In this document: one piece after another, positions 1-64,000 of the stretch
Numbering within the stretch: position 1 is the stretch's first letter
How the letters are laid out: each line of letters opens with the position of its first letter
Source: Hyphomicrobiales bacterium
GTDB taxonomy: Bacteria > Pseudomonadota > Alphaproteobacteria > Rhizobiales > Xanthobacteraceae
Direction of reading: 5' to 3'
DNA: 64,000 bases
Assembly (NCBI GenBank): GCA_009377695.1
Contig: WHTP01000002.1
Coordinates: 37,473-101,472 of the forward strand
Notes under the pieces: model-generated
Told to the model about the DNA's origin: nothing
Databases searched by the model: none
What the model saw: the letters and a program-made list of their open reading frames with translations, nothing else
Program-made: the position numbers and the translations under genes

Positions 1-1
1 G

Positions 2-178
2 CCAAATGCCCCGACATACGCGCCGACTGAGTTTGCCAAAGAAAGATCGGCGCGCGAGGCAGGACTCAAGAAGACCGATTTTGAAGCGGCCATGCGGCGC
101 CTGCTGGCATCCGGTAAAATCCGCGTCGACAGCTACGGACCGCCCTCCCGAGGATGGACAAGGCTGGTGACGACATGA
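2..178 (+). CDS. 3' end of a replication/primase-like protein (partial, start outside the window)
   Basis: Frame 2 is open from the window edge to TGA 176-178. The tail ...FEAAMRRLLASGKIRVDSYGPPSRGWTRLVTT resembles C-terminal winged-helix tails of phage/plasmid primase-replicases (recognised from memory, weak). Confidence 0.3.
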   Translation, partial: PNAPTYAPTEFAKERSAREAGLKKTDFEAAMRRLLASGKIRVDSYGPPSRGWTRLVTT

Positions 179-180
179 CC

Positions 181-228
181 TGCACTACTCCCTGCACTAC
201 TCCCTGCACTACTGGTGCATTACTGGTG
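181..228. repeat. Short direct repeats: TGCACTACTCCC x2.75 (181-213), then TACTGGTG x2 (210-217, 221-228)
   Basis: Read directly. They lie immediately downstream of the rep-like stop codon. Confidence 0.9.
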
Positions 229-355
229 TGTGTCCGACCCCCCCCCTGCCTGGGGACAGGCAGTGCAGGCTTTTGAGAGCCTGCGCCTGTCCGCCAGTCT
301 CAGGGGGGTTCCGTGCAGGCCGGACAGCCGGATTTCAATCTTATCGGAGAGAACC

Positions 356-595
356 ATGACTGAACGTCCCTCACGACCGTCCCGGCCGTCGCGTCCGGGC
401 CGGATCGAAGACGGGAGCGACCCCATCGCCGTGATGGCGCCCAAACCCACGCCCGACCCGCCAGCGCCGGCCTGCTCGCACTGCCACCTGCCCGGCAAGC
501 TGGTCGCGTTCAGGACCCGATCCGGCGTGGTGCAGATCCACCAGCGCTGCGCAGTCGGCTTCGCGCTCGCGCTCATGAAACCCCATGCCCGCTGA
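356..595 (+). CDS. Hypothetical small protein with a CxxC...C motif and SRP repeats
   Basis: ATG 356 is preceded by GGAGA (346-350). Translation: MTERPSRPSRPSRPG...CSHCHLPGKL...IHQRC. Confidence 0.45.
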   Translation: MTERPSRPSRPSRPGRIEDGSDPIAVMAPKPTPDPPAPACSHCHLPGKLVAFRTRSGVVQIHQRCAVGFALALMKPHAR

Positions 596-665
596 CCACG
601 GCACCGGGCATGCGCACGTGAAACGCGTTTCGGCACGACATCTGGACAATGTGCATATTCGGACC

Positions 666-902
666 ATGCAGGTAGCCGCGACGACGACGACCGACCGAAC
701 GCGTATCAGCCGGCTGCGCCGTCACCGCGCCCGGACCCGCGTCGGGAAAATTGTCCTGCTGGTGGAGGTCGACGAGGTCGCACTGACGGAAGAATTTCTG
801 GCCTGCCGATTCCTGAAACCGAACGAAGCTTACGACCGTGACAAGCTGGCCGACGCGTGCTCGCGGTTTCTCAACATGCTGACCCCTGGAGATCCGAAAT
901 GA
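666..902 (+). CDS. Hypothetical phage-element protein
   Basis: ATG 666, same frame as track ORF 585..902. Its stop overlaps the capsid start (ATGA at 899-902). Confidence 0.45.
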   Translation: MQVAATTTTDRTRISRLRRHRARTRVGKIVLLVEVDEVALTEEFLACRFLKPNEAYDRDKLADACSRFLNMLTPGDPK

Positions 903-1942
903 ATAGACCCATGGCGGCTGCCGTGAGCATTGCCGAACGTTTTGCCGATCACCAGGCCTCGTTCGAGCTCGCGCATATCGCGAGAGCGCTCGTCATTGCC
1001 GGCGGCCGATGGGGTGATGCTGCGGTTGTCGCCGAGAAGCTGCACGCAGCGGATCGCGCTCAGCGCATTCTAAAATCTGCGGTCGCTGGCGGCACCAGTG
1101 ACATCACCGGACTGACCGGGGACTTTCGCTCGGCGAGCAGCGCGTTCTTGTCGGCGTTGAAAAACATCGGCGTGCTCGAGGCCGTGCTTTCGCAAGCTCG
1201 CGTCGTCCCGCCGCAGACGTTCGTCAGCGCGGTGACAATTGCGCTTGAAGGCAGCGAGACCGTCGAATCGAAAGGCAAGGTCTTGTCGCGACTCGAACTC
1301 ACGCCGGCCACCCTTGCGAAGCACAAGGCGATCGCGTTGGTCGTCATGACCGCCGATGCGCTTCGTGAAGCCGGTCCCGCAGGACTGAACTTCGTCAACA
1401 GCGAACTGAGAAACGCCGTTGTCGGCGCATCGGATGCGATATTTCTCGATTCGGTAACGAACGGCTTGACGCCATTGACCGGATCAGCGACGCCGTCGAC
1501 CGACATCATCGCGCTGCTGAATGCGACAAACCTTTCATCGACGTCGCGCATCATCCTTGTGACGCCGCCGGCCGGCGTCAACAGCCTGCTCATGACACAA
1601 GCCAGCTTGTCGCCTTCAAGCTTGAATACCAACGGCGGCACGTTCGCCGGGATCACGGTGCGGGTGACCGACGCATTGCCCGGCGGCACCGTCGTCATGA
1701 TCGACGCCAGCGGCATCATTGCTGCCGATGAAGGGCTGACTTTGGATACCGCACGTCATGCCAACCTGCAGTTCGACGACGCAACGTCGCAAGCCAGTGA
1801 CAGCCCACCGGCGCCAACGACGACAGTTGGACTTTGGCAGACCAACTCAGTCGCGCTGCGTGCCGAGCGGCATTGGCGACACGTCGCGCGCGCCAACTCT
1901 GTGGCGATCATGAGCGGCAGCACGTGGGCGACCGCAGCGTAA
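899..1942 (+). CDS. HK97-family major capsid protein
   Basis: Translation has the typical HK97 MCP layout, including the C-terminal ...TTTVGLWQTNSVALRAERHWRHVARANSVAIMSG. ATG 899 is coupled to the upstream stop. Confidence 0.85.
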   Translation: MNRPMAAAVSIAERFADHQASFELAHIARALVIAGGRWGDAAVVAEKLHAADRAQRILKSAVAGGTSDITGLTGDFRSASSAFLSALKNIGVLEAVLSQARVVPPQTFVSAVTIALEGSETVESKGKVLSRLELTPATLAKHKAIALVVMTADALREAGPAGLNFVNSELRNAVVGASDAIFLDSVTNGLTPLTGSATPSTDIIALLNATNLSSTSRIILVTPPAGVNSLLMTQASLSPSSLNTNGGTFAGITVRVTDALPGGTVVMIDASGIIAADEGLTLDTARHANLQFDDATSQASDSPPAPTTTVGLWQTNSVALRAERHWRHVARANSVAIMSGSTWATAA

Positions 1943-1979
1943 TGACCGACGGCCTGCCGCGTCCGGCACAGAGGAACCG

Positions 1980-2837
1980 ATGAACCATCGCGCGCATGCG
2001 ATCCTGACCGTCAAACGAATCGACGCCGACCAGCGCATCATCGAAGGCGTCGCCACAACTCCCACTCCCGATCGTCTTCAGGACGTCGTCGAACCACGCG
2101 GCGCCAGGTTCAAACTGCCGTTGCCGCTGCTGCTGCATCATCGCCATGACGAACCGGTCGGCAACGTCGTGTTTGCACAAGCGACCAAGGACGGCATTCC
2201 GTTTCGCGCCGTCATCGCCAAGGTCGCCGAACCCGGCAAGCTGAAAGATCGTGTCGACGAGGCTTGGCAAAGCGTCAAAGCGCAATTGATCCGCGGCGTA
2301 TCGATCGGGTTCAAGGCGCTCGAACATGAGCTCATGCCGTCCGGTGGCGTCCGGTTCAAATCCTGGGAATGGTTGGAGCTCAGTCTGGTTGTCGTGCCGG
2401 CCAACGTCGAGGCCACCATCTCGACCATCAAGTCGATCGACGCCGGGATCGCCACTGTGGACGACGACGAAAGCGATACGGTGCGCGCACAGAAGTTCGT
2501 CAAGGAGGCGATGGCCGATTTCCGTGGTAGCGGCGAGCGCAGCAACAAGCTGGTCCGCTATACCCAGGGCCAGGCCGACAGCGTCCGTGCGATGTTTGCG
2601 CTGCTGTATCTGCTGATCCAGAAGCAGGATCACAAAATCAAAGAGCTGCGGCAGTCCATGCCGGCGATGAAATACGTCGGCGTATGGGTGCCCGATGCCG
2701 ACTATCGTCAAGGCAACTTCGTCACCGATCACGGCGCACTCTGGCACGCGAACACCACGACGCGGTCAAGACCGGGAACCGATTCAAGTTGGACACTGGC
2801 CGTCAAGAAAGGGAAGGATGCACGCAATGACCGATGA
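1980..2837 (+). CDS. HK97-family prohead (head maturation) protease with an extra C-terminal region of about 130 aa
   Basis: N-terminal half: ...IEGVATTPTPDRLQDVVEP...LLLHHRHDEPVGNV...GVSIGF...ELSLVVVPAN, typical of S78 prohead proteases. The C-terminal half has a coiled-coil-like stretch and a YVGVWVPDADYRQGNFVTDHGALWHA motif. Confidence 0.85.
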   Translation: MNHRAHAILTVKRIDADQRIIEGVATTPTPDRLQDVVEPRGARFKLPLPLLLHHRHDEPVGNVVFAQATKDGIPFRAVIAKVAEPGKLKDRVDEAWQSVKAQLIRGVSIGFKALEHELMPSGGVRFKSWEWLELSLVVVPANVEATISTIKSIDAGIATVDDDESDTVRAQKFVKEAMADFRGSGERSNKLVRYTQGQADSVRAMFALLYLLIQKQDHKIKELRQSMPAMKYVGVWVPDADYRQGNFVTDHGALWHANTTTRSRPGTDSSWTLAVKKGKDARNDR

Positions 2838-3090
2838 CATGCGGGCCGAGGCATTGCACATGTACACGCAGTTCCGCGCCGAGATCAACGCGCTGCTGGA
2901 CGCCACCATCGCAGATGCCGTGAAGGATATGCACACTCGCGATGCCACCAACGACGAGATCGATGCGATGCTGCGAACGTACGCGCCGAGCCTCGTGCAA
3001 GCACGCGCCCGCGCATTGCAGAAGCTGAACGTGATCTTTGCGAACCACGTCGACATCGATGCGATGACCACACATACGACGGCACACTGA
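2827..3090 (+). CDS. Hypothetical protein
   Basis: ATG 2827 in the frame of track ORF 2695..3090. Overlaps the protease stop by 11 nt. Followed by a palindromic terminator. Confidence 0.45.
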   Translation: MTDDMRAEALHMYTQFRAEINALLDATIADAVKDMHTRDATNDEIDAMLRTYAPSLVQARARALQKLNVIFANHVDIDAMTTHTTAH

Positions 3091-3196
3091 TGGCCATGGT
3101 GGTACGGGCCCTGCATCGTCACCGAGATCGCGCCTGACCGCGGCCTGGCCGAGCGGCGCGGCGATTAATGACGATCGCCAATCATTCCATCATTTC

Positions 3197-3220
3197 AAAA
3201 CGGGCCCATGGGCCCGTTTT
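3197..3220. terminator. Perfectly palindromic, bidirectional terminator-like hairpin AAAACGGGCCCATGGGCCCGTTTT
   Basis: Read directly. A-run and T-run flank a GC stem. Confidence 0.7.
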
Positions 3221-3437
3221 GCCTCCATCGTGGAGGACACTTTACGAGATGACGAAGGTCCCCACCCGAACGAACGAACGCACGAGGCCCGCAATCGGAT
3301 TGGCGGGTGACTGAGACCGGGGGGGCATGCGAGACTCAAAACGCGTTCGTTCCCGGACCGGGGGGCCAGCGGTATTTTGTTAAATGTCCGGAATTTGCTC
3401 TTCGTGACGTTGTCACGGTGAAGGAGAAAAACTGACG

Positions 3438-3815
3438 ATGCGATCACGAGGACGGAAATCCGGTGCCGAACTGTCGACCCTGATGCCGGAGCTGACGCGG
3501 GTGGAGCGGGTGCGGGCGCCGTCGTGGCTGGACGAGGCGGCGGTTGCCGACTTCCGCGGTCTGGTGGCTGCCGCCTCGGCCGACCACTTCCGCACCACCG
3601 ACGTCGCGTTGCTGGCGCGCTACGCCGAGGTGTGTCTGCTGGCGCGGCGCGCGCTCGAGGCCGAGGACCTGGCAACCTATTTGCCGCTGGTGCGCCTGCA
3701 GGCTTCGCTGGCGGTCAAGCTGCGGCTGTGTCCGTCGACCCGCGGTGATCCCAAGACCATCGCGCGCTCCAAGGTGTTTGCGGGCCGCCACTGGGAGGCC
3801 GAGATCGATGACTAG
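3438..3815 (+). CDS. Phage terminase small subunit, P27-family-like
   Basis: MRSRGRKSG...RAPSWLDEAAVADFRGLV...TTDVALLARYAEVCLLARRA matches the P27-type TerS pattern (from memory). Confidence 0.6.
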   Translation: MRSRGRKSGAELSTLMPELTRVERVRAPSWLDEAAVADFRGLVAAASADHFRTTDVALLARYAEVCLLARRALEAEDLATYLPLVRLQASLAVKLRLCPSTRGDPKTIARSKVFAGRHWEAEIDD

Positions 3816-4020
3816 GCGCATCACCGACGCGATGATCGAGCGCTATTGCGCCGAGCGCGGCTACGCGTTCAAGCCGTGGGAGTATCCGCCGCCGTGGGCG
3901 ATTGCTGACGACGAGGTATGCCCGTGGTCGGACGGCGCCGGCGCGATGTGGTGGCCGAAAGCAAAGCGGCTGCGGGCGAAGATCGTCGCCGAGCTGAAGC
4001 GGGAGGCCGCCGGCCAGTGA
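3808..4020 (+). CDS. Hypothetical phage protein
   Basis: ATG 3808 overlaps the TerS-like stop. Translation: MTRRITDAMIERYCAERGYAFKPWEYPPPW... Confidence 0.5.
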   Translation: MTRRITDAMIERYCAERGYAFKPWEYPPPWAIADDEVCPWSDGAGAMWWPKAKRLRAKIVAELKREAAGQ

Positions 4021-4467
4021 GCGAAGGCGGTCAGGGCACTGCTGGCGTCGGAGAAGTGGCGCGGTCTCTCAGATAGTCAGATCGCGCAAGAGGCGGCTGT
4101 TGCTAAGTCGTTCGTTCAGAAACTCAGGAAAGTGTCGAATCAGCTGGCCTCGGAGGCCACCTCAATTGATGCAAAAGCGTCAAGCCGCCTTGGCAAAGAC
4201 GGCAAGCACTACCCCACCACACGCTCCAAGCCCAAGCCGCCGACCGCTTCGCCGGCCAAGCCGCCGCGGCTCATTGGATATGGAGGAAGAATCATCGCTG
4301 TTTTCGGGGGTCGGATTTTGCGTTTCGGCGGGTGTGCAGAGCACTGGCGCGGATTCGATGGGGGGAAGAGGCGTTTTACCCACGTGGGTAAAACGATCTG
4401 CCATTTCTTGTTCCCATATATGCCGCCAAGACAGGCGCTGCGTTTCCTCGAGCACTGCGCGCGCTAG
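4021..4467 (+). pseudogene. Possible remnant of an HTH (helix-turn-helix) protein, open in frame directly after TGA 4018-4020 but with no start codon before GTG 4132
   Basis: The in-frame translation starts AKAVRALLASEKWRGLSDSQIAQEAAVAKSFVQKLRK (HTH-like). The later part is low complexity. Confidence 0.3.
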
Positions 4468-4472
4468 GGATA

Positions 4473-4552
4473 GGTGTAGAAATTCCTACACCTGATGGTG
4501 TCAAAACTTTCTGACACCTCCGAAGAATTCTTCAGACGTAGCGGCGCGCCGC
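4473..4552. promoter_or_regulatory. Cluster of four palindromes at a GC drop
   Basis: Read directly: GGTGTAG-N6-CTACACC (4473-4492), GGTGTCA-N8-TGACACC (4497-4518), GAAGAATTCTTC (4522-4533), GCGGCGCGCCGC (4541-4552). Confidence 0.6.
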
Positions 4553-4776
4553 AAATAGTTTCAACTGCTACCGCGCCAGGATCGCCAGCGCGCTCAGGAA
4601 CGCCCAGACGACCCTCTAACACTCGGTCGTTGGCGTGAAGCGGTGACGCCTCCTGCTCATAGACCAACCGAAAGTAATCATAATATAATTACTTCGAGAC
4701 AGGGCACTAGCCGCGCGTATTTGATGCAGCGGCTAGAGGCAGAGCGACCACGGTCGCGGCAAGCTGCGGAATCCAT

Positions 4777-4968
4777 TCAGTCATCGGCGAGCGCCTTCTC
4801 GATCATCCGGCGGATAGCTCCCGACCGCGTTGTTTTCTCACGCTTGGCCTTGGAGTCGATTTTCTTCATGAGGTCGGGCTGCAGGCGCAGCCCAATGTAT
4901 TCATGCCCGGTCGGCGGACGGCCACGCGGTCTCTTCTTTTGATGTTTAACACCTATTGACATCGCCAT
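4777..4968 (-). CDS. Ribbon-helix-helix (CopG/MetJ-type) DNA-binding protein
   Basis: ...RPRGRPPTGHEYIGLRLQPDLMKKIDSKAKREKTTRSGAIRRMIEKALADD is the typical RHH beta-strand plus two-helix pattern. Confidence 0.7.
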   Translation of the reverse strand: MAMSIGVKHQKKRPRGRPPTGHEYIGLRLQPDLMKKIDSKAKREKTTRSGAIRRMIEKALADD

Positions 4969-4984
4969 GGTTTGATGTTTGACA
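4939..4984. promoter_or_regulatory. Direct 13-bp repeats, 33 bp apart, around the RHH gene start; candidate RHH operator
   Basis: Read directly: TTGATGTTTAACA (4939-4951) and TTGATGTTTGACA (4972-4984). TTGACA hexamers at 4956-4961 and 4979-4984. Confidence 0.45.
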
Positions 4985-5058
4985 TAAAAGCGGGCCGATG
5001 GGAAGCGCGAACTTCCCGCCCGGCCCTGACCATCAACGAACTAACCAGGAGTTCATCA

Positions 5059-5505
5059 ATGGCTGAGCCAAGAATACCAGACCCCACGCCCGAGCCATAT
5101 GGCGATGGGATGCTGCTCTGTGTGAGCTGCGCAATGATGGCGGCACTGATGGTCGCGATCGTGACGCTGTTGCTGTGGGCGACGACGGCACCGGCGCAGG
5201 CGCGGGATTTCGACTCCGCGAACCACGCGTTGCAGGCGTGCACCGACTACATCAATCCGGATGCCAATCGGAACATGTTCGCACAAGGCGACTGCGCCGG
5301 GGTCGTCCGGACCATCTTCTATTTCGGCCGTACACACTTCAACGCCTGTCCGCCGCGCGGCGTCACAATCTGGCAGGCCACACGCGTCATCGTCGCCTAC
5401 ATCCGCGCTCGGCCGAGTCGGCTGCACGAAGACTTCCGCAATCTCGCCGTCGAGGCGCTCAGGGCGGCATGGCCTTGCAGAAACACAACCGGAAACCCGG
5501 CATGA
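5059..5505 (+). CDS. Secreted Rap1a/Tai4-like protein (T6SS immunity-protein fold family)
   Basis: AGGAG lies 9 nt before ATG 5059 and a signal-like hydrophobic segment follows. ALQACTDY...GDCAGVV...ACPPRGVTIWQATRVIVAYIRARPSRLHEDFRNLAVEALRAAWPC matches the Rap1a/Tai4 Cys and helix pattern (from memory). Confidence 0.5.
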   Translation: MAEPRIPDPTPEPYGDGMLLCVSCAMMAALMVAIVTLLLWATTAPAQARDFDSANHALQACTDYINPDANRNMFAQGDCAGVVRTIFYFGRTHFNACPPRGVTIWQATRVIVAYIRARPSRLHEDFRNLAVEALRAAWPCRNTTGNPA

Positions 5506-5771
5506 AGTGGATCGCGATCGCCCTGGCGGTGCTGGTGAGCGCCTGCAGTCTTGAACAGCAGCAGTGGGCGATGGACAAGTTTGTCGCCAACAACAAATTC
5601 GGATCGAGCGCTGACGTCTGGCTCGTGAAGCGGAGCATGTTCGACGGGAGCCCTATCAAGGTTGCGCTCATCTTCGGCTTTGGCGACGACCACGAGTTCT
5701 GTCAGGAGATTGCCGAACTCTACATGAAGCGCTACCCGGCCAGCACTTACTCCTGCTCGTTCGCGAACTGA
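5502..5771 (+). CDS. Small lipoprotein
   Basis: MKWIAIALAVLVSAC has a lipobox (VSAC). ATGA overlap with the upstream stop at 5502-5505. Confidence 0.6.
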   Translation: MKWIAIALAVLVSACSLEQQQWAMDKFVANNKFGSSADVWLVKRSMFDGSPIKVALIFGFGDDHEFCQEIAELYMKRYPASTYSCSFAN

Positions 5772-5798
5772 CAACGTCCCGGCGCCGGGACCTTCTAG

Positions 5799-5827
5799 CC
5801 GCCCGGCGAACCGGGCGGTTTTGCTTT
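5799..5827 (+). terminator. Rho-independent terminator CCGCCCGG-CGAA-CCGGGCGG-TTTTGCTTTG
   Basis: Read directly. Preceded by a second hairpin GTCCCGGCGCCGGGAC (5776-5791). Confidence 0.75.
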
Positions 5828-5848
5828 GTCCATGTTCACTCGCGCGCC

Positions 5849-5882
5849 TTGACATTCTTGGTTGGACAGTCCAACCTATATC
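5849..5882 (+). promoter_or_regulatory. TTGACA hexamer plus a perfect 8-1-8 palindrome GGTTGGAC-A-GTCCAACC (5860-5876) and a TATAT stretch, upstream of the 5931 gene
   Basis: Read directly. The spacing from TTGACA to TATATC is 22 bp, too long for a canonical sigma-70 promoter. Confidence 0.4.
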
Positions 5883-5930
5883 TCTTGATATCGACCCAGA
5901 GGGGCCGATAACAGCGATAGGGAGGTTGCC

Positions 5931-6788
5931 ATGCGAAACGAAAGCGACCGCGACCGGATCACGCGCACCGGCCGAGCCGCATTGAAGCGGCTCGATAGCG
6001 ATCAGAACTGGCACGACTGGCTTGCCGTCGGCGAGGCCATCCTGATCGGGCGCCAGGAATGCAAAGAGGAATGTGGACTTGCCGATACGAATTTGCCGGC
6101 GGGGAGTTGGGGCGGCGCTTACAACCGCGCCTTTGGCGAATGGCTGGCGAAGGAGAAACTGGACTTCGACAAGGGCGACCGTTCCCGGCTGCTTGAGGTC
6201 ATGGACAACCTGCCGGCCATCGAGACGTGGCGCATGACGCTGACGCTACCGGAACGCCGCCGGCTCAATCATCCATCGACCGTCCTGCGCAAGTGGAAGG
6301 CGGCAACGCAGCCGAAGGAGCCGAGAGAGGCAAAGCCGACGCTGCGCGACTCGGTCGCCAATCTGTCGGAAGAGTCCACGGCCAAGGATCGGGAGATCGA
6401 AGCGCTGAAGGCCCACATCGCCGAACTCGAGGCGGCACCGACGGCCAACCAGGACCAGTATGCCGTGAAGCTGCTGGGTCAGATCAACGAGCTCACGGAG
6501 GCGCTGGCTGCGGCCAGGACCGCGGCGCCAGCCACGGACGATCCGAAGGACGCCGTCGGGATCCTGCGGCGCGCTGCTGGCGCGCTGAACCTCGTGGAGA
6601 CGTGGGGCGAGCAGTCGCCGTATACGCCCCGCATGAAAAAGGTCGCCAAGCACATTCGGGCTTTCCGATCGGTCCTGAGCGAGCTGGAGTCGGTGGCCGC
6701 ACCACCGAAGCCGCCGAAGCCGAAACGCGGGGCCAAGGTCATCGGGCATATGGCCGGCATTGGGCCGATTGTGATGGTTGACGATTGA
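5931..6788 (+). CDS. Hypothetical protein with a coiled-coil centre
   Basis: 285-aa ORF with GGGAGG upstream and a terminator downstream. No family recognised. Confidence 0.6.
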   Translation: MRNESDRDRITRTGRAALKRLDSDQNWHDWLAVGEAILIGRQECKEECGLADTNLPAGSWGGAYNRAFGEWLAKEKLDFDKGDRSRLLEVMDNLPAIETWRMTLTLPERRRLNHPSTVLRKWKAATQPKEPREAKPTLRDSVANLSEESTAKDREIEALKAHIAELEAAPTANQDQYAVKLLGQINELTEALAAARTAAPATDDPKDAVGILRRAAGALNLVETWGEQSPYTPRMKKVAKHIRAFRSVLSELESVAAPPKPPKPKRGAKVIGHMAGIGPIVMVDD

Positions 6789-6814
6789 CGGCGGCTCGAT
6801 TCCGTTTGCAGAGG

Positions 6815-6844
6815 CCGCCCGGTCCGCCGGGCGGTTTTGCTTTT
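6815..6844 (+). terminator. Rho-independent terminator CCGCCCGG-TCCG-CCGGGCGG-TTTTGCTTTT
   Basis: Read directly. Nearly identical to the terminator at 5799-5827. Confidence 0.75.
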
Positions 6845-6972
6845 GGTACCCCGGCGGTACCCAAAACGGCACCGGCAGGCCGTTCACCAGCAATAACTGT
6901 ATGAAATAGCGCAAGTTTTTACGGCGCCCCGGCGCGCCTAGGAAGTCGTTAAATATGGGTTTCGGGCAGCCC

Positions 6973-7740
6973 TCAAGCCCCGCTCGGGCTGGTCCGGCGT
7001 GCGTAGATATCGCCTGAATTCGCCGCCATCGGCAGCGCGGCGAGCCAATTGGCGATGCCCTGCGCATCCTGCCATTGCGAATGGACAAGCGCCTGGCTCT
7101 CGCCGAGTGCGGCGTTGAAGAACAGAAACCCAAGCGCCGCGCAACGCTCTATGCCTTCCTCGGCCAGTTCGCGCTGGATGGTCGTGAATTCGAACGACAG
7201 GGTGGGCACGGGCCGCGTCAGCCCGTTGAGCACCTCGACCTCAAATCCTTCGACGTCGAGCTTGATGAAGGAGGGCAGGCCCTGCCGATCGATCAGGTCA
7301 TCCAGCGTCGTGACCGGCACGGCCACGGTCTTGGTCCAGTGCTGGCCTTCCCATCCGGGTGCGCCGCGGGCGGCCTTGATGAAGGCATCGGACGCGCTCG
7401 AGACAGTCGGGTTATCGAGATTGACTTTGAGGTCGACCGATCCAGCAGCGCGTCCGACCGCCAGTGCTTCGACGACGACCAGGCGGTCGCGGCCGTAGAG
7501 GAGCTTCAGCGTGCGCGCCAGCGCCGGCTGCGGCTCGACGGCGACCACCCGTGCCCCGAGCCGCCGAAACGAGGCGATCCGGTCGCCGACATGGGCGCCG
7601 ATATCGAACACGAGATCGTTCGGCCGAACGAACTGCCGATAGAGGCGATCCATGTCGCCGCGCCGCGCGCCACGGCCGTAATAGATGCCGAGCGAGCGCA
7701 CGATGCCACGCCACCTCCGCCACGTCTCGATGAGCCTCAC
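6973..7740 (-). CDS. FkbM-family methyltransferase
   Basis: ...VFDIGAHVGDRIASFRRLGARVVAVEPQP...FIKLDVEGFEVEVLNG... GTG 7740 overlaps the opgH stop (GTGA). The rest of track ORF 6973..8718 is a shadow frame of opgH. Confidence 0.8.
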   Translation of the reverse strand: MRLIETWRRWRGIVRSLGIYYGRGARRGDMDRLYRQFVRPNDLVFDIGAHVGDRIASFRRLGARVVAVEPQPALARTLKLLYGRDRLVVVEALAVGRAAGSVDLKVNLDNPTVSSASDAFIKAARGAPGWEGQHWTKTVAVPVTTLDDLIDRQGLPSFIKLDVEGFEVEVLNGLTRPVPTLSFEFTTIQRELAEEGIERCAALGFLFFNAALGESQALVHSQWQDAQGIANWLAALPMAANSGDIYARRTSPSGA

Positions 7741-9524
7741 GCGCGCGGTCCGGCGGCGAGCTTGACCGCGGGCAGGCCGAGTGCCGCCATCTCCCGTGGA
7801 GGCGCGGTTTCCTCCGGCAAGCGTCCGAGCCCGATCCGGACCATGGCGGGGCCGAGCGCCCGCGACGCGGTGATGACCGCAAGGGGGATCGACAGCAACG
7901 GACCGCCAGCGACGAACAGCGCGTAGGGGATCGCGCTCGGCACCGTCAGCGCCAACAGGCCAAGCGTGGAGGCTCCAAGCAGCGTGTGCGGCCATAACTG
8001 CCGTGCCGCCAGCGACCACGGCACCCTGTGGTCGTCGCGTACCTGCACGCCCCAGGCGATCGAACGGCCTGATAACAGCCGCGCGAGAAAAATCGTATGC
8101 GCGAACCACATGATCGGCGCCAGCATCAGGAAGAAGATCGTCTCGGTGATCACGCTCGCGACGAAGCGGACACCGCCGCCGAAGCTCTTCCGCAGCGCTG
8201 GCCGCATGAGCACGTCGATGACGGTCGCGATCTTCGGCGCAAACCACATCAGGAGGACGAGACAGAACACGGTGAAGCCAGGGACGGGGCGGATGAACAC
8301 CTGGCCGGAGCCCGCAATCGCGACCGCGAGGGAGCCGAACACCAGCAACCCGATCCAGCCTGGCGAGCCGAGAAACATCAGCAGCGCAAACGCGAGTTGA
8401 TAGCGACTCACCGGTTTGAGCCCTGGCATCACCAGGAAATGCCAATACTGCATGTTGCCTTGGCACCAGCGAAGGTCGCGCTGGATGAACTCGGTCAGCG
8501 TCGGCGGGTTCTGCTCGAAGCTGGCGCCTTCCTCCGGCAGCACGCGCACCTCGTAACCGGCGCGCCGCATCAGCACGGCCTCGACCTGGTCGTGGCTGAG
8601 CACGAACCCCTCGATCAGCGCACCCTTGCCAAGCACCGGCAGGTGGCAATGCATCATGAAAGGAGCGATGCGGATGAGCGCGTTGTGGCCCCAATAGGGC
8701 CCGCAGTCGCCCTGCCACCAGGCGCTGCCGATGGTGTAGGAACGCATGCCGAGCCGCATGCCGAACTGGAAGACGCGCGCGAACGCGCTGGTCGACGGCA
8801 TGCCGACGACCAGGCTTTGCAGGATGCCGAGCCGCGGCGTCGCCTGCATCACGCGTACGAGGCGGAGCACGGCGTCGGCGGTCATGAGACTGTCGGCATC
8901 GAGTACCAAGGCGAAATCGTGCTGGTCGCCCCAGCGGTCGCAGAAGTCACGGATGTTGCCAGCCTTGAAACCGGTGTTGATCTCGCGCCGCCGATACGTG
9001 ATCGGGATATGGCGGCGCCAGATGTTGGCGAACTCGGCAAAGTGCCGGCTCTCGATCGCGGCATGCGCGAGATCGCCGGTGTCGCTCAGCACATAGATAT
9101 GAAACTGCTCCGCGACGCCGTGCTTCACCAGGCCGTCGATGATCGGTGCGATGTGGCGGATGACGCGTTCAGGTGGCTCGCTGCGGACGCAAACGAGGAC
9201 CGCGGTTGATGTCACGATCGGTTCGTGATCCGAGCCGCGGCCGGCCGCCGGTGTCACCGCCGCGACCGGATCGCGCGCAAAGCGCATGATGATCAGGCCG
9301 ATGGTCGCATTCCAGAATCCGATGACCAGCCATGGCAGTGTGAGGGCAAACAGCACGACCAGCAGCAAGTCGCCGGGGCTGAAGCCACCGACCGACAGCG
9401 CGTGCACCGACAGCCAGATCATTCCGGCCATGGTTAGTCCGACCAGCGTGAAAAAGAGAACACGCCGGCCGGTCGGCGGTGCGTCGATCACGAACTCGGG
9501 CGAGCGTTCCAGCATGGCTTTCAT
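7737..9524 (-). CDS. opgH: Glucans biosynthesis glucosyltransferase H (OpgH/MdoH)
   Basis: GT2 core: ...VLVCVRSEPPERV...YVLSDTGD...LVLDADSLM...QRDLRWCQGNMQ..., plus multiple TM segments. Start set at ATG 9524, because residues from 9596 are encoded by a palindromic repeat. 9515 or 9596 are also possible. Confidence 0.9.
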   Translation of the reverse strand: MKAMLERSPEFVIDAPPTGRRVLFFTLVGLTMAGMIWLSVHALSVGGFSPGDLLLVVLFALTLPWLVIGFWNATIGLIIMRFARDPVAAVTPAAGRGSDHEPIVTSTAVLVCVRSEPPERVIRHIAPIIDGLVKHGVAEQFHIYVLSDTGDLAHAAIESRHFAEFANIWRRHIPITYRRREINTGFKAGNIRDFCDRWGDQHDFALVLDADSLMTADAVLRLVRVMQATPRLGILQSLVVGMPSTSAFARVFQFGMRLGMRSYTIGSAWWQGDCGPYWGHNALIRIAPFMMHCHLPVLGKGALIEGFVLSHDQVEAVLMRRAGYEVRVLPEEGASFEQNPPTLTEFIQRDLRWCQGNMQYWHFLVMPGLKPVSRYQLAFALLMFLGSPGWIGLLVFGSLAVAIAGSGQVFIRPVPGFTVFCLVLLMWFAPKIATVIDVLMRPALRKSFGGGVRFVASVITETIFFLMLAPIMWFAHTIFLARLLSGRSIAWGVQVRDDHRVPWSLAARQLWPHTLLGASTLGLLALTVPSAIPYALFVAGGPLLSIPLAVITASRALGPAMVRIGLGRLPEETAPPREMAALGLPAVKLAAGPRA

Positions 9525-9556
9525 TTCCAGCGCATATGGATATAGCTCATTTTCGT

Positions 9557-9613
9557 AGTGTCCCGATCCGAAGTTCGCAAACTCCTCGCGGCACATTCTG
9601 CTGCGAACTTCGG
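9557..9613. repeat. Palindromic repeat, family E (arms CCGAAGTTCGCA / TGCGAACTTCGG)
   Basis: Read directly. The left flank TAGTGTCCCGATCCGAAGTTCGCA resembles the element at 15128. Confidence 0.8.
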
Positions 9614-9643
9614 AAGCAAAAAGATGCTACCAACGTATTGATT

Positions 9644-9720
9644 CTAGTGCCCCTTTTGAACCCAAAGTTCGCAGACGAATGAGCAGCACGGGCTTGCAAA
9701 CTTTGGGTTCGGGGCACTAG
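9644..9720. repeat. Palindromic repeat, family E: CTAGTGCCCC..GAACCCAAAGTTCGCA-loop-TGCAAACTTTGGGTTC..GGGGCACTAG
   Basis: Read directly; 77-bp imperfect palindrome. Confidence 0.85.
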
Positions 9721-9740
9721 TTGCCGTTCGAGCGTAAAGC

Positions 9741-10706
9741 ATGACGTCGAAAGCACTCTGGTACGTCGCAAAGAAGCGAGCCGAACTGCGCGAGGAGCCG
9801 CCGCTCGCTGCGCCGGCTGCCGGAGAGCTGCGCGTGCGCGCGCGCTTCGGCGGCGTCAGTCGCGGGACCGAGCGGCTTGTTTTTGAGGGACGCGTGCCGG
9901 AAAGCGAATACAAGCGCATGCGCGCGCCGTTCATGGACGGAGCGTTCCCTCATCCCGTGAAATACGGCTATTCGGTCGTCGGAACGGTGCAGGATGGCCC
10001 CCGCGTCGGGCAAACCGTTTTTGTGCTGCACCCGCACCAGAGCGAGTTTGTCGTGCCCGATGCGGTAGCCGCAATCGTGCCCGACACCGTGCCGGCGCAG
10101 CGCGCGGTGCTCGCCGCCAATATGGAGACGGCGCTGAATGCGGTCTGGGACGGCGCACCCGCACCGGCCGACCGGGTCGCGATTGTGGGCGGCGGCGTGG
10201 TCGGGCTGCTGGTCGCGCGACTGTGTGCACGCATGCCGGGCACAAGCGTCACCGTGGTCGACGTGTCGCCTGGCCGGGCAGAGCTGGCGCGGGCGCTCGG
10301 CGCAGGCTTCGCGACGCCCGACGATGCGCCCGAGAACTGCGATGTGGTGTTCCACGCCAGCGCTAGCGGCGCCGGGCTCGCAACGGCGCTCCGAATTGCC
10401 GGCGAGGAAGCCGTCGTCATCGAATTGAGTTGGTACGGCAGCGGTGACGTCGCCGCACCGCTCGGGCAGGCGTTCCATAGCCAGCGGCTGCGGCTCATCT
10501 CTAGCCAGGTCGGCAAGGTCGCTGCATCCCACCGGCCGCGCTGGACGCATCAGCAACGGATGGCCGCCGCGCTGGCGCTGCTCGGCGATCCCGCGCTCGA
10601 TGCGCTCATCGCGCCGTCCTTTGAATTCGCGGAGCTGCCGGAACGGTTGCCGGGGCTCCTCGCAGTCGATGCAGACGCGCGTTGTCCGCTCATCCGCTAT
10701 CCTTAA
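9741..10706 (+). CDS. MDR-superfamily (zinc-type alcohol dehydrogenase-like) oxidoreductase
   Basis: GroES-like N-terminus (ELRVRARFGGVSRGTERLV) and Rossmann motif VAIVGGGVVGLLVARL. Confidence 0.8.
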   Translation: MTSKALWYVAKKRAELREEPPLAAPAAGELRVRARFGGVSRGTERLVFEGRVPESEYKRMRAPFMDGAFPHPVKYGYSVVGTVQDGPRVGQTVFVLHPHQSEFVVPDAVAAIVPDTVPAQRAVLAANMETALNAVWDGAPAPADRVAIVGGGVVGLLVARLCARMPGTSVTVVDVSPGRAELARALGAGFATPDDAPENCDVVFHASASGAGLATALRIAGEEAVVIELSWYGSGDVAAPLGQAFHSQRLRLISSQVGKVAASHRPRWTHQQRMAAALALLGDPALDALIAPSFEFAELPERLPGLLAVDADARCPLIRYP

Positions 10707-10727
10707 TTTGGCCAACGGAGGTGTTCC

Positions 10728-11129
10728 TTGTACGCGGTCGAAGTCTCGGACCAGATCATGATTGCCCATTCGTTCCGTGGCGCTGTGTTCGGTCCCGCGC
10801 AGGAGTTGCACGGCGCGACCTTTGTGGTGCGTGCCGCCTTCTTCTCCGACCGGCTCGACGAGAACGGCATTGTCGTCGATATCGGACGCGCGCATGACGT
10901 TCTTAAGGCAGCGCTGAAACCGCTCAACTACCGCAATCTCGACGACCTGCCGGAGTTCAAGGGCGTGAACACGACGACCGAATTCCTCACCAGATACGTC
11001 TACGACCTCTTGGCGGATGCAGCGCGCTCCGACGGCTTGGGCCGTCCGGGCAGCGAATTATCCTCGATCCGGGTCACGGTGGCGGAATCGCCAAATGCGC
11101 GAGCCTGGTACGAGGCCCCCCTGCGATGA
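10728..11129 (+). CDS. 6-pyruvoyl-tetrahydropterin synthase / QueD-like T-fold protein with a non-canonical active site
   Basis: IMIAHSFRG...ELHGATFVV aligns to the QueD segment AAHRL...C..LHGHSF. The catalytic Cys and one Zn-binding His are absent. Confidence 0.75.
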   Translation: MYAVEVSDQIMIAHSFRGAVFGPAQELHGATFVVRAAFFSDRLDENGIVVDIGRAHDVLKAALKPLNYRNLDDLPEFKGVNTTTEFLTRYVYDLLADAARSDGLGRPGSELSSIRVTVAESPNARAWYEAPLR

Positions 11130-12163
11130 AGCGGGTGGCGTTTGCGGTGCCTGGCGACCTCGCGACGCCGACCGGGGGCTATGTTTATGACCGGCGGATC
11201 GTCGCCGAACTGCCGAAATCCGGATGGCAGGTCGATGTCGTCGATATCGGCGCGAGCTTTCCGCGTGCCTCGGTCGCAGAGCGGGCGACCGCGCATCTGC
11301 AACTCGCCGCGCTGCCTCATGGCCGCTTGATCGTCGTCGACGGGCTTGCCTTCGGCGTGATGCCGCAGAGCGCCGAAGCGCTCAATCAGACGCACAGGCT
11401 GGTGGCGCTGGTTCATCATCCGCTCGCGCTTGAAACCGGCGTGCCGGAGTGGGAGGCGGCGCAATTCAGGGCCAGCGAGCGTCTCGCATTGTCATTCGTG
11501 CATCGCGTCATCACGACCAGCGCGACGACCGCGCGATTGCTGGTGCAGAATTTTGCGGTTCCGGAGGATAGGATCAGCATCGTGCGGCCGGGCAACGACC
11601 GCGTCCCGATCCCGGAGCGGTTCATCAGGAAGTCCGTCAATCTCCTGGCTGTGGGATCAATCGTGCCGCGCAAGGGCTATGACCTCTTGATTGCGGCGCT
11701 CGGCCAGATCCCGGACCTGCCGTGGCGGCTGGTGATTGCCGCCGATCCCGGCGCAGCGCGGGCGCTACAGGCGCAGATCGCCTCGCTGCGCCTCACGGGT
11801 CGCGTGGAACTGGCCGGCGTTGTGTCGGACGAGCGGCTGGCGGAGTTCTATGCGGACGCCGACCTGTTCGTACTGCCGTCGCGCTACGAAGGCTACGGCA
11901 TGGCCTATACCGAAGCGATTGCGCATGGATTGCCAGTCGTAGGCACAACCGCCGGTGCTATACCGGAAGCGGTCCCGCGTGACGCGGGCGTGCTCGTGCC
12001 GCCAGATAATGTCAGCGAGCTGACATTGACCTTGATGCGGCTGATCGGAAGTCCGGCCGATCGTACGCGCCTCAACGCCGGCGCCCGTGCCGCGGCAGCG
12101 GCGCTGCCCACCTGGGATGACGCCGGGCGGCAGTTCTCGCAAGCACTGGATCTGGTAGCATGA
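11126..12163 (+). CDS. GT4-type (GT-B) glycosyltransferase
   Basis: ...GGYVYDRRIV...LLAVGSIVPRKGYDLLI...DLFVLPSRYEGYGMAYTEAIAHGLPVVGT... ATGA overlap with the PTPS-like stop. Confidence 0.8.
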   Translation: MKRVAFAVPGDLATPTGGYVYDRRIVAELPKSGWQVDVVDIGASFPRASVAERATAHLQLAALPHGRLIVVDGLAFGVMPQSAEALNQTHRLVALVHHPLALETGVPEWEAAQFRASERLALSFVHRVITTSATTARLLVQNFAVPEDRISIVRPGNDRVPIPERFIRKSVNLLAVGSIVPRKGYDLLIAALGQIPDLPWRLVIAADPGAARALQAQIASLRLTGRVELAGVVSDERLAEFYADADLFVLPSRYEGYGMAYTEAIAHGLPVVGTTAGAIPEAVPRDAGVLVPPDNVSELTLTLMRLIGSPADRTRLNAGARAAAAALPTWDDAGRQFSQALDLVA

Positions 12164-12969
12164 GTGTTTTTTCGGCTGGTTGGCTAGCGCTGCGCGAACC
12201 GTATGATCTTGCGGCGCGCAATACGACCGTCCTCGACGCCGTGCTTGCGGCCTTCCGCGGGCAAGCGTCGATCTCGATCGTGGATCTTGCCTGCGGCACC
12301 GGCTCGACGTTGCGGGCCATCAGCGGACGATTGCCGGCGCGACAGACCTGGCGCCTGGTCGACAACGATCTCGGACTGCTGACCGTGGCAGGGACGCTTG
12401 GGCAGCCGCCGGATATCACTGTTACCGCGCGTGCGGTCGATCTCGTTCGCGATCTCGAATTGGCGCTCGATGGACCGATCGATCTGATCACGATGTCGGC
12501 GATGCTCGATCTCGTGTCGGAGGATTGGCTGGAGCGCCTCATGATCGAAGCAGCGGCGCGTAGGCTGCCGATCTATGCGGCGCTCAGCTATGACGGCCGC
12601 GTGTCGTTCGATCCGCCCGCTGCATTCGACGCCGATATCGTCGATGCGGTCAATCGCCATCAGCAGACCGACAAGGGATTTGGTCTCGCACTCGGACCCG
12701 ATGCGGTTCGATACGCTGCGGAGATCGCCGAACGCGTCGGCTACTCGTTCGTCGACGGGCCATCCGACTGGGTCTTCGGCAAGGCCGACTCGGCGATCCA
12801 GCAGGATGTCCTGCGCGGCTTCGCCCGTGCCGCCGGCGACCTTCGCGAGCTCGCGGACGTACGCACCGCGGATTGGCTGACGCGCCGCCTGGACATGGTC
12901 GAGGCCGGCGCATCAAGCATGCGCATCGGTCACATTGATTTTTTTGCGATGCCGATGGCGATCCGCTGA
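12160..12969 (+). CDS. Class I SAM-dependent methyltransferase
   Basis: Motif I IVDLACGTGS. ATGA overlap with the glycosyltransferase stop. Confidence 0.7.
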   Translation: MSVFSAGWLALREPYDLAARNTTVLDAVLAAFRGQASISIVDLACGTGSTLRAISGRLPARQTWRLVDNDLGLLTVAGTLGQPPDITVTARAVDLVRDLELALDGPIDLITMSAMLDLVSEDWLERLMIEAAARRLPIYAALSYDGRVSFDPPAAFDADIVDAVNRHQQTDKGFGLALGPDAVRYAAEIAERVGYSFVDGPSDWVFGKADSAIQQDVLRGFARAAGDLRELADVRTADWLTRRLDMVEAGASSMRIGHIDFFAMPMAIR

Positions 12970-13763
12970 GCGGACAGATCGCAATCGAGCAGCACCTCGT
13001 CGCCGAGATGGTGGACGCGCATCGGCGCCCTGACCGCCTCGTCGACCCGCTCGATCGGCGCCAGGTTCACGCTCGCCGGGCCGGCGCCGATGATCATCGG
13101 CGCGATCACGACATGCAGCCGGTCGAGGCAGCCGGCCGCCAAAAATCGCGAGACCGTGTTCGAACCGCCTTCGATCAGGATGCGGCGAAAGCCGCGCTGC
13201 GCAAGCGCCGCGAGAACGGCGTCTGGCGCAAGCTGCCCATCTGCGGCGGCAAGGCGGACCACCTCGATACTGGCAGGGAGATCGAGCATCGTGTCCATTT
13301 TGGTAACGACCAGCCGGCGCACTCCGTCGTCCGCCAGGAGGAGCGCGGTTGGTGCCAGCCGGCCGCTCGGATCGAGCACGACACGGGCGGGGCTCGGGCC
13401 CGCAACGCGGCGAACGGTCAGTTGCGGATCGTCGGCGAGCGCAGTGCCGACGCCCACCACGACAGCATCGACCAGCGCACGCAGGCGATGCAGATGCGCG
13501 AGACCTTCGGTCCCGTTGATGTAGTGCGAATGTCCGCTTGCGGTCGCGATGCGGGCGTCGATCGATTGTCCGCATTGCGCGACGACCACCATGTCGTCGA
13601 CCGTGCCACGGCGCAACGGACCGAATACGTCTTCCCACGGTGCAGGCAACAAAAAATCCGTCTCCCGAAGCATCCGAGGAACTAGGTGCCACGTACTAGG
13701 GTTATCTTCTTTGGCCGTGTCGAAGGCCTCCTGGATCCGAGTTGGTGTTGAGCCGGTCGCCAT
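12930..13763 (-). CDS. RibD C-terminal-domain-type pyrimidine reductase (no deaminase domain)
   Basis: ...VVVAQCGQSIDARIATASGHSHYINGTEGLAHLHRLRALVDAVVVGVGTALADDPQLTVR...ILIEGGSNT... Start set at ATG 13763 (MATGSTP...). Its 3' end overlaps the methyltransferase 3' end by 40 nt (convergent). Confidence 0.75.
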   Translation of the reverse strand: MATGSTPTRIQEAFDTAKEDNPSTWHLVPRMLRETDFLLPAPWEDVFGPLRRGTVDDMVVVAQCGQSIDARIATASGHSHYINGTEGLAHLHRLRALVDAVVVGVGTALADDPQLTVRRVAGPSPARVVLDPSGRLAPTALLLADDGVRRLVVTKMDTMLDLPASIEVVRLAAADGQLAPDAVLAALAQRGFRRILIEGGSNTVSRFLAAGCLDRLHVVIAPMIIGAGPASVNLAPIERVDEAVRAPMRVHHLGDEVLLDCDLSAQRIAIGIAKKSM

Positions 13764-13868
13764 GATGTCGTGATATTTGGAGAACGAGATCGTGAAAACG
13801 CCCGTTTTGGCGTCGATTATTGCGAATATCCGCTTAGCCGCGGACACAGTCGGGGCTGGAGATCGTCC

Positions 13869-15008
13869 GTGATCGAGGGTACCAGTGCTGCATCTGCCGC
13901 TCCCTTTGGACCGGCGGATCATATCGCCGTTGAGCGCGCCTTGGCGGAATTTCGCTCAGGGCGGCCGGTTGTCATCGAGTCCCATTCCGGTTCGGTCGCC
14001 GCCTTGCCCATCGACGGGATAACCGATGCGCGGCTGGCGGCGTTCCGGCAGCTTTGCGCGCCAGCCGAGTTACACGTGGTCATCACGGCAAGCCGTGCGC
14101 GAGCGCTTGGACGCGATGCCAGGGAGCCGGTCGGTCTTGCTTTCGCGGACGGCGGTAGCGCAGCGGCGCTCCTGTCGCTGGTTGTCGATGTTCATGTCGG
14201 GCCGTCCGTCGATGTCGTGAACGCCGGCGCCAATGCGTTGGCGGCGATCGAACTCGCGAAGCTCGCGCATCGATTGCCCGCGCTGCTGGTCGCCGAGGTG
14301 ACGATGAATGCGCCCGATGTCGGTGCGCTCATGCGCGTCGGCGCCGATTCGGTCCTGCAGTTCCGGCGGATGGCCGTCGATTCGCTTGCAGTCGCGGCGG
14401 AAGCCGAGATTCCGCTTAATGGCGCACTGTCAACCCGCTTCGTAATTTTTCGCGATGCGATTGGCGGCAGCTCAACGGCGGTGATCGTAGGCGAGCCGGA
14501 TTGTTCAGGTCCGGTGCCGTTGCGCCTGCACTCGGCCTGCCTGACCGGCGACGTGTTCGGCTCGCGGCGTTGCGATTGCGGCGATCAGCTTCGCATGTCC
14601 TTGCGCAGGCTGGATGACGAAGGCGGCGGCATCATCCTCTATCTCGAGCAGGAGGGCCGCGGCCTCGGGCTCGCAAACAAGATGCGGGCCTATAGGTTGC
14701 AGGATGACGGGCTTGACACGCTCGACGCGAACACCATGCTCGGCTTCGACGACGACGAGCGTGATTACGGTGTCGCGGTGAGAATGCTGCAGATCCTCGG
14801 GTGCACGCGCGTGACGTTAATGACCAACAACCCGGCCAAGCTCGATTGGCTGACCAGGGCGGGAATCGAGGTGTGCGGACGCATTCCGCTGCACGGTCCG
14901 GTCAATGCCGACAATCGCCGCTATCTGACAGCCAAGGCGATGCGCGCCGGGCACAAACTTGATAATTTGATGATGGAGCCGGTCAACAGCAGGACACCTG
15001 CTGAATGA
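13869..15008 (+). CDS. ribA: GTP cyclohydrolase II with an extra N-terminal domain of about 170 aa
   Basis: C-terminal half: LRLHSACLTGDVFGSRRCDCGDQL...ILYLEQEGRGLGLANKMRAYRLQD...MTNNPAK (canonical GCH II). Start is tentative: GTG 13869 after GGAGA. The track ORF starts at 13770. Confidence 0.8.
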   Translation: MIEGTSAASAAPFGPADHIAVERALAEFRSGRPVVIESHSGSVAALPIDGITDARLAAFRQLCAPAELHVVITASRARALGRDAREPVGLAFADGGSAAALLSLVVDVHVGPSVDVVNAGANALAAIELAKLAHRLPALLVAEVTMNAPDVGALMRVGADSVLQFRRMAVDSLAVAAEAEIPLNGALSTRFVIFRDAIGGSSTAVIVGEPDCSGPVPLRLHSACLTGDVFGSRRCDCGDQLRMSLRRLDDEGGGIILYLEQEGRGLGLANKMRAYRLQDDGLDTLDANTMLGFDDDERDYGVAVRMLQILGCTRVTLMTNNPAKLDWLTRAGIEVCGRIPLHGPVNADNRRYLTAKAMRAGHKLDNLMMEPVNSRTPAE

Positions 15009-15036
15009 TTTTGCGGAGTGATTTTGAGAGCGGGCG

Positions 15037-15114
15037 CTCGTGTGGCGGTTCAGAAGTCCGCACTATTTTCGCGGCGAGTGCGAATTGCGGACTTCTGAAC
15101 CTAAGCCACACGAG
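15037..15114. repeat. Palindromic repeat, family E (CTCGTGTGGC GGTTCAGAAGTCCGCA-loop-TGCGGACTTCTGAACC..GCCACACGAG)
   Basis: Read directly. Confidence 0.85.
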
Positions 15115-15127
15115 ACTCAATGAGTTG

Positions 15128-15202
15128 CTAGTGTCCTTCGATTCCGAAGTTCGTATAAGAGGCCGCCGCGCAATGGTACGAACTTCGGAATCGAGACACT
15201 AG
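15128..15202. repeat. Palindromic repeat, family E (CTAGTGTCC..GATTCCGAAGTTCGTA-loop-TACGAACTTCGGAATC..CACTAG)
   Basis: Read directly. Confidence 0.85.
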
Positions 15203-15217
15203 GCGGAGGGGGCATCA

Positions 15218-15763
15218 ATGAACGACATGACGGCGGCCGCGCCGGGTTACACGCCGACCGCGCGGGTGCTGCATTGGATCGTTGCCGCATTGGTGCTGCT
15301 GATGGTGCCGCTGGGCATCGTGATTGCCAATGAATGGGGCGGGCCGGCGCAGCAATTTCTCTACAACCTGCACAAATCGATCGGCGTGACGCTGATCCCG
15401 ATCGTCATCGTTCGGCTGCTCTATCGCCTGAGCCATCCAGCGCCGCCGCTGCCGAGCGACATCCCGGCGATCCAGCAATTTGCCGCGCATGCGTCGCACT
15501 GGTCGCTCTATGCGCTGATCCTGATACAGCCGATCGTCGGTTACATTATGACGTCGGCCTATCCGGCGCCGGTCCCATTCTTCGGCTTGTTCAACCTGCC
15601 GGCGATCTGGCCGGAAAACCGCGCGCTCTCGGAGCAGCTTTCGGTCGTCCACTTGTATATTGGTCTTGCCATCGCGGTGATCGCGACCATCCACATTAGT
15701 GCAGCGCTGTTCCATCATTTCGTGCGCAAGGATCGTGTCCTCATGCGCATGATCACCGGTTAA
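15218..15763 (+). CDS. Cytochrome b561-family membrane protein
   Basis: RVLHWIVA...LHKSIG...HWSLYALI...HISAALFHHF: four TM segments with conserved His. Confidence 0.85.
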   Translation: MNDMTAAAPGYTPTARVLHWIVAALVLLMVPLGIVIANEWGGPAQQFLYNLHKSIGVTLIPIVIVRLLYRLSHPAPPLPSDIPAIQQFAAHASHWSLYALILIQPIVGYIMTSAYPAPVPFFGLFNLPAIWPENRALSEQLSVVHLYIGLAIAVIATIHISAALFHHFVRKDRVLMRMITG

Positions 15764-15774
15764 CGGCCCCCGCG

Positions 15775-16572
15775 ATGGCCGGTGCTCCGATGAGCCGCGT
15801 GCTGGGCGAACTGACGTTTCATGACGCGGCGCGCGCGATCAAGGAGACGTCGATCTTCTGCCTGCCACTCGGCGCCATCGAGCAGCACGGTCCGCATCTG
15901 CCGCTCAACACCGATGTCGTCGTTGCCGAAGGGCTGACCGGTCGCCTGCTTGCTCGCTGGGGCGATGCGTTTGACCTGTGGCAGCTTCCGACGCTCTCGA
16001 TCGGTCTCTCGCGCGAGCATGATTGGGCTGCCGGGACGCTGAGCCTGTCGATCGATGGCTTCACCCGTCACATGCGCGACCTTGCTGGCACGCTCGTGCG
16101 TTCATTGCCGGCGCGCAACCTTGCGATCGTCAACGGTCATGGCGGCAACCGCGGCATCCTCGAAAATCTGCTGCATGAATTGCGTGGTGACTTCGGGCTG
16201 AACGCCGTGGTGCTGCATCCCTTCGATCTGGCCGGTGCCGATCCGGCCATCGCCGATGTTCACGCCGCGAAGGGCGAGACCTCGGTCATGCTCGCGCTCG
16301 CGCCCGGTCTGGTGCGGCGGGATTGCATCGGTTCGGGTCGGCCGCCCGACCTGAAGGCGGTGCAGGCATTGATTTTCGAGCGCGGCACCACCTGGGGATG
16401 GCGCAGCGACGATGCGCGGCTCGCCCGCGACGGCATCATCGGCGACGCGAGCGGTGCGACAGCGGAGTACGGCTCGGCGCTGCTCGATCGCATGGTGGCA
16501 GCGGCGGGCGGTGTCTTTGCGCAACTTCTGGAAAACCAGACGATCATGCAGGCGCACGATCGCGCGCGCTAA
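15775..16572 (+). CDS. Creatininase-family amidohydrolase
   Basis: LPLGAIEQHGPHLPLNTD...VNGHGGN motifs. Confidence 0.8.
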   Translation: MAGAPMSRVLGELTFHDAARAIKETSIFCLPLGAIEQHGPHLPLNTDVVVAEGLTGRLLARWGDAFDLWQLPTLSIGLSREHDWAAGTLSLSIDGFTRHMRDLAGTLVRSLPARNLAIVNGHGGNRGILENLLHELRGDFGLNAVVLHPFDLAGADPAIADVHAAKGETSVMLALAPGLVRRDCIGSGRPPDLKAVQALIFERGTTWGWRSDDARLARDGIIGDASGATAEYGSALLDRMVAAAGGVFAQLLENQTIMQAHDRAR

Positions 16573-17912
16573 TACTTTGCCTGGTGGCGGCCTGCCAGGA
16601 CGACGACAGCGCCGGTCAGGCTCGCCAGCACGCACCAGTAGCCGTAGCGGAAATCGGCGGCCACGCCGAACGGGAAGAACGTCAGAACGTAAACAATGCC
16701 CGAGCCGCTGACTCCGAGGACGAAGGCGCCTGACGGTGTCGTGCGCAAGGGCCAGGCGAGCGCGCAGATGACGATTGCAATGGCGAGCCAGACGCCGAGG
16801 CTGAGCAGCCAGAGCGGCTGCAGCACGTTCTGCACCGCGACCATCGCCATGAAGAGCGGATTCTGTGCGTGAATCTGTCGTGACGGCTCGTCGAGGTCGA
16901 GCACCGGGATCAGCAGGACATCCCGACTGAGGAACGCCCGCATGACGCTCGCGCGATGCTTCAGATAGGCGAGGGGATTCGACAGAACGGCATTGCGCCA
17001 GGCTTCAACGAGGCGGGGGGTGCCGAAGATCGTGTCGTCTTTTCGTTCAAGCCGCTGCATCACGAAATCGCACGGCGCGATATGCCAGTAATAGTCCCAG
17101 CGGTCCGGGTTATAGCACTGGCTGGTGAACATCATCGCGGTCTGCTCAGGCGTGAACGTCACCGGAAACTCGTTCACGCCCGAATAATAAGAGATGCCGC
17201 CGAGGTCGAAGACGAACACCGAGTGCAGCGGGTTCGATCGCTCGGCGTTGAGCACGGTGTAATAGACCGCATGGACCAGTGCGTAGCCGGCAAAAATACC
17301 GGGAATGAGAATGGCTGCGACCCGCTTCCAGTAGAACGCCGTGGGCCACATCACATAGGTAGCCAGCAGCGGCGCGGCGATGATGGCGTTCGGCCGCAAC
17401 AGCACGCCAAGGGCGACGAGGAGCATCGCCGTCGTCTGCGCCGGCCATCGAACGGCCGCCGGCCGGGACGCGGCCGCATAGGTCAGCGCTGCCGCGAACA
17501 GCCAGACGTCGGCGAACAGGATGTCGCGCCAGATCAGTCCGACGAAAAAGAACGCCGGCGGCGTGAACGCGAGCAGCATGGTGACAACGCCAAGCCATCC
17601 CGCCGTGCGCGCGACGGTGAAGGCGACAAGAGCGAAGGCGCCCCAGTAGAGCAGCAGCATCAGGAGGAACATGCTCATCGAGCCAGGTGCGATCGGATCG
17701 ATGACGTGCCAGAGCACCGACATGACCGGCGATTGCCAGTCGCCTAATGCGCCCAGGGTCGCCTTGTAGACCCACTGGGCGTCGACGCTCATGTAGCCGG
17801 GGTAGAACGCCGCGAGGCTGAGCGCGAGTCCGGCCGCGAGCAGCGCGACAATGGCGATCGACACGCCCCAAGAAGCGCTTCGGCAGGGGGCTGCTGGGTC
17901 CACTCGGTCCAT
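16569..17912 (-). CDS. Polytopic membrane protein, GT-C / PMT_2-like glycosyltransferase candidate
   Basis: About 10 hydrophobic segments. N-terminal loop motif YMSVDAQW...WQSP. Family call is tentative. Confidence 0.5.
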   Translation of the reverse strand: MDRVDPAAPCRSASWGVSIAIVALLAAGLALSLAAFYPGYMSVDAQWVYKATLGALGDWQSPVMSVLWHVIDPIAPGSMSMFLLMLLLYWGAFALVAFTVARTAGWLGVVTMLLAFTPPAFFFVGLIWRDILFADVWLFAAALTYAAASRPAAVRWPAQTTAMLLVALGVLLRPNAIIAAPLLATYVMWPTAFYWKRVAAILIPGIFAGYALVHAVYYTVLNAERSNPLHSVFVFDLGGISYYSGVNEFPVTFTPEQTAMMFTSQCYNPDRWDYYWHIAPCDFVMQRLERKDDTIFGTPRLVEAWRNAVLSNPLAYLKHRASVMRAFLSRDVLLIPVLDLDEPSRQIHAQNPLFMAMVAVQNVLQPLWLLSLGVWLAIAIVICALAWPLRTTPSGAFVLGVSGSGIVYVLTFFPFGVAADFRYGYWCVLASLTGAVVVLAGRHQAKY

Positions 17913-18602
17913 TTAGTGTGCGGGGCCGCCGTTGAGCGCGCTCAGGCTGATCTTCTGTTTGCCCCGTGCGTCAAAATTGCCCGGTGCGAGCCAGCGTTCG
18001 AAGGCGGCCTTGCGGGCCGGCCATTCGCTGTCGAGCATGGAGAAATAGGCGGTGTCGCGATTGCGGCCTTTGGCGATCATGTGCTGGCGCAGCATGCCTT
18101 CGAAGATGAAGCCATAGCGCAGCGCTGCCCGCCGCGACGGCGCGTTGAGCGCATCGCACTTCCATTCGTAGCGACGGTTGCCGAGCACCTCGAAGGCGTA
18201 GCGCGCGAGCAGGTATTGCGCTTCGGTGCCGAGCGACGTGCGCTGCAGGGCCGGCGAATAGACGATGTGCCCGACCTCGACCGAGCGCGCCGCTGGCCGG
18301 ATCTCCATGAGCGTCGCAATGCCGACAACCTCGCCGGAGGGGTTGATCACCGCGTAGGAGTACGGGTCCTCGAGCGGCACGCGGCCTGCAACCCAATCGG
18401 CAAACGCCTTGCCATCGACGAACGGGCCGTAGGCGGACATGTAGGTCCAAATGTGATCGTGGCCCTTCACCGCGCGCCACAGCGCCTCGGCGTGGTGCGT
18501 TGCGAGCTTCTCCAGGCGGCCATAGCAGCCTTGCAGCACGACAGGTCCGGGCCGGCGGGCGGGCGTGGTGTCAACCGGTGGACCGATCGGCAGGTCGGTC
18601 AT
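17913..18602 (-). CDS. GNAT-family N-acetyltransferase (RimJ/RimL-like)
   Basis: ...VEVGHIVYSPALQRTSLGTEAQYLLARYAFEVLGNRRYEWKCDALNAPSRRAALRYGF... Confidence 0.8.
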   Translation of the reverse strand: MTDLPIGPPVDTTPARRPGPVVLQGCYGRLEKLATHHAEALWRAVKGHDHIWTYMSAYGPFVDGKAFADWVAGRVPLEDPYSYAVINPSGEVVGIATLMEIRPAARSVEVGHIVYSPALQRTSLGTEAQYLLARYAFEVLGNRRYEWKCDALNAPSRRAALRYGFIFEGMLRQHMIAKGRNRDTAYFSMLDSEWPARKAAFERWLAPGNFDARGKQKISLSALNGGPAH

Positions 18603-19444
18603 GAGAGGCGCTTCTTAAGGTCATCGCGGAACAGGGCATTGAGCTCCGCACCGGATGCGCTGTCGTTCAGCCCGTCAAAGCGGCCCTCGGTGGCGATCTG
18701 CTTGGCCACGCGCATGACCGCGCCCCAGCCGACGCGCGCGAGCGCACCGCCGACGCTGATGCGGCGCACGCCCAGCGCCGCGAGGTCGGCCACGGTCAAG
18801 GGATCGGCGCCCGACGACATCAGAAGGTTGACCGGCTTCGGCGCCACCGCGGTCACGATGGCCGTAATCTGCTCGCGGGTCTTGATGCCGGGCGCGTAAA
18901 GCCAGTCGGCGCCGGCATTCGCGTAGGCCTTGAGCCGCGCGATCGTCTCGTCGAGATCGGGGCGGCCGAGCAGGAAACACTCGGCGCGGCCGACCAGCAG
19001 CACATCGTCGCCGGCCCGATCGATCGCCGCCCGCGCGGCCCGCACACGCGCCACGGCGTCCTCGATGGAATAAAGTTTGCGGTCGGCGCCGTCCTCGATC
19101 GACAGGCCGGATACGCCGGCGTCGATCGCGAGCCGCACGCTTTCCATGACGCCCGCGAGGTCGTCGGCATAGCCGGCCTCGAAATCGGCATTGAGCGGCA
19201 GGTCGGAGGCGTGGGCAAGCTCATGCAGATGGGCCAGCTTCATGTCGCGCGTGACCGCACCGTCGGGACGGCCCTGCGAGAAGGCAAAGCCGGCGCTGGT
19301 CGATGCGAGCGCCTTGAAGCCGAGGTGCTGCAGATAGCGTGCGCTGCCCACGTCCCAGGGATTGGGGATCACAAAGCATCCGGATTGGTGCAACGCACGA
19401 AATGTCTTGCGCTTGTCGGCGATGGTCGGCATGGCGGAGCTCAA
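18599..19444 (-). CDS. Isocitrate lyase / PEP mutase superfamily enzyme
   Basis: [15 protein letters not shown]...[11 protein letters not shown]...GLSIEDG motifs. 4-nt overlaps with both neighbouring genes. Confidence 0.8.
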
Positions 19445-21252
19445 TGGCTGTGGCGCGGTTGGCTGACCTGCGCCACGCGCTGGAATTTCACCGCCGGCTT
19501 GAGCACCATGCCTTCGGCGAGCTGGTCGACGATGCCGCGCTGGATCTCCTGCCAGGGGGTCTGGCTTTCCGGATACGGGTAGCCGCCGTTCTTTTGCAGC
19601 TCGGCGCGGCGCTCCGCCAGCTCCGATGTCGAGATCAGGATGTCTGCGGTGCCCTTGCGTAGATCGATGCGGACGCGGTCGCCGGTCTTGAGCAACGCGA
19701 GCCCACCATTGGCCGCTGCCTCTGGCGATGCATTGAGGATCGAAGGCGATCCCGACGTTCCGGACTGGCGGCCGTCGCCGATGCAGGGGAGGGAATCGAT
19801 GCCTTTCTTGATCAGCGCCGTCGGCGGCCGCATGTTCACGACCTCGGCCGAGCCTGGGTAGCCGATCGCACCGACGCCACGCATGAACAGGATCGTGCGC
19901 TCGTCGATCTTCAGCGCGGGATCGTCGATGCGACGGTGATAGTCCTCCGGTCCGTCGAACACCACGGCGCGGCCTTCGAAGGCGTCCTCGTCCCTGGGAT
20001 CGGACAGGTAGCGCTCGCGGAACGTGTTGGAGATCACGCTGGTCTTCATGATCGCGGCGTCAAACAGGTTGCCCTTGAGCACCTTGAATCCGGCGCGCTG
20101 CATCAGCGGCTTGTCATAGGGGCGAATGACGTCGGTGTCGGCAATATCGGCGCGCCGCACGTTCTCACCGATGGTCTTGCCGTTTACGGTCATCGCATCG
20201 GCATGCAGGCGCTTGGCCTTGCGGAGCTCATTGAGCACCGCAGGCAGGCCGCCCGCGCGGTGATAGTCCTCGCCGAGATATTGCCCGGCGGGCTGCATGT
20301 TGACGAGGAGCGGCACGTCATAGCCAACCGTCTCCCAATCCTCGATAGTAAGCTTCACGCCGGCGTGGCGCGCAATGGCGTTGAGGTGGATTGGCGCATT
20401 GGTTGAGCCGCCGATCGCCGAGCAGGCGACAATGGCATTCTCGAACGCCTGGCGCGTGAGGAGGTCGAGCGGCTTCACATCGGCGAGCACGAGCTCGACC
20501 GCGCGGACGCCGGTGTCGTAGGCGATCTGCGCACGCTCCTTGTACGGCGCCGGGATCGCGGCGCAGCCGGGCAACGACAATCCAAGCGCCTCGGCGATCG
20601 CGTTCATGGTCGATGCGGTGCCCATGGAATTGCAGTGGCCGATCGAGGGCGCGGCAGCCGCGATCGAATCGACGAATTCGTCGTAGCCGATCTCGCCGGC
20701 AGCGAGCCGCTTGCTCATCGCCCATTTGATCGTGCCGGAGCCGGCGCGCTTGCCCTTCCACCAGCCGTTCAGCATCGGACCACCCGAGAGCACGATGGCG
20801 GGAATGTTCACGGTCGCCGCCGCCATGATCGCGGCCGGCGTGGTCTTGTCGCAGCCGGTCGTGAGCACCACGCCGTCAATCGGATAGCCGTGCAGCACTT
20901 CGACCAGGCCGAGGTAGGCGAGATTGCGGTCGAGGGCCGCGGTCGGCCGCTTGCCGGTCTCCTGGATCGGATGCACGGGGAATTCGAAGGCGATGCCGCC
21001 AGCCGAGCGGATGCCGTCGCGCACGCGCTTCGCCAGCTCGAGGTGGTGCCGGTTGCACGGAGAGAGGTCGGAGCCGGTCTGTGCGATGGCGATGATCGGC
21101 TTGCCGCCCATGATCTCGCGGCGGGTGAGGCCGTAATTGAGATAACGTTCGAAATAGAGCGCGGTGGCGCCGGGATCGTCTGGATTGTCGAACCACAATT
21201 GCGACCGGAAGCGCGGTTTGGGGGTTTTGGGCTTTGCGTTGTTCTTGGCCAT
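19441..21252 (-). CDS. IlvD/Edd-family dehydratase (sugar-acid dehydratase-like)
   Basis: ...TGCDKTTPA...[15 protein letters not shown]...[19 protein letters not shown]... Start set at ATG 21252 (MAKNNAKPK). The upstream part of the track ORF is encoded by a palindromic repeat. Confidence 0.85.
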
Positions 21253-21330
21253 GGGCGTCCTCACGTCGCGAACACGGCCGGTGCCGGTCGCAGAGCAGTA
21301 GCATTCAGGGCTGGCTCTCTCCTCCCTCAT

Positions 21331-21387
21331 TCCCGCGCAAGCGGAAATCCAGGAAAGGGTCAATTCTGGGTTCCCGCTTCCGCGGGA
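21331..21387. repeat. Palindromic REP-like element TCCCGCGCAAGCGGAAATCCAG-N13-CTGGGTTCCCGCTTCCGCGGGA
   Basis: Read directly. Lies in the 5' leader region of the dehydratase operon. Confidence 0.8.
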
Positions 21388-21675
21388 CGAGCGGAAGACC
21401 GGCGTAGACATACGACCGAACCGCATCGCGATCCATGCCTGCTTAACCGAGCATCAGTCGCGGCTTCCTTCGCCGTCATACCGACTTTTGACCCCGAGCC
21501 TGGCGGCGCGTTGACGGCAATCGAGATGAACCCATAGGTCAGCCGTCCTGGTCATCGGTTTCATCCCCGCGCTGTTAAACGGGCGCTTATCGCGACATCG
21601 TAACGCTGCGCGATGCGCTGCAGAAGCCGCATCCGGTGCTATAGTTTGCAAAAAGGCGGACACCGGGAGGAACGA

Positions 21676-22653
21676 ATGACGTCATGGGTTCGGGCATTGA
21701 TCGTTGCTGCATGGCTCGCGCCGGGGTTCGTTACAGATCCAACGCTGGCTCAGGATTATCCCAACCGGCCGGTGACGTTGGTTGCGCCGGCGGCGCCTGG
21801 TGGCGTGATCGATCGCATCGGTCGCATCCTGGCTGCGCGCTTCTCGGACGCCTGGGGCCGGCAGGTCGTGGTCGAGCATCGTCCCGGCGCCAACAATCAA
21901 ATAGCGGCTGAATACATCACCAAGTCGGCGCCGGATGGCTACACCTTGATGGTCAGTCCGGAGGTGACATTCGCGGTCAATCCGAGCCTCTACAAGCGAT
22001 TGCCCTATGATCCCATCAACGGCTTCACGCCGATCGCCGGCTTGGTCATCATCAACCACGCGCTGATCCTGCATCCGTCGGTGCCGGCGGAGAACGTCAA
22101 GGAACTGGTGGAACTCGCGAAGAAGAAGCCTGGTGCGCTGAATTACGGGACCTTTGGCTCGGGATCGAGCGGTCACCTGAACATGGAGATGTTCCAGACC
22201 ATGTCCGGCACCAAACTCACCGCGGTCCACTACAAGGGCGCGACTCCCGCGCTGACCGACGTGATCGGCGGGCACATCCAGATGATGTTTTTGAGCGTCG
22301 GTACCGCGGTTCCGCAATGGCGTGAACGCAAGGTCAAGTTCATTGCGGTCGGTGCCGGCAAACGGATGGAATTACTGCCGAAGATGCCGACCGTCGCGGA
22401 AAGCGGGGTGCCGGGCTACGAGGCGGTGTCGTGGTTCGGGCTGTTCGGTCCGCCCGGCATGCCCAAAGACGTCGTCGCGAAGATCAATGCCGAGGTCCGG
22501 CGCATTTTCGCTGATCCCGGGCTTCGTAAGACGCTGGACCGCGAATACTTCACGCCGATCGTGGGCTCGCCGGAAGAGCTCACTGCGCGTATCAAGGCCG
22601 ATGAGCCCAAATGGCGCAAGGTGATCCAGAACGCCGGTCTGCCGCCGCAGTAG
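21676..22653 (+). CDS. Bug/TctC-family tripartite tricarboxylate transporter substrate-binding protein
   Basis: Signal peptide, then YPNRPVTLVAPAAPGG...NYGTFGSGSSGHL...VHYKGATPALTDVIGGHI. GGGAGG precedes ATG 21676. Confidence 0.85.
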   Translation: MTSWVRALIVAAWLAPGFVTDPTLAQDYPNRPVTLVAPAAPGGVIDRIGRILAARFSDAWGRQVVVEHRPGANNQIAAEYITKSAPDGYTLMVSPEVTFAVNPSLYKRLPYDPINGFTPIAGLVIINHALILHPSVPAENVKELVELAKKKPGALNYGTFGSGSSGHLNMEMFQTMSGTKLTAVHYKGATPALTDVIGGHIQMMFLSVGTAVPQWRERKVKFIAVGAGKRMELLPKMPTVAESGVPGYEAVSWFGLFGPPGMPKDVVAKINAEVRRIFADPGLRKTLDREYFTPIVGSPEELTARIKADEPKWRKVIQNAGLPPQ

Positions 22654-22756
22654 CATCATTGCGGTGGCGTGCCCGTGATAATCGGCGGCTGGCAGTGCTA
22701 TAGTGGATCACCGACGATTATCGTGTCATCCGGGCAACAACAAGGTACGGTCAGGA

Positions 22757-24142
22757 ATGAACGCGGACGGCAAGATGCGGCTTGGCGCCTTCTTCAATCC
22801 CACGGGCCATCACGTTGCCTCGTGGCGGCATCCGCGCTCGCAGGCTGACGCCGGCATCAACTTCCAGCACTATGTCGAGATCACGCGCACCGCCGAGCGT
22901 GCGAAGTTCGACATGGTGTTCTTCGCGGACAATGTCTGTGTGCGCGAAGCCAACATGGAGGCGCTGTCGCGCTCGGCGCAGTACATCGCAAATTTCGAGC
23001 CGCTGACGCTGCTCTCCGCCCTTGCGGCAGTGACGACCCATATCGGCCTCGTGGCGACTGCATCGACGAGCTACAACGAGCCCTTTCACGTCGCGCGAAA
23101 GTTCGCGTCGATCGATCACATCAGCGGCGGCCGGGCAGGGTGGAATCTCGTCACCTCCGGACAGGAGGCGGAGGCCAAAAATTTCGGCCGCGAGAAACAT
23201 TATGCCCATGGCGAGCGCTACGAGCGGGCGCGCGAGTTCGCAGAGGTCGTCACCGGACTGTGGGATAGCTGGGACGACGACGCCTTCGTGCGCGACAAGG
23301 TGAGCGGGCAGTTCTTCCATCCGGAAAAGCTGCATCCGCTCAACCACCAGGGCGATAACTTTTCCGTGCGCGGTCCGCTCAACGTGCCGCGCACGCCGCA
23401 GGGCAGGCCGGTGATCGTGCAGGCGGGCGGCTCCGAGGACATGATTGCGGTGGCGGCGGAATTTGCCGAGGTGATCTTCTGCGCGCCGCTCTCGCTCGAG
23501 CACGCCAAGACGTTCTATGCCAATCTCAAAGGCAGAGTTGCGAGCTATGGCCGCGATCCCGATCAGGTCAAGATCATGCCCGGCCTGTCCTGCATTGTCG
23601 GGCGCACCGCGGAGGACGCGCAGGAGCGTTACGAACACCTGCAATCGCTGATCCATCCGATGGTGGCGCGGGAAATCCTGGCGATGGTGCTCGGCTATGT
23701 CGATCTCTCGCCCTATTCGCTGGACGACCCGATGCCCCTGAACCTGCCGCAGTCGAACATGAGCCAGAGCACGTTCCAGAACGTGATGGACATGGCGCGC
23801 AAGGAAAAGCTGACCATGAAGGAGGTCGCGCTGCGCGTCGCGGGCGCACGCGGCAAGGCTGTGATCAAAGGCTCGCCGCAGGATATCGCTGATCAAATGG
23901 AAGAGTGGTTTCGCAACGACGGCTGCGACGGCTTCAACCTGATGCCGCCGTTTCTGCCTGGCGGCCTTGATGATTTCGTCGAGCTCGTTTTGCCGGAGCT
24001 GCACCGGCATGGGCTATTCCGCACCGATTATGAAGGCCGCACATTGCGCGAACATCTCGGCCTTAAGCGGCCGCCGAGCCGTTACGCAGTGGCTCGCAGT
24101 GAGACTCGTTCAGCCGCCAAGCGAACGCGCGCGCCGGCCTGA
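22757..24142 (+). CDS. LLM-class flavin-dependent monooxygenase (NtaA/SnaA/DszA family)
   Basis: MRLGAFFNPTGHHVASWRHP...ASIDHISGGRAGWNLVTS... Confidence 0.85.
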   Translation: MNADGKMRLGAFFNPTGHHVASWRHPRSQADAGINFQHYVEITRTAERAKFDMVFFADNVCVREANMEALSRSAQYIANFEPLTLLSALAAVTTHIGLVATASTSYNEPFHVARKFASIDHISGGRAGWNLVTSGQEAEAKNFGREKHYAHGERYERAREFAEVVTGLWDSWDDDAFVRDKVSGQFFHPEKLHPLNHQGDNFSVRGPLNVPRTPQGRPVIVQAGGSEDMIAVAAEFAEVIFCAPLSLEHAKTFYANLKGRVASYGRDPDQVKIMPGLSCIVGRTAEDAQERYEHLQSLIHPMVAREILAMVLGYVDLSPYSLDDPMPLNLPQSNMSQSTFQNVMDMARKEKLTMKEVALRVAGARGKAVIKGSPQDIADQMEEWFRNDGCDGFNLMPPFLPGGLDDFVELVLPELHRHGLFRTDYEGRTLREHLGLKRPPSRYAVARSETRSAAKRTRAPA

Positions 24143-24422
24143 CCGGCGCAAGCCGACGCCATGTCGTGTGCTTGAGGCCTCATACGCCTTTGGCAGTCTT
24201 GATCTTGGCCTGGGGCCAAGACGCATTGCGCTCGCCCTGGCTACGCTCCAGCAGGACATGGCGTTCCGGCGATTTGGATCGGTTTCCCATACATTTGGAT
24301 GCCATCACCCGTTCGTCTGGATGATGTCATCGTTGGCGGACTTCTTGCAACGTGGGCCGACGCGGTACCCCGGCGAGCAGGATCATCTGCATCGAGCCAC
24401 ACGCCGCGAGCAGGAGCACGGC

Positions 24423-24917
24423 ATGGCTCGACAGAGCATTCTCGCTACGGCGTGCGCCCTGGCGGCCACCGTCGGCACTCTCGGTGTGGCACCGGCACAA
24501 TCGGCTTCGCCGCAACCAGACGCCATCGAGCAATGGGCGCATGACTTCACCGTGCTCACGATAGCGCCCGACGGCGCATGGGGCACGGCCACCGACCCCC
24601 GGGTCAACCGGGCGATCTTCCTGGCGATCAGCAATTGCAAAACGATGTCCGGAAAGGACATTGGCTGCGGCGCCTATCAGACGGCCATTCGAGGTGGCTG
24701 GAGCCTGGCGATTCGGTGCGGCCACGTGAGCATCCTCGCGGCCGACAGGGATCTGGCCAAGGCCGAACGCCGGGCAATGGTGCGCGAGACCGAGCTGCGG
24801 GAACGCTACGTGACCGACATGCCGCCATGCGCACGCGTGGTCACGATCGATCCGAATGGCGTCGCGATCATTCCGCCGGCCGTGGGGTACTCGGCCAAGC
24901 TTCCCGCATCGCGCTGA
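24423..24917 (+). CDS. Secreted DUF4189-like protein
   Basis: Signal peptide, then GAWGTATDP...AISNCKTMSGKDIGCGAY...IRCG, a Cys pattern typical of DUF4189 (from memory). Confidence 0.55.
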   Translation: MARQSILATACALAATVGTLGVAPAQSASPQPDAIEQWAHDFTVLTIAPDGAWGTATDPRVNRAIFLAISNCKTMSGKDIGCGAYQTAIRGGWSLAIRCGHVSILAADRDLAKAERRAMVRETELRERYVTDMPPCARVVTIDPNGVAIIPPAVGYSAKLPASR

Positions 24918-25088
24918 AGGCTGCGGCCTTGCCGCAGTCCGGGCCCGAGGGTCCAGCCCAAGGTCTGGTACAAGGGACGGCACAAGCGTCCGGCAATTCC
25001 GGGGCGCGGTCCCGGGAACTTGCGGTCACGCATCAACGTTATCTTCTCCCGTGGATTACCGACCCAGGAGGCGGACCAGGAGATAACA

Positions 25089-25346
25089 ATGACGTATCCT
25101 CCGGATAATCATCGCGACTTGGTCCGCGGCATGCCGATCGAATACGACGCGCATATTGTGAACGGCTCGATCCTGGCGATTGCGGCCTTCGCCATCGTGG
25201 TCATCGGCATCGCTTGGCACGCGGTGACCGGCCACCGCACCGAATCGATCGGCACGTCTGCATTCGAGCGTGCCGCGCCGGACAGCACGACCGGCTATGG
25301 CGCCGCTCGGCCCAAGGTGCGGTCGCCCAGCCTTCCTCCGAAATAG
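25089..25346 (+). CDS. Small single-pass membrane protein
   Basis: GGAG-type RBS before ATG 25089. One TM segment (ILAIAAFAIVVIGIAW). Confidence 0.45.
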   Translation: MTYPPDNHRDLVRGMPIEYDAHIVNGSILAIAAFAIVVIGIAWHAVTGHRTESIGTSAFERAAPDSTTGYGAARPKVRSPSLPPK

Positions 25347-25374
25347 ACGCCGCGCGCGTTGCAGGAATACGACA

Positions 25375-25542
25375 ATGCCGGACTATGACGACCGAGCGAC
25401 TGCGCCCCCCAGCTCGGCGACCGTGGTGGTGATCGTCTTCTTGTCGATCATCATCCTGATCGCCAGCGGATACGTGATCTACAACTATTCAAACGTTCGC
25501 CCGAACCTGGCTGAGCAGTCGACGCCAACCAAGGCTCCGTAG
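25375..25542 (+). CDS. Small single-pass membrane protein
   Basis: ATG 25375. TM segment VVVIVFLSIIILIASGYVIY. Confidence 0.4.
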   Translation: MPDYDDRATAPPSSATVVVIVFLSIIILIASGYVIYNYSNVRPNLAEQSTPTKAP

Positions 25543-25569
25543 ATCATGATTCCGAAAGGTGGGAGGATT

Positions 25570-25824
25570 TCAGCGGACTTTCGTGCAGTAGAGATATTGG
25601 TCTCCGGCGATGACCACTTGCGGCGGGGCGTTCGATCCGCCGATGAAGAAAATCAGCGTGCCGTTCTCGGTGATTTCCAGGTGATCGGCATTGACCGCGA
25701 GCGCGGGTAATGGACCCGGCCGATAGACGGTCCAGCAGCCGGAAGCGCTCACGCCGGGATTCAGCTCATGCGCCTCTGATTCTTGCTTGCTGGCTTTCTT
25801 TGCCGCACTCGTTCGTTTAGCCAT
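25570..25824 (-). CDS. Hypothetical protein
   Basis: GGAGG lies 5 nt upstream of ATG 25824 (MAKRTSAAKK...). Confidence 0.5.
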   Translation of the reverse strand: MAKRTSAAKKASKQESEAHELNPGVSASGCWTVYRPGPLPALAVNADHLEITENGTLIFFIGGSNAPPQVVIAGDQYLYCTKVR

Positions 25825-26003
25825 TCTGCCTCCAGGAATTGAAGCGCCATAAACCACCAAATGGCTCCGGCTGCAAATCGACGTGTCATCGACGATGACC
25901 TCACGATGTTGCGCCCGAACGACTGATCAGGGCGCCGGCCGGGGTGATCGCCATCGAGGATCACGATGTGTCGCTGGCGAACGTGCAGGGATCGACCATC
26001 TAC

Positions 26004-26069
26004 CGGTTTCTCACCGGCGTCGGGCTATGACCTGCATTGGAATGTGAACGACACGGCGATCTACCTCGG
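26004..26069. repeat. Left copy of an imperfect direct repeat of about 65 bp flanking the HypX-like gene
   Basis: Hand alignment with 28222-28285, roughly 80 percent identical. Shared blocks include GGGCTA.GACCTGCATT, GTGAA and ACACGG. Confidence 0.7.
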
Positions 26070-26224
26070 TTGGCGGCAGGTGCGTAGCCGTTCCGGAGTA
26101 CGAACACCTTCGGCCGCGCCACGCACAAGCCATGCGCCGGACGAATTTCGTTCGTGCATCGACGGCCATGGAACGAATGCCCCACCGCGGATATAGAAGT
26201 GAGCGTTCCTGCCGTGGGGGATGA

Positions 26225-28147
26225 ATGCGAGTTTTGTTTGTTGCAAACGCGTACAACAGTCTTTGTCAGCGTATGCATGTTGAATTGCTCGATCGCGGTC
26301 ACGAGGTCTCCATCGAGCTCGCCACCAGCGAGCTTGCGATGGTCGAGGCGGTCGAGCTCTATCGGCCGGACCTCATCCTGGCGCCGATGCTGACCAGGCC
26401 GATCCCCGAACGGATCTGGCGCAATCACGTCTGCATCATCCTCCACCCCGGAATCCGGGGCGACCGCGGAGCCTCCTCGCTCGACTGGGCGATCGTCGAG
26501 GATCAGCGCGTGTGGGGGGTGACGGCGCTGCAGGCCGCCGCCGAGATGGATGCCGGCGACGTCTGGTCCGCGCACGAGTTTCTCATGCGGCCGGCCAGCA
26601 AGAGCAGCCTCTACCGCAACGAGATCATGGAGGCCGCCGTCAGGGCGCTGCTCGAAGCCGTCGAGCGGTTCGCGAGCGGGCGCAGCGAACCGGAGCCGCT
26701 CGACCACGGTCGATCCGACACGCGCGGTCGCTGGCACCCGCTGATGAAGCAGGCCGATCGCCGGATCGACTGGTCGGAATCGACGGCCACCATCGTCCGC
26801 AGGATCCGCGCGGGCGACAGTCGGCCGGGCACGCTCGATGCGATCGACGACACGCAATATTACCTCTACGGCGCCCATGCCGAGGACGCTCTGAAGGGCA
26901 GTCCGGGCGAGTTGCTCGCGCAGCGCGATGGCGCCATCTGTCGCGCGACCGGAGATGGCGCCGTATGGATCAGCCATCTGCGTCGGCAGGGCGGCGGCAT
27001 CAAGCTGCCGGCCGCATTGGCGCTCGGCGAGGCCGCGGCGGGCATTCCGGTCGCGGAGGCGGCCAGTGTGGCGGTTCAGAAGTTCGCCATCCCAAGCAGC
27101 CAGAGCGAGAGCGAACTTCGGATTCGGGACACTAGCGACGCTGCCGACCATCGGACGTTTCGGGAAATCTGGTACGAGGAGACCGACCATGTCGGCTATC
27201 TCCACTTCGATTTCTACAACGGCGCCATGAGCACCGATCAGTGCCGGAGACTGACCGATGCGGTGGGGACAGCGACGCAGCGCCCGACCCGCGTGCTGGT
27301 GCTGATGGGCGGCACTGATTTCTTCTCCAACGGCATCCACCTCAATGTGATTGAGGCAGCGCCCGATCCCGCCGATGAATCCTGGGCGAACATCAACGCG
27401 ATGAACGACCTGGTCCAATCGATCATCCTGACGAAGTCGCATCTCGTGGTTTCGGCCATGCAAGGCAACGCCGCCGCGGGCGGCGTGACGCTCGCCTTGG
27501 CGGCGGACGTCGTCTGGGCCCGCGAGGGCGTCGTGCTCAATCCGCACTACCGCCGGATGGGGCTCTACGGCTCCGAATACTGGACCTACCTGCTGCCGCG
27601 CCGCGTCGGCGCGAGGTGTGCACGTGAGCTGACCACCGCCTGCCTGCCTGTAGGGACGCGACGGGCCAAGAGGATCGGGCTCGTGGACGAGTATTTCGGC
27701 GCTCCCGTCACCGGTTTCGCACGCTGGGTTCGTATCCGGGCGGAGGAGCTTGCGCATGCACCCGATTGGCACGAGCGCCTCTCCGCCAAGGTGGCGGTGA
27801 GGATGGTGGAGCAGGCGATCAAGCCGCTCGAGCGCTACCGCCAGGAGGAATTGGCGCAGATGCGGACGAACTTCTACGGACCGGATCGCACCTATCACAT
27901 CATGCGACACAATTTCGTGCACAAGATCCAGCGCGGGCCGACGCCGTCCTACCTGGCGAAGCATCGCACCGTGTTCGCGGCCCCTGCCGGCCGCAAGAAC
28001 CCGATCGATCCCGCGGGCGTCCGCCTCTCCGCAAGCGATCGGGTCAACCCTCGCCTGTCGAAGCCGGCGGACGTGCCGATGGCCGATAATAGCAACAAAC
28101 CTCCGCCCCAGCGCCGCTCCCGCTTCCTCTCTCTGTTTCGCGGATGA
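26225..28147 (+). CDS. hypX: HypX/HoxX-like protein (N-terminal formyltransferase-like domain fused to a C-terminal crotonase/enoyl-CoA hydratase-like domain)
   Basis: N-terminus: MRVLFVANAYNSL...ILHPGIRGDRGASSLDWAI. C-terminus: ...VLVLMGGTDFFSNGIHLN...AMQGNAAAGGVTLALAADVVWA... This domain architecture is that of HoxX/HypX. Confidence 0.75.
   Translation: MRVLFVANAYNSLCQRMHVELLDRGHEVSIELATSELAMVEAVELYRPDLILAPMLTRPIPERIWRNHVCIILHPGIRGDRGASSLDWAIVEDQRVWGVTALQAAAEMDAGDVWSAHEFLMRPASKSSLYRNEIMEAAVRALLEAVERFASGRSEPEPLDHGRSDTRGRWHPLMKQADRRIDWSESTATIVRRIRAGDSRPGTLDAIDDTQYYLYGAHAEDALKGSPGELLAQRDGAICRATGDGAVWISHLRRQGGGIKLPAALALGEAAAGIPVAEAASVAVQKFAIPSSQSESELRIRDTSDAADHRTFREIWYEETDHVGYLHFDFYNGAMSTDQCRRLTDAVGTATQRPTRVLVLMGGTDFFSNGIHLNVIEAAPDPADESWANINAMNDLVQSIILTKSHLVVSAMQGNAAAGGVTLALAADVVWAREGVVLNPHYRRMGLYGSEYWTYLLPRRVGARCARELTTACLPVGTRRAKRIGLVDEYFGAPVTGFARWVRIRAEELAHAPDWHERLSAKVAVRMVEQAIKPLERYRQEELAQMRTNFYGPDRTYHIMRHNFVHKIQRGPTPSYLAKHRTVFAAPAGRKNPIDPAGVRLSASDRVNPRLSKPADVPMADNSNKPPPQRRSRFLSLFRG
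27065..27135. repeat. Family E palindromic repeat copy inside the HypX-like ORF
   Basis: GTGTGGCGGTTCAGAAGTTCGC matches the left arm at 15040-15061. GCGAACTTCGGATTCGGGACACTAG matches the right arm at 15178-15202. Confidence 0.8.
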
Positions 28148-28221
28148 GAACCTAACGTGTCGGAAGCGTTTGATTTGCTGGTGTGCGGCGCGTGCGACCG
28201 CGCGCTGCAAATAGCAAACGA

Positions 28222-28285
28222 CGGTTCTCACAGGCGTGGGCTACGACCTGCATTTGAAAGTGAATTACACGGAGATTTACGTCGC
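28222..28285. repeat. Right copy of the direct repeat flanking the HypX-like gene
   Basis: See 26004-26069. Confidence 0.7.
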
Positions 28286-28343
28286 CAGACGCTAGGAGCT
28301 AGAGTCCCTCAGGCCGCAAGGCGACCATCGAGGAGGAGATCAG

Positions 28344-28832
28344 ATGAAAGCGGCAGGCCGCTCCTTCGCATATCTGACGTCGTTGGTGATGCTGACCGTG
28401 GTGGCGACTGCCGCGCTTGCGGCCGACGCTGGCCTCGTGACCAAACCGAGCCGCTATTCGGCGGACGAGACGATCGCGCGGTTCGAGGCCGCGGTGAAAG
28501 GCAAGGCTGGCGCCGGGTTCAAGGTCTTCACCCGGATCGACCATGCTGCCGCTGCGAAAGAGGCCGGCCTCGCCATGCGGCCGCGCACGGTCATCGTGTT
28601 CGGCAATCCGAAACTGGGTACGCCGGTCATGATCAAGACGCCGCTCTTGGCGATCGACGTGCCGCCGAAGGCGCTGGTCTGGGAGGACGACCAAGGCAAG
28701 GTCTGGCTATCGTACAATTCGGCCGACTACCTCTATCGGACCATCTACCCGCGCCACGGCTTGTCGGATGTGACACCGCCTAAGGCGTTCGTGAATGTCA
28801 TGGAGGAAATGACCGATTACGCGACCAAGTAG
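28344..28832 (+). CDS. DUF302-domain protein with a signal peptide
   Basis: ...RIDHAAAAKEAGLAMRPRTVIVFGNPKLGTPVMIKTPLLAIDVPPKALVWEDDQGKVWLSYN is the typical DUF302 core. Confidence 0.8.
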   Translation: MKAAGRSFAYLTSLVMLTVVATAALAADAGLVTKPSRYSADETIARFEAAVKGKAGAGFKVFTRIDHAAAAKEAGLAMRPRTVIVFGNPKLGTPVMIKTPLLAIDVPPKALVWEDDQGKVWLSYNSADYLYRTIYPRHGLSDVTPPKAFVNVMEEMTDYATK

Positions 28833-28888
28833 CGCAGTAGTTTGTTCCCTCGGTACCCTTGGATTCGGCGTCGTGCCAAGGGCTTGAA

Positions 28889-28927
28889 TGGCGACCCCCG
28901 GGAAGGACTCGAATCTCCGACCAACAG
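28889..28927 (-). other. Degenerate tRNA 3'-end fragment (old att relic)
   Basis: The reverse complement reads ...CTGTTGGTCGGAGATTCGAGTCCTTCCCGGGGGTCGCCA. The T-stem no longer pairs and there is no matching 5' acceptor strand. Confidence 0.6.
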
Positions 28928-29207
28928 TCATGGTGGTGGTGCAAGAGCTATCCTGACAATCAGCACCCAACATACCATTGAAGCACAACAGCTATTTGGC
29001 CCTGTCAGAATGCTGCCAGGGCCAAATTAGCCCATGTACAGAACCCAACCGCCACTATGATTGGAAGGCCTCAGCCTAGCCCTTTAGGGCCAGGCGGCGT
29101 TCCCTCGTTGCGTTTGCGGTCTGCGCCGCCTTCGCCTGGAGCTGATCTGGGAAGGCGACTAGCGGCATGAGCCCCCGAAAAAGGTTCCCGGGGGCTCGCA
29201 GTCGCGC

Positions 29208-29405
29208 TTATCCGAGAAGGTCGTCGCCGAGACCGCCGAGACCGCCAAGGTCCGGGAGGAGGTCGCCGGTCAATCCTGAAACAAGGTCCCCCACTCCTCC
29301 GACAACTTCTCCCACTCCGTCGACCGCTCCATCGAGAACGGTGGTTACGCCGCCAAGTATAGCTCCCAGAGCATCGCCAAGATTGGTATCGTCGGTATCG
29401 TCCAC
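29208..29405 (-). CDS. Small acidic Gly/Asp/Leu-rich protein (65 aa)
   Basis: AGGAGA lies 5 nt before GTG 29405. Translation: VDDTDDTNLGDALGAILGGVTTVLDGAVDGVGEVVGGVGDLVSGLTGDLLPDLGGLGGLGDDLLG. Hairpin GAGCCCCCG...CGGGGGCTC lies just downstream (29169-29197). Confidence 0.35.
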   Translation of the reverse strand: MDDTDDTNLGDALGAILGGVTTVLDGAVDGVGEVVGGVGDLVSGLTGDLLPDLGGLGGLGDDLLG

Positions 29406-29570
29406 TGTGTTCTCCTGCTTCTTTTTCTTCGGTCGCGATTGCTGGTCCTGCCCGCAATCGCGTGGAGATCCTGCCACCAAGTGCGACCGGGCACACCTGT
29501 CGCATCCGCCAATTGCCACCGATCGAGCGGGCAAGGACACTCAAACGGTCGAACTGATGAAGCACACTGA

Positions 29571-29628
29571 GCCCGCCCGGGTTTTCTCAGCGATCACATC
29601 CTGTTCCTCGTGAGAAAGCCGGGCGGGC
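29571..29628. other. Long hairpin: about 17-bp stem (GCCCGCCCGG..TTTCTCA / TGAGAAA..CCGGGCGGGC) with a 21-nt loop
   Basis: Read directly. Confidence 0.7.
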
Positions 29629-29631
29629 TTC

Positions 29632-29663
29632 TATTTGCGTTTTCAGGTATTTGCGTTTTCAGG
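29632..29663. repeat. Perfect tandem duplication of TATTTGCGTTTTCAGG
   Basis: Read directly. Confidence 0.9.
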
Positions 29664-29943
29664 CGTGCTCGAGCGCGCGGGAGACTGCCGTCGGGCTCCT
29701 TATCGATCTCCACGAGGAGCACGCGCGCCGGTCCTACCGACTTTGCGCGCGAGCGCCTATCCTTACGACTCGCGCGGCTTGAAAATAGATCAGGTCATGT
29801 CGCATCCATGTTGCACGGACTCGCGGGGACAGCCCAAAACCACCCGGTACGCAATGGGAACACATGCAACATGTGCAACACGATCTAGATACTGAAAGTG
29901 CCGGTCCTGCTTGAGGAAAGGTCTGTTTTTGTTGGCTTTGTAG

Positions 29944-29990
29944 TGGCGACCCCGGGAGGACTCGAACCTCCGACCAACAGCTTAGAAGGC
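29944..29990 (-). other. tRNA 3' fragment forming the prophage attachment-site core next to the integrase
   Basis: The reverse complement reads ...CCAGCCTTCTAAGCTGTTGGTCGGAGGTTCGAGTCCTCCCGGGGTCGCCA, with an intact T-arm and CCA end. Loop CTTCTAA would imply Arg-UCU (tentative). No D-arm or 5' acceptor strand, so this is not a complete gene. Confidence 0.7.
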
Positions 29991-30013
29991 TGGTTGTCGC
30001 AACTCATTTTCTG

Positions 30014-31186
30014 TCAACCCTTCAACGGTTTGGCTTTGATTGGTTGAGCAGTTCGGGACTTTCTTCGGGACTCGAGGCCCTTCGCGGTGGCGTTTAGACC
30101 GTCGCGAATGTCTTCGATCAGCACGTCGGCATAGAGCTTCGCCGTGATGCCGATGTCCGAATGGCGTAGGAGCTGCTGCACCAATTTGAGATTGCCGGTG
30201 TTGCGCAGGACGCGCCGGCCGGTGGTGTGGCGCAGGTCGTGGACGTGCGAAGTAACGCCCGCCTTCTTCCAGTGCCGGACACGGTGCGACGTGAGGCCCC
30301 AATACGTGATCGGGTATCGCTTGCCCTTCTCGTACTCCTTGCCGGTCTTGCCGCATTTGCGGGTGCGCTCCGCGACGAAGGTGAACACCCACATCGGATC
30401 GTGGCCGCGGAGCGCCCACAGGATCGCGTAGGCGTCCTTGGGCAGCGGCAGCACGGCGGGCTTGTCGCCTTTGCCGACGATGCGGATCTCGCCGGCATCG
30501 AAATCGACCTGGGGCCAGGTCAGGAGCGCCTCCTGGGCGCGCAGCCCCATGATGGTTATGAACCGGCGCAGTGCGGCGTAGTCGGCCCGCTCGGTCTCGT
30601 CGATGGCGTCCTCGCCAGCGAGCGTCAATTCGTTGATCGGCCGCTTCACCTCCTTGAGCATGAGCGGCTTCCACTTCGGCATCTTGAAGATGACGACATT
30701 CCAGAGATCCCGGGCGCGCAACATGATCCGTCGCAGCAGCATGGGCACGGTTCTGTTGACCGTCCGGGCCTTGATGGGGCGGTAGAGCTGCACGCCCTTA
30801 TCCGTGCGGCCTGCCTTGACCATGTGCGTCCTGCGCTCCGCGATCGCCTTGGTGACGTCGTCGGCGGTGATGGCGTGCAGCATGGTCTTGGGGCCGAGCT
30901 GGTCGCGCAGCCAGTGCAGGGCGGTCTCGATGTCGGTCTCCGCGAGGTGCTGCCCGACCTCGTTCCACCAGCGGTCGCACGCGACCGCCACCGTCATCGG
31001 CCGGCGCCCCGATTCGTGGGCAGCCGCGACAAGTTGCTCGGCTTTCCGACGCTCCTCCTTCTCGACCGCTTCTGCCTCACGCTTGGGACGGTGCTGCGGG
31101 ACGTCCGTGGAGCCGGAAAAGCGATAACCTTTTCGTTGGAAGTCGAAGTGCCAGTAGGGAGAGTCCCGGTGTTTGTAGACCGACAT
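30014..31186 (-). CDS. int: Tyrosine-type phage integrase
   Basis: N-terminal arm-binding-type MSVYKHRDSPYWHFDFQRKGYRFSGST. C-terminal HDLRHTTG...LLRHSDIGITAKLYADV. Confidence 0.9.
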   Translation of the reverse strand: MSVYKHRDSPYWHFDFQRKGYRFSGSTDVPQHRPKREAEAVEKEERRKAEQLVAAAHESGRRPMTVAVACDRWWNEVGQHLAETDIETALHWLRDQLGPKTMLHAITADDVTKAIAERRTHMVKAGRTDKGVQLYRPIKARTVNRTVPMLLRRIMLRARDLWNVVIFKMPKWKPLMLKEVKRPINELTLAGEDAIDETERADYAALRRFITIMGLRAQEALLTWPQVDFDAGEIRIVGKGDKPAVLPLPKDAYAILWALRGHDPMWVFTFVAERTRKCGKTGKEYEKGKRYPITYWGLTSHRVRHWKKAGVTSHVHDLRHTTGRRVLRNTGNLKLVQQLLRHSDIGITAKLYADVLIEDIRDGLNATAKGLESRRKSRTAQPIKAKPLKG

Positions 31187-31425
31187 GCTGCTGCTCGCCT
31201 CCGATAGAACGCCGCCACCTGCTCAAGCGTGCACACCCGGTGCTCGTGCTTCGAGCCGGTCCCCTTGCGCAGCCACTCAAGATCACCCACGTCGCAATGG
31301 CGGCGGAGCGTTTTGACGTCCATCCCCATTGCCTTCGCCAACCGAGCCAAGGAGAGTTCGGCTTGCCCCTCAAAGGCAAGGCGGACATGCTCGGGGACCA
31401 CGCTTTCCACAGGCTGCGGATACAT
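30994..31425 (-). CDS. Excisionase/HTH-like protein; its frame stays open 193 nt into the integrase gene
   Basis: N-terminal 80 aa: ...ELSLARLAKAMGMDVKTLRRHCDVGDLEWLRKG... (HTH-like). The remainder overlaps int out of frame and looks non-protein-like. Confidence 0.45.
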   Translation of the reverse strand: MYPQPVESVVPEHVRLAFEGQAELSLARLAKAMGMDVKTLRRHCDVGDLEWLRKGTGSKHEHRVCTLEQVAAFYRRRAAACRSTNTGTLPTGTSTSNEKVIAFPAPRTSRSTVPSVRQKRSRRRSVGKPSNLSRLPTNRGAGR

Positions 31426-31435
31426 AAATCACTCC

Positions 31436-31762
31436 TCAGAAGGGGACTTCGTCGTCGATCGACGGCGGCTTGCGCCGGCGCCACGGCACGAAGATCGCGA
31501 CCAGCCGTTGCCACCGATCGCGCCAAAGCTCGCGCCGCATGGCGCGGTCGTACTCGCGCTGGTGCTGCGCATCGCGTGCGATCTGCTCTGAGGTGAGCGA
31601 AAATACTTCGCCGCAGCGGTCGCACTGCACGCGGCCGCAGAGGACATCGAATTCTGAATAGTCCTCGTGCGTGCAGTTCTCGTAGTCCGGCTCGGGGGGA
31701 TCGTCCCAATAGCCGTCGTCGTAGTCGTAGTCGCGATCAGGGTCCGACCAGCCGGGCATCAT
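31436..31762 (-). CDS. Hypothetical phage protein (acidic N-terminus, Cys pairs)
   Basis: Track ORF. 4-nt overlap with the upstream gene. Confidence 0.55.
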   Translation of the reverse strand: MMPGWSDPDRDYDYDDGYWDDPPEPDYENCTHEDYSEFDVLCGRVQCDRCGEVFSLTSEQIARDAQHQREYDRAMRRELWRDRWQRLVAIFVPWRRRKPPSIDDEVPF

Positions 31763-32022
31763 CCGAACTCCTCATCACGAATTTCGCAGCCCCAAGAGCA
31801 GCCGTTTCCCCGGCACCACTCAGCGTCGGGACAGCCGGGCGGGAAGCGCTGCCGCATGGCCGGGTTCTTGGCCGAGGCGTCCCACTTTGTCCCCGGCATC
31901 GGGATGCGGATCAGTGGGCCGTCCGACACCGGGCCGTGAAAGGGATCGCGGCACGGCACAATCGCCGTGTCCGCGTGGAGGTGTGGCTTCGGCGAGCCGC
32001 AGGTTGGGCAGGTCGCCATCAT
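31759..32022 (-). CDS. Hypothetical Cys-rich phage protein
   Basis: CPTCGS...CRD...CPDAEWCRGNGCSWGC. Overlaps both neighbours by 4 nt. Confidence 0.55.
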   Translation of the reverse strand: MMATCPTCGSPKPHLHADTAIVPCRDPFHGPVSDGPLIRIPMPGTKWDASAKNPAMRQRFPPGCPDAEWCRGNGCSWGCEIRDEEFG

Positions 32023-32621
32023 CCCGCGATCCTGGTGGAGAGCGCGGCCTTCTCAACGGCCGTGAGATCCCACGCGGCAACGACCACCCACAGGTCGGCC
32101 TTGCCTATGCGACGCAGCAGGAAGGGGTCGGTCGGCGGTAGAGGCGTCCATTCCGCTTCCCAAAGCACGTGATAGCTCTCGAGTCCGCGCTTCGGCCGAA
32201 GGTGGATGGGGATCAGCGGCAACACCGCCTCGCCGCTCGGCGTTCGGTACCAGACGATTTCCTTGCCTCGATAGACCGGCGTTTCTGGAAACGACAGACT
32301 ACCGGCCGGGAAAGAAATGAGGTTGCGATTGCGCCATTGCGACCTGCCGTCGCCCATCGTGAACGACCCATCGCGGCTTGTCCGCAGCACGCACGTCTTC
32401 TGCGTGGCCCGCGCGATGGCGAGCTTCGGCAAGCCTTTCTCGTCGACGCCAGCCTGCTTGATGCTCTCGATCGCCCGGATGACCATGCGCCCTTGCGCGA
32501 TCATCTGGTAGGCGCGCTGCACCTCCCAGTCGATCGGCTCCGAGTAGTGCGAGTGCTTCTTGTAAGTCCGGTACAATTCCCGCGCTTGCTTGCGGTCTAG
32601 CTTCACTTCCACCGTCTGCAT
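32019..32621 (-). CDS. Hypothetical phage protein
   Basis: 200-aa ORF in the operon. No family recognised. Confidence 0.6.
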   Translation of the reverse strand: MQTVEVKLDRKQARELYRTYKKHSHYSEPIDWEVQRAYQMIAQGRMVIRAIESIKQAGVDEKGLPKLAIARATQKTCVLRTSRDGSFTMGDGRSQWRNRNLISFPAGSLSFPETPVYRGKEIVWYRTPSGEAVLPLIPIHLRPKRGLESYHVLWEAEWTPLPPTDPFLLRRIGKADLWVVVAAWDLTAVEKAALSTRIAG

Positions 32622-32631
32622 GGTGTCCTCC

Positions 32632-32988
32632 TCAGTCTCGGACGTCTTGGGCGTTCGGATCGGCTGCGAGACTGACCAGCCGGTCGACGCTGAAATGCGG
32701 GCCGAAGATTGCGGCGCCCTGGTACTTGAAGGTCTCGCGTATCTCGTGCTCGAAGGCGGTCAGCACCGCCTTGAACGCGGTCTGCACCACCTCGCTCTTG
32801 GTCATGTGTTGCGAGAGCAGCCATTTGCGGCCGTGCCACTTCATCCGCTGGCCGGTGACGTTGCAGATGCCGTCGCATTGCACCTGCAGCCAGAACGGCG
32901 CGGCGCTGCCTTCGCCGACGATGAACGTCAGGCCGGGATAGGTGACGTTGCGCAGGATCGTGCGCGCCATGTCGGCGGTCAGGTGCAT
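32632..32988 (-). CDS. Hypothetical phage protein
   Basis: 118-aa ORF in the operon. Confidence 0.6.
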   Translation of the reverse strand: MHLTADMARTILRNVTYPGLTFIVGEGSAAPFWLQVQCDGICNVTGQRMKWHGRKWLLSQHMTKSEVVQTAFKAVLTAFEHEIRETFKYQGAAIFGPHFSVDRLVSLAADPNAQDVRD

Positions 32989-32992
32989 CGGC

Positions 32993-33730
32993 TCACCTCG
33001 GGAATTCCCGAACCATCAAGTCCGGCGGAATTGGCGCCTTGCCGACCATCTGCTTGAAGAAGAACGCAATCCCGACTGCCCTGCAGATGTCGCGCTGATA
33101 GCGAGCCCACGCCGGGACGTCGTCGGTGCAGCGTGCATTGGGCCCGCTCTCGCCCCCGGCGATGATCCAGTCCGGCAGCGGCATTCCCTCTGCGAGCCGA
33201 CACGGCGTCAGCAGCCCGAGCATGGGTTCGTTGCTGATAAACCGGACCACCGCCGGTATCTTCGCGAGCTTCGGGAAGTCCCGGCAGTATTCGTCCTGAT
33301 CGCCGCACGTGATGCCGAGCCACACGTTCGGCCATCCATGCGGCCCCCACGTATCAGGCAGCATGTGCGCGATGTTCTGCGGCCGCTTGGTCAACAACAG
33401 CCAGTCGAGATTGCGCGTGGCGTTGATGAGATCGAACAGGCCATAGCGCCATTCGACCGGCACCTGATTGTCGAACACGTCGGCGAGCGAGGCGCAGAAC
33501 ACACGCTTGCGGTCGTAAGGAGCAGCCGCCTTATTCCACCGCAACGGTAGCTTCCAGTTCGCCTCCGACGTCTTCTTGCGTTCGCCGTGCGGTCCCCATT
33601 GTACCTTGTGATACCGGCGGTCCATCAACGCCTCGGCATAGCAATTGTCGCAAGGCGGTCCGACCTTCGTGCATCCGATCCACGGATTGAACGTGTGATG
33701 CGCCCATTCGATTGCTGTGTTCTCGCCCAT
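32993..33730 (-). CDS. Phage Gp37/Gp68-family protein (DUF5131)
   Basis: TAIEWAHHTFNPWIGCTKVGPPCDNCYAE... is the hallmark N-terminus of this family. Confidence 0.85.
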   Translation of the reverse strand: MGENTAIEWAHHTFNPWIGCTKVGPPCDNCYAEALMDRRYHKVQWGPHGERKKTSEANWKLPLRWNKAAAPYDRKRVFCASLADVFDNQVPVEWRYGLFDLINATRNLDWLLLTKRPQNIAHMLPDTWGPHGWPNVWLGITCGDQDEYCRDFPKLAKIPAVVRFISNEPMLGLLTPCRLAEGMPLPDWIIAGGESGPNARCTDDVPAWARYQRDICRAVGIAFFFKQMVGKAPIPPDLMVREFPR

Positions 33731-33731
33731 G

Positions 33732-34478
33732 TCACCCTGCCTGTACGAGGTTTTCGGGCTCGGCCTTCGTGCGCGGGAGCGCAGCGAGGACGTCTGCCGG
33801 CGGTTTGAAGAAGCCGAGTTGGCCGCGGCACGGAATGAGGCCGGTCGGACACATGCGCACGCGCTCGATCACCAGGTGATTGCACCCCAAACACGCCCAC
33901 TTCGATGGGTGATTGGTGACAATGTCCACGACGCGCGCCGCGCCGAGGATGCCACCGCGCTCGAGTTTGCCGAACGGCGGGATGCGGTCGATCATGCCCT
34001 TTGGAACGTCAGGCGAGTACGTGCACAACTTCAGGAGCTCGTCGTAGTCGTGACGATCTTCCTTCGTCTTGCTCGCCGAGACGTGGATTAGGAAGTCGCC
34101 GCGGAAGCCGAGGTTCGGGTTGGTGTCCTTCCAGTCTCGGTTCTCGATGTCCTTGCCGAGATTGAAGATCGCCCACGCCCACGGCTGCCGGATCGACAGA
34201 GCGTACACGCCCTTCCATTTGTTCTCTTTCGGCTTGAGGACGTCCTCGATGCGTTTCTCTCCGTTGATGACGTCGAGCGCGGCGCGCAGGTCTACGACGG
34301 GCTGGCCGTCGACCGCCCATGTGACGGTGGTGGTGCGTTCCTTTTTGTTTGTGTACTTGGAGACCGTCAGGCGCGGCTCGCCTTCCACGCCGTGGCTGAT
34401 GAGCGAGAAGCCCTGCCCACGCATGTGCATGTAGTCGGTTGCCTTACGGTCCCTCAAATCCTCGACCTTGAGAATCAT
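33732..34478 (-). CDS. ASCH-domain protein with an extra N-terminal domain
   Basis: ALSIRQPWAWAIFNLGKDIENRDW...FLIHVSAS... is the typical ASCH core. Confidence 0.7.
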   Translation of the reverse strand: MILKVEDLRDRKATDYMHMRGQGFSLISHGVEGEPRLTVSKYTNKKERTTTVTWAVDGQPVVDLRAALDVINGEKRIEDVLKPKENKWKGVYALSIRQPWAWAIFNLGKDIENRDWKDTNPNLGFRGDFLIHVSASKTKEDRHDYDELLKLCTYSPDVPKGMIDRIPPFGKLERGGILGAARVVDIVTNHPSKWACLGCNHLVIERVRMCPTGLIPCRGQLGFFKPPADVLAALPRTKAEPENLVQAG

Positions 34479-34882
34479 CGCTGCCCCCGCTGTTGAGCGA
34501 ACGACCGGCTCGGGATCTTGCGCTTCGGCCGCTGCTTCTCATGGCGGCCGATGTCGCCGCGGAGCTTCGTGAGTAGCCGGCGCCGGAATTCCTCTTGGTC
34601 GGCGCGGATCCGGTCGCCCTTCGCGATTTGCGGCTGGTCGACCTTCGCCGTCTTTTCCCGGTGCTCTTGCCGGAATCGCGGCTCGCCGTTGGTCGGGTGC
34701 GTGGTGCCGCCATCCACGTACCGGATGGGGTAGTGGTCCCATTCGATCAGCGAGTTGATTTGCTCGGCCGACATCGCCTTGGCGTGCTCGTAGGGAATGC
34801 CCTGACCGATCGCGTGCAGCCACTTGAGCGTCATCGCGGCGAGCTTTTCGGTCAGGTTGAAGTCGCGACGCGGCTTGGTCAC
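34475..34882 (-). CDS. Hypothetical protein with a degenerate HNH-like motif
   Basis: GTG 34882 overlaps the upstream stop (GTGA). WDHYPIRYVDGGTTHPTNGEPRFRQEHREKTAKVDQPQIAKGDR resembles the HNH pattern DH.P...GG...N...H..KT..D (weak). Confidence 0.45.
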   Translation of the reverse strand: MTKPRRDFNLTEKLAAMTLKWLHAIGQGIPYEHAKAMSAEQINSLIEWDHYPIRYVDGGTTHPTNGEPRFRQEHREKTAKVDQPQIAKGDRIRADQEEFRRRLLTKLRGDIGRHEKQRPKRKIPSRSFAQQRGQR

Positions 34883-35268
34883 TTCGACATCCTGTCCTTC
34901 GCGATGCCGGCAGCCGTCATGAGGCTCTGGGCGCCCGTCTTGCTGTCCTGGGCGAAGATCTCCACGTCGACCACGCCAAGCACCAACGCCATTGCCGACG
35001 AGCAACCCATTCCAAAGAGGCGCGTCACCTCCTGTGGCGAACGCCCCACAATGAACGGACCGACAGCGTTGGCCATGTAGTTCGCTAGGGCCTGCGCGAC
35101 GTCGGTGCCGTCGGTGCCGCGATCACGCTCATCGTCCAGCCAGTCGCCCACAGGCGCTGGGTCGAGCTTGAGCATGAGGCGGCCGAAGGCACCTTCTGCG
35201 CCTGGCTGCGCCGCAGCGCGTTCAATGTCGCCTTGGCGTTCGGCCAGGAAATCGTCGCGGATGCTCAT
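34879..35268 (-). CDS. Hypothetical phage protein
   Basis: Track ORF, coupled to its neighbours. Confidence 0.55.
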   Translation of the reverse strand: MSIRDDFLAERQGDIERAAAQPGAEGAFGRLMLKLDPAPVGDWLDDERDRGTDGTDVAQALANYMANAVGPFIVGRSPQEVTRLFGMGCSSAMALVLGVVDVEIFAQDSKTGAQSLMTAAGIAKDRMSK

Positions 35269-35858
35269 GCCTTCTCCTTCTCGGTCTCGGTATCTTGCTC
35301 CGGTGCGATCGGCGGCGACGCGATGCGCTGGAACCCGACCTCCCGCGCGAACGTGTCCAGGTTCTCGGGCTCCACGCCGATGACGTGGCGCGCGATGAAA
35401 TCGAAGATCGCTTCCTTGCTCTGCTGGAAGCGGCGCGCGCCCATCGCCTTCATCTTCTGGCTTTCGGCCCGGAAGGTGGTGACGACCGTGTCGCTGATGG
35501 AAACGAGGACGTACTCATCGACTTGCTCGCGCATGAATGCGCACCAGCGCAGCGCTTCCGCATGGGAGTCGCAGACCACTTGTGATGTTGTGCAGAAACC
35601 GCGCCGGATCAGCGCGTACTTGCGCAGGCTGTCCGGCGACACCGCCCACGGCTCGCGCCCGGCCCACTCTGGCAGGTTCAGCCAAGCCTTGTTCACCCAG
35701 GCGAACTGGTGCCTGTGCGTCTTGCTCGATCGCTGCTTGTCCTCGACAAGCAGATAGGTTTCCCCGACCGCGAACCGATTGGCCGCCTCCTGCGCGCAGC
35801 GCGGGAGAGGCCTCATCGCCTCGCCGGTCCATCGGAACGCGATCGGGAAGTAGTCCAT
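35265..35858 (-). CDS. Hypothetical phage protein
   Basis: ATG 35858 (MDYFPIAFRW...) lies just after the stop of the exonuclease gene. Confidence 0.6.
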   Translation of the reverse strand: MDYFPIAFRWTGEAMRPLPRCAQEAANRFAVGETYLLVEDKQRSSKTHRHQFAWVNKAWLNLPEWAGREPWAVSPDSLRKYALIRRGFCTTSQVVCDSHAEALRWCAFMREQVDEYVLVSISDTVVTTFRAESQKMKAMGARRFQQSKEAIFDFIARHVIGVEPENLDTFAREVGFQRIASPPIAPEQDTETEKEKA

Positions 35859-35860
35859 GA

Positions 35861-36478
35861 TTAGGCGGCCTGACGTTGGCGCAGCCACGCGACCAATTCG
35901 TCGAGATCGTCGTTGAACTGGCGGATCGCTGCGTTGATCTTCGCGATGTAGGCTTCATCGCGATACGTGCGCTTCACGTACCGCGGCATCTTCGGCCAGT
36001 AGAGGACGCAATCGGTCCATTCCCGCTCCGAGACGAGAAGCTGGCCCTGGCATTGCGCCATGTGCTCGGGCGGGAAGTTGTCGAGCTTCATCCGCTGGAT
36101 CAGGATGTGTGGAGAGCACGACTTGAACTCGACGAGGCCATCGTTGCCGATGAGCCCATCCGGGGAAGCGCCCTTGCGGCCGTTCTTGAGAAACCCGACA
36201 CACTGCACCGTCAGGTCGTTCTCGAACTCATAGGCGGCGCGGATTTCGGCTTCCATCGCCTTACCGCGTTCCATGTCCGGATTGGTGTAGGCTTCGGCGA
36301 TCTCGCCGGTGATGATCTCGCCGGCGAGCTTGTACATGTAGGTGCGCCGGCCGACGGACTCGCCGCCGCCTTTGCCTTGCGCGATCACGCAAGCGAACTC
36401 CGACGCGGTCGGGATACCCAGCCGCGCCGCGAACCATTCGGGCGTTCCTTGTTCACACTCGATAACTTCCACGGGCAC
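35861..36478 (-). CDS. YqaJ-like (lambda Exo-type) recombination exonuclease
   Basis: QGTPEWFAARLGIPTASEF...ASPDGLI...GLVEFKSC...QCQGQL motifs. Confidence 0.85.
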   Translation of the reverse strand: MPVEVIECEQGTPEWFAARLGIPTASEFACVIAQGKGGGESVGRRTYMYKLAGEIITGEIAEAYTNPDMERGKAMEAEIRAAYEFENDLTVQCVGFLKNGRKGASPDGLIGNDGLVEFKSCSPHILIQRMKLDNFPPEHMAQCQGQLLVSEREWTDCVLYWPKMPRYVKRTYRDEAYIAKINAAIRQFNDDLDELVAWLRQRQAA

Positions 36479-36488
36479 GTGAGCCTCC

Positions 36489-37532
36489 TCAGTAGGTGAT
36501 GGTGACGTTGGGGACTTGCTTGAGCGCGATGGCGACGACTGCCGCCTTTGCTGCGTCCTCAGAGAGGCCGCCGTGCTTCACCAGCGCGGCGACGGCCGCG
36601 TTGTTGATCTTCTTCTTGTGCGCCTTGTTCTCCTCGCGCTTGCGGGCGGCCTCGGCTTCGGCCGCTTGGGCGTCTGCAATGCGCTGCCGCTCGGTTTCAG
36701 CTGCACGCTCCGCTCGTTCGTTGGCGAGACGGGTTGCCTCCTCGGCCGCGGCTGCACGGGCATCAGCATCCCTCTGCGCCTGGGCAAGTTGCTCGCGCTC
36801 GCGGGCTGCGGCTACCTCGGCCTCTCGGGTGGCGCGCTCGGCGGCTTCGGCGGCGACTCGCGCGTCATGCTGGCGTTGCGCCTCGGCTTCGGCCGCCTCG
36901 TCGGCGAGCCGTTGCCGCTCGGCCTGCTCGGCCCGTAGCTGGGCAAGCTCGGCCTTTTCGGCGTCGCGCCGCACCGTCGTGTCGCGTAGGGCGGTCAGCG
37001 TGATGCGGGCGCGCTCCTTCAATTGGGCCGCGCGCTCGGCGAAGTCCTCGTCCCAGGCAAGCTCGTAAATACCCTGCAAAGCGAGAATTGCCGCGTCGAT
37101 CTCGTCAAGGCTTGGTTCGGGTCCATCGAATTGGGCGATCTTGCTCAAGGCATCGAGCGCGGCAACGTGCCGGTCGATGCGCTCCTGCTCGGCGGCCTCC
37201 CAATCGTCGACCGGCTTGCGGACGTCATCCCGTAGCTTGTCGAGCGTATCGCGGAGCGTCTTGCGGTCGGCGTCGATCACGCCCGCCTTCCGCTTCAATT
37301 CGGCGACGTGCTCCTTACCCAGGTCGTCGAGGCCGGTCTTGGTGCGCGCGATCTTGTAGGCTAGCGACTTGATGGCCTCGCGGCCTTCCTTCGTCGCTGG
37401 GTCGAACGTGTTGAGCGCCGTCACGCGCTCCTTCACGTTGATCAGCACCTTGTCGACGCCGCCGGGCGCGAACAGGTCCTCGGCTTTGATGGTATCGAGC
37501 GTGATGAGTTCGCTTGCGGTCGGCGCGTTCAT
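36489..37532 (-). CDS. Coiled-coil phage protein between the exonuclease and the annealase
   Basis: 347 aa with a long A/E/R-rich coiled-coil centre. Function unknown. Confidence 0.6.
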   Translation of the reverse strand: MNAPTASELITLDTIKAEDLFAPGGVDKVLINVKERVTALNTFDPATKEGREAIKSLAYKIARTKTGLDDLGKEHVAELKRKAGVIDADRKTLRDTLDKLRDDVRKPVDDWEAAEQERIDRHVAALDALSKIAQFDGPEPSLDEIDAAILALQGIYELAWDEDFAERAAQLKERARITLTALRDTTVRRDAEKAELAQLRAEQAERQRLADEAAEAEAQRQHDARVAAEAAERATREAEVAAAREREQLAQAQRDADARAAAAEEATRLANERAERAAETERQRIADAQAAEAEAARKREENKAHKKKINNAAVAALVKHGGLSEDAAKAAVVAIALKQVPNVTITY

Positions 37533-38407
37533 ACGAGCCTCCCTTGATCTCCGGTCTTCTTGGCGGCCTCGGCCTTCGCCTTAACCTTGGCGTTTCGGCT
37601 CTCAAGAGTTCTTTTCGCCTCGTCGAAGTCCTTCGTGCGGATGTCGCTGACGCTCTCGGCCTTAAACATGGCGAGGAACGCGGCCATGTTCGGCGGCGTG
37701 TCAGTGGCCTTAACGAGATCCATGATCTCGTCGTACTGCTCCATGGACAGCCGATCTTGCTCGGCTGTTCCCGAACTCGCGCCGTCGTCATCCTCAGCTG
37801 CGGCAAGACCCAGCGAGGCCTTGAGCGTGTAGCGTTGCAGGTACGTCACCGCGGAGCCGATGGCCTGGATCGGGTTTTTGTTTCCGCTGGCGTCGTGCGG
37901 CGCGGTCATCGTCACATCCTCGGTATGCCCGAGGCGGTGGGCGATGATGCACGTGACCGTGATGGGCTGGCCGGGCTTGGCGTCCGTCTTGAAGCGGTAG
38001 GACAAGCCATGCTCGCTCAGGATCGGATCGACCGTTCGGGCGATTTCGCCCATGTCCTCGTGATCGTAAGACGTGTCCGCCTTGTTTGGGTCTTTCGACT
38101 TGAAACCAACGTGGCGGTTCTTCCTGATGACGGGAATTTTCGACTTAGCGGCGGCCATCGCATCGTCGTAGGCTTTGCGCGCCTCGTTCTTTTCCCACCG
38201 CTCTTGGAGGTCCATCAACTTCGCAATGGTTTCGAGACTGCCGCCACTCTCGACAGCGTGCTGCAGCATCATCATTGGCGTCGGCTGCGGCGCTGGCGCA
38301 ACCTCACGCGACTGGCGTTGCGAGCGTGTGGCAACGGGCTTGCGCGGCGCGTCAACAACTTCGCCTTCCAGAACTTCGGCGCCTTCTGTTTCTTTGGTCT
38401 TGGTCAC
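37529..38407 (-). CDS. erf: ERF-family single-strand annealing protein
   Basis: ...NPIQAIGSAVTYLQRYTLKASLGLAAAEDDDG... is the typical ERF core. Confidence 0.8.
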   Translation of the reverse strand: MTKTKETEGAEVLEGEVVDAPRKPVATRSQRQSREVAPAPQPTPMMMLQHAVESGGSLETIAKLMDLQERWEKNEARKAYDDAMAAAKSKIPVIRKNRHVGFKSKDPNKADTSYDHEDMGEIARTVDPILSEHGLSYRFKTDAKPGQPITVTCIIAHRLGHTEDVTMTAPHDASGNKNPIQAIGSAVTYLQRYTLKASLGLAAAEDDDGASSGTAEQDRLSMEQYDEIMDLVKATDTPPNMAAFLAMFKAESVSDIRTKDFDEAKRTLESRNAKVKAKAEAAKKTGDQGRLV

Positions 38408-38424
38408 GTGCTCGCTCCTCTACG

Positions 38425-38814
38425 TCAAACCGGCAGAGAGACACGACGCGCGACGTCTGCGACGATGCGTCGGTCTGCGTTGTGCGCGATGGCGACGTAG
38501 CTCTGCGCGAGCTCCATCGCGTAAGGCAGCGAGAAGAACTGCCCGATGATGTCGGCACCGTCGGCACCCTTGGTCGGGCCGGCGCCGGGTGCGCCTTCAA
38601 AGAAGAACGCGACCGGCACTTGCAGAATGCCCGCGATCTGCTGCAGGCGAGACGCGCCGATGCGGTTCACGCCCTTCTCGTACTTCTGCACCTGCTGGAA
38701 GGTCAGGCCGAGCCCGTAGCCGAGCTTCTCCTGACTGACTCCGAGCATCATGCGACGCATCCGCACGCGCGAGCCGACGTGCTGGTCGACGGGGTTAGGT
38801 GTCTTCGTTCCCAT
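38425..38814 (-). CDS. XRE-family HTH transcriptional regulator
   Basis: VGSRVRMRRMMLGVSQEKLGYGLGLTFQQVQKYEKGVNRIGASRLQQIA. Confidence 0.85.
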   Translation of the reverse strand: MGTKTPNPVDQHVGSRVRMRRMMLGVSQEKLGYGLGLTFQQVQKYEKGVNRIGASRLQQIAGILQVPVAFFFEGAPGAGPTKGADGADIIGQFFSLPYAMELAQSYVAIAHNADRRIVADVARRVSLPV

Positions 38815-38816
38815 GG

Positions 38817-39284
38817 TCAGACTTGCTCCTGTTGACGATTGTCGGCACCGAACTGCTGCGCGATGTGCGCGAGGCCCTCGTCGAGGTCGATGACGCCCTC
38901 GCGGTTGCGCGGTTCGTCGCGCGGTGTTTCAGCCCGCTCGCGCTCGCTCGCGCGCGCGTGTTCGTCCGCCTCCATCAGCATTTTGAGCGCGTATCTGTTG
39001 GCCGCTACGGCGTGCGCGCGATCGCGCTCGGCGTCGACGAACGCCGCGCGGTAGAACTCCGCGTCATGGACGAGCCGCGTCTTCTCGTGGTGCCAGTCAG
39101 CCGCATCAAGGCGGTGCTGCCTCTCAAGCTGTTCGATGAGGGCGTCCCGCTCTTGGAGCATTTGCACGACATGGTCGTAGTCGCGCTGCAGGCCGGTGAT
39201 CCTGGCAACCGCGCGCGCGGTCTCGACGTCGTCGGGTACGGTGGGAGGCGTGTCGACGGGCTGCTTCCATTGTAGCATTCTCAC
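38817..39284 (-). CDS. Hypothetical phage protein
   Basis: AAGGAG lies upstream of GTG 39284. Confidence 0.55.
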   Translation of the reverse strand: MRMLQWKQPVDTPPTVPDDVETARAVARITGLQRDYDHVVQMLQERDALIEQLERQHRLDAADWHHEKTRLVHDAEFYRAAFVDAERDRAHAVAANRYALKMLMEADEHARASERERAETPRDEPRNREGVIDLDEGLAHIAQQFGADNRQQEQV

Positions 39285-39299
39285 GTGTGTCTCCTTCGG

Positions 39300-39434
39300 T
39301 TAGCCCAAGAGGGCGGTGACGACGCGGTAGACGATGAAGCCGGCGACGTACCAAAGCCCGAGCGAGATCAGACCCAGTTCGAGCCAAGTCATCGGCCGGC
39401 GCAGGATGTTCATCGGCCGGCGCAGGATGTTCAT
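39300..39434 (-). CDS. Tiny membrane peptide whose start is tandemly duplicated (MNILRRP-MNILRRP-MTWLELGLISLGLWYVAGFIVYRVVTALLG)
   Basis: In-frame ATGs at 39434, 39413 and 39392. ATGA overlap with the upstream gene. Confidence 0.45.
   Translation of the reverse strand: MNILRRPMNILRRPMTWLELGLISLGLWYVAGFIVYRVVTALLG
39390..39434. repeat. 21-bp tandem duplication (CATCGGCCGGCGCAGGATGTT x2, plus CAT)
   Basis: Read directly. Confidence 0.9.
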
Positions 39435-39541
39435 GGCGTAAGCACCGCGATGAGACGCGGGCCGACTTGGTCCCACGCGATGATGAGTGCGAACGCGATG
39501 GCGATCGCGACGAGATCGGCGGCGACGGAGGAGGCGATCAT
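39431..39541 (-). CDS. Tiny membrane peptide (36 aa)
   Basis: MIASSVAADLVAIAIAFALIIAWDQVGPRLIAVLTP. ATGA overlaps at both ends. Confidence 0.4.
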   Translation of the reverse strand: MIASSVAADLVAIAIAFALIIAWDQVGPRLIAVLTP

Positions 39542-39801
39542 TCGGCGTGGCTCTCCCCACGCACGAATTGCTTTCCGTCGTTCGGCGGAAAGGTCACGCC
39601 CTGGCCGTACTTCCACTCGAAGCAGCAGCAGTCGCCGCCGTCGGTGATGATCACGCGCCGGATGATGCCGATCAGCGCTGCGGGGCGCGTTGTGTAGCTC
39701 TTGGCTGTCTCAACGGCCGTCTTGCCATCGACGAGCTGCGCGACGCACTCGTAGTCGCCGTTCGGGAAAAACTGGAACACGGAGAACTCGCCTGCGGCCA
39801 T
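39538..39801 (-). CDS. Hypothetical phage protein
   Basis: GGAGGA lies 6 nt before ATG 39801. The track uses GTG 39804. Confidence 0.55.
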   Translation of the reverse strand: MAAGEFSVFQFFPNGDYECVAQLVDGKTAVETAKSYTTRPAALIGIIRRVIITDGGDCCCFEWKYGQGVTFPPNDGKQFVRGESHAE

Positions 39802-39816
39802 CACCCATCCTCCGGT

Positions 39817-39948
39817 TCATCGAGCCGCTCGCGCCCGTACGGGCAGTCCGGGTCGATCGCGTTGATGTTGAGAACGGGCGCGCCGATGGTAGGGAAGCTC
39901 GAGCTCCGAGCCGTCATCGCAGTAGAGGGTGGGTGTCTTGGCTGACAT
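39817..39948 (-). CDS. First small ORF of the leftward early operon (frame uncertain)
   Basis: GCAGGAGA lies 4 nt before ATG 39948 (MSAKTPTLYCDDGSELELP...). Third-position GC favours a second frame for the distal half (...IGAPVLNINAIDPDCPYGRERLDEPEDG, stop 39801-39803). Confidence 0.3.
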   Translation of the reverse strand: MSAKTPTLYCDDGSELELPYHRRARSQHQRDRPGLPVRARAAR

Positions 39949-39976
39949 GATGTCTCCTGCTGGTTGCAGGAGGAAT

Positions 39977-40019
39977 GACTACATTACGTAGCCATACGTG
40001 TCAACTACGTAACGTAGCC
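39977..40019. promoter_or_regulatory. Two 17-bp operator-like inverted repeats: GACTAC-ATTAC-GTAGCC (39977-39993) and AACTAC-GTAAC-GTAGCC (40003-40019)
   Basis: Read directly. Located at the head of the leftward early operon. Confidence 0.65.
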
Positions 40020-40021
40020 AA

Positions 40022-40285
40022 TCAGTCGCGCACGTCCTCCGCGAGTGGACAGCGCGCGATAAGGGGTTGCAGCGTCCGGAGGATTTCGCTCACGCCAGCT
40101 TCGTGGTTGGCCTGCCGCAGGTAGTGCTCGCCGGCCCGCAGATTCCAGCAGGGGTCGTTCGATTCGGTCGCGGTACGGTGCCGTTCGCACTGGGCAAACG
40201 TGAGCGCAACGAAGGTCACGGTGACGAGATAGAGCCCCCAGCGGGTGGCGGTAAGCTTCTGTTTTACTTGAGCGATCTCGCTCAC
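40022..40285 (-). CDS. Small membrane protein co-transcribed with the repressor
   Basis: GTG 40285 overlaps the repressor stop (GTGA). One TM segment (WGLYLVTVTFVALTF), then a Cys-containing domain. Confidence 0.55.
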   Translation of the reverse strand: MSEIAQVKQKLTATRWGLYLVTVTFVALTFAQCERHRTATESNDPCWNLRAGEHYLRQANHEAGVSEILRTLQPLIARCPLAEDVRD

Positions 40286-40938
40286 CGCGGCTTCAGGCTC
40301 TTGACCCGGGCCGCCCATTCCACCTTCACGTTCTCGATAGGGTCGCCGAAGTCGCTGACAAGATTGAATAATCCATGCGCGCGGCTGCGCATGAGCTTCT
40401 TGACCAGGACCTGCCCGTTCTCGAGCCCGACCACGCAGAGCTTGCCGATCAGGTCGGGCGTCACCGGCCGGCGGACGTCATCGTAGAACACCAGCGCGCG
40501 GTCCCAGGTCGGGCCAAGGCTGTTGCCGCGAATCTCAACCGCAACGGTGCGCAGCGTGGCATCGGCGGGGGCGGGGGCCTCGTCGAGATCGCCTTGATTA
40601 ACCGCATAAAAATGGGCCTGAGCGCCGGCGCCAACATACCCTTTCACCCGCACCACTGGCGGCCGCGATTCGTCAGGGGCGTCCGGTTCAAAGGAGGACT
40701 CGTCGTCATGGTCGGGGCGAGGCCCGCGGCCGGTGAGCAGGTATTCCGGGGCGACCTTGAAACGCCGCGCGTAGATCCTCGCCTCGTCGGGCCCGTAGTC
40801 ACGGCCACCGGGATCCTCGGCGCGCTCATGGGCGCCGTAGGTGGACGCAGCCATGTCCAAGGCCCGCGCCGCCTGCCGCGCGGATTTGAAGAACTGTTCG
40901 CGCGCCAGGCGCAGCCGTTGTCCCCGGGTCGTAGTCAT
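40282..40938 (-). CDS. CI-like phage repressor (HTH plus LexA/S24 peptidase domain)
   Basis: N-terminal HTH (RLRLAREQFFKSARQAARALDMAASTYGAHE). C-terminal GNSLGP (Ser) and VKKL (Lys) dyad context. Confidence 0.85.
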   Translation of the reverse strand: MTTTRGQRLRLAREQFFKSARQAARALDMAASTYGAHERAEDPGGRDYGPDEARIYARRFKVAPEYLLTGRGPRPDHDDESSFEPDAPDESRPPVVRVKGYVGAGAQAHFYAVNQGDLDEAPAPADATLRTVAVEIRGNSLGPTWDRALVFYDDVRRPVTPDLIGKLCVVGLENGQVLVKKLMRSRAHGLFNLVSDFGDPIENVKVEWAARVKSLKPR

Positions 40939-40943
40939 GTCGG

Positions 40944-41014
40944 GGTTACGGTAGTGGACAACTGACTACGATGGGTGGTTGACCGCGATGGCTACGCAGT
41001 GTAGTCACGTAGTC
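40944..41014. promoter_or_regulatory. Divergent repressor/cro promoter region with the same operator motif
   Basis: Read directly: GGCTAC-GCAGT-GTAGTC (40990-41006); a weaker copy GACTAC-GATGG-GTGGTT (40965-40981); half-sites CGTAGTC at 40930 and 41008. Confidence 0.6.
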
Positions 41015-41017
41015 ATC

Positions 41018-41308
41018 ATGACCGAAGCAGCAGAACCCCGCACCGCGGCCGATGTGATGGCGAAGTGGCCGACCGACGCCGACTTCGCGCGCGACATCGG
41101 CGTGAAACCCACCCACGCGCAGACGATGAAGGTCCGCGATTCGATCCCGCCTGGATATTGGCCGGCGGTCGTGGTCGCGGCCGCCAAGCGCAATATCCAG
41201 GGCCTCACCCTTGAGGTGCTGGCGAAGATCGCCGCGCTCAAGCTGGGACGCGAGGCACCGCTCGCCCCCGAGGCCGGTCAAACCGACACCGCCAACGCTG
41301 ACAACTGA
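41018..41308 (+). CDS. Cro/YdaS-like small DNA-binding protein
   Basis: Divergent from the repressor. ...VMAKWPTDADFARDIGVKPTHAQTMKVRDSIPPGYW... Confidence 0.55.
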   Translation: MTEAAEPRTAADVMAKWPTDADFARDIGVKPTHAQTMKVRDSIPPGYWPAVVVAAAKRNIQGLTLEVLAKIAALKLGREAPLAPEAGQTDTANADN

Positions 41309-41328
41309 ACCACGAGGGGCGGGCGATG

Positions 41329-41637
41329 CTACGCCGGCAGTCGATTCATTGCGAAAGCCGGCTGCTGCAAGATGAGCCGCGGGCCGAAGGCGTCGATGAT
41401 CATTTCGACCATCGATCCAACCGCGTCGCGTCCCGCGACCATGTTGAGCACCACCTCGCGCTTGCGCTCGATGCGATGCTCGATCCGCGTCACACGCCAC
41501 GCCCAAAACGCAAGGTTGGCCTCGTTGCCGTAGATGTCGACGCGCGCCAAGCCACCAACCGGCATGACCAGCGCCGTCCCGTAGTCGACGTAATCGACTT
41601 GGTTGTCTCGAAAGAGATCTGCCGCATCCGCACGCAT
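41329..41637 (-). CDS. Hypothetical protein oriented against the rightward early operon
   Basis: GAGG lies 8 nt upstream of ATG 41637. High third-position GC. An AT-richer divergent region follows (41640-41786). Confidence 0.55.
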   Translation of the reverse strand: MRADAADLFRDNQVDYVDYGTALVMPVGGLARVDIYGNEANLAFWAWRVTRIEHRIERKREVVLNMVAGRDAVGSMVEMIIDAFGPRLILQQPAFAMNRLPA

Positions 41638-41786
41638 CCCACCGCCTCGTTTCTTGTTTTCTTGGAGGTATCAGCGTGCGCGAAACCAAATGTTGTTTCA
41701 AGCAGGATTCCACATGTCGACAGCGTGACGCAGGACGACGCGTCAATATGGTCAACAACGGTCGTTGATGGCGCGCGGGGCTTGGC

Positions 41787-42332
41787 ATGACCTGCCTCAC
41801 GTTCATGCAGCGCCGATCATTTGCCGCGCAGAAGGCGGCACGCACCCGCGCCAAGATGAAAAAAACGCGTGGTGAATTGCGCTGCGCGTGCGGCGCGCAG
41901 CGCCAACCAGGGCGCCATGAGTGCAAGGCGTGCCACGCCAAGTATGTGCGCGAGTGGCGCAAGACCCACAAGATGAGCGAGGCAGCGCGGGCGAGGGACG
42001 CCGCGCGTTCATACGCCAACGTCTACAAGCAGCGCGGCTTGATCGCTCCTCAACCGTGCACGCGCTGCGGTGCGCCCGGGACCGAAATGCACCATGCCGA
42101 CTATTCGCGTCCGTTGGACGTCGAGTGGCTGTGCCGGCCCTGTCATGTCGCAGAACACCACCCAGAAGCCACTGTCTGCACCAGTTGCGGCGGCCCGCTG
42201 GACACCAATCGCACGCGATGCCGTGCGTGTTGGGCGGGTTACATGCGCGCTTACCGTAAGCGTGACGTCGCACGTGGAACGTCCGAGGAAACATCGTTCG
42301 CGATCGTCGGCCAACTCTCGCAAGGCGCCTGA
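41787..42332 (+). CDS. Cys-rich zinc-finger/HNH-like phage protein
   Basis: CTRCGAPGTEMHHADYSRPLDVEWLCRPCHVAEHH, plus further CxxC pairs. Confidence 0.55.
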   Translation: MTCLTFMQRRSFAAQKAARTRAKMKKTRGELRCACGAQRQPGRHECKACHAKYVREWRKTHKMSEAARARDAARSYANVYKQRGLIAPQPCTRCGAPGTEMHHADYSRPLDVEWLCRPCHVAEHHPEATVCTSCGGPLDTNRTRCRACWAGYMRAYRKRDVARGTSEETSFAIVGQLSQGA

Positions 42333-42462
42333 CGATGCACACCCATCGCCGCACGCTTCCCCACCCACATGCACGTGCGGCGTTCACTGACGGCGTCGAG
42401 CAATCCGGATCGGCTACCTGCTCGACGCCGTCTTCTTCCTGGCGCGAGAAAGGGCGACGGCG

Positions 42463-42825
42463 ATGACCGACTTGGAGATTTTGGTTTCCGCGCGAGCGAT
42501 GATCGCGGACGTGAGCGATTGGTGGGACGGCCGGCATGTCGCCGGAGAAAGGCGCATCACCAATTGCGCGCTGTCGGCGCTCGTGGCACTCGCTCCAGCC
42601 GAGCGGTCGCTGAGTGCCGCGACAAAGCTCGCCAAGGCTATGGGGATCGCCAGCGCGTGCGACATCCCAACCTATAACGACACCCGCGGCCACAAGGCCG
42701 TCATCACCGCTTACGACCGCGCCATCGCGTTTGAGCGTGCCGAAGTAGCGGTGCGCGCCATCATGGCCGAAGCGTTGCAGGCTACGACGCTTGCCATCAC
42801 CGACGCGCCCGCGTTGGTCGACTGA
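42463..42825 (+). CDS. Hypothetical phage protein
   Basis: Track ORF followed by a strong terminator. Confidence 0.55.
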   Translation: MTDLEILVSARAMIADVSDWWDGRHVAGERRITNCALSALVALAPAERSLSAATKLAKAMGIASACDIPTYNDTRGHKAVITAYDRAIAFERAEVAVRAIMAEALQATTLAITDAPALVD

Positions 42826-42831
42826 GTTTCT

Positions 42832-42866
42832 CCCGCCGAGCGTTGTCGCGCCCGGCGGGTTTTTTT
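42832..42866 (+). terminator. Rho-independent terminator (CCCGCCG...CGGCGGG plus T7)
   Basis: Read directly. Confidence 0.8.
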
Positions 42867-42898
42867 GTGTGTGTGAGTAGCGTTCGAGTGAGGAAGAC

Positions 42899-43312
42899 AT
42901 GACGGCATTGACGGTAGCTAATGGTTCCGAAATCGCAATTTGTGCATCGGTCAGAACTGTCCTCGCGGACGGACAACCCCGTCCGCGAAAGTCGAACAGC
43001 GCCTTCTCGACAATGTGCATGGCGCTGTGGGGCGATACAGCGACAGGCGCGCTCTACGACCTCGTTGGCCAGCACCTCGGCTACAGCGATCCGGACACCG
43101 CGTTGCGTCAATGCCGGCGCTGGGCACGTGGCGAGACCGACCCGCCGTGGCTCGTCCTCTGGATGCTCATCCGATCACGCGAGGGCTATCGCGTGCTCCG
43201 CTACATCAACAAGCAAGGCGCGCCGCCAACCTATTGGACGGTCATCGGCGAGTGGCAGCAGAAGGCCGCGCTCGTCGACCGGCTTTGTAAGTGCGTGAGT
43301 GAACTCAACTAG
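42899..43312 (+). CDS. Hypothetical phage protein
   Basis: Track ORF. The start could be an internal ATG. Confidence 0.45.
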   Translation: MTALTVANGSEIAICASVRTVLADGQPRPRKSNSAFSTMCMALWGDTATGALYDLVGQHLGYSDPDTALRQCRRWARGETDPPWLVLWMLIRSREGYRVLRYINKQGAPPTYWTVIGEWQQKAALVDRLCKCVSELN

Positions 43313-43325
43313 CCAGGGAGAGACC

Positions 43326-43970
43326 ATGGCGAAGAAGGCAAAGACCGCGAAGCCCGCGAAACCCGCCAAGGCTGCAAAGCCGAAGGCGCGGAATGAGAAG
43401 CCGGCGAAGGCTGCAAAGCCCAAGCCGACGGCCGAGCAAATGAGCGACGATCAGCGGCGCGTGCTGCTGTTCAACCACAAGCGCAAGGTCAAGCCGCTGA
43501 TCGCGGCGAAGAAGCTTGCCGATGCCAACCTTCAAAAGCAGTACGAGCTCGCCAAGAAGGAAGGCATCACCAAGAAGCAGATCGAGACCGCCATCCTCCT
43601 CGAAACCGAGGAAGGTCACGAGAAGCTCAAGGCCCAGGTTCAGCACATCCTCGACATCGACCGCTGGATGGGCAAGGAGCTCGGCACGCAGCTCGAGTTA
43701 TTCACCAAAGACTCGGCTGCCGAACGCGACTTCGATGCCGGCAAGCGCGCCGCGCTCGACGACGAGATCCGCAAGCCGCCCGAGCATCTGTCGCAGGCAG
43801 GCCAACAGCGTTGGCTTGCCGGCTATGCCGAGGGCATCGAGCAGATCAACAAGACCCGGGAGACCGGGTTCAAGCCGCTTGGTGAGGTTGCGTTAGGCGT
43901 AATGGCAGACGCGGCGGGCGCCGAAGCGGTTGATAGTCTCGCCCAGCCTGACCACCAGGCGGCCGCGTGA
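43326..43970 (+). CDS. Phage protein with a Lys/Ala/Pro-rich histone-H1-like N-terminus
   Basis: GGGAGAG precedes ATG 43326. Translation: MAKKAKTAKPAKPAKAAKPKARNEKPAKAAKPKP... Confidence 0.6.
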   Translation: MAKKAKTAKPAKPAKAAKPKARNEKPAKAAKPKPTAEQMSDDQRRVLLFNHKRKVKPLIAAKKLADANLQKQYELAKKEGITKKQIETAILLETEEGHEKLKAQVQHILDIDRWMGKELGTQLELFTKDSAAERDFDAGKRAALDDEIRKPPEHLSQAGQQRWLAGYAEGIEQINKTRETGFKPLGEVALGVMADAAGAEAVDSLAQPDHQAAA

Positions 43971-43973
43971 GCC

Positions 43974-44516
43974 ATGGCGGACCGCCCCTACATCATCGCG
44001 CTTGATCCCGCCACCAACACCGGGATTTGCGAAGGGCAGGTCGGGCGAGCCCCGACGCTGCACGCGCAATATTTCGGCGGCGCGGGCGATCACGATGCTC
44101 TGTACGGGGCGGCCACCGCTTTCTTTGCGACGTTTCTACTCACTCGAAAGCCCGACCTGATCGCGATCGAAGCGCCGATCTATGACGGCAATGGCCGCAC
44201 CAGCCTGGACGCGATCGCCATCAGCCGCGGGCTCTACGCGATTTTCACCGGCATAGCGCGCGCCAAGGGCATCCAGACGATCCGCGCGCCGATCGGCACA
44301 TGGCGAAAGTTCTTCCTCGGCCGCGGCAACCTCAATGGCAAAGAGGCGAAGTCACAGTCCGTGAAGCTGTGCGCGCAGCTTGGTTGGAAAGCACCGACAC
44401 ACGACGCGGCGGAAGCCGCTGGGATCTGGATGTGGGCCGGATCGCAGATCGCCCCGCGCTGCGCGCAGCGTGTCGAACCTCTCTTCGTAGCAAATGGAGT
44501 GTGCAGCAATGGGTAG
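43974..44516 (+). CDS. RuvC-like Holliday junction resolvase
   Basis: IIALDPATNTG...LIAIEAP...HDAAEAAGIW: the catalytic acidic residue pattern. Confidence 0.75.
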   Translation: MADRPYIIALDPATNTGICEGQVGRAPTLHAQYFGGAGDHDALYGAATAFFATFLLTRKPDLIAIEAPIYDGNGRTSLDAIAISRGLYAIFTGIARAKGIQTIRAPIGTWRKFFLGRGNLNGKEAKSQSVKLCAQLGWKAPTHDAAEAAGIWMWAGSQIAPRCAQRVEPLFVANGVCSNG

Positions 44517-44763
44517 GAACCGCAACTACAAGAACGCGAAGGACATCCGCGAGCAGCCGAACTTCAACGCCACGAAGATCACGGACGGCATCGCCGTTCG
44601 GGCGCAATCAGAGGCGTTCGCGCGTGCGCTCCTGGCAACGCCGGAAGGCAACAAGGCACGCCGCGACTTCCTCAAGCGCGGCAACCAGCCCGGCAACGCC
44701 TATCCGCGCTACCGCTCGCCGGCGTCGGTCACTCCGTACATCCGATCGAACGCGGACTGGTGA
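44494..44763 (+). CDS. Hypothetical phage protein (start 44494 or 44509)
   Basis: Track ORF overlapping the RuvC-like 3' end. Confidence 0.45.
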   Translation: MECAAMGRNRNYKNAKDIREQPNFNATKITDGIAVRAQSEAFARALLATPEGNKARRDFLKRGNQPGNAYPRYRSPASVTPYIRSNADW

Positions 44764-44960
44764 CGGCAATGCGCGGGGAATCCTGGGCATCTGTGAAGAT
44801 CGACATGCCGCCATCGCTGGTCGACCGCATCGAGGAGGCAGCGCGAAAACGCGGCGTCAGGCGCGCGCCCCTCATACGCGAAATGCTCGAGAAGGCGCTC
44901 GACAGTGTCGAAGCGCCGCCGATTGCAACGGAGGCAATAGGTGAAACTGAGCGAGCCTGA
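44760..44960 (+). CDS. Ribbon-helix-helix (CopG/Arc-like) protein
   Basis: ASVKIDMPPSLVDRIEEAARKRGVRRAPLIREMLEKAL. Confidence 0.65.
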   Translation: MTAMRGESWASVKIDMPPSLVDRIEEAARKRGVRRAPLIREMLEKALDSVEAPPIATEAIGETERA

Positions 44961-45005
44961 TTTCACCGGGCAGCTGCGCCGGCCCGTGATCGTAGGAGCG
45001 CAGCC

Positions 45006-45914
45006 ATGAGCGAGCGCGGGGTTTTCGGCGTCGACCGAGGGATCTTCGAACACCATTGGCTGGCGGGCGAGCCGTACACGCGCATCCAGGCATGGCAGTG
45101 GCTTTGCGCCGAGGCCGCATGGAAGCCGCGGCGCTCCCTGGTCGCCGGCATGATGGTCGAGCTCGAACGCGCGCAACTCGCGCATTCGCTCAGTCACATG
45201 GCGAAGACCTGGCAGTGGTCGATCAAGCGGGTGCGCACCTTCATCCGCCGGCTCAAGCAAGACGACATGGTCGTCATCGGGCACAGAAAGGGCACAGCAA
45301 AGGGCACAGGGCTGACCCTTCTAACCATCTGTAATTACGACGAATATAACTTCGGCACATTGCCGAAGGGCACAGCAAAGGGCACGCCCGGGGCACAGCA
45401 GGGGCACAAACCAGAAGAAGATAGATTGATAGATGGGAGGGATACGGGCACGCAGCGCGCGAAAGCGTTCGAAGAAGCCCGCAACCCGAGCAAGTGCACG
45501 GTCTCGGAAGACGCCCACGACCTAGCGCGCGAATTCCTCATCGCGATCGGCGTCGAGCCCGAGCATCCTGAACTCTACGGCATGTCCGGAGTGCCTTACG
45601 CCGCGCAGATGTGGTTGTCGCGCGGCTACGAGCGCGCGCTGATCCTTGCGACCGCGGCTGAGAAGGCCGCGCGCTACGGACCGAACAAGCCGATCGGCTT
45701 CTACACGAAGTGCTTCGAGACAGCGCACCAAAGCCGGCCCGCACCGGGCCAGCGCAACTTCCCGCTTCTCCAAACCATCGAGGGAAACAATGGCCCAAGA
45801 GCCGATGCGAGCGACTTCATCCACCCCGCTGCCCGAAATCTCAGCTTCGCAGCCCTTGGTGCCAGCCTCAGGCGACAGGCTGCGGCGCGGCGTCGCGACG
45901 ATCCAGCAGCGTAG
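45006..45914 (+). CDS. Replication initiator (lambda O / DnaD-like winged-helix N-terminus) containing internal iterons
   Basis: ...AWQWLCAEAAWKPR...ELERAQLAHSLSHMAKTWQWSIKRVRTFIRRLKQDDMVV... The central GTAKGT peptide repeats are encoded by the iterons. Confidence 0.65.
   Translation: MSERGVFGVDRGIFEHHWLAGEPYTRIQAWQWLCAEAAWKPRRSLVAGMMVELERAQLAHSLSHMAKTWQWSIKRVRTFIRRLKQDDMVVIGHRKGTAKGTGLTLLTICNYDEYNFGTLPKGTAKGTPGAQQGHKPEEDRLIDGRDTGTQRAKAFEEARNPSKCTVSEDAHDLAREFLIAIGVEPEHPELYGMSGVPYAAQMWLSRGYERALILATAAEKAARYGPNKPIGFYTKCFETAHQSRPAPGQRNFPLLQTIEGNNGPRADASDFIHPAARNLSFAALGASLRRQAAARRRDDPAA
45279..45409. repeat. Origin-like iteron array
   Basis: GGGCACAG at 45279, 45290, 45302, 45368 and 45391. Variants GGGCACG at 45380 and GGGCACAA at 45402. 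Spacing is 11-12 bp. The two blocks are split by an AT-rich spacer (45325-45355). Confidence 0.75.
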
Positions 45915-46482
45915 CGGCCTGCCGCCGAGCTTCGACGCCGACGCTGACCAGATCGTGCCGAACCGCTGCTACAGCGCATGGATCCCGAAGACGGGACCGC
46001 GGCCGTTGCGCAAGCGTCTCAGCTACTACGAGCGCACGACCGTCGAGCAGCGCGTCGAGGCCCTGCGCCGCGCGGTAGAGCCATTCGGCCCTGGTGACAC
46101 AGACCTCTGCGCCGGCGCGATCTCGACGATGTTCGGGAAGTACCCGCAGCTTCGCCAGCAGGGCGCCGACGTCCTCACGATGGTCAACGAAATGCTCGGC
46201 ACGCTTCGCGACATGCCGCCGTGGGCCATCGTCGACGGGTGCGAGCTCGTCGGCGACGGCAGGGCCGGACTCAAGCCGAGCTTTCCGCCGACCAATGCCG
46301 AGGTGCGAGCGGTCGTCGAGCGCGTGCTGCAGCCCTATCGAGTGCGGCTTGCCGCTGCCGAGGCGCTGTTGCTCGCGCCCTTGGAAGGCGATGAGGGCCG
46401 GGCGCCTCCACGAGACAAGCCGAACATCGATCCTCTCGCCGCACAGCTTGGGCGTGATCCGCGGAGTACGAGCCGCGGGTAG
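45790..46482 (+). CDS. Hypothetical protein downstream of the initiator (possible replication partner)
   Basis: GAGG precedes ATG 45790. Overlaps the initiator ORF by 125 nt. Confidence 0.5.
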   Translation: MAQEPMRATSSTPLPEISASQPLVPASGDRLRRGVATIQQRSGLPPSFDADADQIVPNRCYSAWIPKTGPRPLRKRLSYYERTTVEQRVEALRRAVEPFGPGDTDLCAGAISTMFGKYPQLRQQGADVLTMVNEMLGTLRDMPPWAIVDGCELVGDGRAGLKPSFPPTNAEVRAVVERVLQPYRVRLAAAEALLLAPLEGDEGRAPPRDKPNIDPLAAQLGRDPRSTSRG

Positions 46483-46815
46483 GCGCCTCCCCGCGGGGGA
46501 GGTGCAGGTCGGGGGACCTATCATCGTGATAGGCTTAAGCCGCATTGCTTGGACTTCCAGCGGCCATGTGACCCCGAGACACTGGTGACCGTTCGGGCCT
46601 CCGGGACAAGGGGGCCCGTGCATCCGAACTTACGGCACCGCCTCAGGACGATGACGGGGCCGTCTTTCATTGGCCCGTCAGGAACATTGTACCGAGCTAC
46701 CCGTTTGGGTCATGGCAAGTCCAGGATCCCCCCGTCCCCCCCGACTAGCCTGGAGTTGCTAGGGCCCCGCGTGTTGGCGTTACATGCGGGGTCCTTCCGT
46801 TTTATGGAGGGGGAA
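46483..46815 (+). ncRNA. Candidate structured noncoding region (long leader or sRNA); no convincing ORF
   Basis: Several GC-rich hairpins read directly: GCGCCTCCCCGCGGGGGAGGTGC (46483-46505), CCTATCA-TCG-TGATAGG (46517-46533), GACGGGGCC...GGCCCGTC (46652-46679), CTAGC...GCTAG (46745-46762), GGCCCCGC...GCGGGGTCC (46763-46793). Confidence 0.35.
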
Positions 46816-46908
46816 ATGAGCTCAGGTACACTTTGGACTATTGGAGCGCTGGTCTTCACCATCGCCCTCTGGGCCTTCATTCTGTATGCATGCCACCGTC
46901 GCAGGTAG
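46816..46908 (+). CDS. 30-aa hydrophobic peptide MSSGTLWTIGALVFTIALWAFILYACHRRR
   Basis: GGAGG lies 5 nt before ATG 46816. One TM helix and a basic C-terminus. Confidence 0.45.
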   Translation: MSSGTLWTIGALVFTIALWAFILYACHRRR

Positions 46909-47004
46909 GGCGGGCTCGACCCAATACTCTGGCCCGCGCTCCATGTCCCAAAAATTGCTAATCCGTGCTAAGGGGCGATTCGTTAGAGCCGCGAGGAGGC
47001 AACC

Positions 47005-47304
47005 ATGATCAATCCCACCGTTGGGCGCATCGTCTATTACTGGCCGGGCGGCCGCGCCCATACCGAGGATCCCGGGCGGCAGCCGCTCGCGGCGACGATC
47101 GCCCACGTCCACAACGAGCGCATGATCAACATCGGCTATTTACAGATCGATGGCGTGGCGAGGGACGCCTCCTGCGTGCCGCTCGTCCAGGACGGCGACG
47201 AGCGCCCTGACGCCGCTTTCTGCGAGTGGATGCCCTATCAGAAGGGCCAAGCGGCCAAGACCGAGCAGCTCGAGGCAAAGGTCGAGACCCAGCCCGCCGG
47301 CTGA
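47005..47304 (+). CDS. Hypothetical phage protein
   Basis: GAGGAGG precedes ATG 47005. Confidence 0.6.
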   Translation: MINPTVGRIVYYWPGGRAHTEDPGRQPLAATIAHVHNERMINIGYLQIDGVARDASCVPLVQDGDERPDAAFCEWMPYQKGQAAKTEQLEAKVETQPAG

Positions 47305-47388
47305 GGCTCTGGCGCGACCGCCGCCGCCGTGGCATCTATCCGCCCGGGAGACTGACAAAGGACCATCGTTGGCCGGGGAACGCCAGGG

Positions 47389-48153
47389 ATGGGTCGCACG
47401 AAGGGGCGGCCGCCGTCACGGGCGCCGCGCACCGCATCGGGCCGGCCGATTGCCAAGGCCAACGGTGCTTACGTCCTATTTCATCGATTACGGAAGGCCG
47501 CGCTGGCGATCGGCACCGATCCGCGCATCCTGACCGAACTCACGCTTTTAGGCCTGCGGGGCGAACTGACCGACCGCCAGGTGTCGGCCGGGCTCAAGGT
47601 CGCCGAGATCTACCGGACATTCGAGCGATGGCACGGCAAGCGCAGAGCGACTGCCTCGCCCGACTTCGAGCGGACCTATGGGCGCGGCGGGGAGCGGGGC
47701 GACGACAGTGACGGGCGCGTCCTAAAGGCTGAGGAAGACTGGAAAAACCTCCAGGACATCATCGACGCGGACATCAGCGAGCGCCAGGGGCGCGAATTGA
47801 TTGAGAGCGTGTGTGTCGAGGACCGTCGGCCGCTCGACCAGGAGCTCGACGCCCTGCGCTCCTATCTCGATGTCATCGCGCGCGAGATCGTACGGGACAA
47901 GCGAGACCGCAAACGCAAGCGGGTGCAGCTACCGAGCATAGCGGTGACGGCGAAGGCGCCGCCACGCCCGGCGCCGAAGCGCGCCGACCTCGACAAGGCC
48001 GCCTGGATCGCCTGCGCGCGGCAGATGCGGCCCGACATCTCGCTAGAGCAGGCGGAAGCGGCCTGGCGCGACTATCTCGACCGGCGGGCGTTCGAGTTTG
48101 CCAAGGCCGACCGCGGCGCGTTCCGCCGCGACAAGGAGAGGAAGCGGGCATGA
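47389..48153 (+). CDS. Hypothetical phage protein (basic; possible regulator)
   Basis: Track ORF, coupled to the next two genes. Confidence 0.55.
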   Translation: MGRTKGRPPSRAPRTASGRPIAKANGAYVLFHRLRKAALAIGTDPRILTELTLLGLRGELTDRQVSAGLKVAEIYRTFERWHGKRRATASPDFERTYGRGGERGDDSDGRVLKAEEDWKNLQDIIDADISERQGRELIESVCVEDRRPLDQELDALRSYLDVIAREIVRDKRDRKRKRVQLPSIAVTAKAPPRPAPKRADLDKAAWIACARQMRPDISLEQAEAAWRDYLDRRAFEFAKADRGAFRRDKERKRA

Positions 48154-48455
48154 TCCGCAAGCACACCGAGGCGCTGCACAACTTCGTCGCGATGCTCGGC
48201 CCCAAGGCCCGCGTCTCCGATCCGGACAAGCTCCTAACTGGGCTTGCGGGCATGGGCATTTCGTTCGACGGAAGCGACGAGCCTATCGTCGGCTCCCTGC
48301 CGTCGGCCACCGCTGCGGATCTGCGGGACAACACGGTCTCGCTCAGGCTTAATCACGCGCGCATCCATGACTATGAGCGCCGTGCTTCATGGCCACTCCA
48401 CGATGTCGACGCAGAGCTGCGCGCCATCGGGTTCTGTGTCGCGAGGCTCAAATGA
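48150..48455 (+). CDS. Hypothetical phage protein
   Basis: ATGA overlap at 48150-48153. Confidence 0.5.
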   Translation: MIRKHTEALHNFVAMLGPKARVSDPDKLLTGLAGMGISFDGSDEPIVGSLPSATAADLRDNTVSLRLNHARIHDYERRASWPLHDVDAELRAIGFCVARLK

Positions 48456-48769
48456 TGATGAAGTCCATCACCACCAGCCGCCGGCGCTTCTTCGGGCTGA
48501 TGCCCGGCGGGGCGCTCGCTGTGAAGCAGGCCGCCGAGCAGACCATGCTCAAGCTCGCGAGTGGCGCACACGCGCCGCGCACGATCCTGCGCGATACGTT
48601 ACGGGAGACCGAGCATCCGAACACGACGGCGGGCCAGACGACCGAGATCATCCCCGGCTTCAACTGGGGCAAGCTGCGCGACGAGGCCATCACCAAGGCG
48701 TTGAACACACCTGCGCGCCCGCTGATCTCAGCATCAAGATCGCGACACGCGCTGGTTGCGCCCGCTTGA
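48452..48769 (+). CDS. Hypothetical protein with a twin-arginine-like N-terminus (TSRRRFFGLMPGGALAV)
   Basis: ATGA overlap at 48452-48455. Confidence 0.45.
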   Translation: MMMKSITTSRRRFFGLMPGGALAVKQAAEQTMLKLASGAHAPRTILRDTLRETEHPNTTAGQTTEIIPGFNWGKLRDEAITKALNTPARPLISASRSRHALVAPA

Positions 48770-48796
48770 CGCTGCGCCGTGGTGGCGCAATCATTG

Positions 48797-48858
48797 CTGG
48801 CGCCCGGCAAACTTCGACGGAGTGTTGTCGCGCTAGTTGTCGCACTTGCCGACCGGCA
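48797..48858 (+). pseudogene. C-terminal fragment of an XRE-family regulator (...PGKLRRSVVALVVALADRQG stop)
   Basis: Direct repeat of 49933-49990. Resembles the conserved C-terminal tail of alphaproteobacterial XRE regulators (from memory). Confidence 0.4.
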
Positions 48859-48961
48859 AGGTTAGGCGCGCGGCGCCTCAGTTTGAAATTTGGCGGCTTG
48901 ACGCGGGTGTCGCGCCTTCGGCTCCTATATGCTTAGCGGAAAGCAGGAGTAGCGGCGGCGA

Positions 48962-49690
48962 TCAGTACCGCGCCGCGACCGGTGCCGACCACGGGCCAAA
49001 GCGATAGTTGATACCGAACTTCACGACGTGGATCTCTTGATCGATGTCGAGCGGAAATGTGAAGTTGTTGTCTGGGAATGTGAGGTCCACGCTGTCGCTG
49101 CCGAAGTTCAAATATTGATACTCGCCCTTGGCCGACCAGTTGCCTCCCAGCGCCACCTCGATGCCGCCGCCGACAGTCCAGCCGGTGCGGGTAGTGTCAC
49201 CACTGGCGACGCGAGACGGATCAGATATGCGGGCGAAGTCGAATTTGTCATGTGCGAACGCGAAGCCGCCCTTGGCGTAGACGAGCACGCGGTCAAAGGC
49301 ATAGCCGAGGCGGCCAGTGACGGTGCCGAGCCACTCGACTTTGCTTGAGAACTTTTGGCCAAAGATGTCTGTATGATCGCCGGTCAGGTCTGCCCAGCTG
49401 ATATCAGCCTCAAGGCCGAGGACCCAATTGCTCGGGCTCTGCCAATTGAAGCCGATCTGACCACCGGCGATAAAGCCGTTCGTATCATGCGACCCCAACG
49501 GATCGCCATTATCAAACCAATCCTTGGTGCCGAATCCACCACCGACGTGCGCGCCGATGTAGAAGCCGGTCCAATTATAGACCATCGGAGGAGGCGGCGG
49601 CGGAGCCTTGTAAACCGGCATGTCGGCAGCCAATGCAGGACCGGCGATCAAGGCGCCAGTGGCGACGCCAGCCAGCAGGATTTTCCTCAT
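48962..49690 (-). CDS. Omp25/Omp31/RopB-like beta-barrel outer membrane protein
   Basis: Signal peptide MRKILLAGVATGALIAGPALA, then YNWTGFYIGAHVGGGFG...GINYRF-type strands. Confidence 0.85.
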   Translation of the reverse strand: MRKILLAGVATGALIAGPALAADMPVYKAPPPPPPMVYNWTGFYIGAHVGGGFGTKDWFDNGDPLGSHDTNGFIAGGQIGFNWQSPSNWVLGLEADISWADLTGDHTDIFGQKFSSKVEWLGTVTGRLGYAFDRVLVYAKGGFAFAHDKFDFARISDPSRVASGDTTRTGWTVGGGIEVALGGNWSAKGEYQYLNFGSDSVDLTFPDNNFTFPLDIDQEIHVVKFGINYRFGPWSAPVAARY

Positions 49691-49899
49691 GATAGCCCCC
49701 GAGTCTAAAAGCTGTAGGGCATTAATAGCACACGCAACCGGCAATCGTTGTTGCAGCGGGACCACAAGTCACAATTAATCGCAAGTGCGTTAGCGTCGTT
49801 TGGCGGTAGCTACTTGCCGCTCGCGCGGCCCCCTGCACGGTTGCCGGGATCAAGACCGAGGTCCTGTCCTAATTCCAGCCCCCGTTGTCGCAGTTCCCG

Positions 49900-50186
49900 G
49901 AACCGCTCCTAAGCGCCTTCCAGAAATTGCCGACCGGCAAACTCCGGCGACGTGTTGTCGCGCTCGTTGAGGAGCTTGCCGACCCTACGATCAGTTTCGC
50001 CACATCGGGCATGTCGACCCCGACATCGCCGTGCATCGCTCGTTCTCGCTGGCGGCGAAGCTGTGCTACCAGCGCCAGCGCATGGTGCAGGCCGAGATCC
50101 GCGAGGCGGTGCAGGAGAAGACGACATGGCAGAAGCTCCGAAGCTGGCGGGAAGGGGTCTTGAGCGTCCTCGACAAGCTCGGCTGA
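49900..50186 (+). pseudogene. Second XRE-regulator C-terminal fragment, followed by a frame-shifted start-less ORF
   Basis: ...LLSAFQKLPTGKLRRRVVALVEELADP, then in another frame ...YDQFRHIGHVDPDIAVHRSFSLAAKLCYQRQRMVQAEIREAVQEK...VLDKLG stop. No usable start codon. Confidence 0.4.
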
Positions 50187-50556
50187 CTTGACGCGCTGGC
50201 CTGCTTCGGCTACGCGATAAATCCACACTTGCCCATGAGTGTGACGCCCCTTCGCGAGCCCTGCGCCAGCACAGCGTGGGGCTTTTGCTTTATGCCCTGA
50301 CGCCTTGACCTCTGTGCACCAGCGCCTTGCCTTCGGGCCGCTGCTGGAGAAAGCCATGTCTCGGTGCCGCGACCGCGCCCCCTCGGTCGATCGGCTAGGG
50401 GCACCAGATCACGCAGTGTTTCCGTTAGGAAACACTCGTAAGTCACTAAAAAGTAAGAGAATACTTGCGTAAGCGATTTGCGCCGGCGATTCGCCTGCCG
50501 CGCGGCGCGCACCTCTGCGGTCCCGGTCGAAGGCATGGGTCTCCCCCCGGTCCTTT

Positions 50557-50830
50557 GTCTATCCATCCCACGGCCGGGACCGCGACCACCATCATCCAGG
50601 GAGACCCGTCACCCCAATCGCACTCGCGGGCTTCATCCACATGGTCGGGCTGCTCCCACCTGACCAACTCAACGTGGCGGGATACGCACTAACCGCCTAC
50701 AAGCGCGCAAGCGAGGACAATGACCTCAGCATCGCTTGGAACTTCAGCCAGATCGTCGGTGGCCGCCGCGCGACGATCACGTTCATCGGCGCGTGGGATA
50801 CGGTCGCGTCCGTGCTGGTGCCGCGGCGCG
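50557..50830 (+). pseudogene. Fragment of a DUF2235 (Tle1-like alpha/beta hydrolase) gene
   Basis: ...IALAGFIHMVGLL...TITFIGAWDTVASV matches the DUF2235 core. The GxSxG region and both termini are missing. Confidence 0.5.
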
Positions 50831-51123
50831 ATCGTATCGTTCCGACGCTGCTGCAGCACGGTGCTAACGTGCCGAGACCTTACGGTCGTCCGGGTTCGAG
50901 CCCCGGTCTCTCCGCCACTCACTTGCCGAGGAGAGCTCGCTCGTCCTCTTCGATTATCCGTAGCAGGTTATCGGCGCGCTCCTTCGACTCGGAGATGTAT
51001 CGTTGGGTAACATCCTTCCGCTCACCGCTCGGGGTGATTTCGAAAAACGTTTAAGTCATGGAAGCCGAGGTGGCCTTCGCGGTCAGCCGAAGGCCTGGAA
51101 GGAAACTCAGTTGTGGGGGGTCG

Positions 51124-51660
51124 CTATGGGCAGTGCGCCTCATCTTCCTTCTCGGTTAAATATTTGTGGCACAGGAGGCCGTCGACTCTGATCGCGGTGA
51201 TCTTCACATACCGCCACGACAGTTTTCCGCCTGCACCTGGGGTGTCAGGATCATTCCCGCACTTCAATGTTATTTCCACGGGAAGCCTCCTCTCTTCGAT
51301 AACGCCCTGCAATGGAAGCACGGCGTTGTCGAGCTGGTCCACGCCGCTAGGTGCAAGCCTGACTTGGTCAAAATCCAAAACGGCACGGGCCCAGCTAAGC
51401 TCACAGTTAACGGTTACGGGCGACGTCGTTTGCGTTTCGTCCTGATCGAGGCCCACTTTGGCAAATACCGCGTAGCGTCCTGGGGGAACATGTAGAGATA
51501 GAGGAGTTAAGGAATTCACATGGCCAGCTCTCTTCGTTAACGAAAAGACATCGCTCGCAGCGTGGCTGGATCGCATTGGGGAAAGGAGGGCTAGTAGGCA
51601 AGCCAAACTGATGGCTCCGGCCGAACGGATATATCGCGCTGTCGCCTTGCTGGTGATCAT
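51124..51660 (-). CDS. Secreted hypothetical protein
   Basis: GGAAGGGGG precedes ATG 51660. Signal peptide MITSKATARYIRSAGAISLACLLALLSPMRSSHA. Lies in a lower-GC stretch. Confidence 0.55.
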   Translation of the reverse strand: MITSKATARYIRSAGAISLACLLALLSPMRSSHAASDVFSLTKRAGHVNSLTPLSLHVPPGRYAVFAKVGLDQDETQTTSPVTVNCELSWARAVLDFDQVRLAPSGVDQLDNAVLPLQGVIEERRLPVEITLKCGNDPDTPGAGGKLSWRYVKITAIRVDGLLCHKYLTEKEDEAHCP

Positions 51661-51879
51661 AGCCCCCCCTTCCGGGAATGGCATCTCGCGGATCCTGCTC
51701 CTGCCCCCTCCGAGCAACGCCGCTCCGGCATATTTCGCAAACGTCATGTTTTGCTCCCGAGATTGTGTGCGCGGACTTTCGATCGCGGCCGGAATCGTTC
51801 AGGCGGTCTCGATACGTCTACAGGATTAAGTGCTGAATCGTATTGATGAATCGGAAATGGTATCGACCAAGTTTAGGCA

Positions 51880-52075
51880 AATACGACTGATTTACTTGCG
51901 GGGCAGGCGCGCCGCTATGGCAGGCCGCCGGCTATCTGGCATGTCGGAAAAGACATTGCGCGACACGTATGGCCACCATCACCCGGATTACATGGCCGCC
52001 GGCGGTGGCGGCGATCAGCGGCAAGCCAGTGCGCGGCGGACAAGTCGTTTCTATGATTGGCCGGCGCGAAGTGTC
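51880..52075 (+). pseudogene. C-terminal fragment of a tyrosine integrase with a frameshift
   Basis: ...SGMSEKTLRDTYGHHHPDYMAA (integrase C-terminal signature), continuing in the +1 frame as AVAAISGKPVRGGQ... There is no upstream integrase body. Confidence 0.55.
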
Positions 52076-52112
52076 GTGACACAGGTGCTATGTAGCTTAG
52101 TCGGGCCATGGA

Positions 52113-52328
52113 ATGGTTGCACCGGATCGCCGCTCGGCCGCCATCGTCTATCTCTGGGGCGGCGAGCACGAGCAGCGCATGCGCCGTCCGCACGAGGGAC
52201 CGCAGCGTCGCGCTGAGAAGGCGAGAGTGATCCGGCTGCCGAGCCTGCGTAAGTTCTCGCGCGACGAGGTGCGCGTGATGGCGCGCCGCGTCTTCCGCGC
52301 CGAGCGCGCCGCGATGCGCACGCGCTGA
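52113..52328 (+). CDS. Hypothetical small basic protein
   Basis: Track ORF. Weak support only. Confidence 0.3.
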   Translation: MVAPDRRSAAIVYLWGGEHEQRMRRPHEGPQRRAEKARVIRLPSLRKFSRDEVRVMARRVFRAERAAMRTR

Positions 52329-52417
52329 TCCGGCGCGTATCCTTGTTTCATTCGCATGAATGTGCGTAGACGTGAACGTCGCGCGACTCACGCGCGTCGT
52401 AACAACGGAGACGCCAC

Positions 52418-52528
52418 ATGGCGACAAAGGCCAAGAAGGCGAAGCGCACGTCCGGCAAGTCTGGATCAAGCGCGCGCCGCAAGCCCGCAGCGAAGCGCCG
52501 CGCAGGACCGCGCGCTCGCCGGGCGTAA
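52418..52528 (+). CDS. 36-aa highly basic peptide MATKAKKAKRTSGKSGSSARRKPAAKRRAGPRARRA
   Basis: GGAGA lies 7 nt before ATG 52418. A terminator follows. Confidence 0.4.
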   Translation: MATKAKKAKRTSGKSGSSARRKPAAKRRAGPRARRA

Positions 52529-52565
52529 CGCCATCCCACGATTCCTCTTCTGACCTGGACGACTT

Positions 52566-52590
52566 AGCCCCGCTTCGGCGGGGCTTTTTC
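52566..52590 (+). terminator. Rho-independent terminator AGCCCCGC-TTCG-GCGGGGCT-TTTTC
   Basis: Read directly. Confidence 0.8.
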
Positions 52591-52788
52591 ATGTGGGATA
52601 CCGATGCGGCGACATCCGAGTGGCCGACCGATCCGTCGGCGCATTGTGAAGCCACTGCCGATTACGCGCGAACCGCCGCGCGAACCACTCACGCCTGGCC
52701 TGCGCAAGCCAGAGGACGCTGGCGAGTGCATCGGTTTCCACGCTGATTTCATCCGGGACCTCGATGATGTTGAGAGCGACGAATAGCC

Positions 52789-52971
52789 GTGGCTAGGCCC
52801 ACGCTCTCCGATCTTCCGGCACGGCTGCATGATCTGGCCGACCGCGCGCGGCGCCTGCCACCACCGTCCCGCACCGACCCGGAAGCCTTCCACATCGCCC
52901 GCGACGAGCTCGGCGCCGACCTCGAGATCCTGGCCGAGAGCGTCGCGCAACTCGTTCCCAGGGCACGTTGA
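52789..52971 (+). CDS. Hypothetical small phage protein
   Basis: High third-position GC. ATGA overlap with the next gene. Confidence 0.5.
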   Translation: MARPTLSDLPARLHDLADRARRLPPPSRTDPEAFHIARDELGADLEILAESVAQLVPRAR

Positions 52972-53171
52972 TGACCCATACCAACTACGTGATCGCGCTG
53001 GCATCGGGTGCTGGCTACTACCTTGGCGAGGGTTGCTGGACCACCAACCCAGCCAATGCGCTGCGGTTTCGTGACGAAGATCACGCCCGCGCATATGCCG
53101 ACCGCCGACTAGCGGATGGATGCTTCTCCGTTGAACGCGAGCACACGCGACCGAATGTCTCCACTCGCTAA
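52968..53171 (+). CDS. Hypothetical small phage protein
   Basis: Track ORF, coupled to its neighbours. Confidence 0.5.
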   Translation: MMTHTNYVIALASGAGYYLGEGCWTTNPANALRFRDEDHARAYADRRLADGCFSVEREHTRPNVSTR

Positions 53172-53724
53172 CGCCAAACGCGAAGCCTTTGCCCGCGCGA
53201 TCGTCGAGGGCAAGTCGGGCCGGGAAGCCTATCGCTCCGCCGGCTACAAGCCGAAGAACGACGCCACCGCCGACGCCTGCGCCTCGCGGCTCCTGGCAGA
53301 GCCGGCCGTTGCGGCCCGTGTCACCGTGCTCAAGGAGGCGGCCGCCGACGATAGCGTGATGTCGGCGCGCGAGGTGCTCGAGGAACTTTCAAAGCTCGGG
53401 CGATCGTCGATCAAGAACTGCATCGTCAACGGCGACGACGCCGGCGAGGTTATTGCGTCGCTTAGCGACATGCCCGACGAGGTTGCTGCGACCATCCAGG
53501 AGATGACGGTCGAGACCTACACGGAGGGTCGCGGCGACAACGCGCGCGGGGTGAAGCGCGTGCGGCTCAAGCTGCACTCGAAAACCTCCGCGCTCGATCT
53601 CCTCGGCAAGCACTACAAGCTGTTCACCGAGAAGCACGAGCACGACCTGTCCGACCCGCTGAAACAGTTGCTCGCCGACATCAGCGGCACGGCGTTCCGG
53701 CCCAGCGATGGCGACGGCAAGTGA
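53155..53724 (+). CDS. Terminase small subunit
   Basis: MSPLANAKREAFARAIVEGKSGREAYRSAGYKPKNDATADACASRLL... is the typical Terminase_2-type N-terminus. Confidence 0.8.
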   Translation: MSPLANAKREAFARAIVEGKSGREAYRSAGYKPKNDATADACASRLLAEPAVAARVTVLKEAAADDSVMSAREVLEELSKLGRSSIKNCIVNGDDAGEVIASLSDMPDEVAATIQEMTVETYTEGRGDNARGVKRVRLKLHSKTSALDLLGKHYKLFTEKHEHDLSDPLKQLLADISGTAFRPSDGDGK

Positions 53725-55240
53725 CGGCCTGCCGGCCGAGCAAGCGGCGCTGAAGGAGCTGCTGCGCGAGCCGAACTGGCGGCTGCGCAATCTCTACTGG
53801 ATCACGGACAAGGACGGGCGCGAGCTTCTGTTCGCGCCATGGACGGAGCAGGAGAAGCTGCTCGGCAATCTGTGGTACCGCAACATCATCCTGAAGGCCC
53901 GGCAGCGCGGCTTCTCCACGCTAATCCAGGTCGTGATGTTGGACACCTGCCTGTTCAACAAGAACACCAACGCCTCCATCATCGCGCAGGACAAGGACGC
54001 GGCGACCGCGATCTTCCGGACCAAGATCAAGTTCGCCTACGACAAGCTGCCGGCGCCGATCCGGGCGATGAACCCGCTGGTGAAGGATTCCGAAAGCGAA
54101 TTGATCCTGGCGAACGGCTCGGCGCTCAAGGTCGCGACCTCGGCGCGCAGCGGCACGCTGCAATGGCTGCATGTGTCGGAGTTCGGCAAGATCTGCGCGA
54201 AGTACCCGGAGAAGGCCAGGGAGATACTCTCCGGCTCGATTCCGGCCGTCGACCAGAACGGCATCGTCTGCATCGAGTCGACCGCGGAGGGACGAGAGGG
54301 CGCCTTCTTCGAGATGACGCAGCGTGCGCGTGAGCACGCCGACGCGCAGCGCCCGCTTTCGAAGCTCGACTTCCGCTTCCACTTCGCGTCGTGGTGGGAT
54401 GCCGACGAATACGAGCTCGACCCGGCGAAGGTCGTGGTCTCACCGACCGACAATGCGTACTTCGCGCGGCTGGAGGCCGAGATCGGCCGCGAGATCAGCC
54501 CGGCCAAGCGTGCCTGGTACGTAGCGCAGCGCGACAACACGTTCTCCGGCGATCGCGAGATCATGTTTCGCGAGTATCCCTCGACGCCGGACGAGGCATT
54601 CGAGCAATCGACCGAGGGCGTCTATCTCGCCGACCAACTCGCGTTGGCGCGCCGGCAGGGCCGCATCGGCGCGGTGCCTTACGATCCGCGCGTCCCGGTC
54701 AACACGTTCTGGGATCTCGGCCTCGACGACTCGATGGTGATCTGGCTGCACCAGCGCATCGGGCTCAAAGACCACTTCATCGGCTTCATTGAAGGGTCCG
54801 GCGAGCCTTACGGCTACTACGTGCGCGAGTTGCAGAAGCTCGGCTACGTCTGGGGCAAGCACTACCTGCCGCACGACGGCGACCACCGCGCGCCGGGATC
54901 CGAGAGTCTCAAGACGCCGGTCGACATGCTGACCGAGTTGGGGCTGCGCAACATCGAGATCGTGCCGCGTACCTCCGACCTGGTGGCGGCGATCCAGATG
55001 TTGCGGGACGATTTCAATACGTACTGGTTCGACGAGACCGCCTGCGCCGAAGGGCTCAAGCACCTCGCGGGCTATCGCAAGGACTGGAACGAGCGGCTGG
55101 GCGTTTGGTCCGAACGGCCACGCAAGAACGGCCACCAGCATGCCGCCGACGCGCTGCGCCAGAAAGCGCAGGGCTACTCGCCGACAAGCGCGTCCAGCGG
55201 CAAGCGCCGCAACCGCAATCGGTCCGCGATGGCGGTGTGA
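53708..55240 (+). CDS. Terminase large subunit
   Basis: ...NIILKARQRGFSTLI... ATPase motif context, 510 aa, directly after TerS. Confidence 0.85.
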   Translation: MATASDGLPAEQAALKELLREPNWRLRNLYWITDKDGRELLFAPWTEQEKLLGNLWYRNIILKARQRGFSTLIQVVMLDTCLFNKNTNASIIAQDKDAATAIFRTKIKFAYDKLPAPIRAMNPLVKDSESELILANGSALKVATSARSGTLQWLHVSEFGKICAKYPEKAREILSGSIPAVDQNGIVCIESTAEGREGAFFEMTQRAREHADAQRPLSKLDFRFHFASWWDADEYELDPAKVVVSPTDNAYFARLEAEIGREISPAKRAWYVAQRDNTFSGDREIMFREYPSTPDEAFEQSTEGVYLADQLALARRQGRIGAVPYDPRVPVNTFWDLGLDDSMVIWLHQRIGLKDHFIGFIEGSGEPYGYYVRELQKLGYVWGKHYLPHDGDHRAPGSESLKTPVDMLTELGLRNIEIVPRTSDLVAAIQMLRDDFNTYWFDETACAEGLKHLAGYRKDWNERLGVWSERPRKNGHQHAADALRQKAQGYSPTSASSGKRRNRNRSAMAV

Positions 55241-55243
55241 GCG

Positions 55244-55438
55244 TCAATCGAGCGGTCGAAGGACGGTTCGCACCACCACCCTCGCGTCGGGATCCTGCTC
55301 AAGAGGCCAGGTCGGCCCGGGCTTGAGGACGAGCATCGGGCAGCCCGGCACGGTCACGTCCCACACTTCGCGCACGAGCACATGGCCCTCCTTCTCGCAG
55401 GGCAGGATCTCGCGCTTCACAAGGCCGGGCTCGCTCAT
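55244..55438 (-). CDS. Hypothetical 64-aa protein on the opposite strand, between terminase and portal
   Basis: Fills an otherwise empty 223-bp gap. High third-position GC. Weak RBS. Confidence 0.45.
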   Translation of the reverse strand: MSEPGLVKREILPCEKEGHVLVREVWDVTVPGCPMLVLKPGPTWPLEQDPDARVVVRTVLRPLD

Positions 55439-55463
55439 CCGCTCAACCTATCACAGGCAATTC

Positions 55464-55901
55464 ATGAAAGCCGCGATCGACCTCACGCGCTATCACGCGC
55501 GCGCGCAGCACGGCGACATCACCGCCTATCTGACGTGGTGGCTGGCCGACGACGGCGGCCCGCGCCCCTGCATCGTGCTGATCCCGACGCGCATGCACGA
55601 GAGGGTGCAGCCCTGCGTCGTCCATATCGAGCAGGCGTGGATGTGGTCCGAGGAGATCGGCGACCCCGAGCGGGCCTGCCGGCTGGCGTTCGCGTTTGCC
55701 GCCGCGCTGGGCCTCGACGTCAACAACCAGATGAACGTGTTCCGGGTGCGCTCGATCATCGTCGATCACCTGGGCGACCTGCTCACCATGCCGCCGATGC
55801 CAGACGACATGCGCGAGAGCGTGGTCATCGGCGAGGCCAAGGTGACGAACCGCGAGGCGGGCACGGTGGTCCGCCACGAAGAGATCACCGATCGTGTTTG
55901 A
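55464..55901 (+). CDS. Hypothetical phage protein
   Basis: ATG 55464 (MKAAIDLTRYH...). Its stop overlaps the portal start. Confidence 0.55.
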   Translation: MKAAIDLTRYHARAQHGDITAYLTWWLADDGGPRPCIVLIPTRMHERVQPCVVHIEQAWMWSEEIGDPERACRLAFAFAAALGLDVNNQMNVFRVRSIIVDHLGDLLTMPPMPDDMRESVVIGEAKVTNREAGTVVRHEEITDRV

Positions 55902-58176
55902 CCTGCGCGACGATGCCCTGACCGGACGCAAGCGCGCCGATAGTCCGATCCCGGAATCGGCAGACGCGGCTGCGCCGGCTGCGCCGGCGGAGCAACACAA
56001 GCTCGACAGCCCGGAGAGCATCGAAATCTGGCAGCGGATGCTCGACGCCTACACCCGCGAGCTCGACCGCCAGGAGGAGAACCGCCACGAGATGGCGGTC
56101 GACGAGGATTTCTACGACAACATCCAGTACCGCGAGGAAGACGCCCTTGCGCTCGAGGATCGCGGCCAGAAGCCCGTCGTCTACAACGTCATCGCAACCA
56201 CGGTCGATTGGGTGCTCGGCACCGAGAAGCGCGCCCGCGCCGACTTCAAGGTGCTGCCGCGGCGCAAGGACGATGCCAAGCCGGCGGAGCGCAAGTCGCA
56301 GATCCTCAAGTATCTGTCCGACGTCAACCGCACGCCGTTCGAGCGCTCGCGCGCCTTCGCCGATGCGGTCAAGGTCGGCATCGGCTGGATCGAGGATTGC
56401 GTTGAGGAGGACGGCGAGGGCGAGCCGATCGTGTCGCGCTACGAAAACTGGCGCAACATGCTGTGGGACTCGGCGGCGATCCGGCCCGACCTGCAGGACG
56501 GCCGCTACGTCTACCGCTCCAAGTGGGTCGACCTCGACATCATGCAGGCGATGTTCCGGGAGCGGGCAGGGCTCTTGGAGCGCGCCGCCCGTGACGCCGA
56601 GCCGCTGACGCATTCCGGCGAATACGGCGACGAGCCGATGGACCGCGCCGAATTGGAGATGGAGCGCGTCGGCTCGGCGGCGCGATTGCCCAACCGCTAC
56701 CAGCGCGAGCGGGTGCGCGTGATCGAGGGCTGGTTCCGCAAGCCGCAGAAGGTGCAGCGCATTTCCGGCGGACCATTCACCGGCGAACTGTACGACCCGC
56801 ATTCGCCCGGCCATCGCGAGGCGGTCGACAGCGGCGAGGCCGAGCTTGTCGAGCGCGTGACGCTGCGCGTGCATTGCGCGCTGTTCACCGTCACCGGCCT
56901 GCTCTGGCTCGGCCCGTCGCCCTACCGGCACAACCGCTTCCCGTTCACCCCGGTATGGGGCAATCGCCGCGGTCGCGACGGCATGCCCTACGGGATGGTC
57001 CGACGCCTCAAGGACATCAACGAGGACATCAACAAGCGCGTCTCGAAGGCGCTGTTCCTGCTCTCGACCAACCGCGTGATCGCGGACGAGGGCGCCGCCG
57101 ACGACATGGACGAGTTGTTCGACGAGGCGCGCCGCCCCGACGCCAACATCGTCAAGAAGCCGGGCAAGGAAGTCCGCATCGAGACCGAAATGCAACTCGC
57201 CGACGCCCACATCATGCTGATGCAGCAGTCGATCGCGATGATCCAGCGCGCCGGCGGCGTTACCGACGAGAACCAGGGGCTTCGGACCAACGCCACCTCC
57301 GGCATCGCGATCGAGCGCCGGCAAGACCAGGGTGCGGTCGCGACCACGCTCTACTTCGACAATCTGCGGCTGGCGGCCCAGGTGCAGGGCGAGAAGCAAC
57401 TGTCCTTGGTCGAGCAGTTCATGACCGAGCAGAAGCAGTTCCGCATCACCAACATGCGGGGCAAGCCCGAGTTCATTACGGTCAACGACGGGCTGCCTGA
57501 GAACGACATCGTTCGCTCCAAGGCCGACTACGCGATCTCGGAGTCCGACTGGCGTGCCTCGATGCGCGCCGCCGCCGCCGACGAGTTGCTCAATTTGCTG
57601 ATGAAGCTCGCCCCGGCCTCGCCGGAGGTTGCGCTCGCCATCCTCGACCTTGTGGTCGAGCAGATGGACGTGACCAACCGCGAGGAGATCGTCCGGCGCC
57701 TGCGCGACATCACCGGCATGCCGGATCCCGACGCCGACGAGCCGACGCCGGAGGAACAGCAGCGCGCCGCCGCGAAGCAGCAGCAGGCGCAGTTGCAGCA
57801 GGCGACCGTAGAGGCGCAGCTGCGCAAGCTCGTGGCCGAGGCGGTCAAGGCCGAGATGCTGGCGGAGAAGGCCGGGGCGGACACGGTACGCGCCAACATC
57901 TCGTCGATCGGCGGCCCCAAGCGCGGCGCCATCGACATCATTGCCGATGTGATGGGCGCACCTGCCATCGCACCCGCGGCCGACGAGGTGCTGCGCGAAG
58001 CGGGCTTCGTCGGTCGCGGAGAGAAAGAAGCGGCGCAGGTGCAGGCCCTCCAAGATGCGCAAGCCGCTGGGCAAGCGGCGGCGTCGGCGCAAGGAAATCC
58101 ACCCGCTGCCCCCGGCCTGGGCCTGGGCCAGGACGCGGGACAACCCCCACAAGGAGCACCCAATGGCGAAGCGTGA
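55894..58176 (+). CDS. Portal protein
   Basis: 760 aa, GTG start. ...MAVDEDFYDNIQYREEDALALEDRGQKPVVYNVIATTVDWVLG... is a typical podovirus-like portal N-terminus. Position between terminase and scaffold fits. Confidence 0.8.
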   Translation: MFDLRDDALTGRKRADSPIPESADAAAPAAPAEQHKLDSPESIEIWQRMLDAYTRELDRQEENRHEMAVDEDFYDNIQYREEDALALEDRGQKPVVYNVIATTVDWVLGTEKRARADFKVLPRRKDDAKPAERKSQILKYLSDVNRTPFERSRAFADAVKVGIGWIEDCVEEDGEGEPIVSRYENWRNMLWDSAAIRPDLQDGRYVYRSKWVDLDIMQAMFRERAGLLERAARDAEPLTHSGEYGDEPMDRAELEMERVGSAARLPNRYQRERVRVIEGWFRKPQKVQRISGGPFTGELYDPHSPGHREAVDSGEAELVERVTLRVHCALFTVTGLLWLGPSPYRHNRFPFTPVWGNRRGRDGMPYGMVRRLKDINEDINKRVSKALFLLSTNRVIADEGAADDMDELFDEARRPDANIVKKPGKEVRIETEMQLADAHIMLMQQSIAMIQRAGGVTDENQGLRTNATSGIAIERRQDQGAVATTLYFDNLRLAAQVQGEKQLSLVEQFMTEQKQFRITNMRGKPEFITVNDGLPENDIVRSKADYAISESDWRASMRAAAADELLNLLMKLAPASPEVALAILDLVVEQMDVTNREEIVRRLRDITGMPDPDADEPTPEEQQRAAAKQQQAQLQQATVEAQLRKLVAEAVKAEMLAEKAGADTVRANISSIGGPKRGAIDIIADVMGAPAIAPAADEVLREAGFVGRGEKEAAQVQALQDAQAAGQAAASAQGNPPAAPGLGLGQDAGQPPQGAPNGEA

Positions 58177-59182
58177 CGACCTCAACGAGGATCTGGGCCT
58201 GACCGAGGACGAGCGCGCGGCGCTCGAGGAAGGCGAGGCCGAGGACGCCGCCACAGCCAAGGCCGAAGGCGACGCCACCGCGTTCGACTTCAACGAGGCG
58301 AAGGGCGCGGTGAAGGACGACGCCAAGGCTGATGACAAGGCCGACGCCAAGCCCGAGCCGGCCGCGGATGCCAAGGCTGATGACAAGAAGGCTGACGACA
58401 AGCCGGCGGAGGCGAAGGGCGACGACGCGGCCAAGACCGACGCGGCCAACGCGGATGACGGCGCCGAGAAGGGCGACGGCAAAGGCGCCGACGCCAAGAC
58501 CGACACCAAGCCCGACACCGAGGCCCGCGCCCCGCGCCAGGCGGTGCCGGCATGGACCGCGCCCGCGGACGCCGAGGCGCAGCTCACGCAACTCGCGACC
58601 GAGCGCGATCAACTCGCCGAACGCTTCGACAACGGCGAGATCACCGCCAAGGAACTGCTCTCCAAGCAGGCGGAGATCGCCTCGCGCGAGCGCAAGATCG
58701 AGCGCGACCGCGACCGCGCCGAAATGGCAAGCGAGATGGCGACGGCCGTGTGGACGCAGACCACGGTGCCGACCTTCCTCGACGCTCACCCGCACTACCG
58801 CAACAACCAGACGCTAAACGGCATGCTCGACGCCGAGGTGCGCCGGTTGCAGGTCGCTGCGATGGAGGCCGGCAAGGATCAGCTGGACCCGTCGATCCTG
58901 ATTGACGCCGACGCGAACATCGCCGCCGCGCTGGCGCCGTTCGGCGTGAAGCCCAAGGTGGCAGCCTCGGCCGCAGCCGACGCCGGCAAGACCGCCGCGC
59001 CTGCAGGCAAGCCCGAGATCCCGCCGACGCTCGGCACGCTGCCGGCGACCGAGATCACCGGCACCGGCGACGGCAAGTACGCCAGCCTCGACCGCCTCGC
59101 CGAAGCCAACCCCATCGCCTTCGAGGACGCGCTGGCGAAGCTGCCAGAGGCGGAGCGCGAGGCGTATCTGCGCGCGCACTAA
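58163..59182 (+). CDS. Scaffolding protein
   Basis: AAGGAG precedes ATG 58163. Acidic, Ala/Asp/Lys-rich, coiled coil. Position between portal and capsid fits. Confidence 0.7.
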   Translation: MAKRDDLNEDLGLTEDERAALEEGEAEDAATAKAEGDATAFDFNEAKGAVKDDAKADDKADAKPEPAADAKADDKKADDKPAEAKGDDAAKTDAANADDGAEKGDGKGADAKTDTKPDTEARAPRQAVPAWTAPADAEAQLTQLATERDQLAERFDNGEITAKELLSKQAEIASRERKIERDRDRAEMASEMATAVWTQTTVPTFLDAHPHYRNNQTLNGMLDAEVRRLQVAAMEAGKDQLDPSILIDADANIAAALAPFGVKPKVAASAAADAGKTAAPAGKPEIPPTLGTLPATEITGTGDGKYASLDRLAEANPIAFEDALAKLPEAEREAYLRAH

Positions 59183-59413
59183 ATGCCGCTCAAACTGTCC
59201 GTCCGCGTCGGCCAATCCATCGCGATCGGCGGACCCACGACACTGCGGGTTGAGAGCAAATCCGGGCAGGAAATCGGCCTCGTCTTCGATGCCGACCGCT
59301 CGGTGCCGATCCGCATCATCGACGACGCGCCCGCGAAAGCCGCGACGGGCGCGACGGGCCTTGGCCTCGAAGGGCGGGACACCCCGCCATCGCCCGGCCT
59401 CGGCCGCAAATAG
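59183..59413 (+). CDS. CsrA-like small protein (carbon storage regulator fold candidate)
   Basis: MPLKLSVRVGQSIAIGGPTTLRVESKSGQEIGLVFDADRSVPIRIIDD aligns by eye to CsrA [47 protein letters not shown]. Confidence 0.4.
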   Translation: MPLKLSVRVGQSIAIGGPTTLRVESKSGQEIGLVFDADRSVPIRIIDDAPAKAATGATGLGLEGRDTPPSPGLGRK

Positions 59414-59466
59414 CGGCATCACCCACTGGCGCATGACGGGCCGGTTCTGAAAAGGAGTCAGTCTCA

Positions 59467-60567
59467 ATGAAGACGACTGTTCCCGTCGGCGACCCGAAGG
59501 CAATCAAGCGTTGGTCCGCCGAGCTATTCCTCGACACCGCGAAGAAGAGCTACTTCGAGCGCAAGTTCATCGGCACCACCGACAACGCGATCATCCAGCG
59601 CCTTACGGATCTGGAGTCGGCGGCCGGCGACACCATCACCTACGATCTCTCGCTGCAGCTGCGCAAGAAGCCGGTCTACGGCGACGATCGCGCACAAGGC
59701 AAGTCGGAGGAACTGAAGTTCGCTACCGACGAGGTCAAGATCGACCAGATGCGCGCTCCGGTCTCGGCCGGCGGCCGCATGACCCGCAAGCGCACGCTGC
59801 ACGACCTGCGGCGCGTTGCCCGCGATCGCCTCGGCGACTACTGGTCGCGCTTCCTCGACGAGATGATGTTCATCTATCTCTCGGGCGCGCGCGGCATCAA
59901 CGAGGACTACATCGAGGACGTGACCTGGGTTGGCCACGCCGGCAACCCGATCCAGGCGCCGGACGCCACCCACCTCATCTTCGGCGGCACCGCGACCAGC
60001 AAAGCCACGATCGTCGCCGCCGACAAGATGGCGCGTGCGGTGATCGAGAAGGCGGCGGTCAAGGCCCAGATGATCCGCTCCACCGACCCCGAGAACCCGA
60101 ACATGCTGCCGTCCAACATCATGGGCGAGGGGCATTTCGTGATGGTCATGACCCCGTTCCAGGAGCACGACCTGCGACTGGAGTCGGGTGCGCAAGGCTG
60201 GCTCGAGATCCAGAAGGCGGCGGCGGCGGCGGAAGGCCGCAACAACCCGATCTTCAAGGGCTCGCTCGGCATGATCAACAAGGTCGTGCTGCACAGCCAC
60301 GAGTCGATCATCCGCTTCAACGACTACGGCGCCGGCACGGATCTGCCGGCCGCACGTGCGCTGTTCCTCGGCCGCCAGGCCGGCGTCTGCGCCTACGGCA
60401 CCGCCGGCGGCACGCGCTTCCAGTGGGAAGAGGAGCTCACCGACTTCAAGAACCAGGTCGACATCGCCGCCGGCACCATCCTCGGCGTCAAGAAGACCCG
60501 GTTCAAGAACCGCGACTTCGGCGTCATCGCGATCGACACCTACGCCAAGGACCCGAACGCGGCGTAA
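59467..60567 (+). CDS. Major capsid protein, N4-gp56 family
   Basis: MKTTVPVGDPKAIKRWSAELFLDTAKKSYFERKFIGTTDNAIIQ...GDTITYDL... is the hallmark N-terminus of this family (from memory). Confidence 0.8.
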   Translation: MKTTVPVGDPKAIKRWSAELFLDTAKKSYFERKFIGTTDNAIIQRLTDLESAAGDTITYDLSLQLRKKPVYGDDRAQGKSEELKFATDEVKIDQMRAPVSAGGRMTRKRTLHDLRRVARDRLGDYWSRFLDEMMFIYLSGARGINEDYIEDVTWVGHAGNPIQAPDATHLIFGGTATSKATIVAADKMARAVIEKAAVKAQMIRSTDPENPNMLPSNIMGEGHFVMVMTPFQEHDLRLESGAQGWLEIQKAAAAAEGRNNPIFKGSLGMINKVVLHSHESIIRFNDYGAGTDLPAARALFLGRQAGVCAYGTAGGTRFQWEEELTDFKNQVDIAAGTILGVKKTRFKNRDFGVIAIDTYAKDPNAA

Positions 60568-60579
60568 CGCTGATTGGCT

Positions 60580-60607
60580 GAGGCGGGACATCCCGCCTCG
60601 GCTTTCA
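60580..60607 (+). terminator. Hairpin GAGGCGGGA-CA-TCCCGCCTC after the capsid gene (attenuator/terminator-like)
   Basis: Read directly. The T-tract is weak (GGCTTTC). Confidence 0.45.
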
Positions 60608-60644
60608 CCCCTTCACCCAACCCTGAACTGAAAGGAGACCAGCA

Positions 60645-61109
60645 ATGGCTCTCTTCCATTCCAGCTACGTGCGCGGCGGCGAGCGTGTCCCGGCGCCGCA
60701 GTGGGCCGGCGACGTCGTCGCCGTGCGCTTTGAGTACACCCTGCCGACGGCGGAGCAGATCACGGGCAACATCATCGAGCTCGGCGTGCTGCCCGCTTAT
60801 GCACGTCCCATCGATGCCGTGCTCGACAGCGACGCCCTCGCTGCCTCGGCGCTCGTCCTCGACGTCGGCATCATGTCCGGCGACGTCGGCGAGGCGCTCG
60901 ACGAAGTGGGCGCCGCACGCACCAGCGGCGATGAGCTGTTCGACGGCATCACCACCGGCGTCGCCGGCGGCGTGGTCCGCCCGACGCTCGCCAAGGCGTT
61001 CCGCGTCGCGCCGGCCGCGAAGGACCGCTCGATCGGCCTCAAGATCGCCACCCAAGGCGTCACCCCGGCCGAGGGCAAGATCGGGCTGACCGTCTTCTAC
61101 GGCACCTGA
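60645..61109 (+). CDS. Hypothetical virion-module protein
   Basis: AAGGAGA precedes ATG 60645. Confidence 0.6.
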   Translation: MALFHSSYVRGGERVPAPQWAGDVVAVRFEYTLPTAEQITGNIIELGVLPAYARPIDAVLDSDALAASALVLDVGIMSGDVGEALDEVGAARTSGDELFDGITTGVAGGVVRPTLAKAFRVAPAAKDRSIGLKIATQGVTPAEGKIGLTVFYGT

Positions 61110-61175
61110 TCGACATCACGACAACGACCGCGGCGGCCTTTCACCGCCGCGGCACCTCTTCAAGGGCGGTGAACC

Positions 61176-61421
61176 ATGCTGATCGAATGCACCCTCAAAC
61201 GCAAAGAGCCGATCGTGGTGCCGATCGGCAACGAGAAGTACGAGTTTCTGCCCGACGCCAACGGCCGCCGCGTTGCGGAGGTCTGGATCGACAGCCACGT
61301 CGAGTCGTTCCTGGCGGTGCCGCACCTCTACCGCAAGCTCGAGGACGAGGGCGCTGCGCCGCCGGCGCCAAAGCCCAAGGCTGCCAAGTCCAAGTCTGTG
61401 AAGGCTAATCCAGTCGCATGA
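61176..61421 (+). CDS. Small protein, paralog of 62116..62349
   Basis: MLIECTLKRKEPIVVPIGNEKYEF...VESFLAVPHLYRKL compared with VMIECHGAPNIDPVVVTLGSESYRF...IACFLARPEMYRAT. Confidence 0.55.
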   Translation: MLIECTLKRKEPIVVPIGNEKYEFLPDANGRRVAEVWIDSHVESFLAVPHLYRKLEDEGAAPPAPKPKAAKSKSVKANPVA

Positions 61422-62113
61422 CCGGCGAAGAGCTTCTCACCCGCGCGGCCACCGTGCTGCAGGACATCGAGCATGTTCGCTGGCCGCTGCCCGAGCTCGT
61501 GCGCTGGGTGAACGACGGCATGCGCGCGACCGTGCTCGCAAAGCCGTCCGCCAATTCCGCGACCGTCGCGCTCACGCTGGTCGAGGGCACGCTGCAATCG
61601 CTCGTCGACGACGCGCACCTCTTGCTGCTGCGGATGCCGCGCAATCTCAAGCAGGCGTCCCCGCCAATCGGCGGCCGCGCCATCCGACCCACCAATCGCG
61701 AAGTGCTCGATGCTTCCGAGCCGTCATGGCACGACCGCTCGGTGGTGCCGTTCAAGAAGGAAGTGCGGCAGTACGTCTATGACGAGGCCAACCCGCGCGG
61801 GTTTTATTGCTACCCGGGCAACGACGGCACCGGCATCGTCGAGGCCGTGGTCTCGCTGCTGCCGACGCTGCTCACCGCGTCCGGCGACCCCGACGTGCTC
61901 GCCTCCTACAGCGCCGAGCTTGGACTGCCCGAGACCTACGGCGTGATCGTTCTCGATTACGTGCTCTACCGCTCCTACTCGAAGGACGACGTCGGCGCCG
62001 ATCCCGGCCGCGCGCAGATGCACTACCAGGCGTTCGCCTCGGCGCTCGGCATCAAGCTGCAGGTCGAGGGCGCATCGTCGCCCAACAGCCGCGCCAAGAT
62101 CGCGAGCACCTGA
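61418..62113 (+). CDS. Head-tail adaptor-like structural protein (copy A)
   Basis: 231 aa. ATGA overlap with the upstream gene. Distant resemblance to 62419..63045. Confidence 0.5.
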   Translation: MTGEELLTRAATVLQDIEHVRWPLPELVRWVNDGMRATVLAKPSANSATVALTLVEGTLQSLVDDAHLLLLRMPRNLKQASPPIGGRAIRPTNREVLDASEPSWHDRSVVPFKKEVRQYVYDEANPRGFYCYPGNDGTGIVEAVVSLLPTLLTASGDPDVLASYSAELGLPETYGVIVLDYVLYRSYSKDDVGADPGRAQMHYQAFASALGIKLQVEGASSPNSRAKIAST

Positions 62114-62115
62114 CC

Positions 62116-62349
62116 ATGCGCCGCCGACGCTACTGGCAGCGCGCAAAACCGAAGCTGATCCGCCGCGAGCGCCCGGTCATGATCGAATGCCACGGCGCCC
62201 CGAACATCGATCCCGTCGTCGTTACGCTCGGCAGCGAGTCCTACAGGTTCCACAGCGGCCCGCGCGGCAAGAAGGTTGCGCCGGTCTACGTCGAGGATCA
62301 CATCGCCTGCTTCCTAGCGCGCCCGGAAATGTACCGGGCGACCCACTGA
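62116..62349 (+). CDS. Small protein, paralog of 61176..61421 (start 62116 or 62179)
   Basis: See 61176. Confidence 0.5.
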   Translation: MRRRRYWQRAKPKLIRRERPVMIECHGAPNIDPVVVTLGSESYRFHSGPRGKKVAPVYVEDHIACFLARPEMYRATH

Positions 62350-62418
62350 ACGGAGCAACCCATGGCACGCAAGCCAAAGCCACCGCGTCCACGTCCGCCA
62401 CGCCCGGGATACTGATCG

Positions 62419-63045
62419 ATGAAGGACCTCGAGCTGATCCTGCCGCGCGTCATGGAGAAGGCCGCGGCGTGTCCGGAGCCAACGGCGCTCCGCCACATCC
62501 GCGACGCCGCCATCGAGTTCTGCCGGCGCACCCGCGTCTGGCGCGAGCAGGACACGTTCGAGATCACCACCGAAGGCTGCGAGGGCCTGGCGCCCTTCCT
62601 GGGCACGCAGATCTACGAGATCAGCCACGCCGCCTTCACCAACGACGACTGCGGCGACCGTCCGCTCGATCCAGTGACCATGGACTGGCTCGACAAGGAA
62701 CGCCCGCGCTGGCGCGACCAGGAAGGCACGCCGCGCTACATCACGCAGAGCAATCCGAACACGGTGCGCATCACGCCCAAGGCGGAGGGTTCGCTGCGGC
62801 TTGAATTGATCCTGCTGCCCGCGATCGACACCGACCAGCTGCCCGACATCCTGATCGACACCTACGCCTGCGAGATCGCCGATGGCGCGATCGCCAAGGT
62901 GCTCATGCTGCCGGCGGACTGGGGCAACCCCGGCTTGGCCGCCGCGCATGCTGCGATGTTCGATGGTCACCTGGGCCGCTTCGGCAACCGCGTCTCGCGC
63001 GGCCAGCAGCGCGCACTCCGGCGCCCGCGTGCCCAATTCATCTAG
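62419..63045 (+). CDS. Head-tail adaptor-like structural protein (copy B)
   Basis: 208-aa track ORF. Confidence 0.5.
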   Translation: MKDLELILPRVMEKAAACPEPTALRHIRDAAIEFCRRTRVWREQDTFEITTEGCEGLAPFLGTQIYEISHAAFTNDDCGDRPLDPVTMDWLDKERPRWRDQEGTPRYITQSNPNTVRITPKAEGSLRLELILLPAIDTDQLPDILIDTYACEIADGAIAKVLMLPADWGNPGLAAAHAAMFDGHLGRFGNRVSRGQQRALRRPRAQFI

Positions 63046-63120
63046 CGTTGTCTTAGAAGCGCTGCCCATCCTTTTGATGGCGTTAGCGATTTGCCTTATT
63101 CCGCTGGCAGGTGATCGGCC

Positions 63121-63573
63121 ATGACCGCGCTTTCCAAGCGCCACCGCATTGCCCGGCAGCTACGGGAAATCGACCCGACCCGACGCCCTGGCCGCAAGAC
63201 CAACCGCACCCGATCACGGGCCGGCGTCGGCGCGACCATTGAAACGCCGACCCTGCGCCTCGTCTTCCGCATGCCGCCGAGCTTCATGGTCCCCCAGGGC
63301 CAGCACGGCGTCGGCATCGTCGTCACCTCCCTCGGCACCGCCGAGATCGAAATGACGACATGGTCGCGCGATCGCCTGTTCGAAAAGGCCATCGCTTTCC
63401 TGCGCAAGCACGCGCCGCGCGGCATGCCGCCGATGAGCTTCGCGGCCAGCTACACGTCATCGAGCGAGAACCACGGATCCCCGATGAAGTGGTGGCTCGC
63501 CATGGTCGACGGCCACGGCTTTGCGACCGTGTCGCCGATCGGCCCGCTGATCTTTCCGGCGCCGGCCAAGTGA
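63121..63573 (+). CDS. Hypothetical virion-module protein
   Basis: Track ORF. Confidence 0.5.
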   Translation: MTALSKRHRIARQLREIDPTRRPGRKTNRTRSRAGVGATIETPTLRLVFRMPPSFMVPQGQHGVGIVVTSLGTAEIEMTTWSRDRLFEKAIAFLRKHAPRGMPPMSFAASYTSSSENHGSPMKWWLAMVDGHGFATVSPIGPLIFPAPAK

Positions 63574-63587
63574 ACTGAGAACTCTTC

Positions 63588-63803
63588 ATGAAAGACCTCG
63601 ACCACGCGCGGCAAGTCGCCGACGCGATCCGCCCGCAATGGCCGCTCAAGGCCGCCGAGATCGACCGCGCCATCGCCGAGGCCGAGGCCGGCAAGCGCGA
63701 CAGCATCAATCTGAACGTCGGCATCCGCTTCAAGCTGGAAAAATTCGCTGCCGACGCCCCGCCGGGCACGCCGCCCTACGAAGTGATCGAGGGCGAAGGA
63801 TAG
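63588..63803 (+). CDS. Hypothetical small phage protein
   Basis: Track ORF. Confidence 0.5.
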   Translation: MKDLDHARQVADAIRPQWPLKAAEIDRAIAEAEAGKRDSINLNVGIRFKLEKFAADAPPGTPPYEVIEGEG

Positions 63804-63812
63804 GAGCCTGCC

Positions 63813-64000
63813 ATGCCGCTGACGAATGCCGGGCGCGATTATCTCGCGCAAGCCGCCATCAACGACTCGCCCACGTTCTTCGACAACGCCAATGCGCGCA
63901 TCGCGGTCGGCGACTCGAACGCCGCCTTCGCGGTCGGCCAGATCGATCTGCAGGCCGTGGCCAACAAGATCCGCAAGGGCATGGAGGCGAGCTATCCGCA
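63813..64000 (+). CDS. Phage structural protein (partial, continues beyond the window)
   Basis: GGAG precedes ATG 63813. MPLTNAGRDYLAQAAINDSPTFFDN... stays open to the window edge. Confidence 0.5.
   Translation, partial: MPLTNAGRDYLAQAAINDSPTFFDNANARIAVGDSNAAFAVGQIDLQAVANKIRKGMEASYP

Follow-up and report, generated by a model that had tools for sequence, protein, structure and literature searches.

Membrane-enzyme partners recur with a proteobacterial form of the PTPS-IV/SCO6650-SCO6655 orphan gene module

PTPS-IV is a subfamily of T-fold proteins whose signature, FGPAQ, was defined in PMC5445326, and the same paper with its supplement reported independently, over 561 sequences, that PTPS-IV genes adjoin genes of the GTP cyclohydrolase II (GCH II; PF00925) and RibD_C (PF01872) families. 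The member from Streptomyces coelicolor, SCO6650, has a crystal structure (PDB 3D7J) that is labelled "uncharacterized." One review states that PTPS-IV acts in F420 synthesis, citing unpublished work (PMC5041015), and another gives the third S. coelicolor RibA homolog a role unrelated to flavin synthesis (PMC13151069). The literature, as far as it could be searched, yielded no paper on the product of the PTPS-IV cluster (a later solution is possible), and no characterized pathway matching the gene combination was found. The cluster described here lies in a window of 64,000 nucleotides (the whole stretch of Hyphomicrobiales DNA that was analyzed) and is identified by its sequence as the proteobacterial form of the orphan gene module SCO6650-SCO6655, built around the PTPS-IV T-fold protein. 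A preliminary description of the locus had rightly matched it to no known pathway but was mistaken in calling it undescribed, given the name under which it is already known, the crystal structure and the published association. What is new here is that a membrane-enzyme partner, of one of two kinds, recurs with the module.

The gene content, conservation, cross-phylum orthology and catalytic-residue state of the module are its established features. On the plus strand of the window, a dehydrogenase gene (DH, 9741-10706) is followed after a 21-nt gap by the PTPS-IV gene (10728-11129), a GT4 glycosyltransferase gene (11126-12163) and a gene for a class I SAM-dependent methyltransferase (MT, 12160-12969), with ATGA overlaps at 11126-11129 and 12160-12163. 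The MT gene converges with a 3' overlap of 40 nt on a minus-strand gene for a RibD_C-only pyrimidine reductase (12930-13763), which is in turn divergent from a plus-strand gene for a GCH II with an N-terminal extension (13869-15008). The preliminary description had claimed this gene order and these junctions, and all were found in the window. The convergent overlap is kept in relatives (L081, 40 nt; Agrobacterium tumefaciens pAt, 72 nt; Rhizobium SL42, 48 nt), and the same-strand operon of the module includes RibD in Thiodictyon and Palleronia.

PTPS-IV is encoded in at least 591 species-level genomes and falls into only 178 clusters at 50% identity, with 55% identity between phyla. The 80 loci analyzed were those most similar to the window, and their frequencies describe Alpha- and Betaproteobacteria rather than all carriers; presence counts are based on the 46 proteobacterial loci with full flanks. 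Conservation of the gene neighborhood, proposed earlier as a check on the locus, was borne out: DH, PTPS-IV, GT4 and MT were each present in 46/46 loci, RibD_C in 43/46 and GCH II in 39/46. Six genes are common to the window and Streptomyces, namely DH, PTPS-IV, GCH II, GT4, MT and a creatininase; the Streptomyces cluster has no RibD_C gene. Small-genome freshwater Polynucleobacter carries the module, as do the accessory plasmid pAt of A. tumefaciens and a 59-kb mobilizable Microbacterium plasmid. Because the same gene order recurs in relatives, the data support the view that the module is a genuine, widely conserved functional unit rather than a chance adjacency.

The DH belongs to the MDR superfamily, with weak ADH_zinc_N and BchC matches, and shares 55% identity with its Streptomyces ortholog along the entire length. 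Where the catalytic Cys and His-Glu would lie it reads SRGTE and KYGYS, and the family motifs are kept in 81 sequences; with the zinc ligands gone, the earlier designation as an MDR dehydrogenase stands for the fold and is refined to a non-zinc oxidoreductase. The PTPS-IV gene has a TTG start with GGAGG 8 nt upstream, and its product (PF01242, E=6e-22; PDB 3D7J, E=7.5e-37) is an SCO6650 ortholog with 55% identity and carries the FGPAQ signature, within a motif, AHSF[RK]G..FGPAQ..HGATF, that is present in 90/90 loci. Compared with PTPS/QueD, PTPS-IV has lost the zinc and cysteine chemistry, lacking both the third zinc histidine and the catalytic cysteine, but keeps the substrate-anchoring T-fold glutamate, Glu85, which is invariant. 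Its role may be binding or scaffolding rather than catalysis. The analogy drawn earlier with pathways that combine PTPS, a reductase and a pteridine glycosyltransferase is correspondingly weak, the more so as no GCH I gene is present in the cluster.

The GT4 enzyme has a GT-B fold assignment (Glycos_transf_1 and Glyco_trans_1_4) and 38% identity to its Streptomyces ortholog; among solved structures it is closest to MshA 7QSG (3e-23), the SPS-like 6KIH and PimB' 3OKA. It is fused to PTPS-IV in one case (P0481), and in Palleronia its gene is cotranscribed with an inositol-monophosphatase-family gene. The MT (Methyltransf_25, 28.1 bits) gave no NCBIfam match and no PDB relative, and shares 34% identity with the C-terminal portion of the 479-aa Streptomyces ortholog.

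The reductase (PF01872, E=1e-40) most likely starts at 13763, giving 277 aa (relatives, 269 aa), rather than at the longest-ORF start of 13922. In keeping with the reductase-only call of the preliminary description, Pfam shows no deaminase domain in it. Its best PDB matches are archaeal DAROPP reductases (6P8C, 7.5e-25; 2AZN, 2.8e-22), with bacterial RibD at about 1e-15, and Gln replaces the Lys of bacterial RibD in 72/73 cluster copies. By this residue the reductases are classed as a cluster-specific subfamily. The site is presumably a specificity position, as we take it from work on Lys151 of Bacillus subtilis RibG. The likeness to archaeal reductases of the non-deaminated substrate, together with the difference from the Lys-bearing bacterial RibD, supports assignment to the type acting on that substrate.

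For GCH II (PF00925, E=1e-51), the start is most likely 13869, not 13770, yielding 379 aa (relatives, 382 aa). From this start the Pfam domain begins at about residue 178, and an extension of ~170 to 175 residues (~170 had been claimed earlier) is genuine. NCBIfam already includes this long architecture, since its model NF006456 covers the protein from end to end. Pfam has no match for the extension, which hhalign aligns collinearly with RibB as a tentative match (P=0.0014). The enzyme is canonical, as had been described: it aligns with Escherichia coli RibA (2BZ0, 2e-47) and keeps the Cys triad and Tyr105, and its switch position is Tyr, as in 55/55 proteobacterial copies, with Met in Streptomyces (48% identity to that ortholog). 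GCH II is missing within the 10-kb flanks of 7/46 loci and also from the Methylosinus, Thiodictyon and Microbacterium regions. An Rfam scan at the locus gave no FMN riboswitch or other match, and no further rib genes were found among the window ORFs scanned. The lack of a deaminase domain and of an FMN riboswitch supports the conclusion that this GCH II and RibD-type combination is something other than a usual pair of riboflavin genes.

Upstream of DH and divergent from it is a minus-strand gene for an MdoH/OpgH-like family-2 membrane glucosyltransferase (7737-9515), which matches Glyco_trans_2_3 in Pfam and NCBIfam NF003958, "glucans biosynthesis glucosyltransferase MdoH" (517.8 bits; cutoff, 419). 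Its start at 9515 (MLERSP) was set by alignment to the L081 protein, the longest ORF reaching 9596. No solved sequence homolog was found for the protein, and the Methylosinus trichosporium OB3b copy is named mdoH by PGAP. The gene is present in 44/46 full-flank loci, its position unchanged. It is translationally coupled, by a GTGA start/stop overlap at 7737-7740, to a gene for a 255-aa FkbM-family methyltransferase with a GTG start (6973-7740, minus strand; Methyltransf_21, E=1e-17; TIGR01444, 88.9 bits; cutoff, 37.7), and in L081 and L082 the two are fused as one 848-aa protein. FkbM is present in 21/46 loci, and orthologs of 43 to 46% identity occur in the Rhizobium clusters with the second type of partner and in Palleronia. 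A glucan ABC exporter (NF010178, 813.9 bits; cutoff, 733) is found in 16/46 loci. In Streptomyces, Microbacterium, Agrobacterium and Rhizobium the partner is a CDP-alcohol phosphatidyltransferase accompanied by a flippase-like protein; Thiodictyon has the transferase without the flippase-like protein. These transferases share 39 to 53% mutual identity, and a sulfatase-family gene stands beside them in 3/3 Gram-negative cases. The two types exclude each other (OpgH-like, 72 loci; CDP-alcohol transferase, 5; both, 0), as expected of alternatives filling one role.

The reading preferred here, at a probability of roughly 0.45, is that the module glycosylates and methylates a ribityl-aminopyrimidine or pteridine made from GTP and sends it to the cell envelope via the membrane enzyme; we infer every chemical step after GCH II. 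Because its catalytic residues are intact, GCH II would convert GTP to 2,5-diamino-6-ribosylamino-4(3H)-pyrimidinone 5'-phosphate, an intermediate that a housekeeping enzyme could provide in loci without a cluster GCH II. In view of its similarity to archaeal reductases and its Gln, the deaminase-less RibD_C would then reduce the ribosyl to the ribityl group without prior deamination, retaining the 2-amino-4-oxo face. PTPS-IV, its glutamate anchoring the 2-amino-4-oxo-pyrimidine rings, and the DH would remodel this intermediate, possibly to a pteridine. The relatives of GT4 (MshA, SPS and PimB') and its phosphatase partner in Palleronia suggest that it glycosylates the polyol side chain while this is still phosphorylated, and one or two methyltransferases (MT and FkbM) would methylate the product. 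Finally, since the membrane-gene partnerships are strictly conserved and mutually exclusive, the membrane enzyme is proposed to take the product for envelope delivery: in the window the OpgH-like synthase, assisted in relatives by the glucan-type ABC exporter and by a membrane protein without family assignment, and in other lineages the CDP-alcohol phosphatidyltransferase and flippase-like protein, with the sulfatase-family transferase in Gram-negatives.

The preliminary description had favored soluble enzymes making a cytoplasmic glycosylated, methylated pterin- or diaminopyrimidine-type cofactor or metabolite, which would leave the membrane genes as unrelated neighbors or mere exporters. The conserved core four, RibD_C and GCH II are consistent with this, GT4 and MT would be enough for such a product, and in Palleronia the soluble genes come with those for a phosphatase and a kinase, and an (incomplete) gene table shows no membrane partner inside 8 kb; the OpgH-like gene is also absent from 2/46 loci. 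Its adjacency could stem from shared regulation or common inheritance rather than substrate hand-over. Nevertheless, a cytoplasmic end product appears less likely when a membrane transferase accompanies 44/46 proteobacterial loci and all five CDP-alcohol-type loci, across phyla, when the two types are exclusive, when FkbM is fused or coupled to the OpgH-like gene and when, in Polynucleobacter, the OpgH-like gene, the glucan ABC exporter and MT share one operon.

Less probable still is that two unrelated units adjoin, GCH II, RibD_C and the creatininase forming an alternative or housekeeping riboflavin branch with the archaeal step order, and the OpgH-like, DH, PTPS-IV, GT4 and MT genes an envelope glycan operon without a GTP-derived substrate. 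A canonical GCH II that some loci lack, and MdoH and glucan ABC scores above their cutoffs, would fit, as would BrbF, a creatininase-family AFRPP formamidase and true riboflavin enzyme in Rhizobiales (PMC9478397). Against this stand the RibD_C/MT convergent overlap in several genera, the presence of RibD_C in 43/46 loci and of RibD within the Thiodictyon and Palleronia operons, the missing deaminase and riboswitch, the Gln subfamily, the purine/pterin-anchoring Glu of the T-fold protein and the published family association; moreover, a housekeeping role is excluded for the copies carried by accessory plasmids. A polysaccharide connection, named earlier as grounds for abandoning a GTP-derived product, was indeed found in the OpgH-like partner, but it stands alongside the GTP link rather than in its place.

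Participation in deazaflavin (F420/FO) biosynthesis, with GCH II and RibD_C supplying the ribityl-pyrimidine precursor, is highly improbable. A ribitylamino-pyrimidine is indeed the starting point for F420, which Streptomyces makes, and the review remark based on unpublished work points the same way. However, no cofC, cofD, cofE, cofG, cofH or fbiC was present in the neighborhoods listed, F420 is without sugar and needs a deaminated uracil intermediate for which RibD_C has no deaminase partner, membrane partners have no place in its synthesis, and to our knowledge the module carriers Agrobacterium and Polynucleobacter are not F420 producers. Equally hard to credit is a strain-specific secondary-metabolite cluster, e.g., for a toxoflavin-like azapteridine or nucleoside antibiotic: methyltransferases also serve in toxoflavin pathways, which begin with GCH II and a homolog of RibD, and some module copies are plasmid-borne, but the module is highly conserved over its many species (including many Streptomyces proteins) and small Polynucleobacter genomes, its RibD homolog has no deaminase domain, and the annotated neighborhoods held no other toxoflavin-type genes and no consistently accompanying NRPS, PKS, resistance or regulator genes.

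Three accessory genes follow GCH II in the window. A cytochrome b561-family membrane heme protein (15218-15763, plus strand; PF01292, E=3e-28) is found in 21/46 loci at three different positions, in the A. tumefaciens pAt, Rhizobium SL42 and Thiodictyon clusters, and with both membrane-partner types; this recurrence suggests that the final molecule may be redox-active at the membrane. A creatininase-family amidohydrolase and candidate formamidase (15775-16572, plus strand; PF02633, E=5e-51) scores below the NCBIfam cutoffs for MftE, creatininase and ArfB and is 33% identical to the creatininase within the Streptomyces cluster; noted earlier as a possible seventh gene, it is present as described but optional in proteobacteria (19/46 loci). 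The third is a polytopic membrane protein (16569-17912, minus strand) with ~8 hydrophobic segments, of 431 aa from the annotated start. It has no Pfam or NCBIfam match, and an AlphaFold2 model (447 aa, pLDDT 87) gave no significant PDB fold match; of its 1750 homologs, every named one among those listed is "hypothetical." It occurs in 18/46 loci, to one side of the module or the other, and probably belongs to it; the boundary drawn in the preliminary description was therefore too tight, the upstream OpgH-like and FkbM genes belonging to the module as well.

Four tightly coupled genes on the + strand form the core operon: a non-zinc MDR oxidoreductase (DH, 9741-10706), a T-fold PTPS-family protein (10728-11129; TTG start, with a GGAGG ribosome-binding site in the 21-nt gap before it), a GT4 glycosyltransferase (11126-12163) and a class I SAM methyltransferase (MT, 12160-12969), the last two each joined to the preceding gene by an ATGA overlap. 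On the - strand, a 277-aa RibD_C-only reductase with a likely start at 13763 overlaps the MT gene by 40 nt at its 3' end, and divergent from it is a 379-aa GTP cyclohydrolase II (GCH II, + strand, likely start 13869); both starts were placed by comparison with relatives. Cytochrome b561 (15218-15763, +), a creatininase-family protein (15775-16572, +) and a polytopic membrane protein of 447 aa (16569-17912, -) follow. The gene layout given in the preliminary description was borne out by the ORF map, the family scans and direct reading of the junctions, and the genes matching PF00925 and PF01872 both lie within 3 kb of the T-fold gene in the window.

When one genome per species was scanned, the T-fold protein, a member of the PTPS-IV subfamily, was found to be encoded in at least 591 species; carriers of it or of the module include Bradyrhizobium, Xanthobacter, Azorhizobium, Methylosinus, Agrobacterium, Rhizobium, Polynucleobacter and Streptomyces. 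The best 80 of the loci came from Xanthobacteraceae, Bradyrhizobium, Pseudolabrys, Beijerinckiaceae, Methylocystis, Xanthobacter, Azorhizobium and Stappia and, within the Betaproteobacteria, from Polynucleobacter, Zwartia, Alcaligenaceae and Methylopumilus. Among 46 loci with full 10-kb flanks, DH, PTPS-IV, GT4 and MT were each present in 46/46, an MdoH/OpgH-like glucosyltransferase in 44, RibD_C in 43, GCH II in 39 (every time with RibD_C), cytochrome b561 and an FkbM methyltransferase in 21 each, the creatininase in 19, the 447-aa membrane protein in 18 and a glucan-type ABC exporter in 16, frequencies that hold for the part of the family represented by the 80 loci nearest to the window and not for all carriers. 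Conservation of the six-gene neighborhood, proposed earlier as a check, is borne out by these counts. The module, including genes annotated as "ribA" and "RibD family," is also found on accessory replicons, namely A. tumefaciens pAt and a Rhizobium megaplasmid, and further on M. trichosporium pOB3b1 and a 59-kb mobilizable Microbacterium plasmid. The closest syntenic relative of the window was L001, a locus in the metagenome-assembled genome MFD09267.bin.2.200, with 76 to 96% amino-acid identity over 13 genes.

The T-fold protein matched PF01242 (E=6.2e-22, 78.3 bits against a cutoff of 22.4) and carries an FGPAQ signature, reading SFRGAVFGPAQELHGATF in the window; the motif was found in 90/90 loci. 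Within COG0720, FGPAQ marks the PTPS-IV subfamily, whose genes adjoin PF00925 (mislabelled FolE2 there) and PF01872 (PMC5445326, citing Zallot 2016 for the signature). The closest solved structure was 3D7J (E=7.5e-37 over residues 1-130, 55% identity), a Streptomyces coelicolor protein deposited as "Uncharacterized protein SCO6650." The zinc apparatus of PTPS-I, PTPS-II, PTPS-III and QueD (CxxxHGH, CxxxxxHGH or ExxHGH) was absent across the 90 loci, with no Cys or Glu ahead of the HG motif and no catalytic Cys. The window protein reads LHGATF against LHGHSF in QueD, so that the third zinc His is replaced by Ala and the other two are kept, and it scored 35.5 bits with the QueD model TIGR03367 (cutoff, 89.25). 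PTPS-IV invariably retains the Glu with which T-fold enzymes anchor 2-amino-4-oxo-pyrimidine rings.

The sole statement on PTPS-IV in PMC5041015 is that it "is involved in the synthesis of F420 (unpublished)"; none of the neighborhoods examined contained cof or fbi genes. The third S. coelicolor RibA homolog was assigned "a completely new function unrelated to flavin biosynthesis" in a 2026 review (PMC13151069). A full-text literature search, with key primary papers outside its reach, found no report of the product of the cluster. Together, the FGPAQ motif, the identity with 3D7J and these reports on PTPS-IV make the cluster a recognized orphan rather than an unseen one. The preliminary description had proposed a candidate undescribed pathway, a view superseded by the SCO6650 structure and the neighborhood reported in PMC5445326. 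The cluster is a proteobacterial variant of that orphan, real and of interest and less novel than was first thought; what is new here is the extended boundary of the module and the hypothesis of an envelope function.

In the annotated plasmid records, the NCBI pipeline gives PTPS-IV the name "6-carboxytetrahydropterin synthase" and a GO term for queuosine, and calls the non-zinc DH a "zinc-binding alcohol dehydrogenase." Both names are at odds with the residue states and amount to systematic mis-annotation in hundreds of genomes. Tandem PTPS-IV-like domains, two or three per chain of 382 to 855 aa, occurred in the representatives P0363, P0364, P0366 and P0371. Two haptophyte algae, Emiliania huxleyi and Gephyrocapsa oceanica, contribute sequences to the P0364 cluster, and the family therefore reaches eukaryotes as a built-in pseudo-trimer. 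PTPS-IV and GT4 are fused in P0481, which lies on a 50-kb contig.

Six proteins of SCO6650-SCO6655 are orthologous to those of the window: DH and PTPS-IV at 55% identity, GCH II at 48%, GT4 at 38%, MT at 34% and the creatininase at 33%. The Streptomyces locus is ordered as a CDP-alcohol phosphatidyltransferase (-), DH, PTPS-IV, GT4 and an MT fusion (+), an LPG_synthase_TM protein (+), the creatininase (-) and GCH II (+). It thus shares with the window the DH-PTPS-IV-GT4-MT order, overlapping start and stop codons and a divergent membrane transferase upstream. It differs in lacking RibD_C, in a GCH II with Met as the switch residue and without the N-terminal extension (Tyr and an extension in the window), in an MT with a long low-complexity N terminus, and in its membrane partner, which is the CDP-alcohol phosphatidyltransferase with LPG_synthase_TM instead of an OpgH-like protein with FkbM.

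DH has an MDR fold without the catalytic zinc ligands and strongly conserved motifs, SRGTE, PVKYGY, LHPHQ and RAVLAANMETALNA. The nearest solved relatives of GT4 were MshA, a sucrose-phosphate-synthase-like enzyme and PimB', which glycosylate small phosphorylated acceptors or phosphoinositides; GT4 scored 58.8 bits with the MshA model (cutoff, 462.5). In Palleronia, GT4 is co-transcribed with an inositol-monophosphatase-family gene, and the pairing of a glycosyltransferase with a phosphatase occurs where the former acts on a phospho-polyol that is dephosphorylated later. A sequence search found no solved-structure relative of MT.

GCH II and RibD_C of the module are probably not housekeeping riboflavin synthesis genes. 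GCH II matched PF00925 at 175 bits and passed NF001591 (218.7 bits, cutoff 148), and it aligned with E. coli RibA (2BZ0) at 2e-47 with the zinc residues C54, C65 and C67 as well as Y105 conserved. The switch position is Tyr in the window and in 55/55 scorable proteobacterial copies, Met being found in the Streptomyces loci only (KLRAMALQ). Met at this position, as Spoonamore and colleagues are said to have found in 2006, halts the enzyme at the formylated product; with its Tyr, the window enzyme falls outside the SCO6655-type (Met), formylaminopyrimidine-forming group. The N-terminal extension of about 175 residues is real, and NF006456 covers the protein end to end, so the long architecture is already catalogued. 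The first 176 residues gave no Pfam match of any kind up to E≤10, and hence none to PF00926, the DHBP synthase domain of bifunctional RibBA. In hhalign, the extension was collinear over 136 columns with E. coli RibB (P=0.0014, probability 17%), with the acidic catalytic loop of RibB missing, and a single-sequence AlphaFold model reached a pLDDT of only 35. Tentatively, the extension may be a dead RibB domain.

The reductase contains RibD_C alone by Pfam, with no deaminase domain, and scored 105.6 bits with the bifunctional RibD model TIGR00326 (cutoff, 156.35). Its best solved relatives were 6P8C (7.5e-25) and 2AZN (2.8e-22), archaeal reductases of the non-deaminated substrate, with bacterial RibD at about 1e-15; with TIGR01508, the archaeal/fungal model for the non-deaminated substrate DAROPP, it scored 102.1 bits (cutoff, 186.45). 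The specificity position is Gln in 72/73 cluster reductases, including those of Agrobacterium and Microbacterium, against Asn in 6P8C and 2AZN and Lys in E. coli RibD. The Lys, Lys151 in B. subtilis RibG, is reported to select the deaminated substrate. No FMN riboswitch or any other Rfam element was found in the whole window, and none of the 30 other ORFs scanned in it belonged to riboflavin, folate or F420 families.

The creatininase matched PF02633 at 174 bits and scored 21.7 bits with the ArfB model NF033501 (cutoff, 180). Its family includes BrbF, the AFRPP formamidase of Rhizobiales, a creatininase-family enzyme having been shown to deformylate this formylated intermediate (PMC9478397). 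The idea that the creatininase tracks a Met-type GCH II in proteobacteria was rejected, all copies having Tyr whether the creatininase is present or not.

The module boundary in the preliminary description was drawn too tightly and left out an apparently obligatory membrane partner. Upstream of and divergent from DH is a gene for an OpgH-like, that is MdoH-like, membrane glucosyltransferase, which passed both NF003958 MdoH (517.8 bits against 419) and NF003962 (446.8 against 328). It is followed by an FkbM methyltransferase gene through a GTGA overlap at 7737-7740, and the two form a single fused protein of 848 aa in two related loci (L081 and L082). In Polynucleobacter, the OpgH-like gene, an ABC exporter and MT lie in one operon, and the exporter scored 813.9 bits with NF010178, a model for glucan ABC transporters (cutoff, 733). 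The same exporter, at 61 to 63% identity, is found near the module in many alphaproteobacterial loci, adjoining the 447-aa membrane protein. In relatives, a glucan ABC exporter lies upstream of FkbM; it is absent at that place in the window.

An alternative partner, a CDP-alcohol phosphatidyltransferase, was found in Streptomyces, Microbacterium, Agrobacterium, Rhizobium and the gammaproteobacterium Thiodictyon. These transferases are 39 to 53% identical to one another across phyla and usually lie beside a flippase-like LPG_synthase_TM protein. All three Gram-negative loci of this type encode a sulfatase-family protein (Agrobacterium, L088, 3205-4791; Rhizobium, L093, 1516-3141; Thiodictyon, L089, at ∼14650, in locus coordinates), which is absent from the actinobacterial versions; the head-group transferases OpgB, LtaS and EptA belong to the sulfatase family. 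Over 90 loci, the two partner types were mutually exclusive, with the OpgH-like protein in 72, the CDP-alcohol type in 5 and both in 0. FkbM is orthologous across the two types (43 to 46% identity) and is therefore part of the module and not of the glucan synthase. A b-type cytochrome likewise recurs with both. Sequence searches gave no useful relatives among solved structures for either the OpgH-like protein or the CDP-alcohol transferase.

The 447-aa membrane protein has 1,750 homologs and no Pfam domain, every named homolog listed being "hypothetical." Its AlphaFold model was of high confidence (pLDDT 87, pTM 0.89), and the best TM-scores were 0.29 to 0.34, to STT3, ALG3, AftD and FtsW. Assignment as a GT-C glycosyltransferase was not upheld, with no PDB match at E≤0.001. 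The protein may represent a new membrane-protein fold tied to the module.

Among known systems, riboflavin synthesis of the archaeal/fungal order, in which GCH II or GCH III with ArfB/BrbF is followed by a DAROPP reductase ahead of deamination, shares with the soluble part a GCH II with intact catalytic residues, a reductase (here one closest to the archaeal DAROPP enzymes) and a creatininase-family enzyme. The module lacks a deaminase, lumazine synthase, riboflavin synthase, a functional RibB and an FMN riboswitch, however, its reductase differs from the archaeal ones in having Gln rather than Asn at the specificity position and a TIGR01508 score below the cutoff, and it adds a T-fold protein, an MDR enzyme, GT4 and methyltransferases. 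The membrane part resembles the osmoregulated periplasmic and cyclic glucan systems (OpgH/MdoH, NdvA/ChvA and OpgB) in its MdoH-model GT2, glucan exporter and sulfatase-family genes. It differs in the length of the OpgH-like protein, ∼590 residues against 847 for E. coli OpgH, and in the coupling or fusion of the GT2 to FkbM and its linkage to GTP-derived chemistry, which we know of in no OPG system. No OpgG/MdoG partner appeared in the Pfam or PGAP listings of the neighborhoods examined, the window neighbor being FkbM.

The phospho-polyol glycoconjugate logic of mycothiol (MshA/MshA2), phosphatidylinositol mannoside (PIP synthase with PimA/B) and sucrose-phosphate (SPS/SPP) synthesis is echoed by the kinship of GT4, by the inositol-monophosphatase-family gene in Palleronia and by the CDP-alcohol transferases of five loci; the module differs in having no inositol genes, and the acceptor of GT4 is presumed to be a GTP-derived ribityl-phosphate compound. 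The pterin glycosides of cyanobacteria and Chlorobium are, like the proposed product, GTP-derived heterocycles that are glycosylated or methylated. They require GCH I and a catalytically competent PTPS, whereas the module has no GCH I and its PTPS-IV lacks the zinc/Cys apparatus. In toxoflavin synthesis, GCH II and a RibD homolog that includes a deaminase domain act first, and further dedicated enzymes are required; the RibD homolog of the module has no such domain, and no dedicated toxoflavin genes were found in the window or in the annotated neighborhoods of relatives. The module does not fit the mycofactocin system, in which an MftE-type creatininase goes with MftA, MftB and MftC: the creatininase scored 117.7 bits with the MftE model TIGR03964 (cutoff, 172), and no radical-SAM or precursor-peptide genes were present in the neighborhoods examined.

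From the observed gene content, conservation, orthology and residue states, we infer every chemical step of the following route. GCH II would open GTP, and its product would be reduced to the ribityl form with deamination skipped. PTPS-IV and the non-zinc MDR enzyme might then remodel the intermediate, ring closure to a pteridine being chemically plausible, after which GT4 would glycosylate the phosphorylated polyol chain and methylation would follow. That a glycosylated, methylated heterocycle derived from GTP is what the soluble enzymes produce has, in our estimate, a probability of about 0.65 to 0.7. The product could subsequently be passed to the membrane enzyme, with a glucan built on or around it for export; alternatively, it could be linked to a phospholipid, flipped and perhaps used as a head-group donor. 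This envelope-directed version of the pathway, suggested by the conserved, mutually exclusive membrane partners, falls a little short of even odds.

A bolder reading, which we consider improbable, is a new class of envelope molecule, in which a glycosylated and methylated head group made from GTP, either a ribityl-aminopyrimidine or a pteridine, is anchored covalently and acts as a redox partner of cytochrome b561. By one route, the head group would be joined to a phospholipid by the CDP-alcohol phosphatidyltransferase and the lipid flipped, a sulfatase-family enzyme possibly passing the head group onward in Gram-negatives; by the other, the OpgH-like synthase would make a periplasmic glucan to which it is attached. 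Together with cytochrome b561, the molecule would serve as a redox cofactor or shuttle in the membrane or periplasm.

For nearly twenty years SCO6650, whose structure dates from 2008, and SCO6655, a divergent GCH II described in 2006, have had no settled purpose, and PTPS-IV is a COG0720 subfamily without a published function that pipelines still label as a queuosine enzyme. The pairing with membrane partners makes the orphan pathway testable, through a search of lipid extracts and periplasmic-glucan fractions for a head group that derives from guanine and is fluorescent or redox-active. If confirmed, it would open a new branch in the chemistry of cofactors made from GTP and represent a new kind of envelope decoration, and it might bear on alternative riboflavin steps in Rhizobiales.

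Four related nested hairpins were detected at 9567-9614, 9644-9720, 15037-15114 and 15128-15202, with a core of AAGTYCGYA-loop-TRCGRACTT within CTAGTG...CACTAG outer arms, folding energies of -24 to -55 kcal/mol and z-scores of -4.3 to -8.9. They are the sole copies in 64 kb and all lie within the two intergenic gaps of the module; of the 90 loci, only L006 has them, in a different gap (9837-9967, between DH and PTPS-IV). An operator or riboswitch in the OpgH/DH divergent region was rejected, the palindrome there being one of these four hairpins and absent from relatives except L006, and the Rfam scan blank. The hairpins look like a REP/MITE-like family of mobile palindromes.

The right half of the window, from ∼30000 to 64000, is occupied by a prophage with an integrase (30014-31186, -), a DUF5131 protein, a YqaJ recombinase, an ERF single-strand annealing protein, an HTH regulator, a small terminase (53116-53724), a P22-like portal (55894-58176), a capsid protein (59467-60567) and an SU10 adaptor (61418-62113). 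No tRNA genes were found anywhere in the window, and the attachment site is therefore not a tRNA within it. At the left end, 1980-2837 weakly resembles the Caudovirus prohead serine protease family Peptidase_S78 (E=5e-6) and may be a second phage remnant. Finally, a 640-aa protein encoded at 26225-28147 (+) combines N- and C-terminal formyltransferase domains with an enoyl-CoA hydratase/isomerase domain, an unusual fusion.

What the first reader, a model, noticed from the sequence alone, without database searches (positions are those of the whole stretch)
27065..27135. Palindromic repeat element embedded in frame in the HypX-like interdomain linker
Seen:
- GTGTGGCGGTTCAGAAGTTCGC matches the left arm of the intergenic element at 15040-15061, 21 of 22 by eye.
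- GCGAACTTCGGATTCGGGACACTAG matches the right arm at 15178-15202, about 22 of 25 by eye.
- The stretch is translated without a stop as ...SVAVQKFAIPSSQSESELRIRDTSD..., between the formyltransferase-like and crotonase-like domains. The TAG of CACTAG is out of frame.

Inference: a mobile REP/MITE-like element inserted into a tolerant linker and became coding. Alternatively, the linker is where the two-domain gene was joined.
Basis: seen in the sequence. Interest (0 to 1): 0.6.

Follow-up and report, generated by a model that had tools for sequence, protein, structure and literature searches.

The report
Hairpin repeat translated inside HypX gene
A 69-base, internally deleted copy of a small mobile hairpin repeat (about 280 copies in this genome) sits in frame in the flexible loop between the two halves of a HypX-like enzyme and is read as 23 extra amino acids; this is a clean but ordinary example of something already known from Rickettsia and other bacteria.

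Summary
Window 27066-27135 is a short member of a dispersed repeat family. That family has about 280 left-arm cores and 233 paired copies in this genome. Its modal form is a 163-166 nt double hairpin bounded by C-TA-G.

The copy in the gene joins the left arm and loop of hairpin A to the right arm of hairpin B. It is what a deletion between two direct GCGAACTTC repeats of a full-length copy of the rarer subfamily would leave.

Full-length copies carry stop codons in all six frames. This 67-nt derivative is open in three frames. Its net gain is 69 nt, which adds 23 residues (S281-T303).

The four closest orthologs (81-85% identity) lack the insert. So do nine more distant HypX proteins that I aligned and the solved Aquifex HypX structure. 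The insert falls in the interdomain loop and is modelled as disordered. All five catalytic residues are kept, and dN/dS is 0.2-0.36.

It is the only copy embedded in a gene in this genome. What mobilises the family is unresolved. The gene is an orphan: no HypD or [NiFe] large subunit was found.

This scan has already reported in-frame palindromic inserts in other genomes, and this CTAG-bounded family elsewhere. I rate it a new member of a known kind, of low to moderate interest.

The parts
26225..28147 (+). HypX/HoxX-like gene, 640 aa: formyltransferase-like N-domain plus crotonase-like C-domain. It is the host of the insert.
   Evidence: ORF, translation, Pfam. phmmer to PDB 6J0P gives E 2e-166 over residues 1-582. 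H74, D80, D109, Y442 and E451 are invariant in the alignment.
27067..27135 (+). Net inserted DNA, 69 nt = 23 codons (S281-T303, SVAVQKFAIPSSQSESELRIRDT). This equals GTGT..ACAC (27066-27132, 67 nt) plus one TA. Joining the flanks restores the codon AGC and gives the linker ...GIPVAEAASDAADHRTF...
   Evidence: Sequence. Orthologs lack it. The gap against 6J0P falls at query residues 277-304. pLDDT is below 50 at residues 281-307.
27066..27087 (+). Left arm, identical to the left arm of hairpin A of the minor 'type 2' subfamily (..AAGTTCGC).
27088..27110 (+). Loop segment (CATCCCAAGCAGCCAGAGCGAGA). It derives from the loop of hairpin A and is the most diverged part. The in-frame TAG seen in typical type-2 loops reads CAG here.
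   Evidence: Alignment to synthetic deletion derivatives and to the short copy at C161. Frame analysis.
27111..27135 (+). Right arm, identical to the right arm of hairpin B of the type-2 subfamily, ending in ACAC-TAG. The deletion junction is at GCGAACTTC (27111-27119).
27121..27125 (.). GATTC, one retained GANTC site. This is the CcrM-type methylation motif that is conserved at four places in full-length copies.
15037..15202 (+). Full-length (166 nt) 'type 1' copy of the family, between a GTP-cyclohydrolase-cluster gene and a cytochrome b561 gene. Hairpin A is 15037-15114, the linker 15115-15127, hairpin B 15128-15202. It is absent at this site in five related genomes.

Best explanation
A copy of a resident non-coding mobile repeat landed in the DNA that encodes the loop linking the two domains of a HypX-like protein.

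The family is a double hairpin bounded by CTAG and rich in GANTC sites. It occurs in about 280 copies in this genome and is shared with most sampled species of the genus.

The copy is a 67-nt derivative: left arm and loop of hairpin A joined to the right arm of hairpin B. A deletion between the two direct GCGAACTTC repeats of a full-length element produces exactly this. That deletion removes every stop codon in the host frame. The net gain of 69 nt keeps the frame, so the element is translated as 23 hydrophilic residues in a disordered surface loop.

The insert is most likely a tolerated, near-neutral passenger. The enzyme's folds and catalytic residues are intact, and the gene has stayed under purifying selection.

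Shown here:
- membership of the repeat family;
- absence of the insert from orthologs;
- the frame arithmetic;
- the position in the loop;
- uniqueness among the copies in this genome.

Inferred:
- neutrality of the insert;
- whether the deletion happened before or after insertion;
- the enzyme that moved the element.
For: Family membership:
- An 18-nt left-arm core occurs 280 times in the genome, and 0 times for the reversed control.
- There are 233 paired copies; 103 of them are exactly 163 nt, and 27 are short forms of 45-119 nt.
- The gene copy has both arms identical to the type-2 subfamily.
- Deleting in silico between the two GCGAACTTC repeats of copies C65 and C91 gives 66-67 nt that match the gene copy at 56-57 of 67 positions. 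A second short copy, C161:14001-14069, has the same junction.

Mobility of the family:
- The copy at 15037-15202 and the copy at C55:26748-26912 are absent from the orthologous sites of four or five related genomes.
- One copy is nested in the internal CTAG of another, with a gain of 162 nt.

Insertion into the gene:
- P0002-P0005 (81-85% identity) and nine more distant HypX proteins lack the segment. DNA from three of the close orthologs confirms this.
- Aquifex HypX (6J0P) has its alignment gap at query residues 277-304, which lies inside its interdomain loop 271-288.

Tolerance of the insert:
- pLDDT is below 50 only at residues 281-307, 443-448 and the C-terminal tail.
- H74, D80, D109, Y442 and E451 are kept.
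- Pairwise dN/dS is 0.18-0.24, and 0.2-0.36 on the window's own branch.
- There is no stop, and no terminator- or promoter-like site at the element.

Why only a short form is readable: full-length copies have at least one stop in all six frames and three in the host frame; the short copy is open in three of six frames.

Uniqueness: of 455 family intervals, only this one has at least 60 coding-like codons in frame on both sides.
Against: - The nearest orthologs are only 81-85% identical and the linker varies in length. The empty site therefore cannot be shown base for base.
- The left boundary reads CCAG, not the usual CTAG.
- The loop part matches other copies at only about half of its positions.
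An assembly artefact or a polymorphism in the population is therefore not formally excluded.
- Nothing here shows that the protein is made or active. The gene has no hydrogenase partner in this genome, so its constraint can only be inferred from dN/dS.
Confidence: 0.88

Rival explanations
1. The insert has been put to use. Either the 23 extra residues lengthen the tether between the two domains, between which bound CoA swings, or the retained hairpin and GANTC site tune transcription, methylation or translation of the gene.
For: - The gene stayed under purifying selection on the branch that carries the insert.
- One GANTC site and a moderately stable hairpin are retained.
- The in-frame stop typical of type-2 loops is absent.
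Against: - There is only one such copy, so there is no conservation to test.
- The peptide is predicted disordered.
- The hairpin is far weaker than in intact copies, with z = -2.0.
- HypX proteins work without the segment, and the linker length varies freely among orthologs.
Confidence: 0.07
2. Assembly artefact: a repeat copy was wrongly joined into the gene during assembly of a draft genome of 235 contigs in which this family often ends contigs.
For: - Many contigs end in copies of this family.
- Reads could not be inspected.
Against: - Both flanks are the same gene, in the same frame and in the right order, on a 113.8-kb contig.
- The copy has a unique loop sequence found nowhere else in the genome.
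- A mis-join would not restore a 640-aa open frame.
Confidence: 0.03
3. The similarity runs the other way: the repeat family arose from this linker, or the segment is a scar of the ancient fusion of the two domains.
For: Only that the segment sits exactly between the two domains.
Against: - No ortholog has the segment, although all have the fusion.
- HypX was found in only one other of 73 genomes of the genus, and that one is a distant version. The repeat core, by contrast, occurs in 17 of 24 genus genomes sampled.
- The gene copy is a deletion derivative of the full element, not its source.
Confidence: 0.01
4. The gene is decaying: an orphan, horizontally acquired gene that is no longer needed. 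On this view the insert is merely the first lesion, and it happens to be in frame.
For: - No HypD and no true [NiFe] large subunit were found in a 95% complete assembly. The two weak PF00374 matches are Complex1_49kDa paralogues.
- The gene lies beside an integrase and is bracketed by 62-nt direct repeats.
Against: - The ORF is intact at 640 aa, all catalytic residues are kept, and GC3 is 0.82 like the host's genes.
- Terminal-branch dN/dS is 0.2-0.36.
- The closest orthologs are equally orphan yet conserved.
Confidence: 0.1

Closest known systems
Rickettsia palindromic elements (RPEs) and other in-frame MITE insertions (intragenic ERIC/RU elements, the 107-bp Correia form), as reviewed in PMC10969869 and PMC2229807
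   Same: A short palindromic dispersed repeat is inserted in frame in an ordinary enzyme gene. It is translated as an extra surface segment, is absent from orthologs, and leaves the host fold intact.
   Different: - RPE families are stop-free and sit in genes often (44 gene insertions in R. conorii, per PMC10969869). Here full-length copies have stops in all frames and only 1 of about 300 copies is intragenic.
- Readability came from an internal deletion.
- There is no sequence relation to RPEs.
CIR, CcrM-associated intergenic repeats of Caulobacter, Brucella and other Alphaproteobacteria (Chen and Shapiro 2003, known to me only through PMC2229807 and PMC3184786)
   Same: - Two long hairpin arms joined by a linker.
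- TA at the termini.
- Conserved GANTC sites, one of them in a terminal loop.
- Stops in all six frames.
- Alphaproteobacterial host.
   Different: - CIRs are given as about 110 bp, and this family as 163-166 bp.
- PMC2229807 states that CIRs have not been found inside genes; this copy is inside a gene.
- Sequence identity to CIR1-4 could not be tested because the paper is not held.
REP/REPIN elements mobilised by RAYT tyrosine transposases
   Same: - Hairpins with a conserved tetranucleotide at the foot.
- Hundreds of copies.
- A gene matching NCBIfam 'REP-associated tyrosine transposase' is present.
   Different: - The foot is CTAG, not GTAG.
- The hairpins are about 75 nt.
- None of the three RAYT-like genes is flanked by the repeat.
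- Presence of the RAYT across the genus does not follow repeat numbers.
MITEs derived from IS630- or IS5-type insertion sequences that target CTAG and duplicate TA (from my own knowledge of IS630 and the IS427 group)
   Same: - C-TA-G on both sides in 132 of 232 copies.
- Nested insertion at a CTAG.
- When neither side is TA, the two dinucleotides are equal in 7 of 25 copies.
   Different: - No parent IS with matching ends was found.
- No DDE_3 transposase was found.
- The one intact IS5-like element has different inverted repeats.
HypX of Aquifex aeolicus (PDB 6J0P; PMC6802093), the CO-forming maturation enzyme of O2-tolerant [NiFe]-hydrogenases
   Same: The same two domains, a full-length match (E 2e-166) and all five proposed catalytic residues.
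   Different: - 23 extra residues in the interdomain loop.
- A C-terminal tail of about 60 residues, shared with the closest orthologs.
- No hydrogenase or HypD in the genome.

Membership tests
This genome's CTAG-bounded double-hairpin repeat family (type 2 subfamily) | Terminal arms GTGTGGCGGTTCAGAAGTTCGC... and ...GCGAACTTCGGATTCGGGACAC | tested here: met
   Both arms are identical to those of type-2 copies.
This genome's CTAG-bounded double-hairpin repeat family (type 2 subfamily) | Two hairpins joined by a linker, 163-166 nt in all | tested here: not met
   The copy is 67-70 nt with a single chimeric hairpin. It fits a deletion derivative, like 27 other short copies.
This genome's CTAG-bounded double-hairpin repeat family (type 2 subfamily) | C-TA-G on both sides | tested here: inconclusive
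   The right side is TAG and the left side is CCA. CCA...TAG is seen in 13 other copies.
RPE-like in-frame palindromic insert | Member of a dispersed palindromic repeat family, read through in frame without a stop | tested here: met
RPE-like in-frame palindromic insert | Absent from orthologs, located in a surface loop, host fold kept | tested here: met
   Surface exposure rests on a model and on the 6J0P loop, not on a structure of this protein.
RPE-like in-frame palindromic insert | The family is frequently found inside genes | tested here: not met
   Only 1 of 455 intervals has coding-like frame on both sides.
CIR (CcrM-associated intergenic repeats) | Two hairpin arms plus a linker; TA at the termini | tested here: met
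   Met for full-length copies, not for the gene copy.
CIR (CcrM-associated intergenic repeats) | Conserved GANTC sites | tested here: met
   Four sites are kept in 80-97 of 103 copies. Density is 20 per kb against 2.3 per kb genome-wide.
CIR (CcrM-associated intergenic repeats) | Sequence similarity to CIR1-CIR4 | not testable with these tools
   The Chen and Shapiro paper is not held, and there is no Rfam family.
REP/REPIN with RAYT | The cognate RAYT gene is flanked by the repeats and co-occurs with them | tested here: not met
   RAYT-like genes exist. None has a copy within 1 kb; the nearest is about 1 kb away, beyond hemF. Genomes with a 70%-identical RAYT have 0-2 repeats.
Transposase-derived MITE | Target-site duplication | tested here: inconclusive
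   TA is on both sides in 132 of 232 copies, and equal non-TA pairs occur in 7 of 25. Empty sites in relatives are too diverged to decide.
Transposase-derived MITE | A parent insertion sequence with the same ends | tested here: not met
   No DDE_3 was found. The IS5-like element at C143 has other inverted repeats. The assembly is a draft, so absence is not proven.
HypX/HoxX | Formyltransferase-like plus crotonase-like domains with H74, D80, D109, Tyr and Glu | tested here: met
HypX/HoxX | Works with a [NiFe]-hydrogenase and the Hyp maturation set | tested here: not met
   No HypD was found. The PF00374 matches are Complex1_49kDa paralogues. The neighbouring genes are unrelated.

The most novel reading that the evidence does not exclude
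Internal deletion may be a general route by which stop-laden, CIR-type double-hairpin repeats of Alphaproteobacteria become translatable. On this reading, the present case is the first recorded intragenic member of that superfamily, and the 23-residue tether or its retained methylation site has been kept because it changes how an orphan CO-forming enzyme works or is expressed.
Probability: 0.08. Interest if true: 0.5.

Novelty: new member of a known kind. Interest (0 to 1): 0.3.

Why it matters
The case shows how a class of repeats that normally cannot survive in genes, because it has stops in every frame, can still add protein sequence. A deletion between the two hairpins strips the stops and leaves a length divisible by three.

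It also marks, by natural experiment, a place where HypX tolerates 23 extra residues. That is useful to anyone who wants to tag or split this enzyme.

It adds an intragenic case to a widespread alphaproteobacterial hairpin repeat type that a review describes as strictly intergenic (PMC2229807).

It does not reveal a new kind of system.

Tried and rejected
- Closer orthologs. Scans of metagenome and genome collections with the protein gave nothing above 57% identity. All 73 other genomes of the genus gave only one distant HypX carrier. The empty site could therefore not be shown base for base.
- Reads.
- Mobiliser.
  - A RAYT gene (P0121) exists, but its flanks carry no copy and its distribution across the genus does not follow the repeats.
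  - No IS630-type DDE_3 was found.
  - An IS5-like element bounded by CTAG has unrelated inverted repeats.
- Target-site duplication. I searched the joined flanks of 15 sites in five relatives; I had intended 30 but pasted only the first 15 blocks. One site aligned across the junction, and at 77-83% identity the junction could not be read unambiguously.
- Rfam. No family matched at gathering score, and only chance miRNA hits appeared at a permissive threshold.
- CIR sequences. The original paper is not held.
- A second apparent intragenic hit, C139:14452-14470, was a chance 19-mer with no partner arm.
- Two polypeptides. No in-frame stop, restart signal or terminator was found at the element.

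Full report
**What is at the site.** GTGTGGCGGTTCAGAAGTTCGC (27066-27087) matches 15040-15061 with one mismatch. GCGAACTTCGGATTCGGGACACTAG (27111-27135) matches 15178-15202 with three mismatches. Shuffled sequence gave no such pair.

They lie in the 640-aa ORF 26225-28147(+). That ORF reads through them as S281-T303, SVAVQKFAIPSSQSESELRIRDT. Pfam places formyltransferase domains at residues 35-257 and a crotonase domain at 335-529. The protein matches Aquifex aeolicus HypX (PDB 6J0P) over residues 1-582 with E 2e-166.

**The repeat family.**
- The window's own genome holds 280 matches to the 18-nt left-arm core and none to the reversed control.
- It has 233 copies with both ends. Of these, 103 are exactly 163 nt from GTGT to the final TAG, or 166 nt with the leading CTA.
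- A full copy, such as 15037-15202, is two separate hairpins joined by a 13-nt linker. It folds at -100.9 kcal/mol with z = -11.6.
- The ends read C-TA-GTGT...ACAC-TA-G.
- Copies average 93.5% identity to their consensus.
- Four GANTC sites are conserved in 80-97 of the 103 copies, giving 20 sites per kb against 2.3 genome-wide.
- CTAG itself is rare in this genome, at 0.17 of expectation. About a fifth of all CTAGs lie in these copies.

The exact core is found in 17 of 24 sampled genomes of the genus, at 1-53 copies each, and in one of 16 other families of the order. Hairpins of the looser form CTAGTGT...ACACTAG, often in pairs, occur in 19 of the 201 genomes searched across the class, this genome included. 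Earlier notes of this scan (e1-3061234, e1-4198629) describe the same type elsewhere.

**Evidence that the family moves.** The copy at 15037-15202 is missing from the same intergenic site in five related genomes. The copy at C55:26748-26912 is missing in four. At C14:15824-16148 one copy sits in the internal CTAG of another, with a gain of exactly 162 nt.

**What the gene copy is.** Its arms are those of a rarer subfamily, of which I listed eleven copies. That subfamily has ...AAGTTCGCC on the left and GCGAACTTCGGATTCGG... on the right.

The gene copy has the left arm and loop of hairpin A, followed directly by the right arm of hairpin B. The right arms of A and B both begin with GCGAACTTC. 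Deleting between those two direct repeats in full-length copies C65 and C91 gives 66-67 nt, which match the gene copy at 56-57 of 67 positions. A second short copy, C161:14001-14069, has the same junction.

The other 25 short copies in the genome have varied junctions. Such deletions therefore recur.

**Why this copy can be read through.** The resulting hairpin is imperfect, at -25.7 kcal/mol with z = -2.0.

Full-length copies carry at least one stop in each of the six frames and three in the frame used by the gene. The short copy is open in three of six frames.

The net gain is 69 nt under either way of drawing the boundary: 67 nt plus a duplicated TA, or TGT...CTAG placed after CCAG. Joining the flanks restores the codon AGC. 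It gives the linker GIPVAEAASDAADHRTF, one residue longer than those of the closest relatives.

I cannot tell whether the deletion came before or after the insertion. The shared junction with C161 hints that a short form moved. An in-place deletion of 93 nt from a 162-nt insertion would equally keep the frame.

**Orthologs.** The four closest proteins (P0002-P0005, 81-85% identity, from soil-type metagenomes) lack the segment. So do nine more distant HypX proteins. DNA of three close orthologs shows the gap at the element. The alignment to 6J0P has its only large gap at query residues 277-304. This corresponds to the loop, residues 271-288, that links the two domains of the solved structure (PMC6802093).

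No closer relative was found in two large collections or in the genus.

**State of the host gene.** An AlphaFold model built on the 13-sequence alignment has confident domains. pLDDT is below 50 at residues 281-307, 443-448 and the C-terminal tail. The proposed catalytic residues His74, Asp80, Asp109, Tyr416 and Glu426 of the Aquifex enzyme correspond to invariant H74, D80, D109, Y442 and E451 here.

Nei-Gojobori dN/dS over 540 codons is 0.18-0.24 between pairs. It is 0.2-0.36 on the window's own branch, by three-point decomposition. No promoter- or terminator-like site lies at the element.

**How unusual it is.** I screened 455 family intervals for an open frame with at least 60 coding-like codons on both sides. 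Only the hypX copy passed. One other candidate was a chance 19-mer.

The family therefore behaves as an intergenic repeat. This fits the statement in PMC2229807 that CIR-type repeats are not found in genes and have stops in every frame. It differs from the Rickettsia elements, which are stop-free and common in genes (PMC10969869). In-frame palindromic inserts have been reported several times by this scan in other phyla.

**Mobiliser.** This is unresolved.
- The genome encodes a protein matching NCBIfam 'REP-associated tyrosine transposase' (182 bits against a cut-off of 80), plus two paralogues.
- None of these has a family copy beside it.
- Genus genomes with a 70%-identical orthologue have 0-2 repeats, while several genomes with dozens of repeats show none.
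- No DDE_3 transposase was found.
- An 880-bp IS5-like element bounded by CTAG has unrelated 19-bp inverted repeats.
- The flanks are TA on both sides in 132 of 232 copies. Where neither side is TA, they are equal in 7 of 25. That leans towards a 2-bp duplication but does not prove it.

**Context.** The gene is an orphan.
- Its neighbours are a luciferase-like monooxygenase, a TctC-type receptor, a DUF302 protein and a phage-type integrase.
- HypD was not found.
- The only PF00374 matches are the N-termini of two Complex1_49kDa paralogues.
- Only one of the 73 other genomes of the genus has HypX, as three copies at 56-59% identity.
- The closest orthologue is equally orphan.
- A 62-nt direct repeat (76% identity) brackets the gene.

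The gene was therefore probably acquired by transfer and invaded afterwards by the resident repeat. The host is probably a member of Xanthobacteraceae, but this rests only on the name of a 76%-identical RAYT homologue.

**Verdict.** This is a tidy, well-documented example of a known phenomenon. Its one small twist is that readability was gained by internal deletion in a repeat type otherwise confined to intergenic DNA.

Noticed in passing
window 26225-28147 and the whole genome: The HypX-like gene is an orphan. No HypD and no true [NiFe] large subunit were found in the 95% complete assembly, and the neighbouring genes are unrelated. The closest orthologue (L021) is equally orphan. This clade shares a C-terminal tail of about 60 residues ending in RSRFLSLFRG. 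It may be a CO-forming enzyme with another client.
   Followed up: partly
window 26022-26083 and 28238-28299: A 62-nt direct repeat (76% identity) brackets the HypX-like gene. Only one other genome of the genus has any HypX, and an integrase lies 2 kb downstream. Together these suggest the gene arrived as a cassette.
   Followed up: partly
G000 genome-wide, e.g. C8:14037-14112 and the flanks of many copies: At least three further families of hairpins bounded by CTAGTG...CACTAG occur, for example CTAGTGGAGTGGATTTGACATTCGC (about 97 arm matches). There are about 455 such hairpins in all. They often abut one another and share a CTAG.
   Followed up: partly
G000:C25:11113-11640 (L024 1363-1890, minus strand): A single-copy RAYT-type tyrosine transposase gene lies directly upstream of hemF. 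It is conserved at about 70% identity in genus genomes that have almost no copies of the repeat. It looks like a resident, perhaps domesticated, gene rather than this family's mobiliser.
   Followed up: partly
G000:C143:189-1068 (L216): An 880-bp IS5-like insertion sequence (DUF4096 + DDE_Tnp_1) has perfect 19-bp inverted repeats, CTAGGGTCTGTAGACATTC. It is also bounded by CTAG.
   Followed up: no
G000 genome-wide: CTAG occurs 3386 times against about 19,700 expected from base composition. Of these, 19% lie in the paired copies of this one family. GANTC is nine times denser in the copies than in the genome.
   Followed up: yes
G000:C53:44-1096 and C170 (L037 739-1683, minus strand): Two paralogues of 315-351 aa belong to the Complex1_49kDa family and have a hydrogenase-like N-terminus. 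Both lie at contig ends. They could be NuoD copies or parts of hydrogenase-related complexes.
   Followed up: no

Follow-up and report, generated by a model that had tools for sequence, protein, structure and literature searches.

The window, by which we mean the whole 64,000-nt stretch of DNA analyzed here, carries a lambdoid-type prophage. Its integrase gene (30014-31186) and cI-like repressor gene (40282-40938) lie on the − strand, and its + strand operon contains a RuvC-like gene, an RHH gene and an iteron-bearing DnaD-like initiator gene; the terminase genes follow from 53116 onward. The end of the initiator gene is overlapped by a gene for a 207-aa protein, which received no family assignment and is probably the replication partner of the DnaD-like initiator. 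This gene pair is also present on contig L002, a 1.3-kb sequence that holds the single, distant homologue found for the 207-aa protein and that has no long non-coding stretch. In the window, the 207-aa gene is followed by 333 nt of non-coding DNA (46483-46815), by a 30-codon ORF and by a gene for a 99-aa protein. A replication origin in the 46483-46815 region is ruled out because the iterons sit inside the DnaD-like gene. The 99-aa protein has a predicted structure (pLDDT 92.6) consisting of an SH3/Tudor-like barrel and a helix, for which we found no informative match giving a function, and neither it nor the neighboring 254-aa and 126-aa proteins have a lysis-related or other functional annotation in Pfam, PHROGs, NCBIfam or PADLOC. 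Farther along, the stretch from 48.2 to 53.1 kb has a poor coding signal and is rearranged relative to L202, a contig of the one related phage that we found. The features of the region are as follows.

45859 to 46482, + strand: upstream 207-aa gene with a TAG stop at 46480-46482, overlapping the end of the DnaD-like initiator gene
46483 to 46505, + strand: hairpin H1, a 10-bp GC-rich stem directly 3' of the stop codon, with no U-tract
46517 to 46533, either strand: palindrome CCTATCATCGTGATAGG with half-sites TATCA-N3-TGATA, unique in the window; candidate protein-binding site
46534 to 46730 (197 nt), + strand: central non-coding spacer, with local hairpins at 46594-46618 and 46652-46680
46686 to 46713, − strand: sigma-70-like promoter match ATGACC-16-TACAAT, the single opposite-strand match
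46728 to 46742, + strand: C-tracts CCCCCCGUCCCCCCC between the spacer and the terminator, predicted to pair with G-runs including the Shine-Dalgarno (SD) sequence
46761 to 46805, + strand: intrinsic-terminator-like element, a 14-bp stem (46761-46795) and then UCCGUUUUAU
46806 to 46813, + strand: SD sequence GGAGGGGG, 5 nt 5' of the ATG
46816 to 46908, + strand: peptide ORF, 30 aa, MSSGTLWTIGALVFTIALWAFILYACHRRR, with one predicted transmembrane (TM) helix and a basic C-terminal HRRR tail
46904 to 46942, + strand: hairpin 3' of the peptide ORF that overlaps its stop codon (−21.5 kcal/mol, z = −2.4), without a U-tract
46929 to 47004, + strand: region 5' of the 99-aa gene, conserved with L202, with the repeat TGCTAA-N4-TGCTAA (46956-46971) and the ribosome-binding site (RBS) GAGGAGG
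46535 to 46903 (∼370 nt): cassette found here and missing in L202, made up of the spacer, the terminator and the peptide ORF

An earlier reading of the sequence without database searches (the sequence-only reading) had described ∼330 nt with no credible ORF, and both codon-position GC and family searches bear this out. The 333 nt have no coding signal, with GC contents of 0.62/0.61/0.68 at codon positions 1/2/3; the values in the flanking genes are about 0.70/0.50/0.83. A 119-aa + strand ORF in this stretch has no match in Pfam, PHROG or NCBIfam and found nothing in protein searches, and the 49-aa and 56-aa ORFs on the − strand have no match in Pfam or NCBIfam. The frame of the peptide ORF continues that of the upstream gene and stays open for 142 codons past the TAG. 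The idea that the peptide is a read-through extension of the upstream gene was rejected on the basis of codon-position GC and the end point of the L002 homologue.

The same reading had reported several GC-rich hairpins, the first starting 1 nt past the upstream stop, and these are present, with H1 beginning at 46483 immediately after the TAG (−19.6 kcal/mol on the + strand and −16.1 on the − strand). Its label of a structured region stands only when the 333 nt are taken as a whole, which gives z = −2.8 relative to shuffles and places them among the 0.7% most stable GC-adjusted 333-nt windows of the same sequence. The central 197 nt are ordinary in stability (z = −0.81 relative to shuffles and −0.22 relative to other windows), and the excess stability therefore comes from the only three elements that exceed chance: H1, the 17-nt palindrome and the 14-bp hairpin at 46761-46795. 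Uninterrupted stems of at least 10 bp number two in the 333 nt, where 0.18 are expected (P about 0.014). The ∼225 nt between palindrome and terminator show no evidence of a dedicated fold; they would represent a spacer, perhaps a 3'-UTR or a decayed remnant, and neither blastn nor tblastx found homologues of the spacer. At a GC content of 64%, a series of GC-rich hairpins does not count as evidence of a structured RNA, and here it is only the terminal elements that exceed chance.

Searches for known RNAs were negative. The RNA family covariance search suggested by the sequence-only reading matched no family in the whole window (Rfam 15, gathering thresholds) and returned only noise for 46300-47100 at E up to 10 (E of 0.58 or above, with bit scores far below gathering); ARAGORN found no tRNA or tmRNA. 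The hairpin at 46594-46618 has a 9-bp stem and a 7-nt loop, GGGACAA, that contains GACAA, as does boxB of phage P22. Reading by eye for a nut or put site showed no boxA-like sequence, and no N-like protein was identified; a sigma-54 promoter and boxA/boxB motifs, also sought by eye, were not convincing.

The element at 46761-46805 has the features of an intrinsic terminator. Its 14-bp stem contains 9 G-C pairs, closes a 7-nt loop and is followed by UCCGUUUUAT, in which the U-tract is interrupted. The stem is the longest uninterrupted + strand stem in the 64-kb window and the longest among the terminator-like sites found in 39500-55000 (15.5 kb), and the element is the sole + strand terminator-like site in 45800-47600. 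The hairpin folds with −26.6 kcal/mol on the + strand (z = −5.4) and −17.7 kcal/mol on the − strand; this preference of 8.9 kcal/mol arises because two G-U pairs are replaced by C-A mismatches when the − strand folds. G-U pairs confined to the + strand also occur in H1 and in the 46594-46618 hairpin. The element thus combines a GC-rich stem-loop, a U-rich tract and a structure favored on the + strand, as is required of an intrinsic terminator. The sequence-only reading had overlooked the U-rich tail of this hairpin. Other + strand terminator-like sites in the series lie at 50256, at 52566 and at 42841-42858, the last directly following the first right-operon gene. We found no + strand promoter match 5' of the terminator; a weak promoter-like match, TTGCTA-18-TTACAT (8/12), lies inside the terminator hairpin at 46756-46785, 5' of the ORF, and promoter-like matches over the 15.5 kb are no more numerous than expected by chance. 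We infer from these properties that 46761-46805 is a strong + strand Rho-independent terminator at which transcription would end.

The peptide ORF extends from ATG 46816 to a stop codon at 46906-46908 and is preceded by GGAGG at 46806-46810; these elements, and the 30-aa TM peptide with its HRRR tail, are as the sequence-only reading had them, and the GC-rich hairpin it placed after the ORF is also there, at 46904-46942. The maximum 17-residue Kyte-Doolittle mean of the peptide is 2.27. The combination of GGAGG, ATG and an ORF of 18-60 aa with a TM helix occurs once in the 128 kb scanned, and only here in the window, compared with 0.02 occurrences expected in random sequence, by criteria that were chosen after the ORF had been seen. 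The SD to anti-SD energy, −9.8 kcal/mol, is the strongest among 30 genes. The unpaired probability of the SD is 0.26 versus a median of 0.34 in 29 other window genes (rank 11/29), with predicted local pairing to UCCUUCC (46792-46798), and the AUG is 0.98 unpaired. The GC content of the ORF is 0.55 versus 0.64-0.69 for its neighbors, and its GC3 is 0.65 versus about 0.83 in host-adapted genes, a low value that fits recent acquisition and equally fits a chance ORF. No homologous protein was found at E up to 0.001 among 1.84 billion representatives or in a word-index search, NCBIfam and PADLOC gave no match, and Pfam gave only sub-threshold matches to generic TM anchors at E up to 10. The small membrane-peptide gene proposed earlier is thus statistically credible as an ORF, and its translation is predicted.

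Comparison with a related phage supports an accessory, lineage-specific position for the region, the accessory part being as the sequence-only reading had supposed. Ten window proteins were looked up in 90%-identity clusters, and all were singletons except the large terminase, which led to contig L205. The JGI contigs L202 and L205 are the sole related phage found; they are syntenic with the prophage at 74-84% nucleotide identity. Local alignments match window positions 46477-46534 to 8-64 of L202 and window positions 46929-47021 to 114-201 of L202, leaving only 49 nt between the two aligned flanks in L202 and no terminator in that interval. The ∼370-nt cassette, whose right boundary is approximate (46903 to 46928), is therefore present in one phage and absent from the other between the same conserved flanks, and with one relative compared, an insertion here and a deletion there would look the same. 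H1 is only partly conserved in L202; the palindrome has a counterpart there, GTATCATCATGATAGG, inside GGGAC..GATAGG. Lack of conservation in related phages had been named beforehand as evidence against the sequence-only reading, and neither the ORF nor the region is conserved in this sole relative.

The cassette was not found elsewhere. The window contains no other copies, as a MITE or REP element might leave, and the cassette has no terminal inverted repeats. Phage and plasmid collections hold no DNA homologue of 46400-47050. The 99-aa protein has 673 homologues, with its closest relatives in the Nitrobacteraceae/Xanthobacteraceae group, and none of the ∼200 of their loci that were fetched contains the non-coding sequence or the peptide (blastn, tblastn and tblastx). 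The 99-aa gene is usually packed tightly against its neighbor in the homologous loci, and a small TM ORF of any sort lies upstream of it in only 2 of 133 loci. Four elements (palindrome, terminator, C-tract and 46594-46618 hairpin) were sought as exact patterns, which gave nothing real among the viral contigs scanned, a match in contig L204 being a low-complexity chance match, and the DnaD-like and 254-aa proteins found nothing in these contigs.

The interpretation we favor, to which we give roughly even chances, is that the region is a lineage-specific accessory cassette of ∼370 nt in which a terminator closes the replication operon and is followed by an orphan gene for a small membrane protein. 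The cassette lies after the replication module and before the next gene that is conserved in the lambdoid-type prophage. The + strand terminator, in the position of tR2 in phage lambda, would end, or gate, transcription from the early-right/replication operon, such that the genes downstream may depend on read-through, antitermination or a weak local promoter. The consensus RBS begins 10 nt past the terminator hairpin and is followed by the 30-codon gene, which is probably cotranscribed with the 99-aa gene next to it. Its product is predicted to be a single-pass inner-membrane peptide with the HRRR tail in the cytoplasm, and our guess is that it may act on the membrane in an accessory role, for instance in exclusion, in abortive infection or in arresting growth. 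Several points argue against this interpretation: the U-tract is interrupted (UCCGUUUUAU), the low GC3 of the ORF also suits a chance ORF, the criteria of the ORF statistic were chosen with the ORF in view, gain and loss of the cassette look alike with one relative, and the terminator comes before the gene with no clear terminator after it, unlike the classic moron order.

The sequence-only reading had proposed a type I toxin-antitoxin system or another form of control by RNA structure. The 30-aa peptide would then be a membrane toxin kept in check either by an antisense RNA transcribed from the − strand promoter-like site (46713-46686) or by a same-strand, C-rich RNA with its 3' end at the terminator, which would pair with the SD. 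Type I toxins are short peptides with a single TM helix and positive charge, and this peptide, hydrophobic and shorter than 60 aa, is within their range in its size, its single predicted TM helix and its basic tail. One − strand promoter-like match does lie upstream of the ORF, the C-tracts at 46728-46742 are complementary to the SD, and the accessory, prophage-borne position has a precedent in hokW-sokW of Sakai prophage 5 (PMC8621323). However, the peptide matches no toxin family (Hok/Gef, Ldr, TisB, Ibs, ShoB, Fst, TxpA, AapA, ZorO and others) and no protein, and no Rfam antitoxin RNA family was matched. The − strand promoter match is of a kind no commoner than chance over the 15.5 kb, has no − strand terminator and overlaps neither the ORF nor the RBS, consensus scans being a weak test; the RBS is not more sequestered by the leader than in ordinary window genes; the central leader is not unusually structured (z = −0.8); and there is no complementarity or inverted repeat of at least 18 nt to the translation start region nearby. 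In addition, the terminator is directly 5' of the RBS, and a long folded leader mRNA would therefore be stopped before the ORF. With no family, no Rfam match, no antisense promoter-terminator pair and ordinary SD accessibility, the type I proposal found no support: the sequence gives no evidence for a toxin-antitoxin system or for an RNA with a special fold, toxicity of the peptide is a candidate property only, and we regard a toxin of this kind as quite unlikely. A family-less toxin-antitoxin-like or abortive-infection module, in which the same-strand C-rich RNA (46535-46805) would serve as an antidote pairing with the toxin RBS and toxin would be made only on terminator read-through in induction or superinfection, is very unlikely.

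The remaining explanations put the weight elsewhere in the region. The functional product could be an sRNA, either independent or originating in the replication operon's 3'-UTR, that ends at the 46761-46805 terminator and uses the C-rich tract as a seed against G-rich RBSs, with the peptide ORF separate or incidental. In sRNAs derived from 3' ends the seed is often found immediately before the terminator hairpin, and alphaproteobacterial sRNAs with C-rich anti-SD seeds are known; the C-rich tract here is immediately 5' of a strong terminator hairpin, with the G-U asymmetry favoring the + strand in three hairpins. We nevertheless consider this unlikely, as there is no Rfam match even at E up to 10 and no + strand promoter match 5' of the terminator, the putative RNA body is no more stable than shuffles, and the sequence is absent from the sole relative, leaving it with no support from conservation or covariation. 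Doubtful too is the view that the region is nothing specific, being filler left by decay or recombination between the modules of a prophage that is itself partly degraded, with hairpins typical of GC-rich non-coding DNA and an ORF that arose by chance. The ordinary stability of the central 197 nt would be expected of filler, as would the lack of homologues in any protein or DNA collection searched, the weak codon bias of the ORF, a frame that merely continues that of the upstream gene and the similarly poor coding signal and rearrangement of the 48.2-53.1 kb stretch. Filler would not be expected to contain a consensus SD at ideal spacing from an ATG and a clean TM helix (0.02 expected per window), nor a 14-bp hairpin with a U-rich tail whose stem is the longest uninterrupted one on the + strand in 64 kb and which is asymmetric toward the transcribed strand, nor two stems of 10 bp or more in 333 nt. 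Finally, the order of gene, palindrome, ∼230-nt leader, strong terminator and small membrane protein resembles the PR'-qut-tR' late-gene control region of lambda, in which case the 207-aa protein, having no family assignment, could act as a Q-like antiterminator that binds the palindrome, with the leader as a ∼250-nt 6S-like terminated RNA and the peptide gene as the first, holin-like late gene. This is the least probable of the explanations and one we consider very unlikely: the 207-aa gene forms an overlapping, jointly conserved pair with the iteron-bearing DnaD-like initiator gene, a position that points to a replication partner; there is no promoter match near the palindrome; L202 keeps the palindrome without the terminator; the terminase genes are 6 kb further on, beyond a reverse-oriented gene and two more terminator-like sites; and the 99-aa, 254-aa and 126-aa neighbors have no lysis-related annotation.

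If the peptide is made, it would be a further orphan small membrane protein from the accessory genes of Nitrobacteraceae/Xanthobacteraceae prophages, which are poorly charted and in which small proteins are rarely annotated; none of the protein collections searched contains the peptide ORF. The presence of the cassette in one phage and its absence from the other provide a natural control for cassette function. As it stands, the region consists of an ordinary-looking terminator and an unproven small gene, and it opens no new question.

Both parts of the cassette can be compared with known systems. In lambda, tR2 and the nin-region terminators are intrinsic, lie downstream of replication genes O and P and are bypassed by antitermination. 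The element described here is similar in that a GC-rich hairpin and its U-rich tail, read on the + strand, come shortly after the replication module, in the early-right direction, as one of several terminator-like sites along the operon. It differs in that it has no sequence relation to tR2, neither a nut site nor an antiterminator resembling N or Q was identified, the terminator is predicted from sequence and the closest relative lacks one at this position. Phage morons are additional genes that have been inserted between genes which related phages share, as in HK97 and HK022, and the cassette has in common with them presence or absence between conserved flanks, a small, lower-GC gene with its own strong RBS and no role in the core phage modules. 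A classic moron is arranged as promoter, gene and terminator, whereas here the terminator precedes the gene and only the weak promoter-like match at 46756-46785 lies 5' of the ORF. Type I systems (Hok/Sok, Ldr/Rdl, TisB/IstR-1, ZorO/OrzO and hokW-sokW) resemble the locus in having a short, single-TM, positively charged peptide, here in a prophage and beside a long untranslated stretch, but the locus has no family match, identifiable antitoxin RNA gene, unusual RBS sequestration or conservation. KdpF, MgtS and PmrR are non-toxic regulatory or accessory inner-membrane proteins of about 30 aa. The peptide is unrelated to them in sequence and is encoded in a phage rather than in a host operon, but it belongs to the same size class and, like them, would have one TM helix and a basic cytoplasmic end.

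The strongest element in the region at 46483–46980 is a predicted intrinsic terminator, which the sequence-only reading had not named. No other uninterrupted + strand stem in the window is as long as its 14-bp hairpin (46761–46795), which has UCCGUUUUAU on its 3′ side. The site (46761–46805) is the sole + strand terminator-like site in 45800–47600, and its stem is longer than those of the other terminator-like sites found in 39500–55000. The hairpin is more stable on the + strand than on the − strand by 8.9 kcal/mol because of two G-U pairs, and the same + strand asymmetry is seen for the hairpin directly after the upstream stop codon (H1, 46483–46505) and for that at 46594–46618. The locus is present at 100% identity in the Logan assembly of run SRR10173838, but is broken exactly at the C-tracts and terminator, with contigs that stop at 46667 and restart at 46834 (gap 46668–46833); the JGI assembly of a related phage breaks at the H1 position.

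The first ∼30 kb of the window are host DNA, and a lambdoid-type prophage comes next (genome GC 64%); in it, the region is flanked as follows.

30014–31186, − strand, integrase gene
40282–40938, − strand, cI-like repressor gene
43974–44516, + strand, RuvC-like resolvase gene, early operon
44760–44960, + strand, ribbon-helix-helix protein gene, early operon
45006–45914, + strand, DnaD-like initiator gene, early operon
45859–46482, + strand, 207-aa protein gene, directly before the region studied
47005–47304, 99-aa gene (phrog_2293), after the region studied and followed by a 254-aa gene
48962–49765, reverse-oriented, outer-membrane beta-barrel gene, followed by a poorly coding stretch
53116 and 53708, starts of the small and large terminase genes

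Inside the DnaD-like gene, beside a lower-GC stretch, GGGCACA(G) is repeated at least seven times with a spacing of 11–12 nt, in two clusters (45279–45309 and 45368–45408). This array looks like an iteron-type origin embedded in an initiator gene, the arrangement of lambda O, and because the iterons sit inside that gene, the origin of replication would be located there, outside the region studied. The nearest relatives of the neighboring gene come from Afipia, Pseudorhodoplanes, Rhodopseudomonas, Bradyrhizobium and Variibacter. An inverted repeat with a 19-bp stem (39976–40020, TGGCTACGTTACGTAG...CTACGTAATGTAGTCA) lies on the − strand, ∼260 nt below the gene of the cI-like repressor, in the short interval that separates a small − strand gene from the next − strand ORF.

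The sequence-only reading had found no credible ORF for ∼330 nt, and our analysis agrees. The segment 46483–46815 has no coding signal, with codon-position GC of 0.62/0.61/0.68 versus about 0.70/0.50/0.83 in the flanking genes. Its 119-aa + strand ORF has no family match in Pfam or PHROGs, and its 49-aa and 56-aa − strand ORFs have none in NCBIfam, PADLOC or Pfam. The hairpins listed in that reading are all present as predicted folds (−7.5 to −26.6 kcal/mol).

46483–46505, H1, −19.6 kcal/mol
46517–46533, palindrome, −7.5 kcal/mol
46594–46618, hairpin, −19.6 kcal/mol
46652–46680, hairpin, −15.8 kcal/mol
46761–46795, 14-bp hairpin, −26.6 kcal/mol
46904–46942, hairpin after the peptide ORF, −21.5 kcal/mol

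The claim that the region is structured is borne out for the 333 nt as a whole (z = −2.8 versus dinucleotide shuffles; top 0.7% among GC-adjusted 333-nt windows of the window) but not for its central 197 nt (46534–46730), which are no better than chance (z = −0.8 versus shuffles and −0.2 versus other windows). The excess of folding therefore stems from H1, the palindrome and the 14-bp hairpin. For 46720–46960, z = −1.3. Uninterrupted stems of at least 10 bp number about 34 on the + strand of the 64 kb, and two fall within these 333 nt, where 0.18 are expected (derived P about 0.014). The label of a structured RNA is overstated, but the underlying features are real, and for the ∼225 nt that precede the terminator, spacer or 3′-UTR is the best description. 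The most structured 333-nt segment of the 64 kb (z = −7.75 versus shuffles) surrounds two adjoining near-perfect hairpins of ∼75–80 nt each, with stems of ∼26 bp, in a host intergenic stretch (15036–15205) that has no match in Rfam.

As the earlier reading described, GGAGG precedes ATG 46816, which opens a 30-aa ORF; the product is MSSGTLWTIGALVFTIALWAFILYACHRRR. The GGAGG occupies 46806–46810, 5 nt 5′ of the ATG, and the ORF closes at TAG 46906–46908. When both strands were scanned for GGAGG at −14 to −4, ATG, a length of 18–60 aa and a hydrophobic 17-residue window, this ORF was the only match in the window. First-order random sequences give 0.02 matches per window; since the scan criteria were chosen after the ORF had been seen, this figure overstates the true odds, which remain suggestive. 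Of 30 genes compared, this ORF has the Shine–Dalgarno (SD) sequence with the strongest predicted pairing to the 3′ end of 16S rRNA (−9.8 kcal/mol), whereas its GC3 of only 0.65 counts against a real gene. Neither a word-indexed search across 5.8 billion clusters, nor a complete HMMER run against 1.84 billion representatives, nor translated phage and plasmid records gave a homologue, and there is no match in Pfam, NCBIfam or PADLOC. An orphan but credible gene is plausible from these features, and the predicted topology of one TM helix with a basic cytoplasmic end fits membrane-acting accessory functions, including toxic ones.

The single close relative is a phage of JGI metagenome 3300053671, represented by contigs L202 (74% DNA identity across 47004–48530) and L205 (84% identity across 8.6 kb of structural genes). 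L202 starts 7 nt ahead of the site of the upstream stop codon. The contig's first 64 nt align with 46477–46534, covering the H1 region and the palindrome, and its positions 114–201 align to 46929–47021, with 49 nt between these blocks in L202 versus 394 nt in the window. Thus ∼370 nt (46535–46903), comprising spacer, terminator and the whole ORF, are an indel between related phages; with two sequences compared, it would fit gain here or loss in L202 alike. In addition, GGTAGGGCGGGCTCGAC in the window resembles GGGGAGGCGCTCGAC in L202, which suggests that the indel ends on the right at about 46903, at the stop codon of the peptide ORF. In the corresponding interval of L202 there is neither a terminator-like site nor unusual stability (z = −1.0). 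The palindrome, TATCA-N3-TGATA (L202 48–64), occurs once in the window and keeps its flanks in both phages (GGGAC.TATCATC.TGATAGG); it may be a regulator-binding site just past the replication genes.

The 30-aa ORF shares its frame with the 207-aa gene, one TAG (46480–46482, aligned to CAG in L202) and 111 sense codons lying between them (46480–46908). Since codon-position GC speaks against coding, the shared frame is probably a coincidence (∼2% chance for 142 open codons). The same GC pattern contradicts a read-through fusion of the two, as does the place at which the one distant homologue of the 207-aa protein (on the 1.3-kb contig L002; 42% identity) ends. Directly 3′ of that homologue is a GTG-started hydrophobic ORF of 26 codons (L002 984–1064; VRWVPARAFAIGLLAGAMVHVVMRLL, GC3 = 1.0) whose stop overlaps the ATG of the next ORF (TGATG). 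A second phage thus also has an ORF for a small TM peptide behind this gene, but the two peptides have no sequence similarity.

The 99-aa protein has 673 homologues, and among about 200 of their loci from genomes, metagenomes and viral contigs none has a sequence resembling either the non-coding stretch or the peptide. The 99-aa gene usually abuts its upstream neighbor, and a small TM ORF of any kind precedes it at only 2 of 133 loci. The protein's family (>670 members), in which a W-x-P-x-Q motif is invariant, occurs in many differing gene neighborhoods, not only in Alpha-, Beta- and Gammaproteobacteria but even on contigs assigned to Planctomycetes. Structure prediction gives an SH3/Tudor-like barrel with a C-terminal helix (pLDDT 92.6), for which no informative structural match was found. 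A direct repeat, TGCTAA-N4-TGCTAA (46956–46971), 35–50 nt 5′ of this gene and kept as TGCTCT-N4-TGCTAA in L202, may be a promoter or activator site. Further downstream, ORFs of normal codon bias are scarce in 48200–53100 (L202 1700–5345), the beta-barrel gene lies on the strand opposite to that in L202, and 50641–51054 resembles, by eye, an alpha/beta-hydrolase remnant. These features suggest that the DNA separating the early module from the late one has been rearranged and has decayed.

The sequence-only reading had proposed a type I toxin–antitoxin-like or leader-controlled lysis/exclusion module. The peptide has the size and hydrophobicity of a type I toxin, and a prophage system of this type, hokW-sokW, exists in a lambdoid prophage (PMC8621323). 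However, none of the tests that we ran on family, antitoxin RNA, complementarity, Rfam or RBS sequestration supports a type I system, which we consider quite improbable here. The peptide matches no toxin family in Pfam, NCBIfam, PADLOC or the protein collections. An antitoxin RNA gene is not evident: the one − strand promoter-like match (ATGACC-16-TACAAT, 46713–46686) is of a kind found 3 times across 15.5 kb versus 2.6 expected, not above chance, its transcript would miss the ORF and RBS, and a − strand terminator is absent. No inverted repeat of at least 18 nt involves the translation start region, and the RNA family covariance search which that reading had suggested gave no match in Rfam, antitoxin families included. 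The SD core is predicted to be paired with a probability of about 0.74, chiefly with the adjacent UCCUUCC (46792–46798) or C-tracts, but its modeled accessibility (0.26 unpaired) ranks 11/29 in a comparison with other genes in the window (median 0.34), and the AUG is 0.98 unpaired; sequestration of the RBS is not unusual in this model. With a terminator just 10 nt 5′ of the RBS, the main toxin transcript is less likely to be an mRNA with a long folded leader.

That terminator could instead end an sRNA with the C-tracts as an anti-SD seed, but promoter, conservation and family support are all lacking, and we regard such an sRNA as unlikely. An analogy with the lambda PR′-qut-tR′-holin arrangement is attractive in outline. 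It would, however, require overlooking that the 207-aa gene is paired with an initiator gene, likewise in L002, that the terminator is absent from the relative, that the terminase genes are far away, and that no neighboring protein tested has a lysis-related annotation, and it seems to us very improbable.

We put at about an even chance the interpretation that the region is a terminator plus a moron-like small gene, both of known kinds. The terminator at 46761–46805 would stand in the tR2 position and close the replication module of this phage, and the ORF behind it would encode a small accessory membrane protein. The peptide ORF might be expressed together with the 99-aa gene, through read-through or from a weak promoter-like sequence, TTGCTA-18-TTACAT, that sits inside the terminator hairpin. 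Other + strand terminator-like sites of the right operon lie at 42841–42858, just after its first gene, and at 50256 and 52566. In lambdoid early operons, terminators such as tR1 and tR2 of phage lambda are bypassed through antitermination. The lambda early operon has several terminators spaced along it, and the right operon here, judged from its terminator-like sequences, appears to have a like layout.
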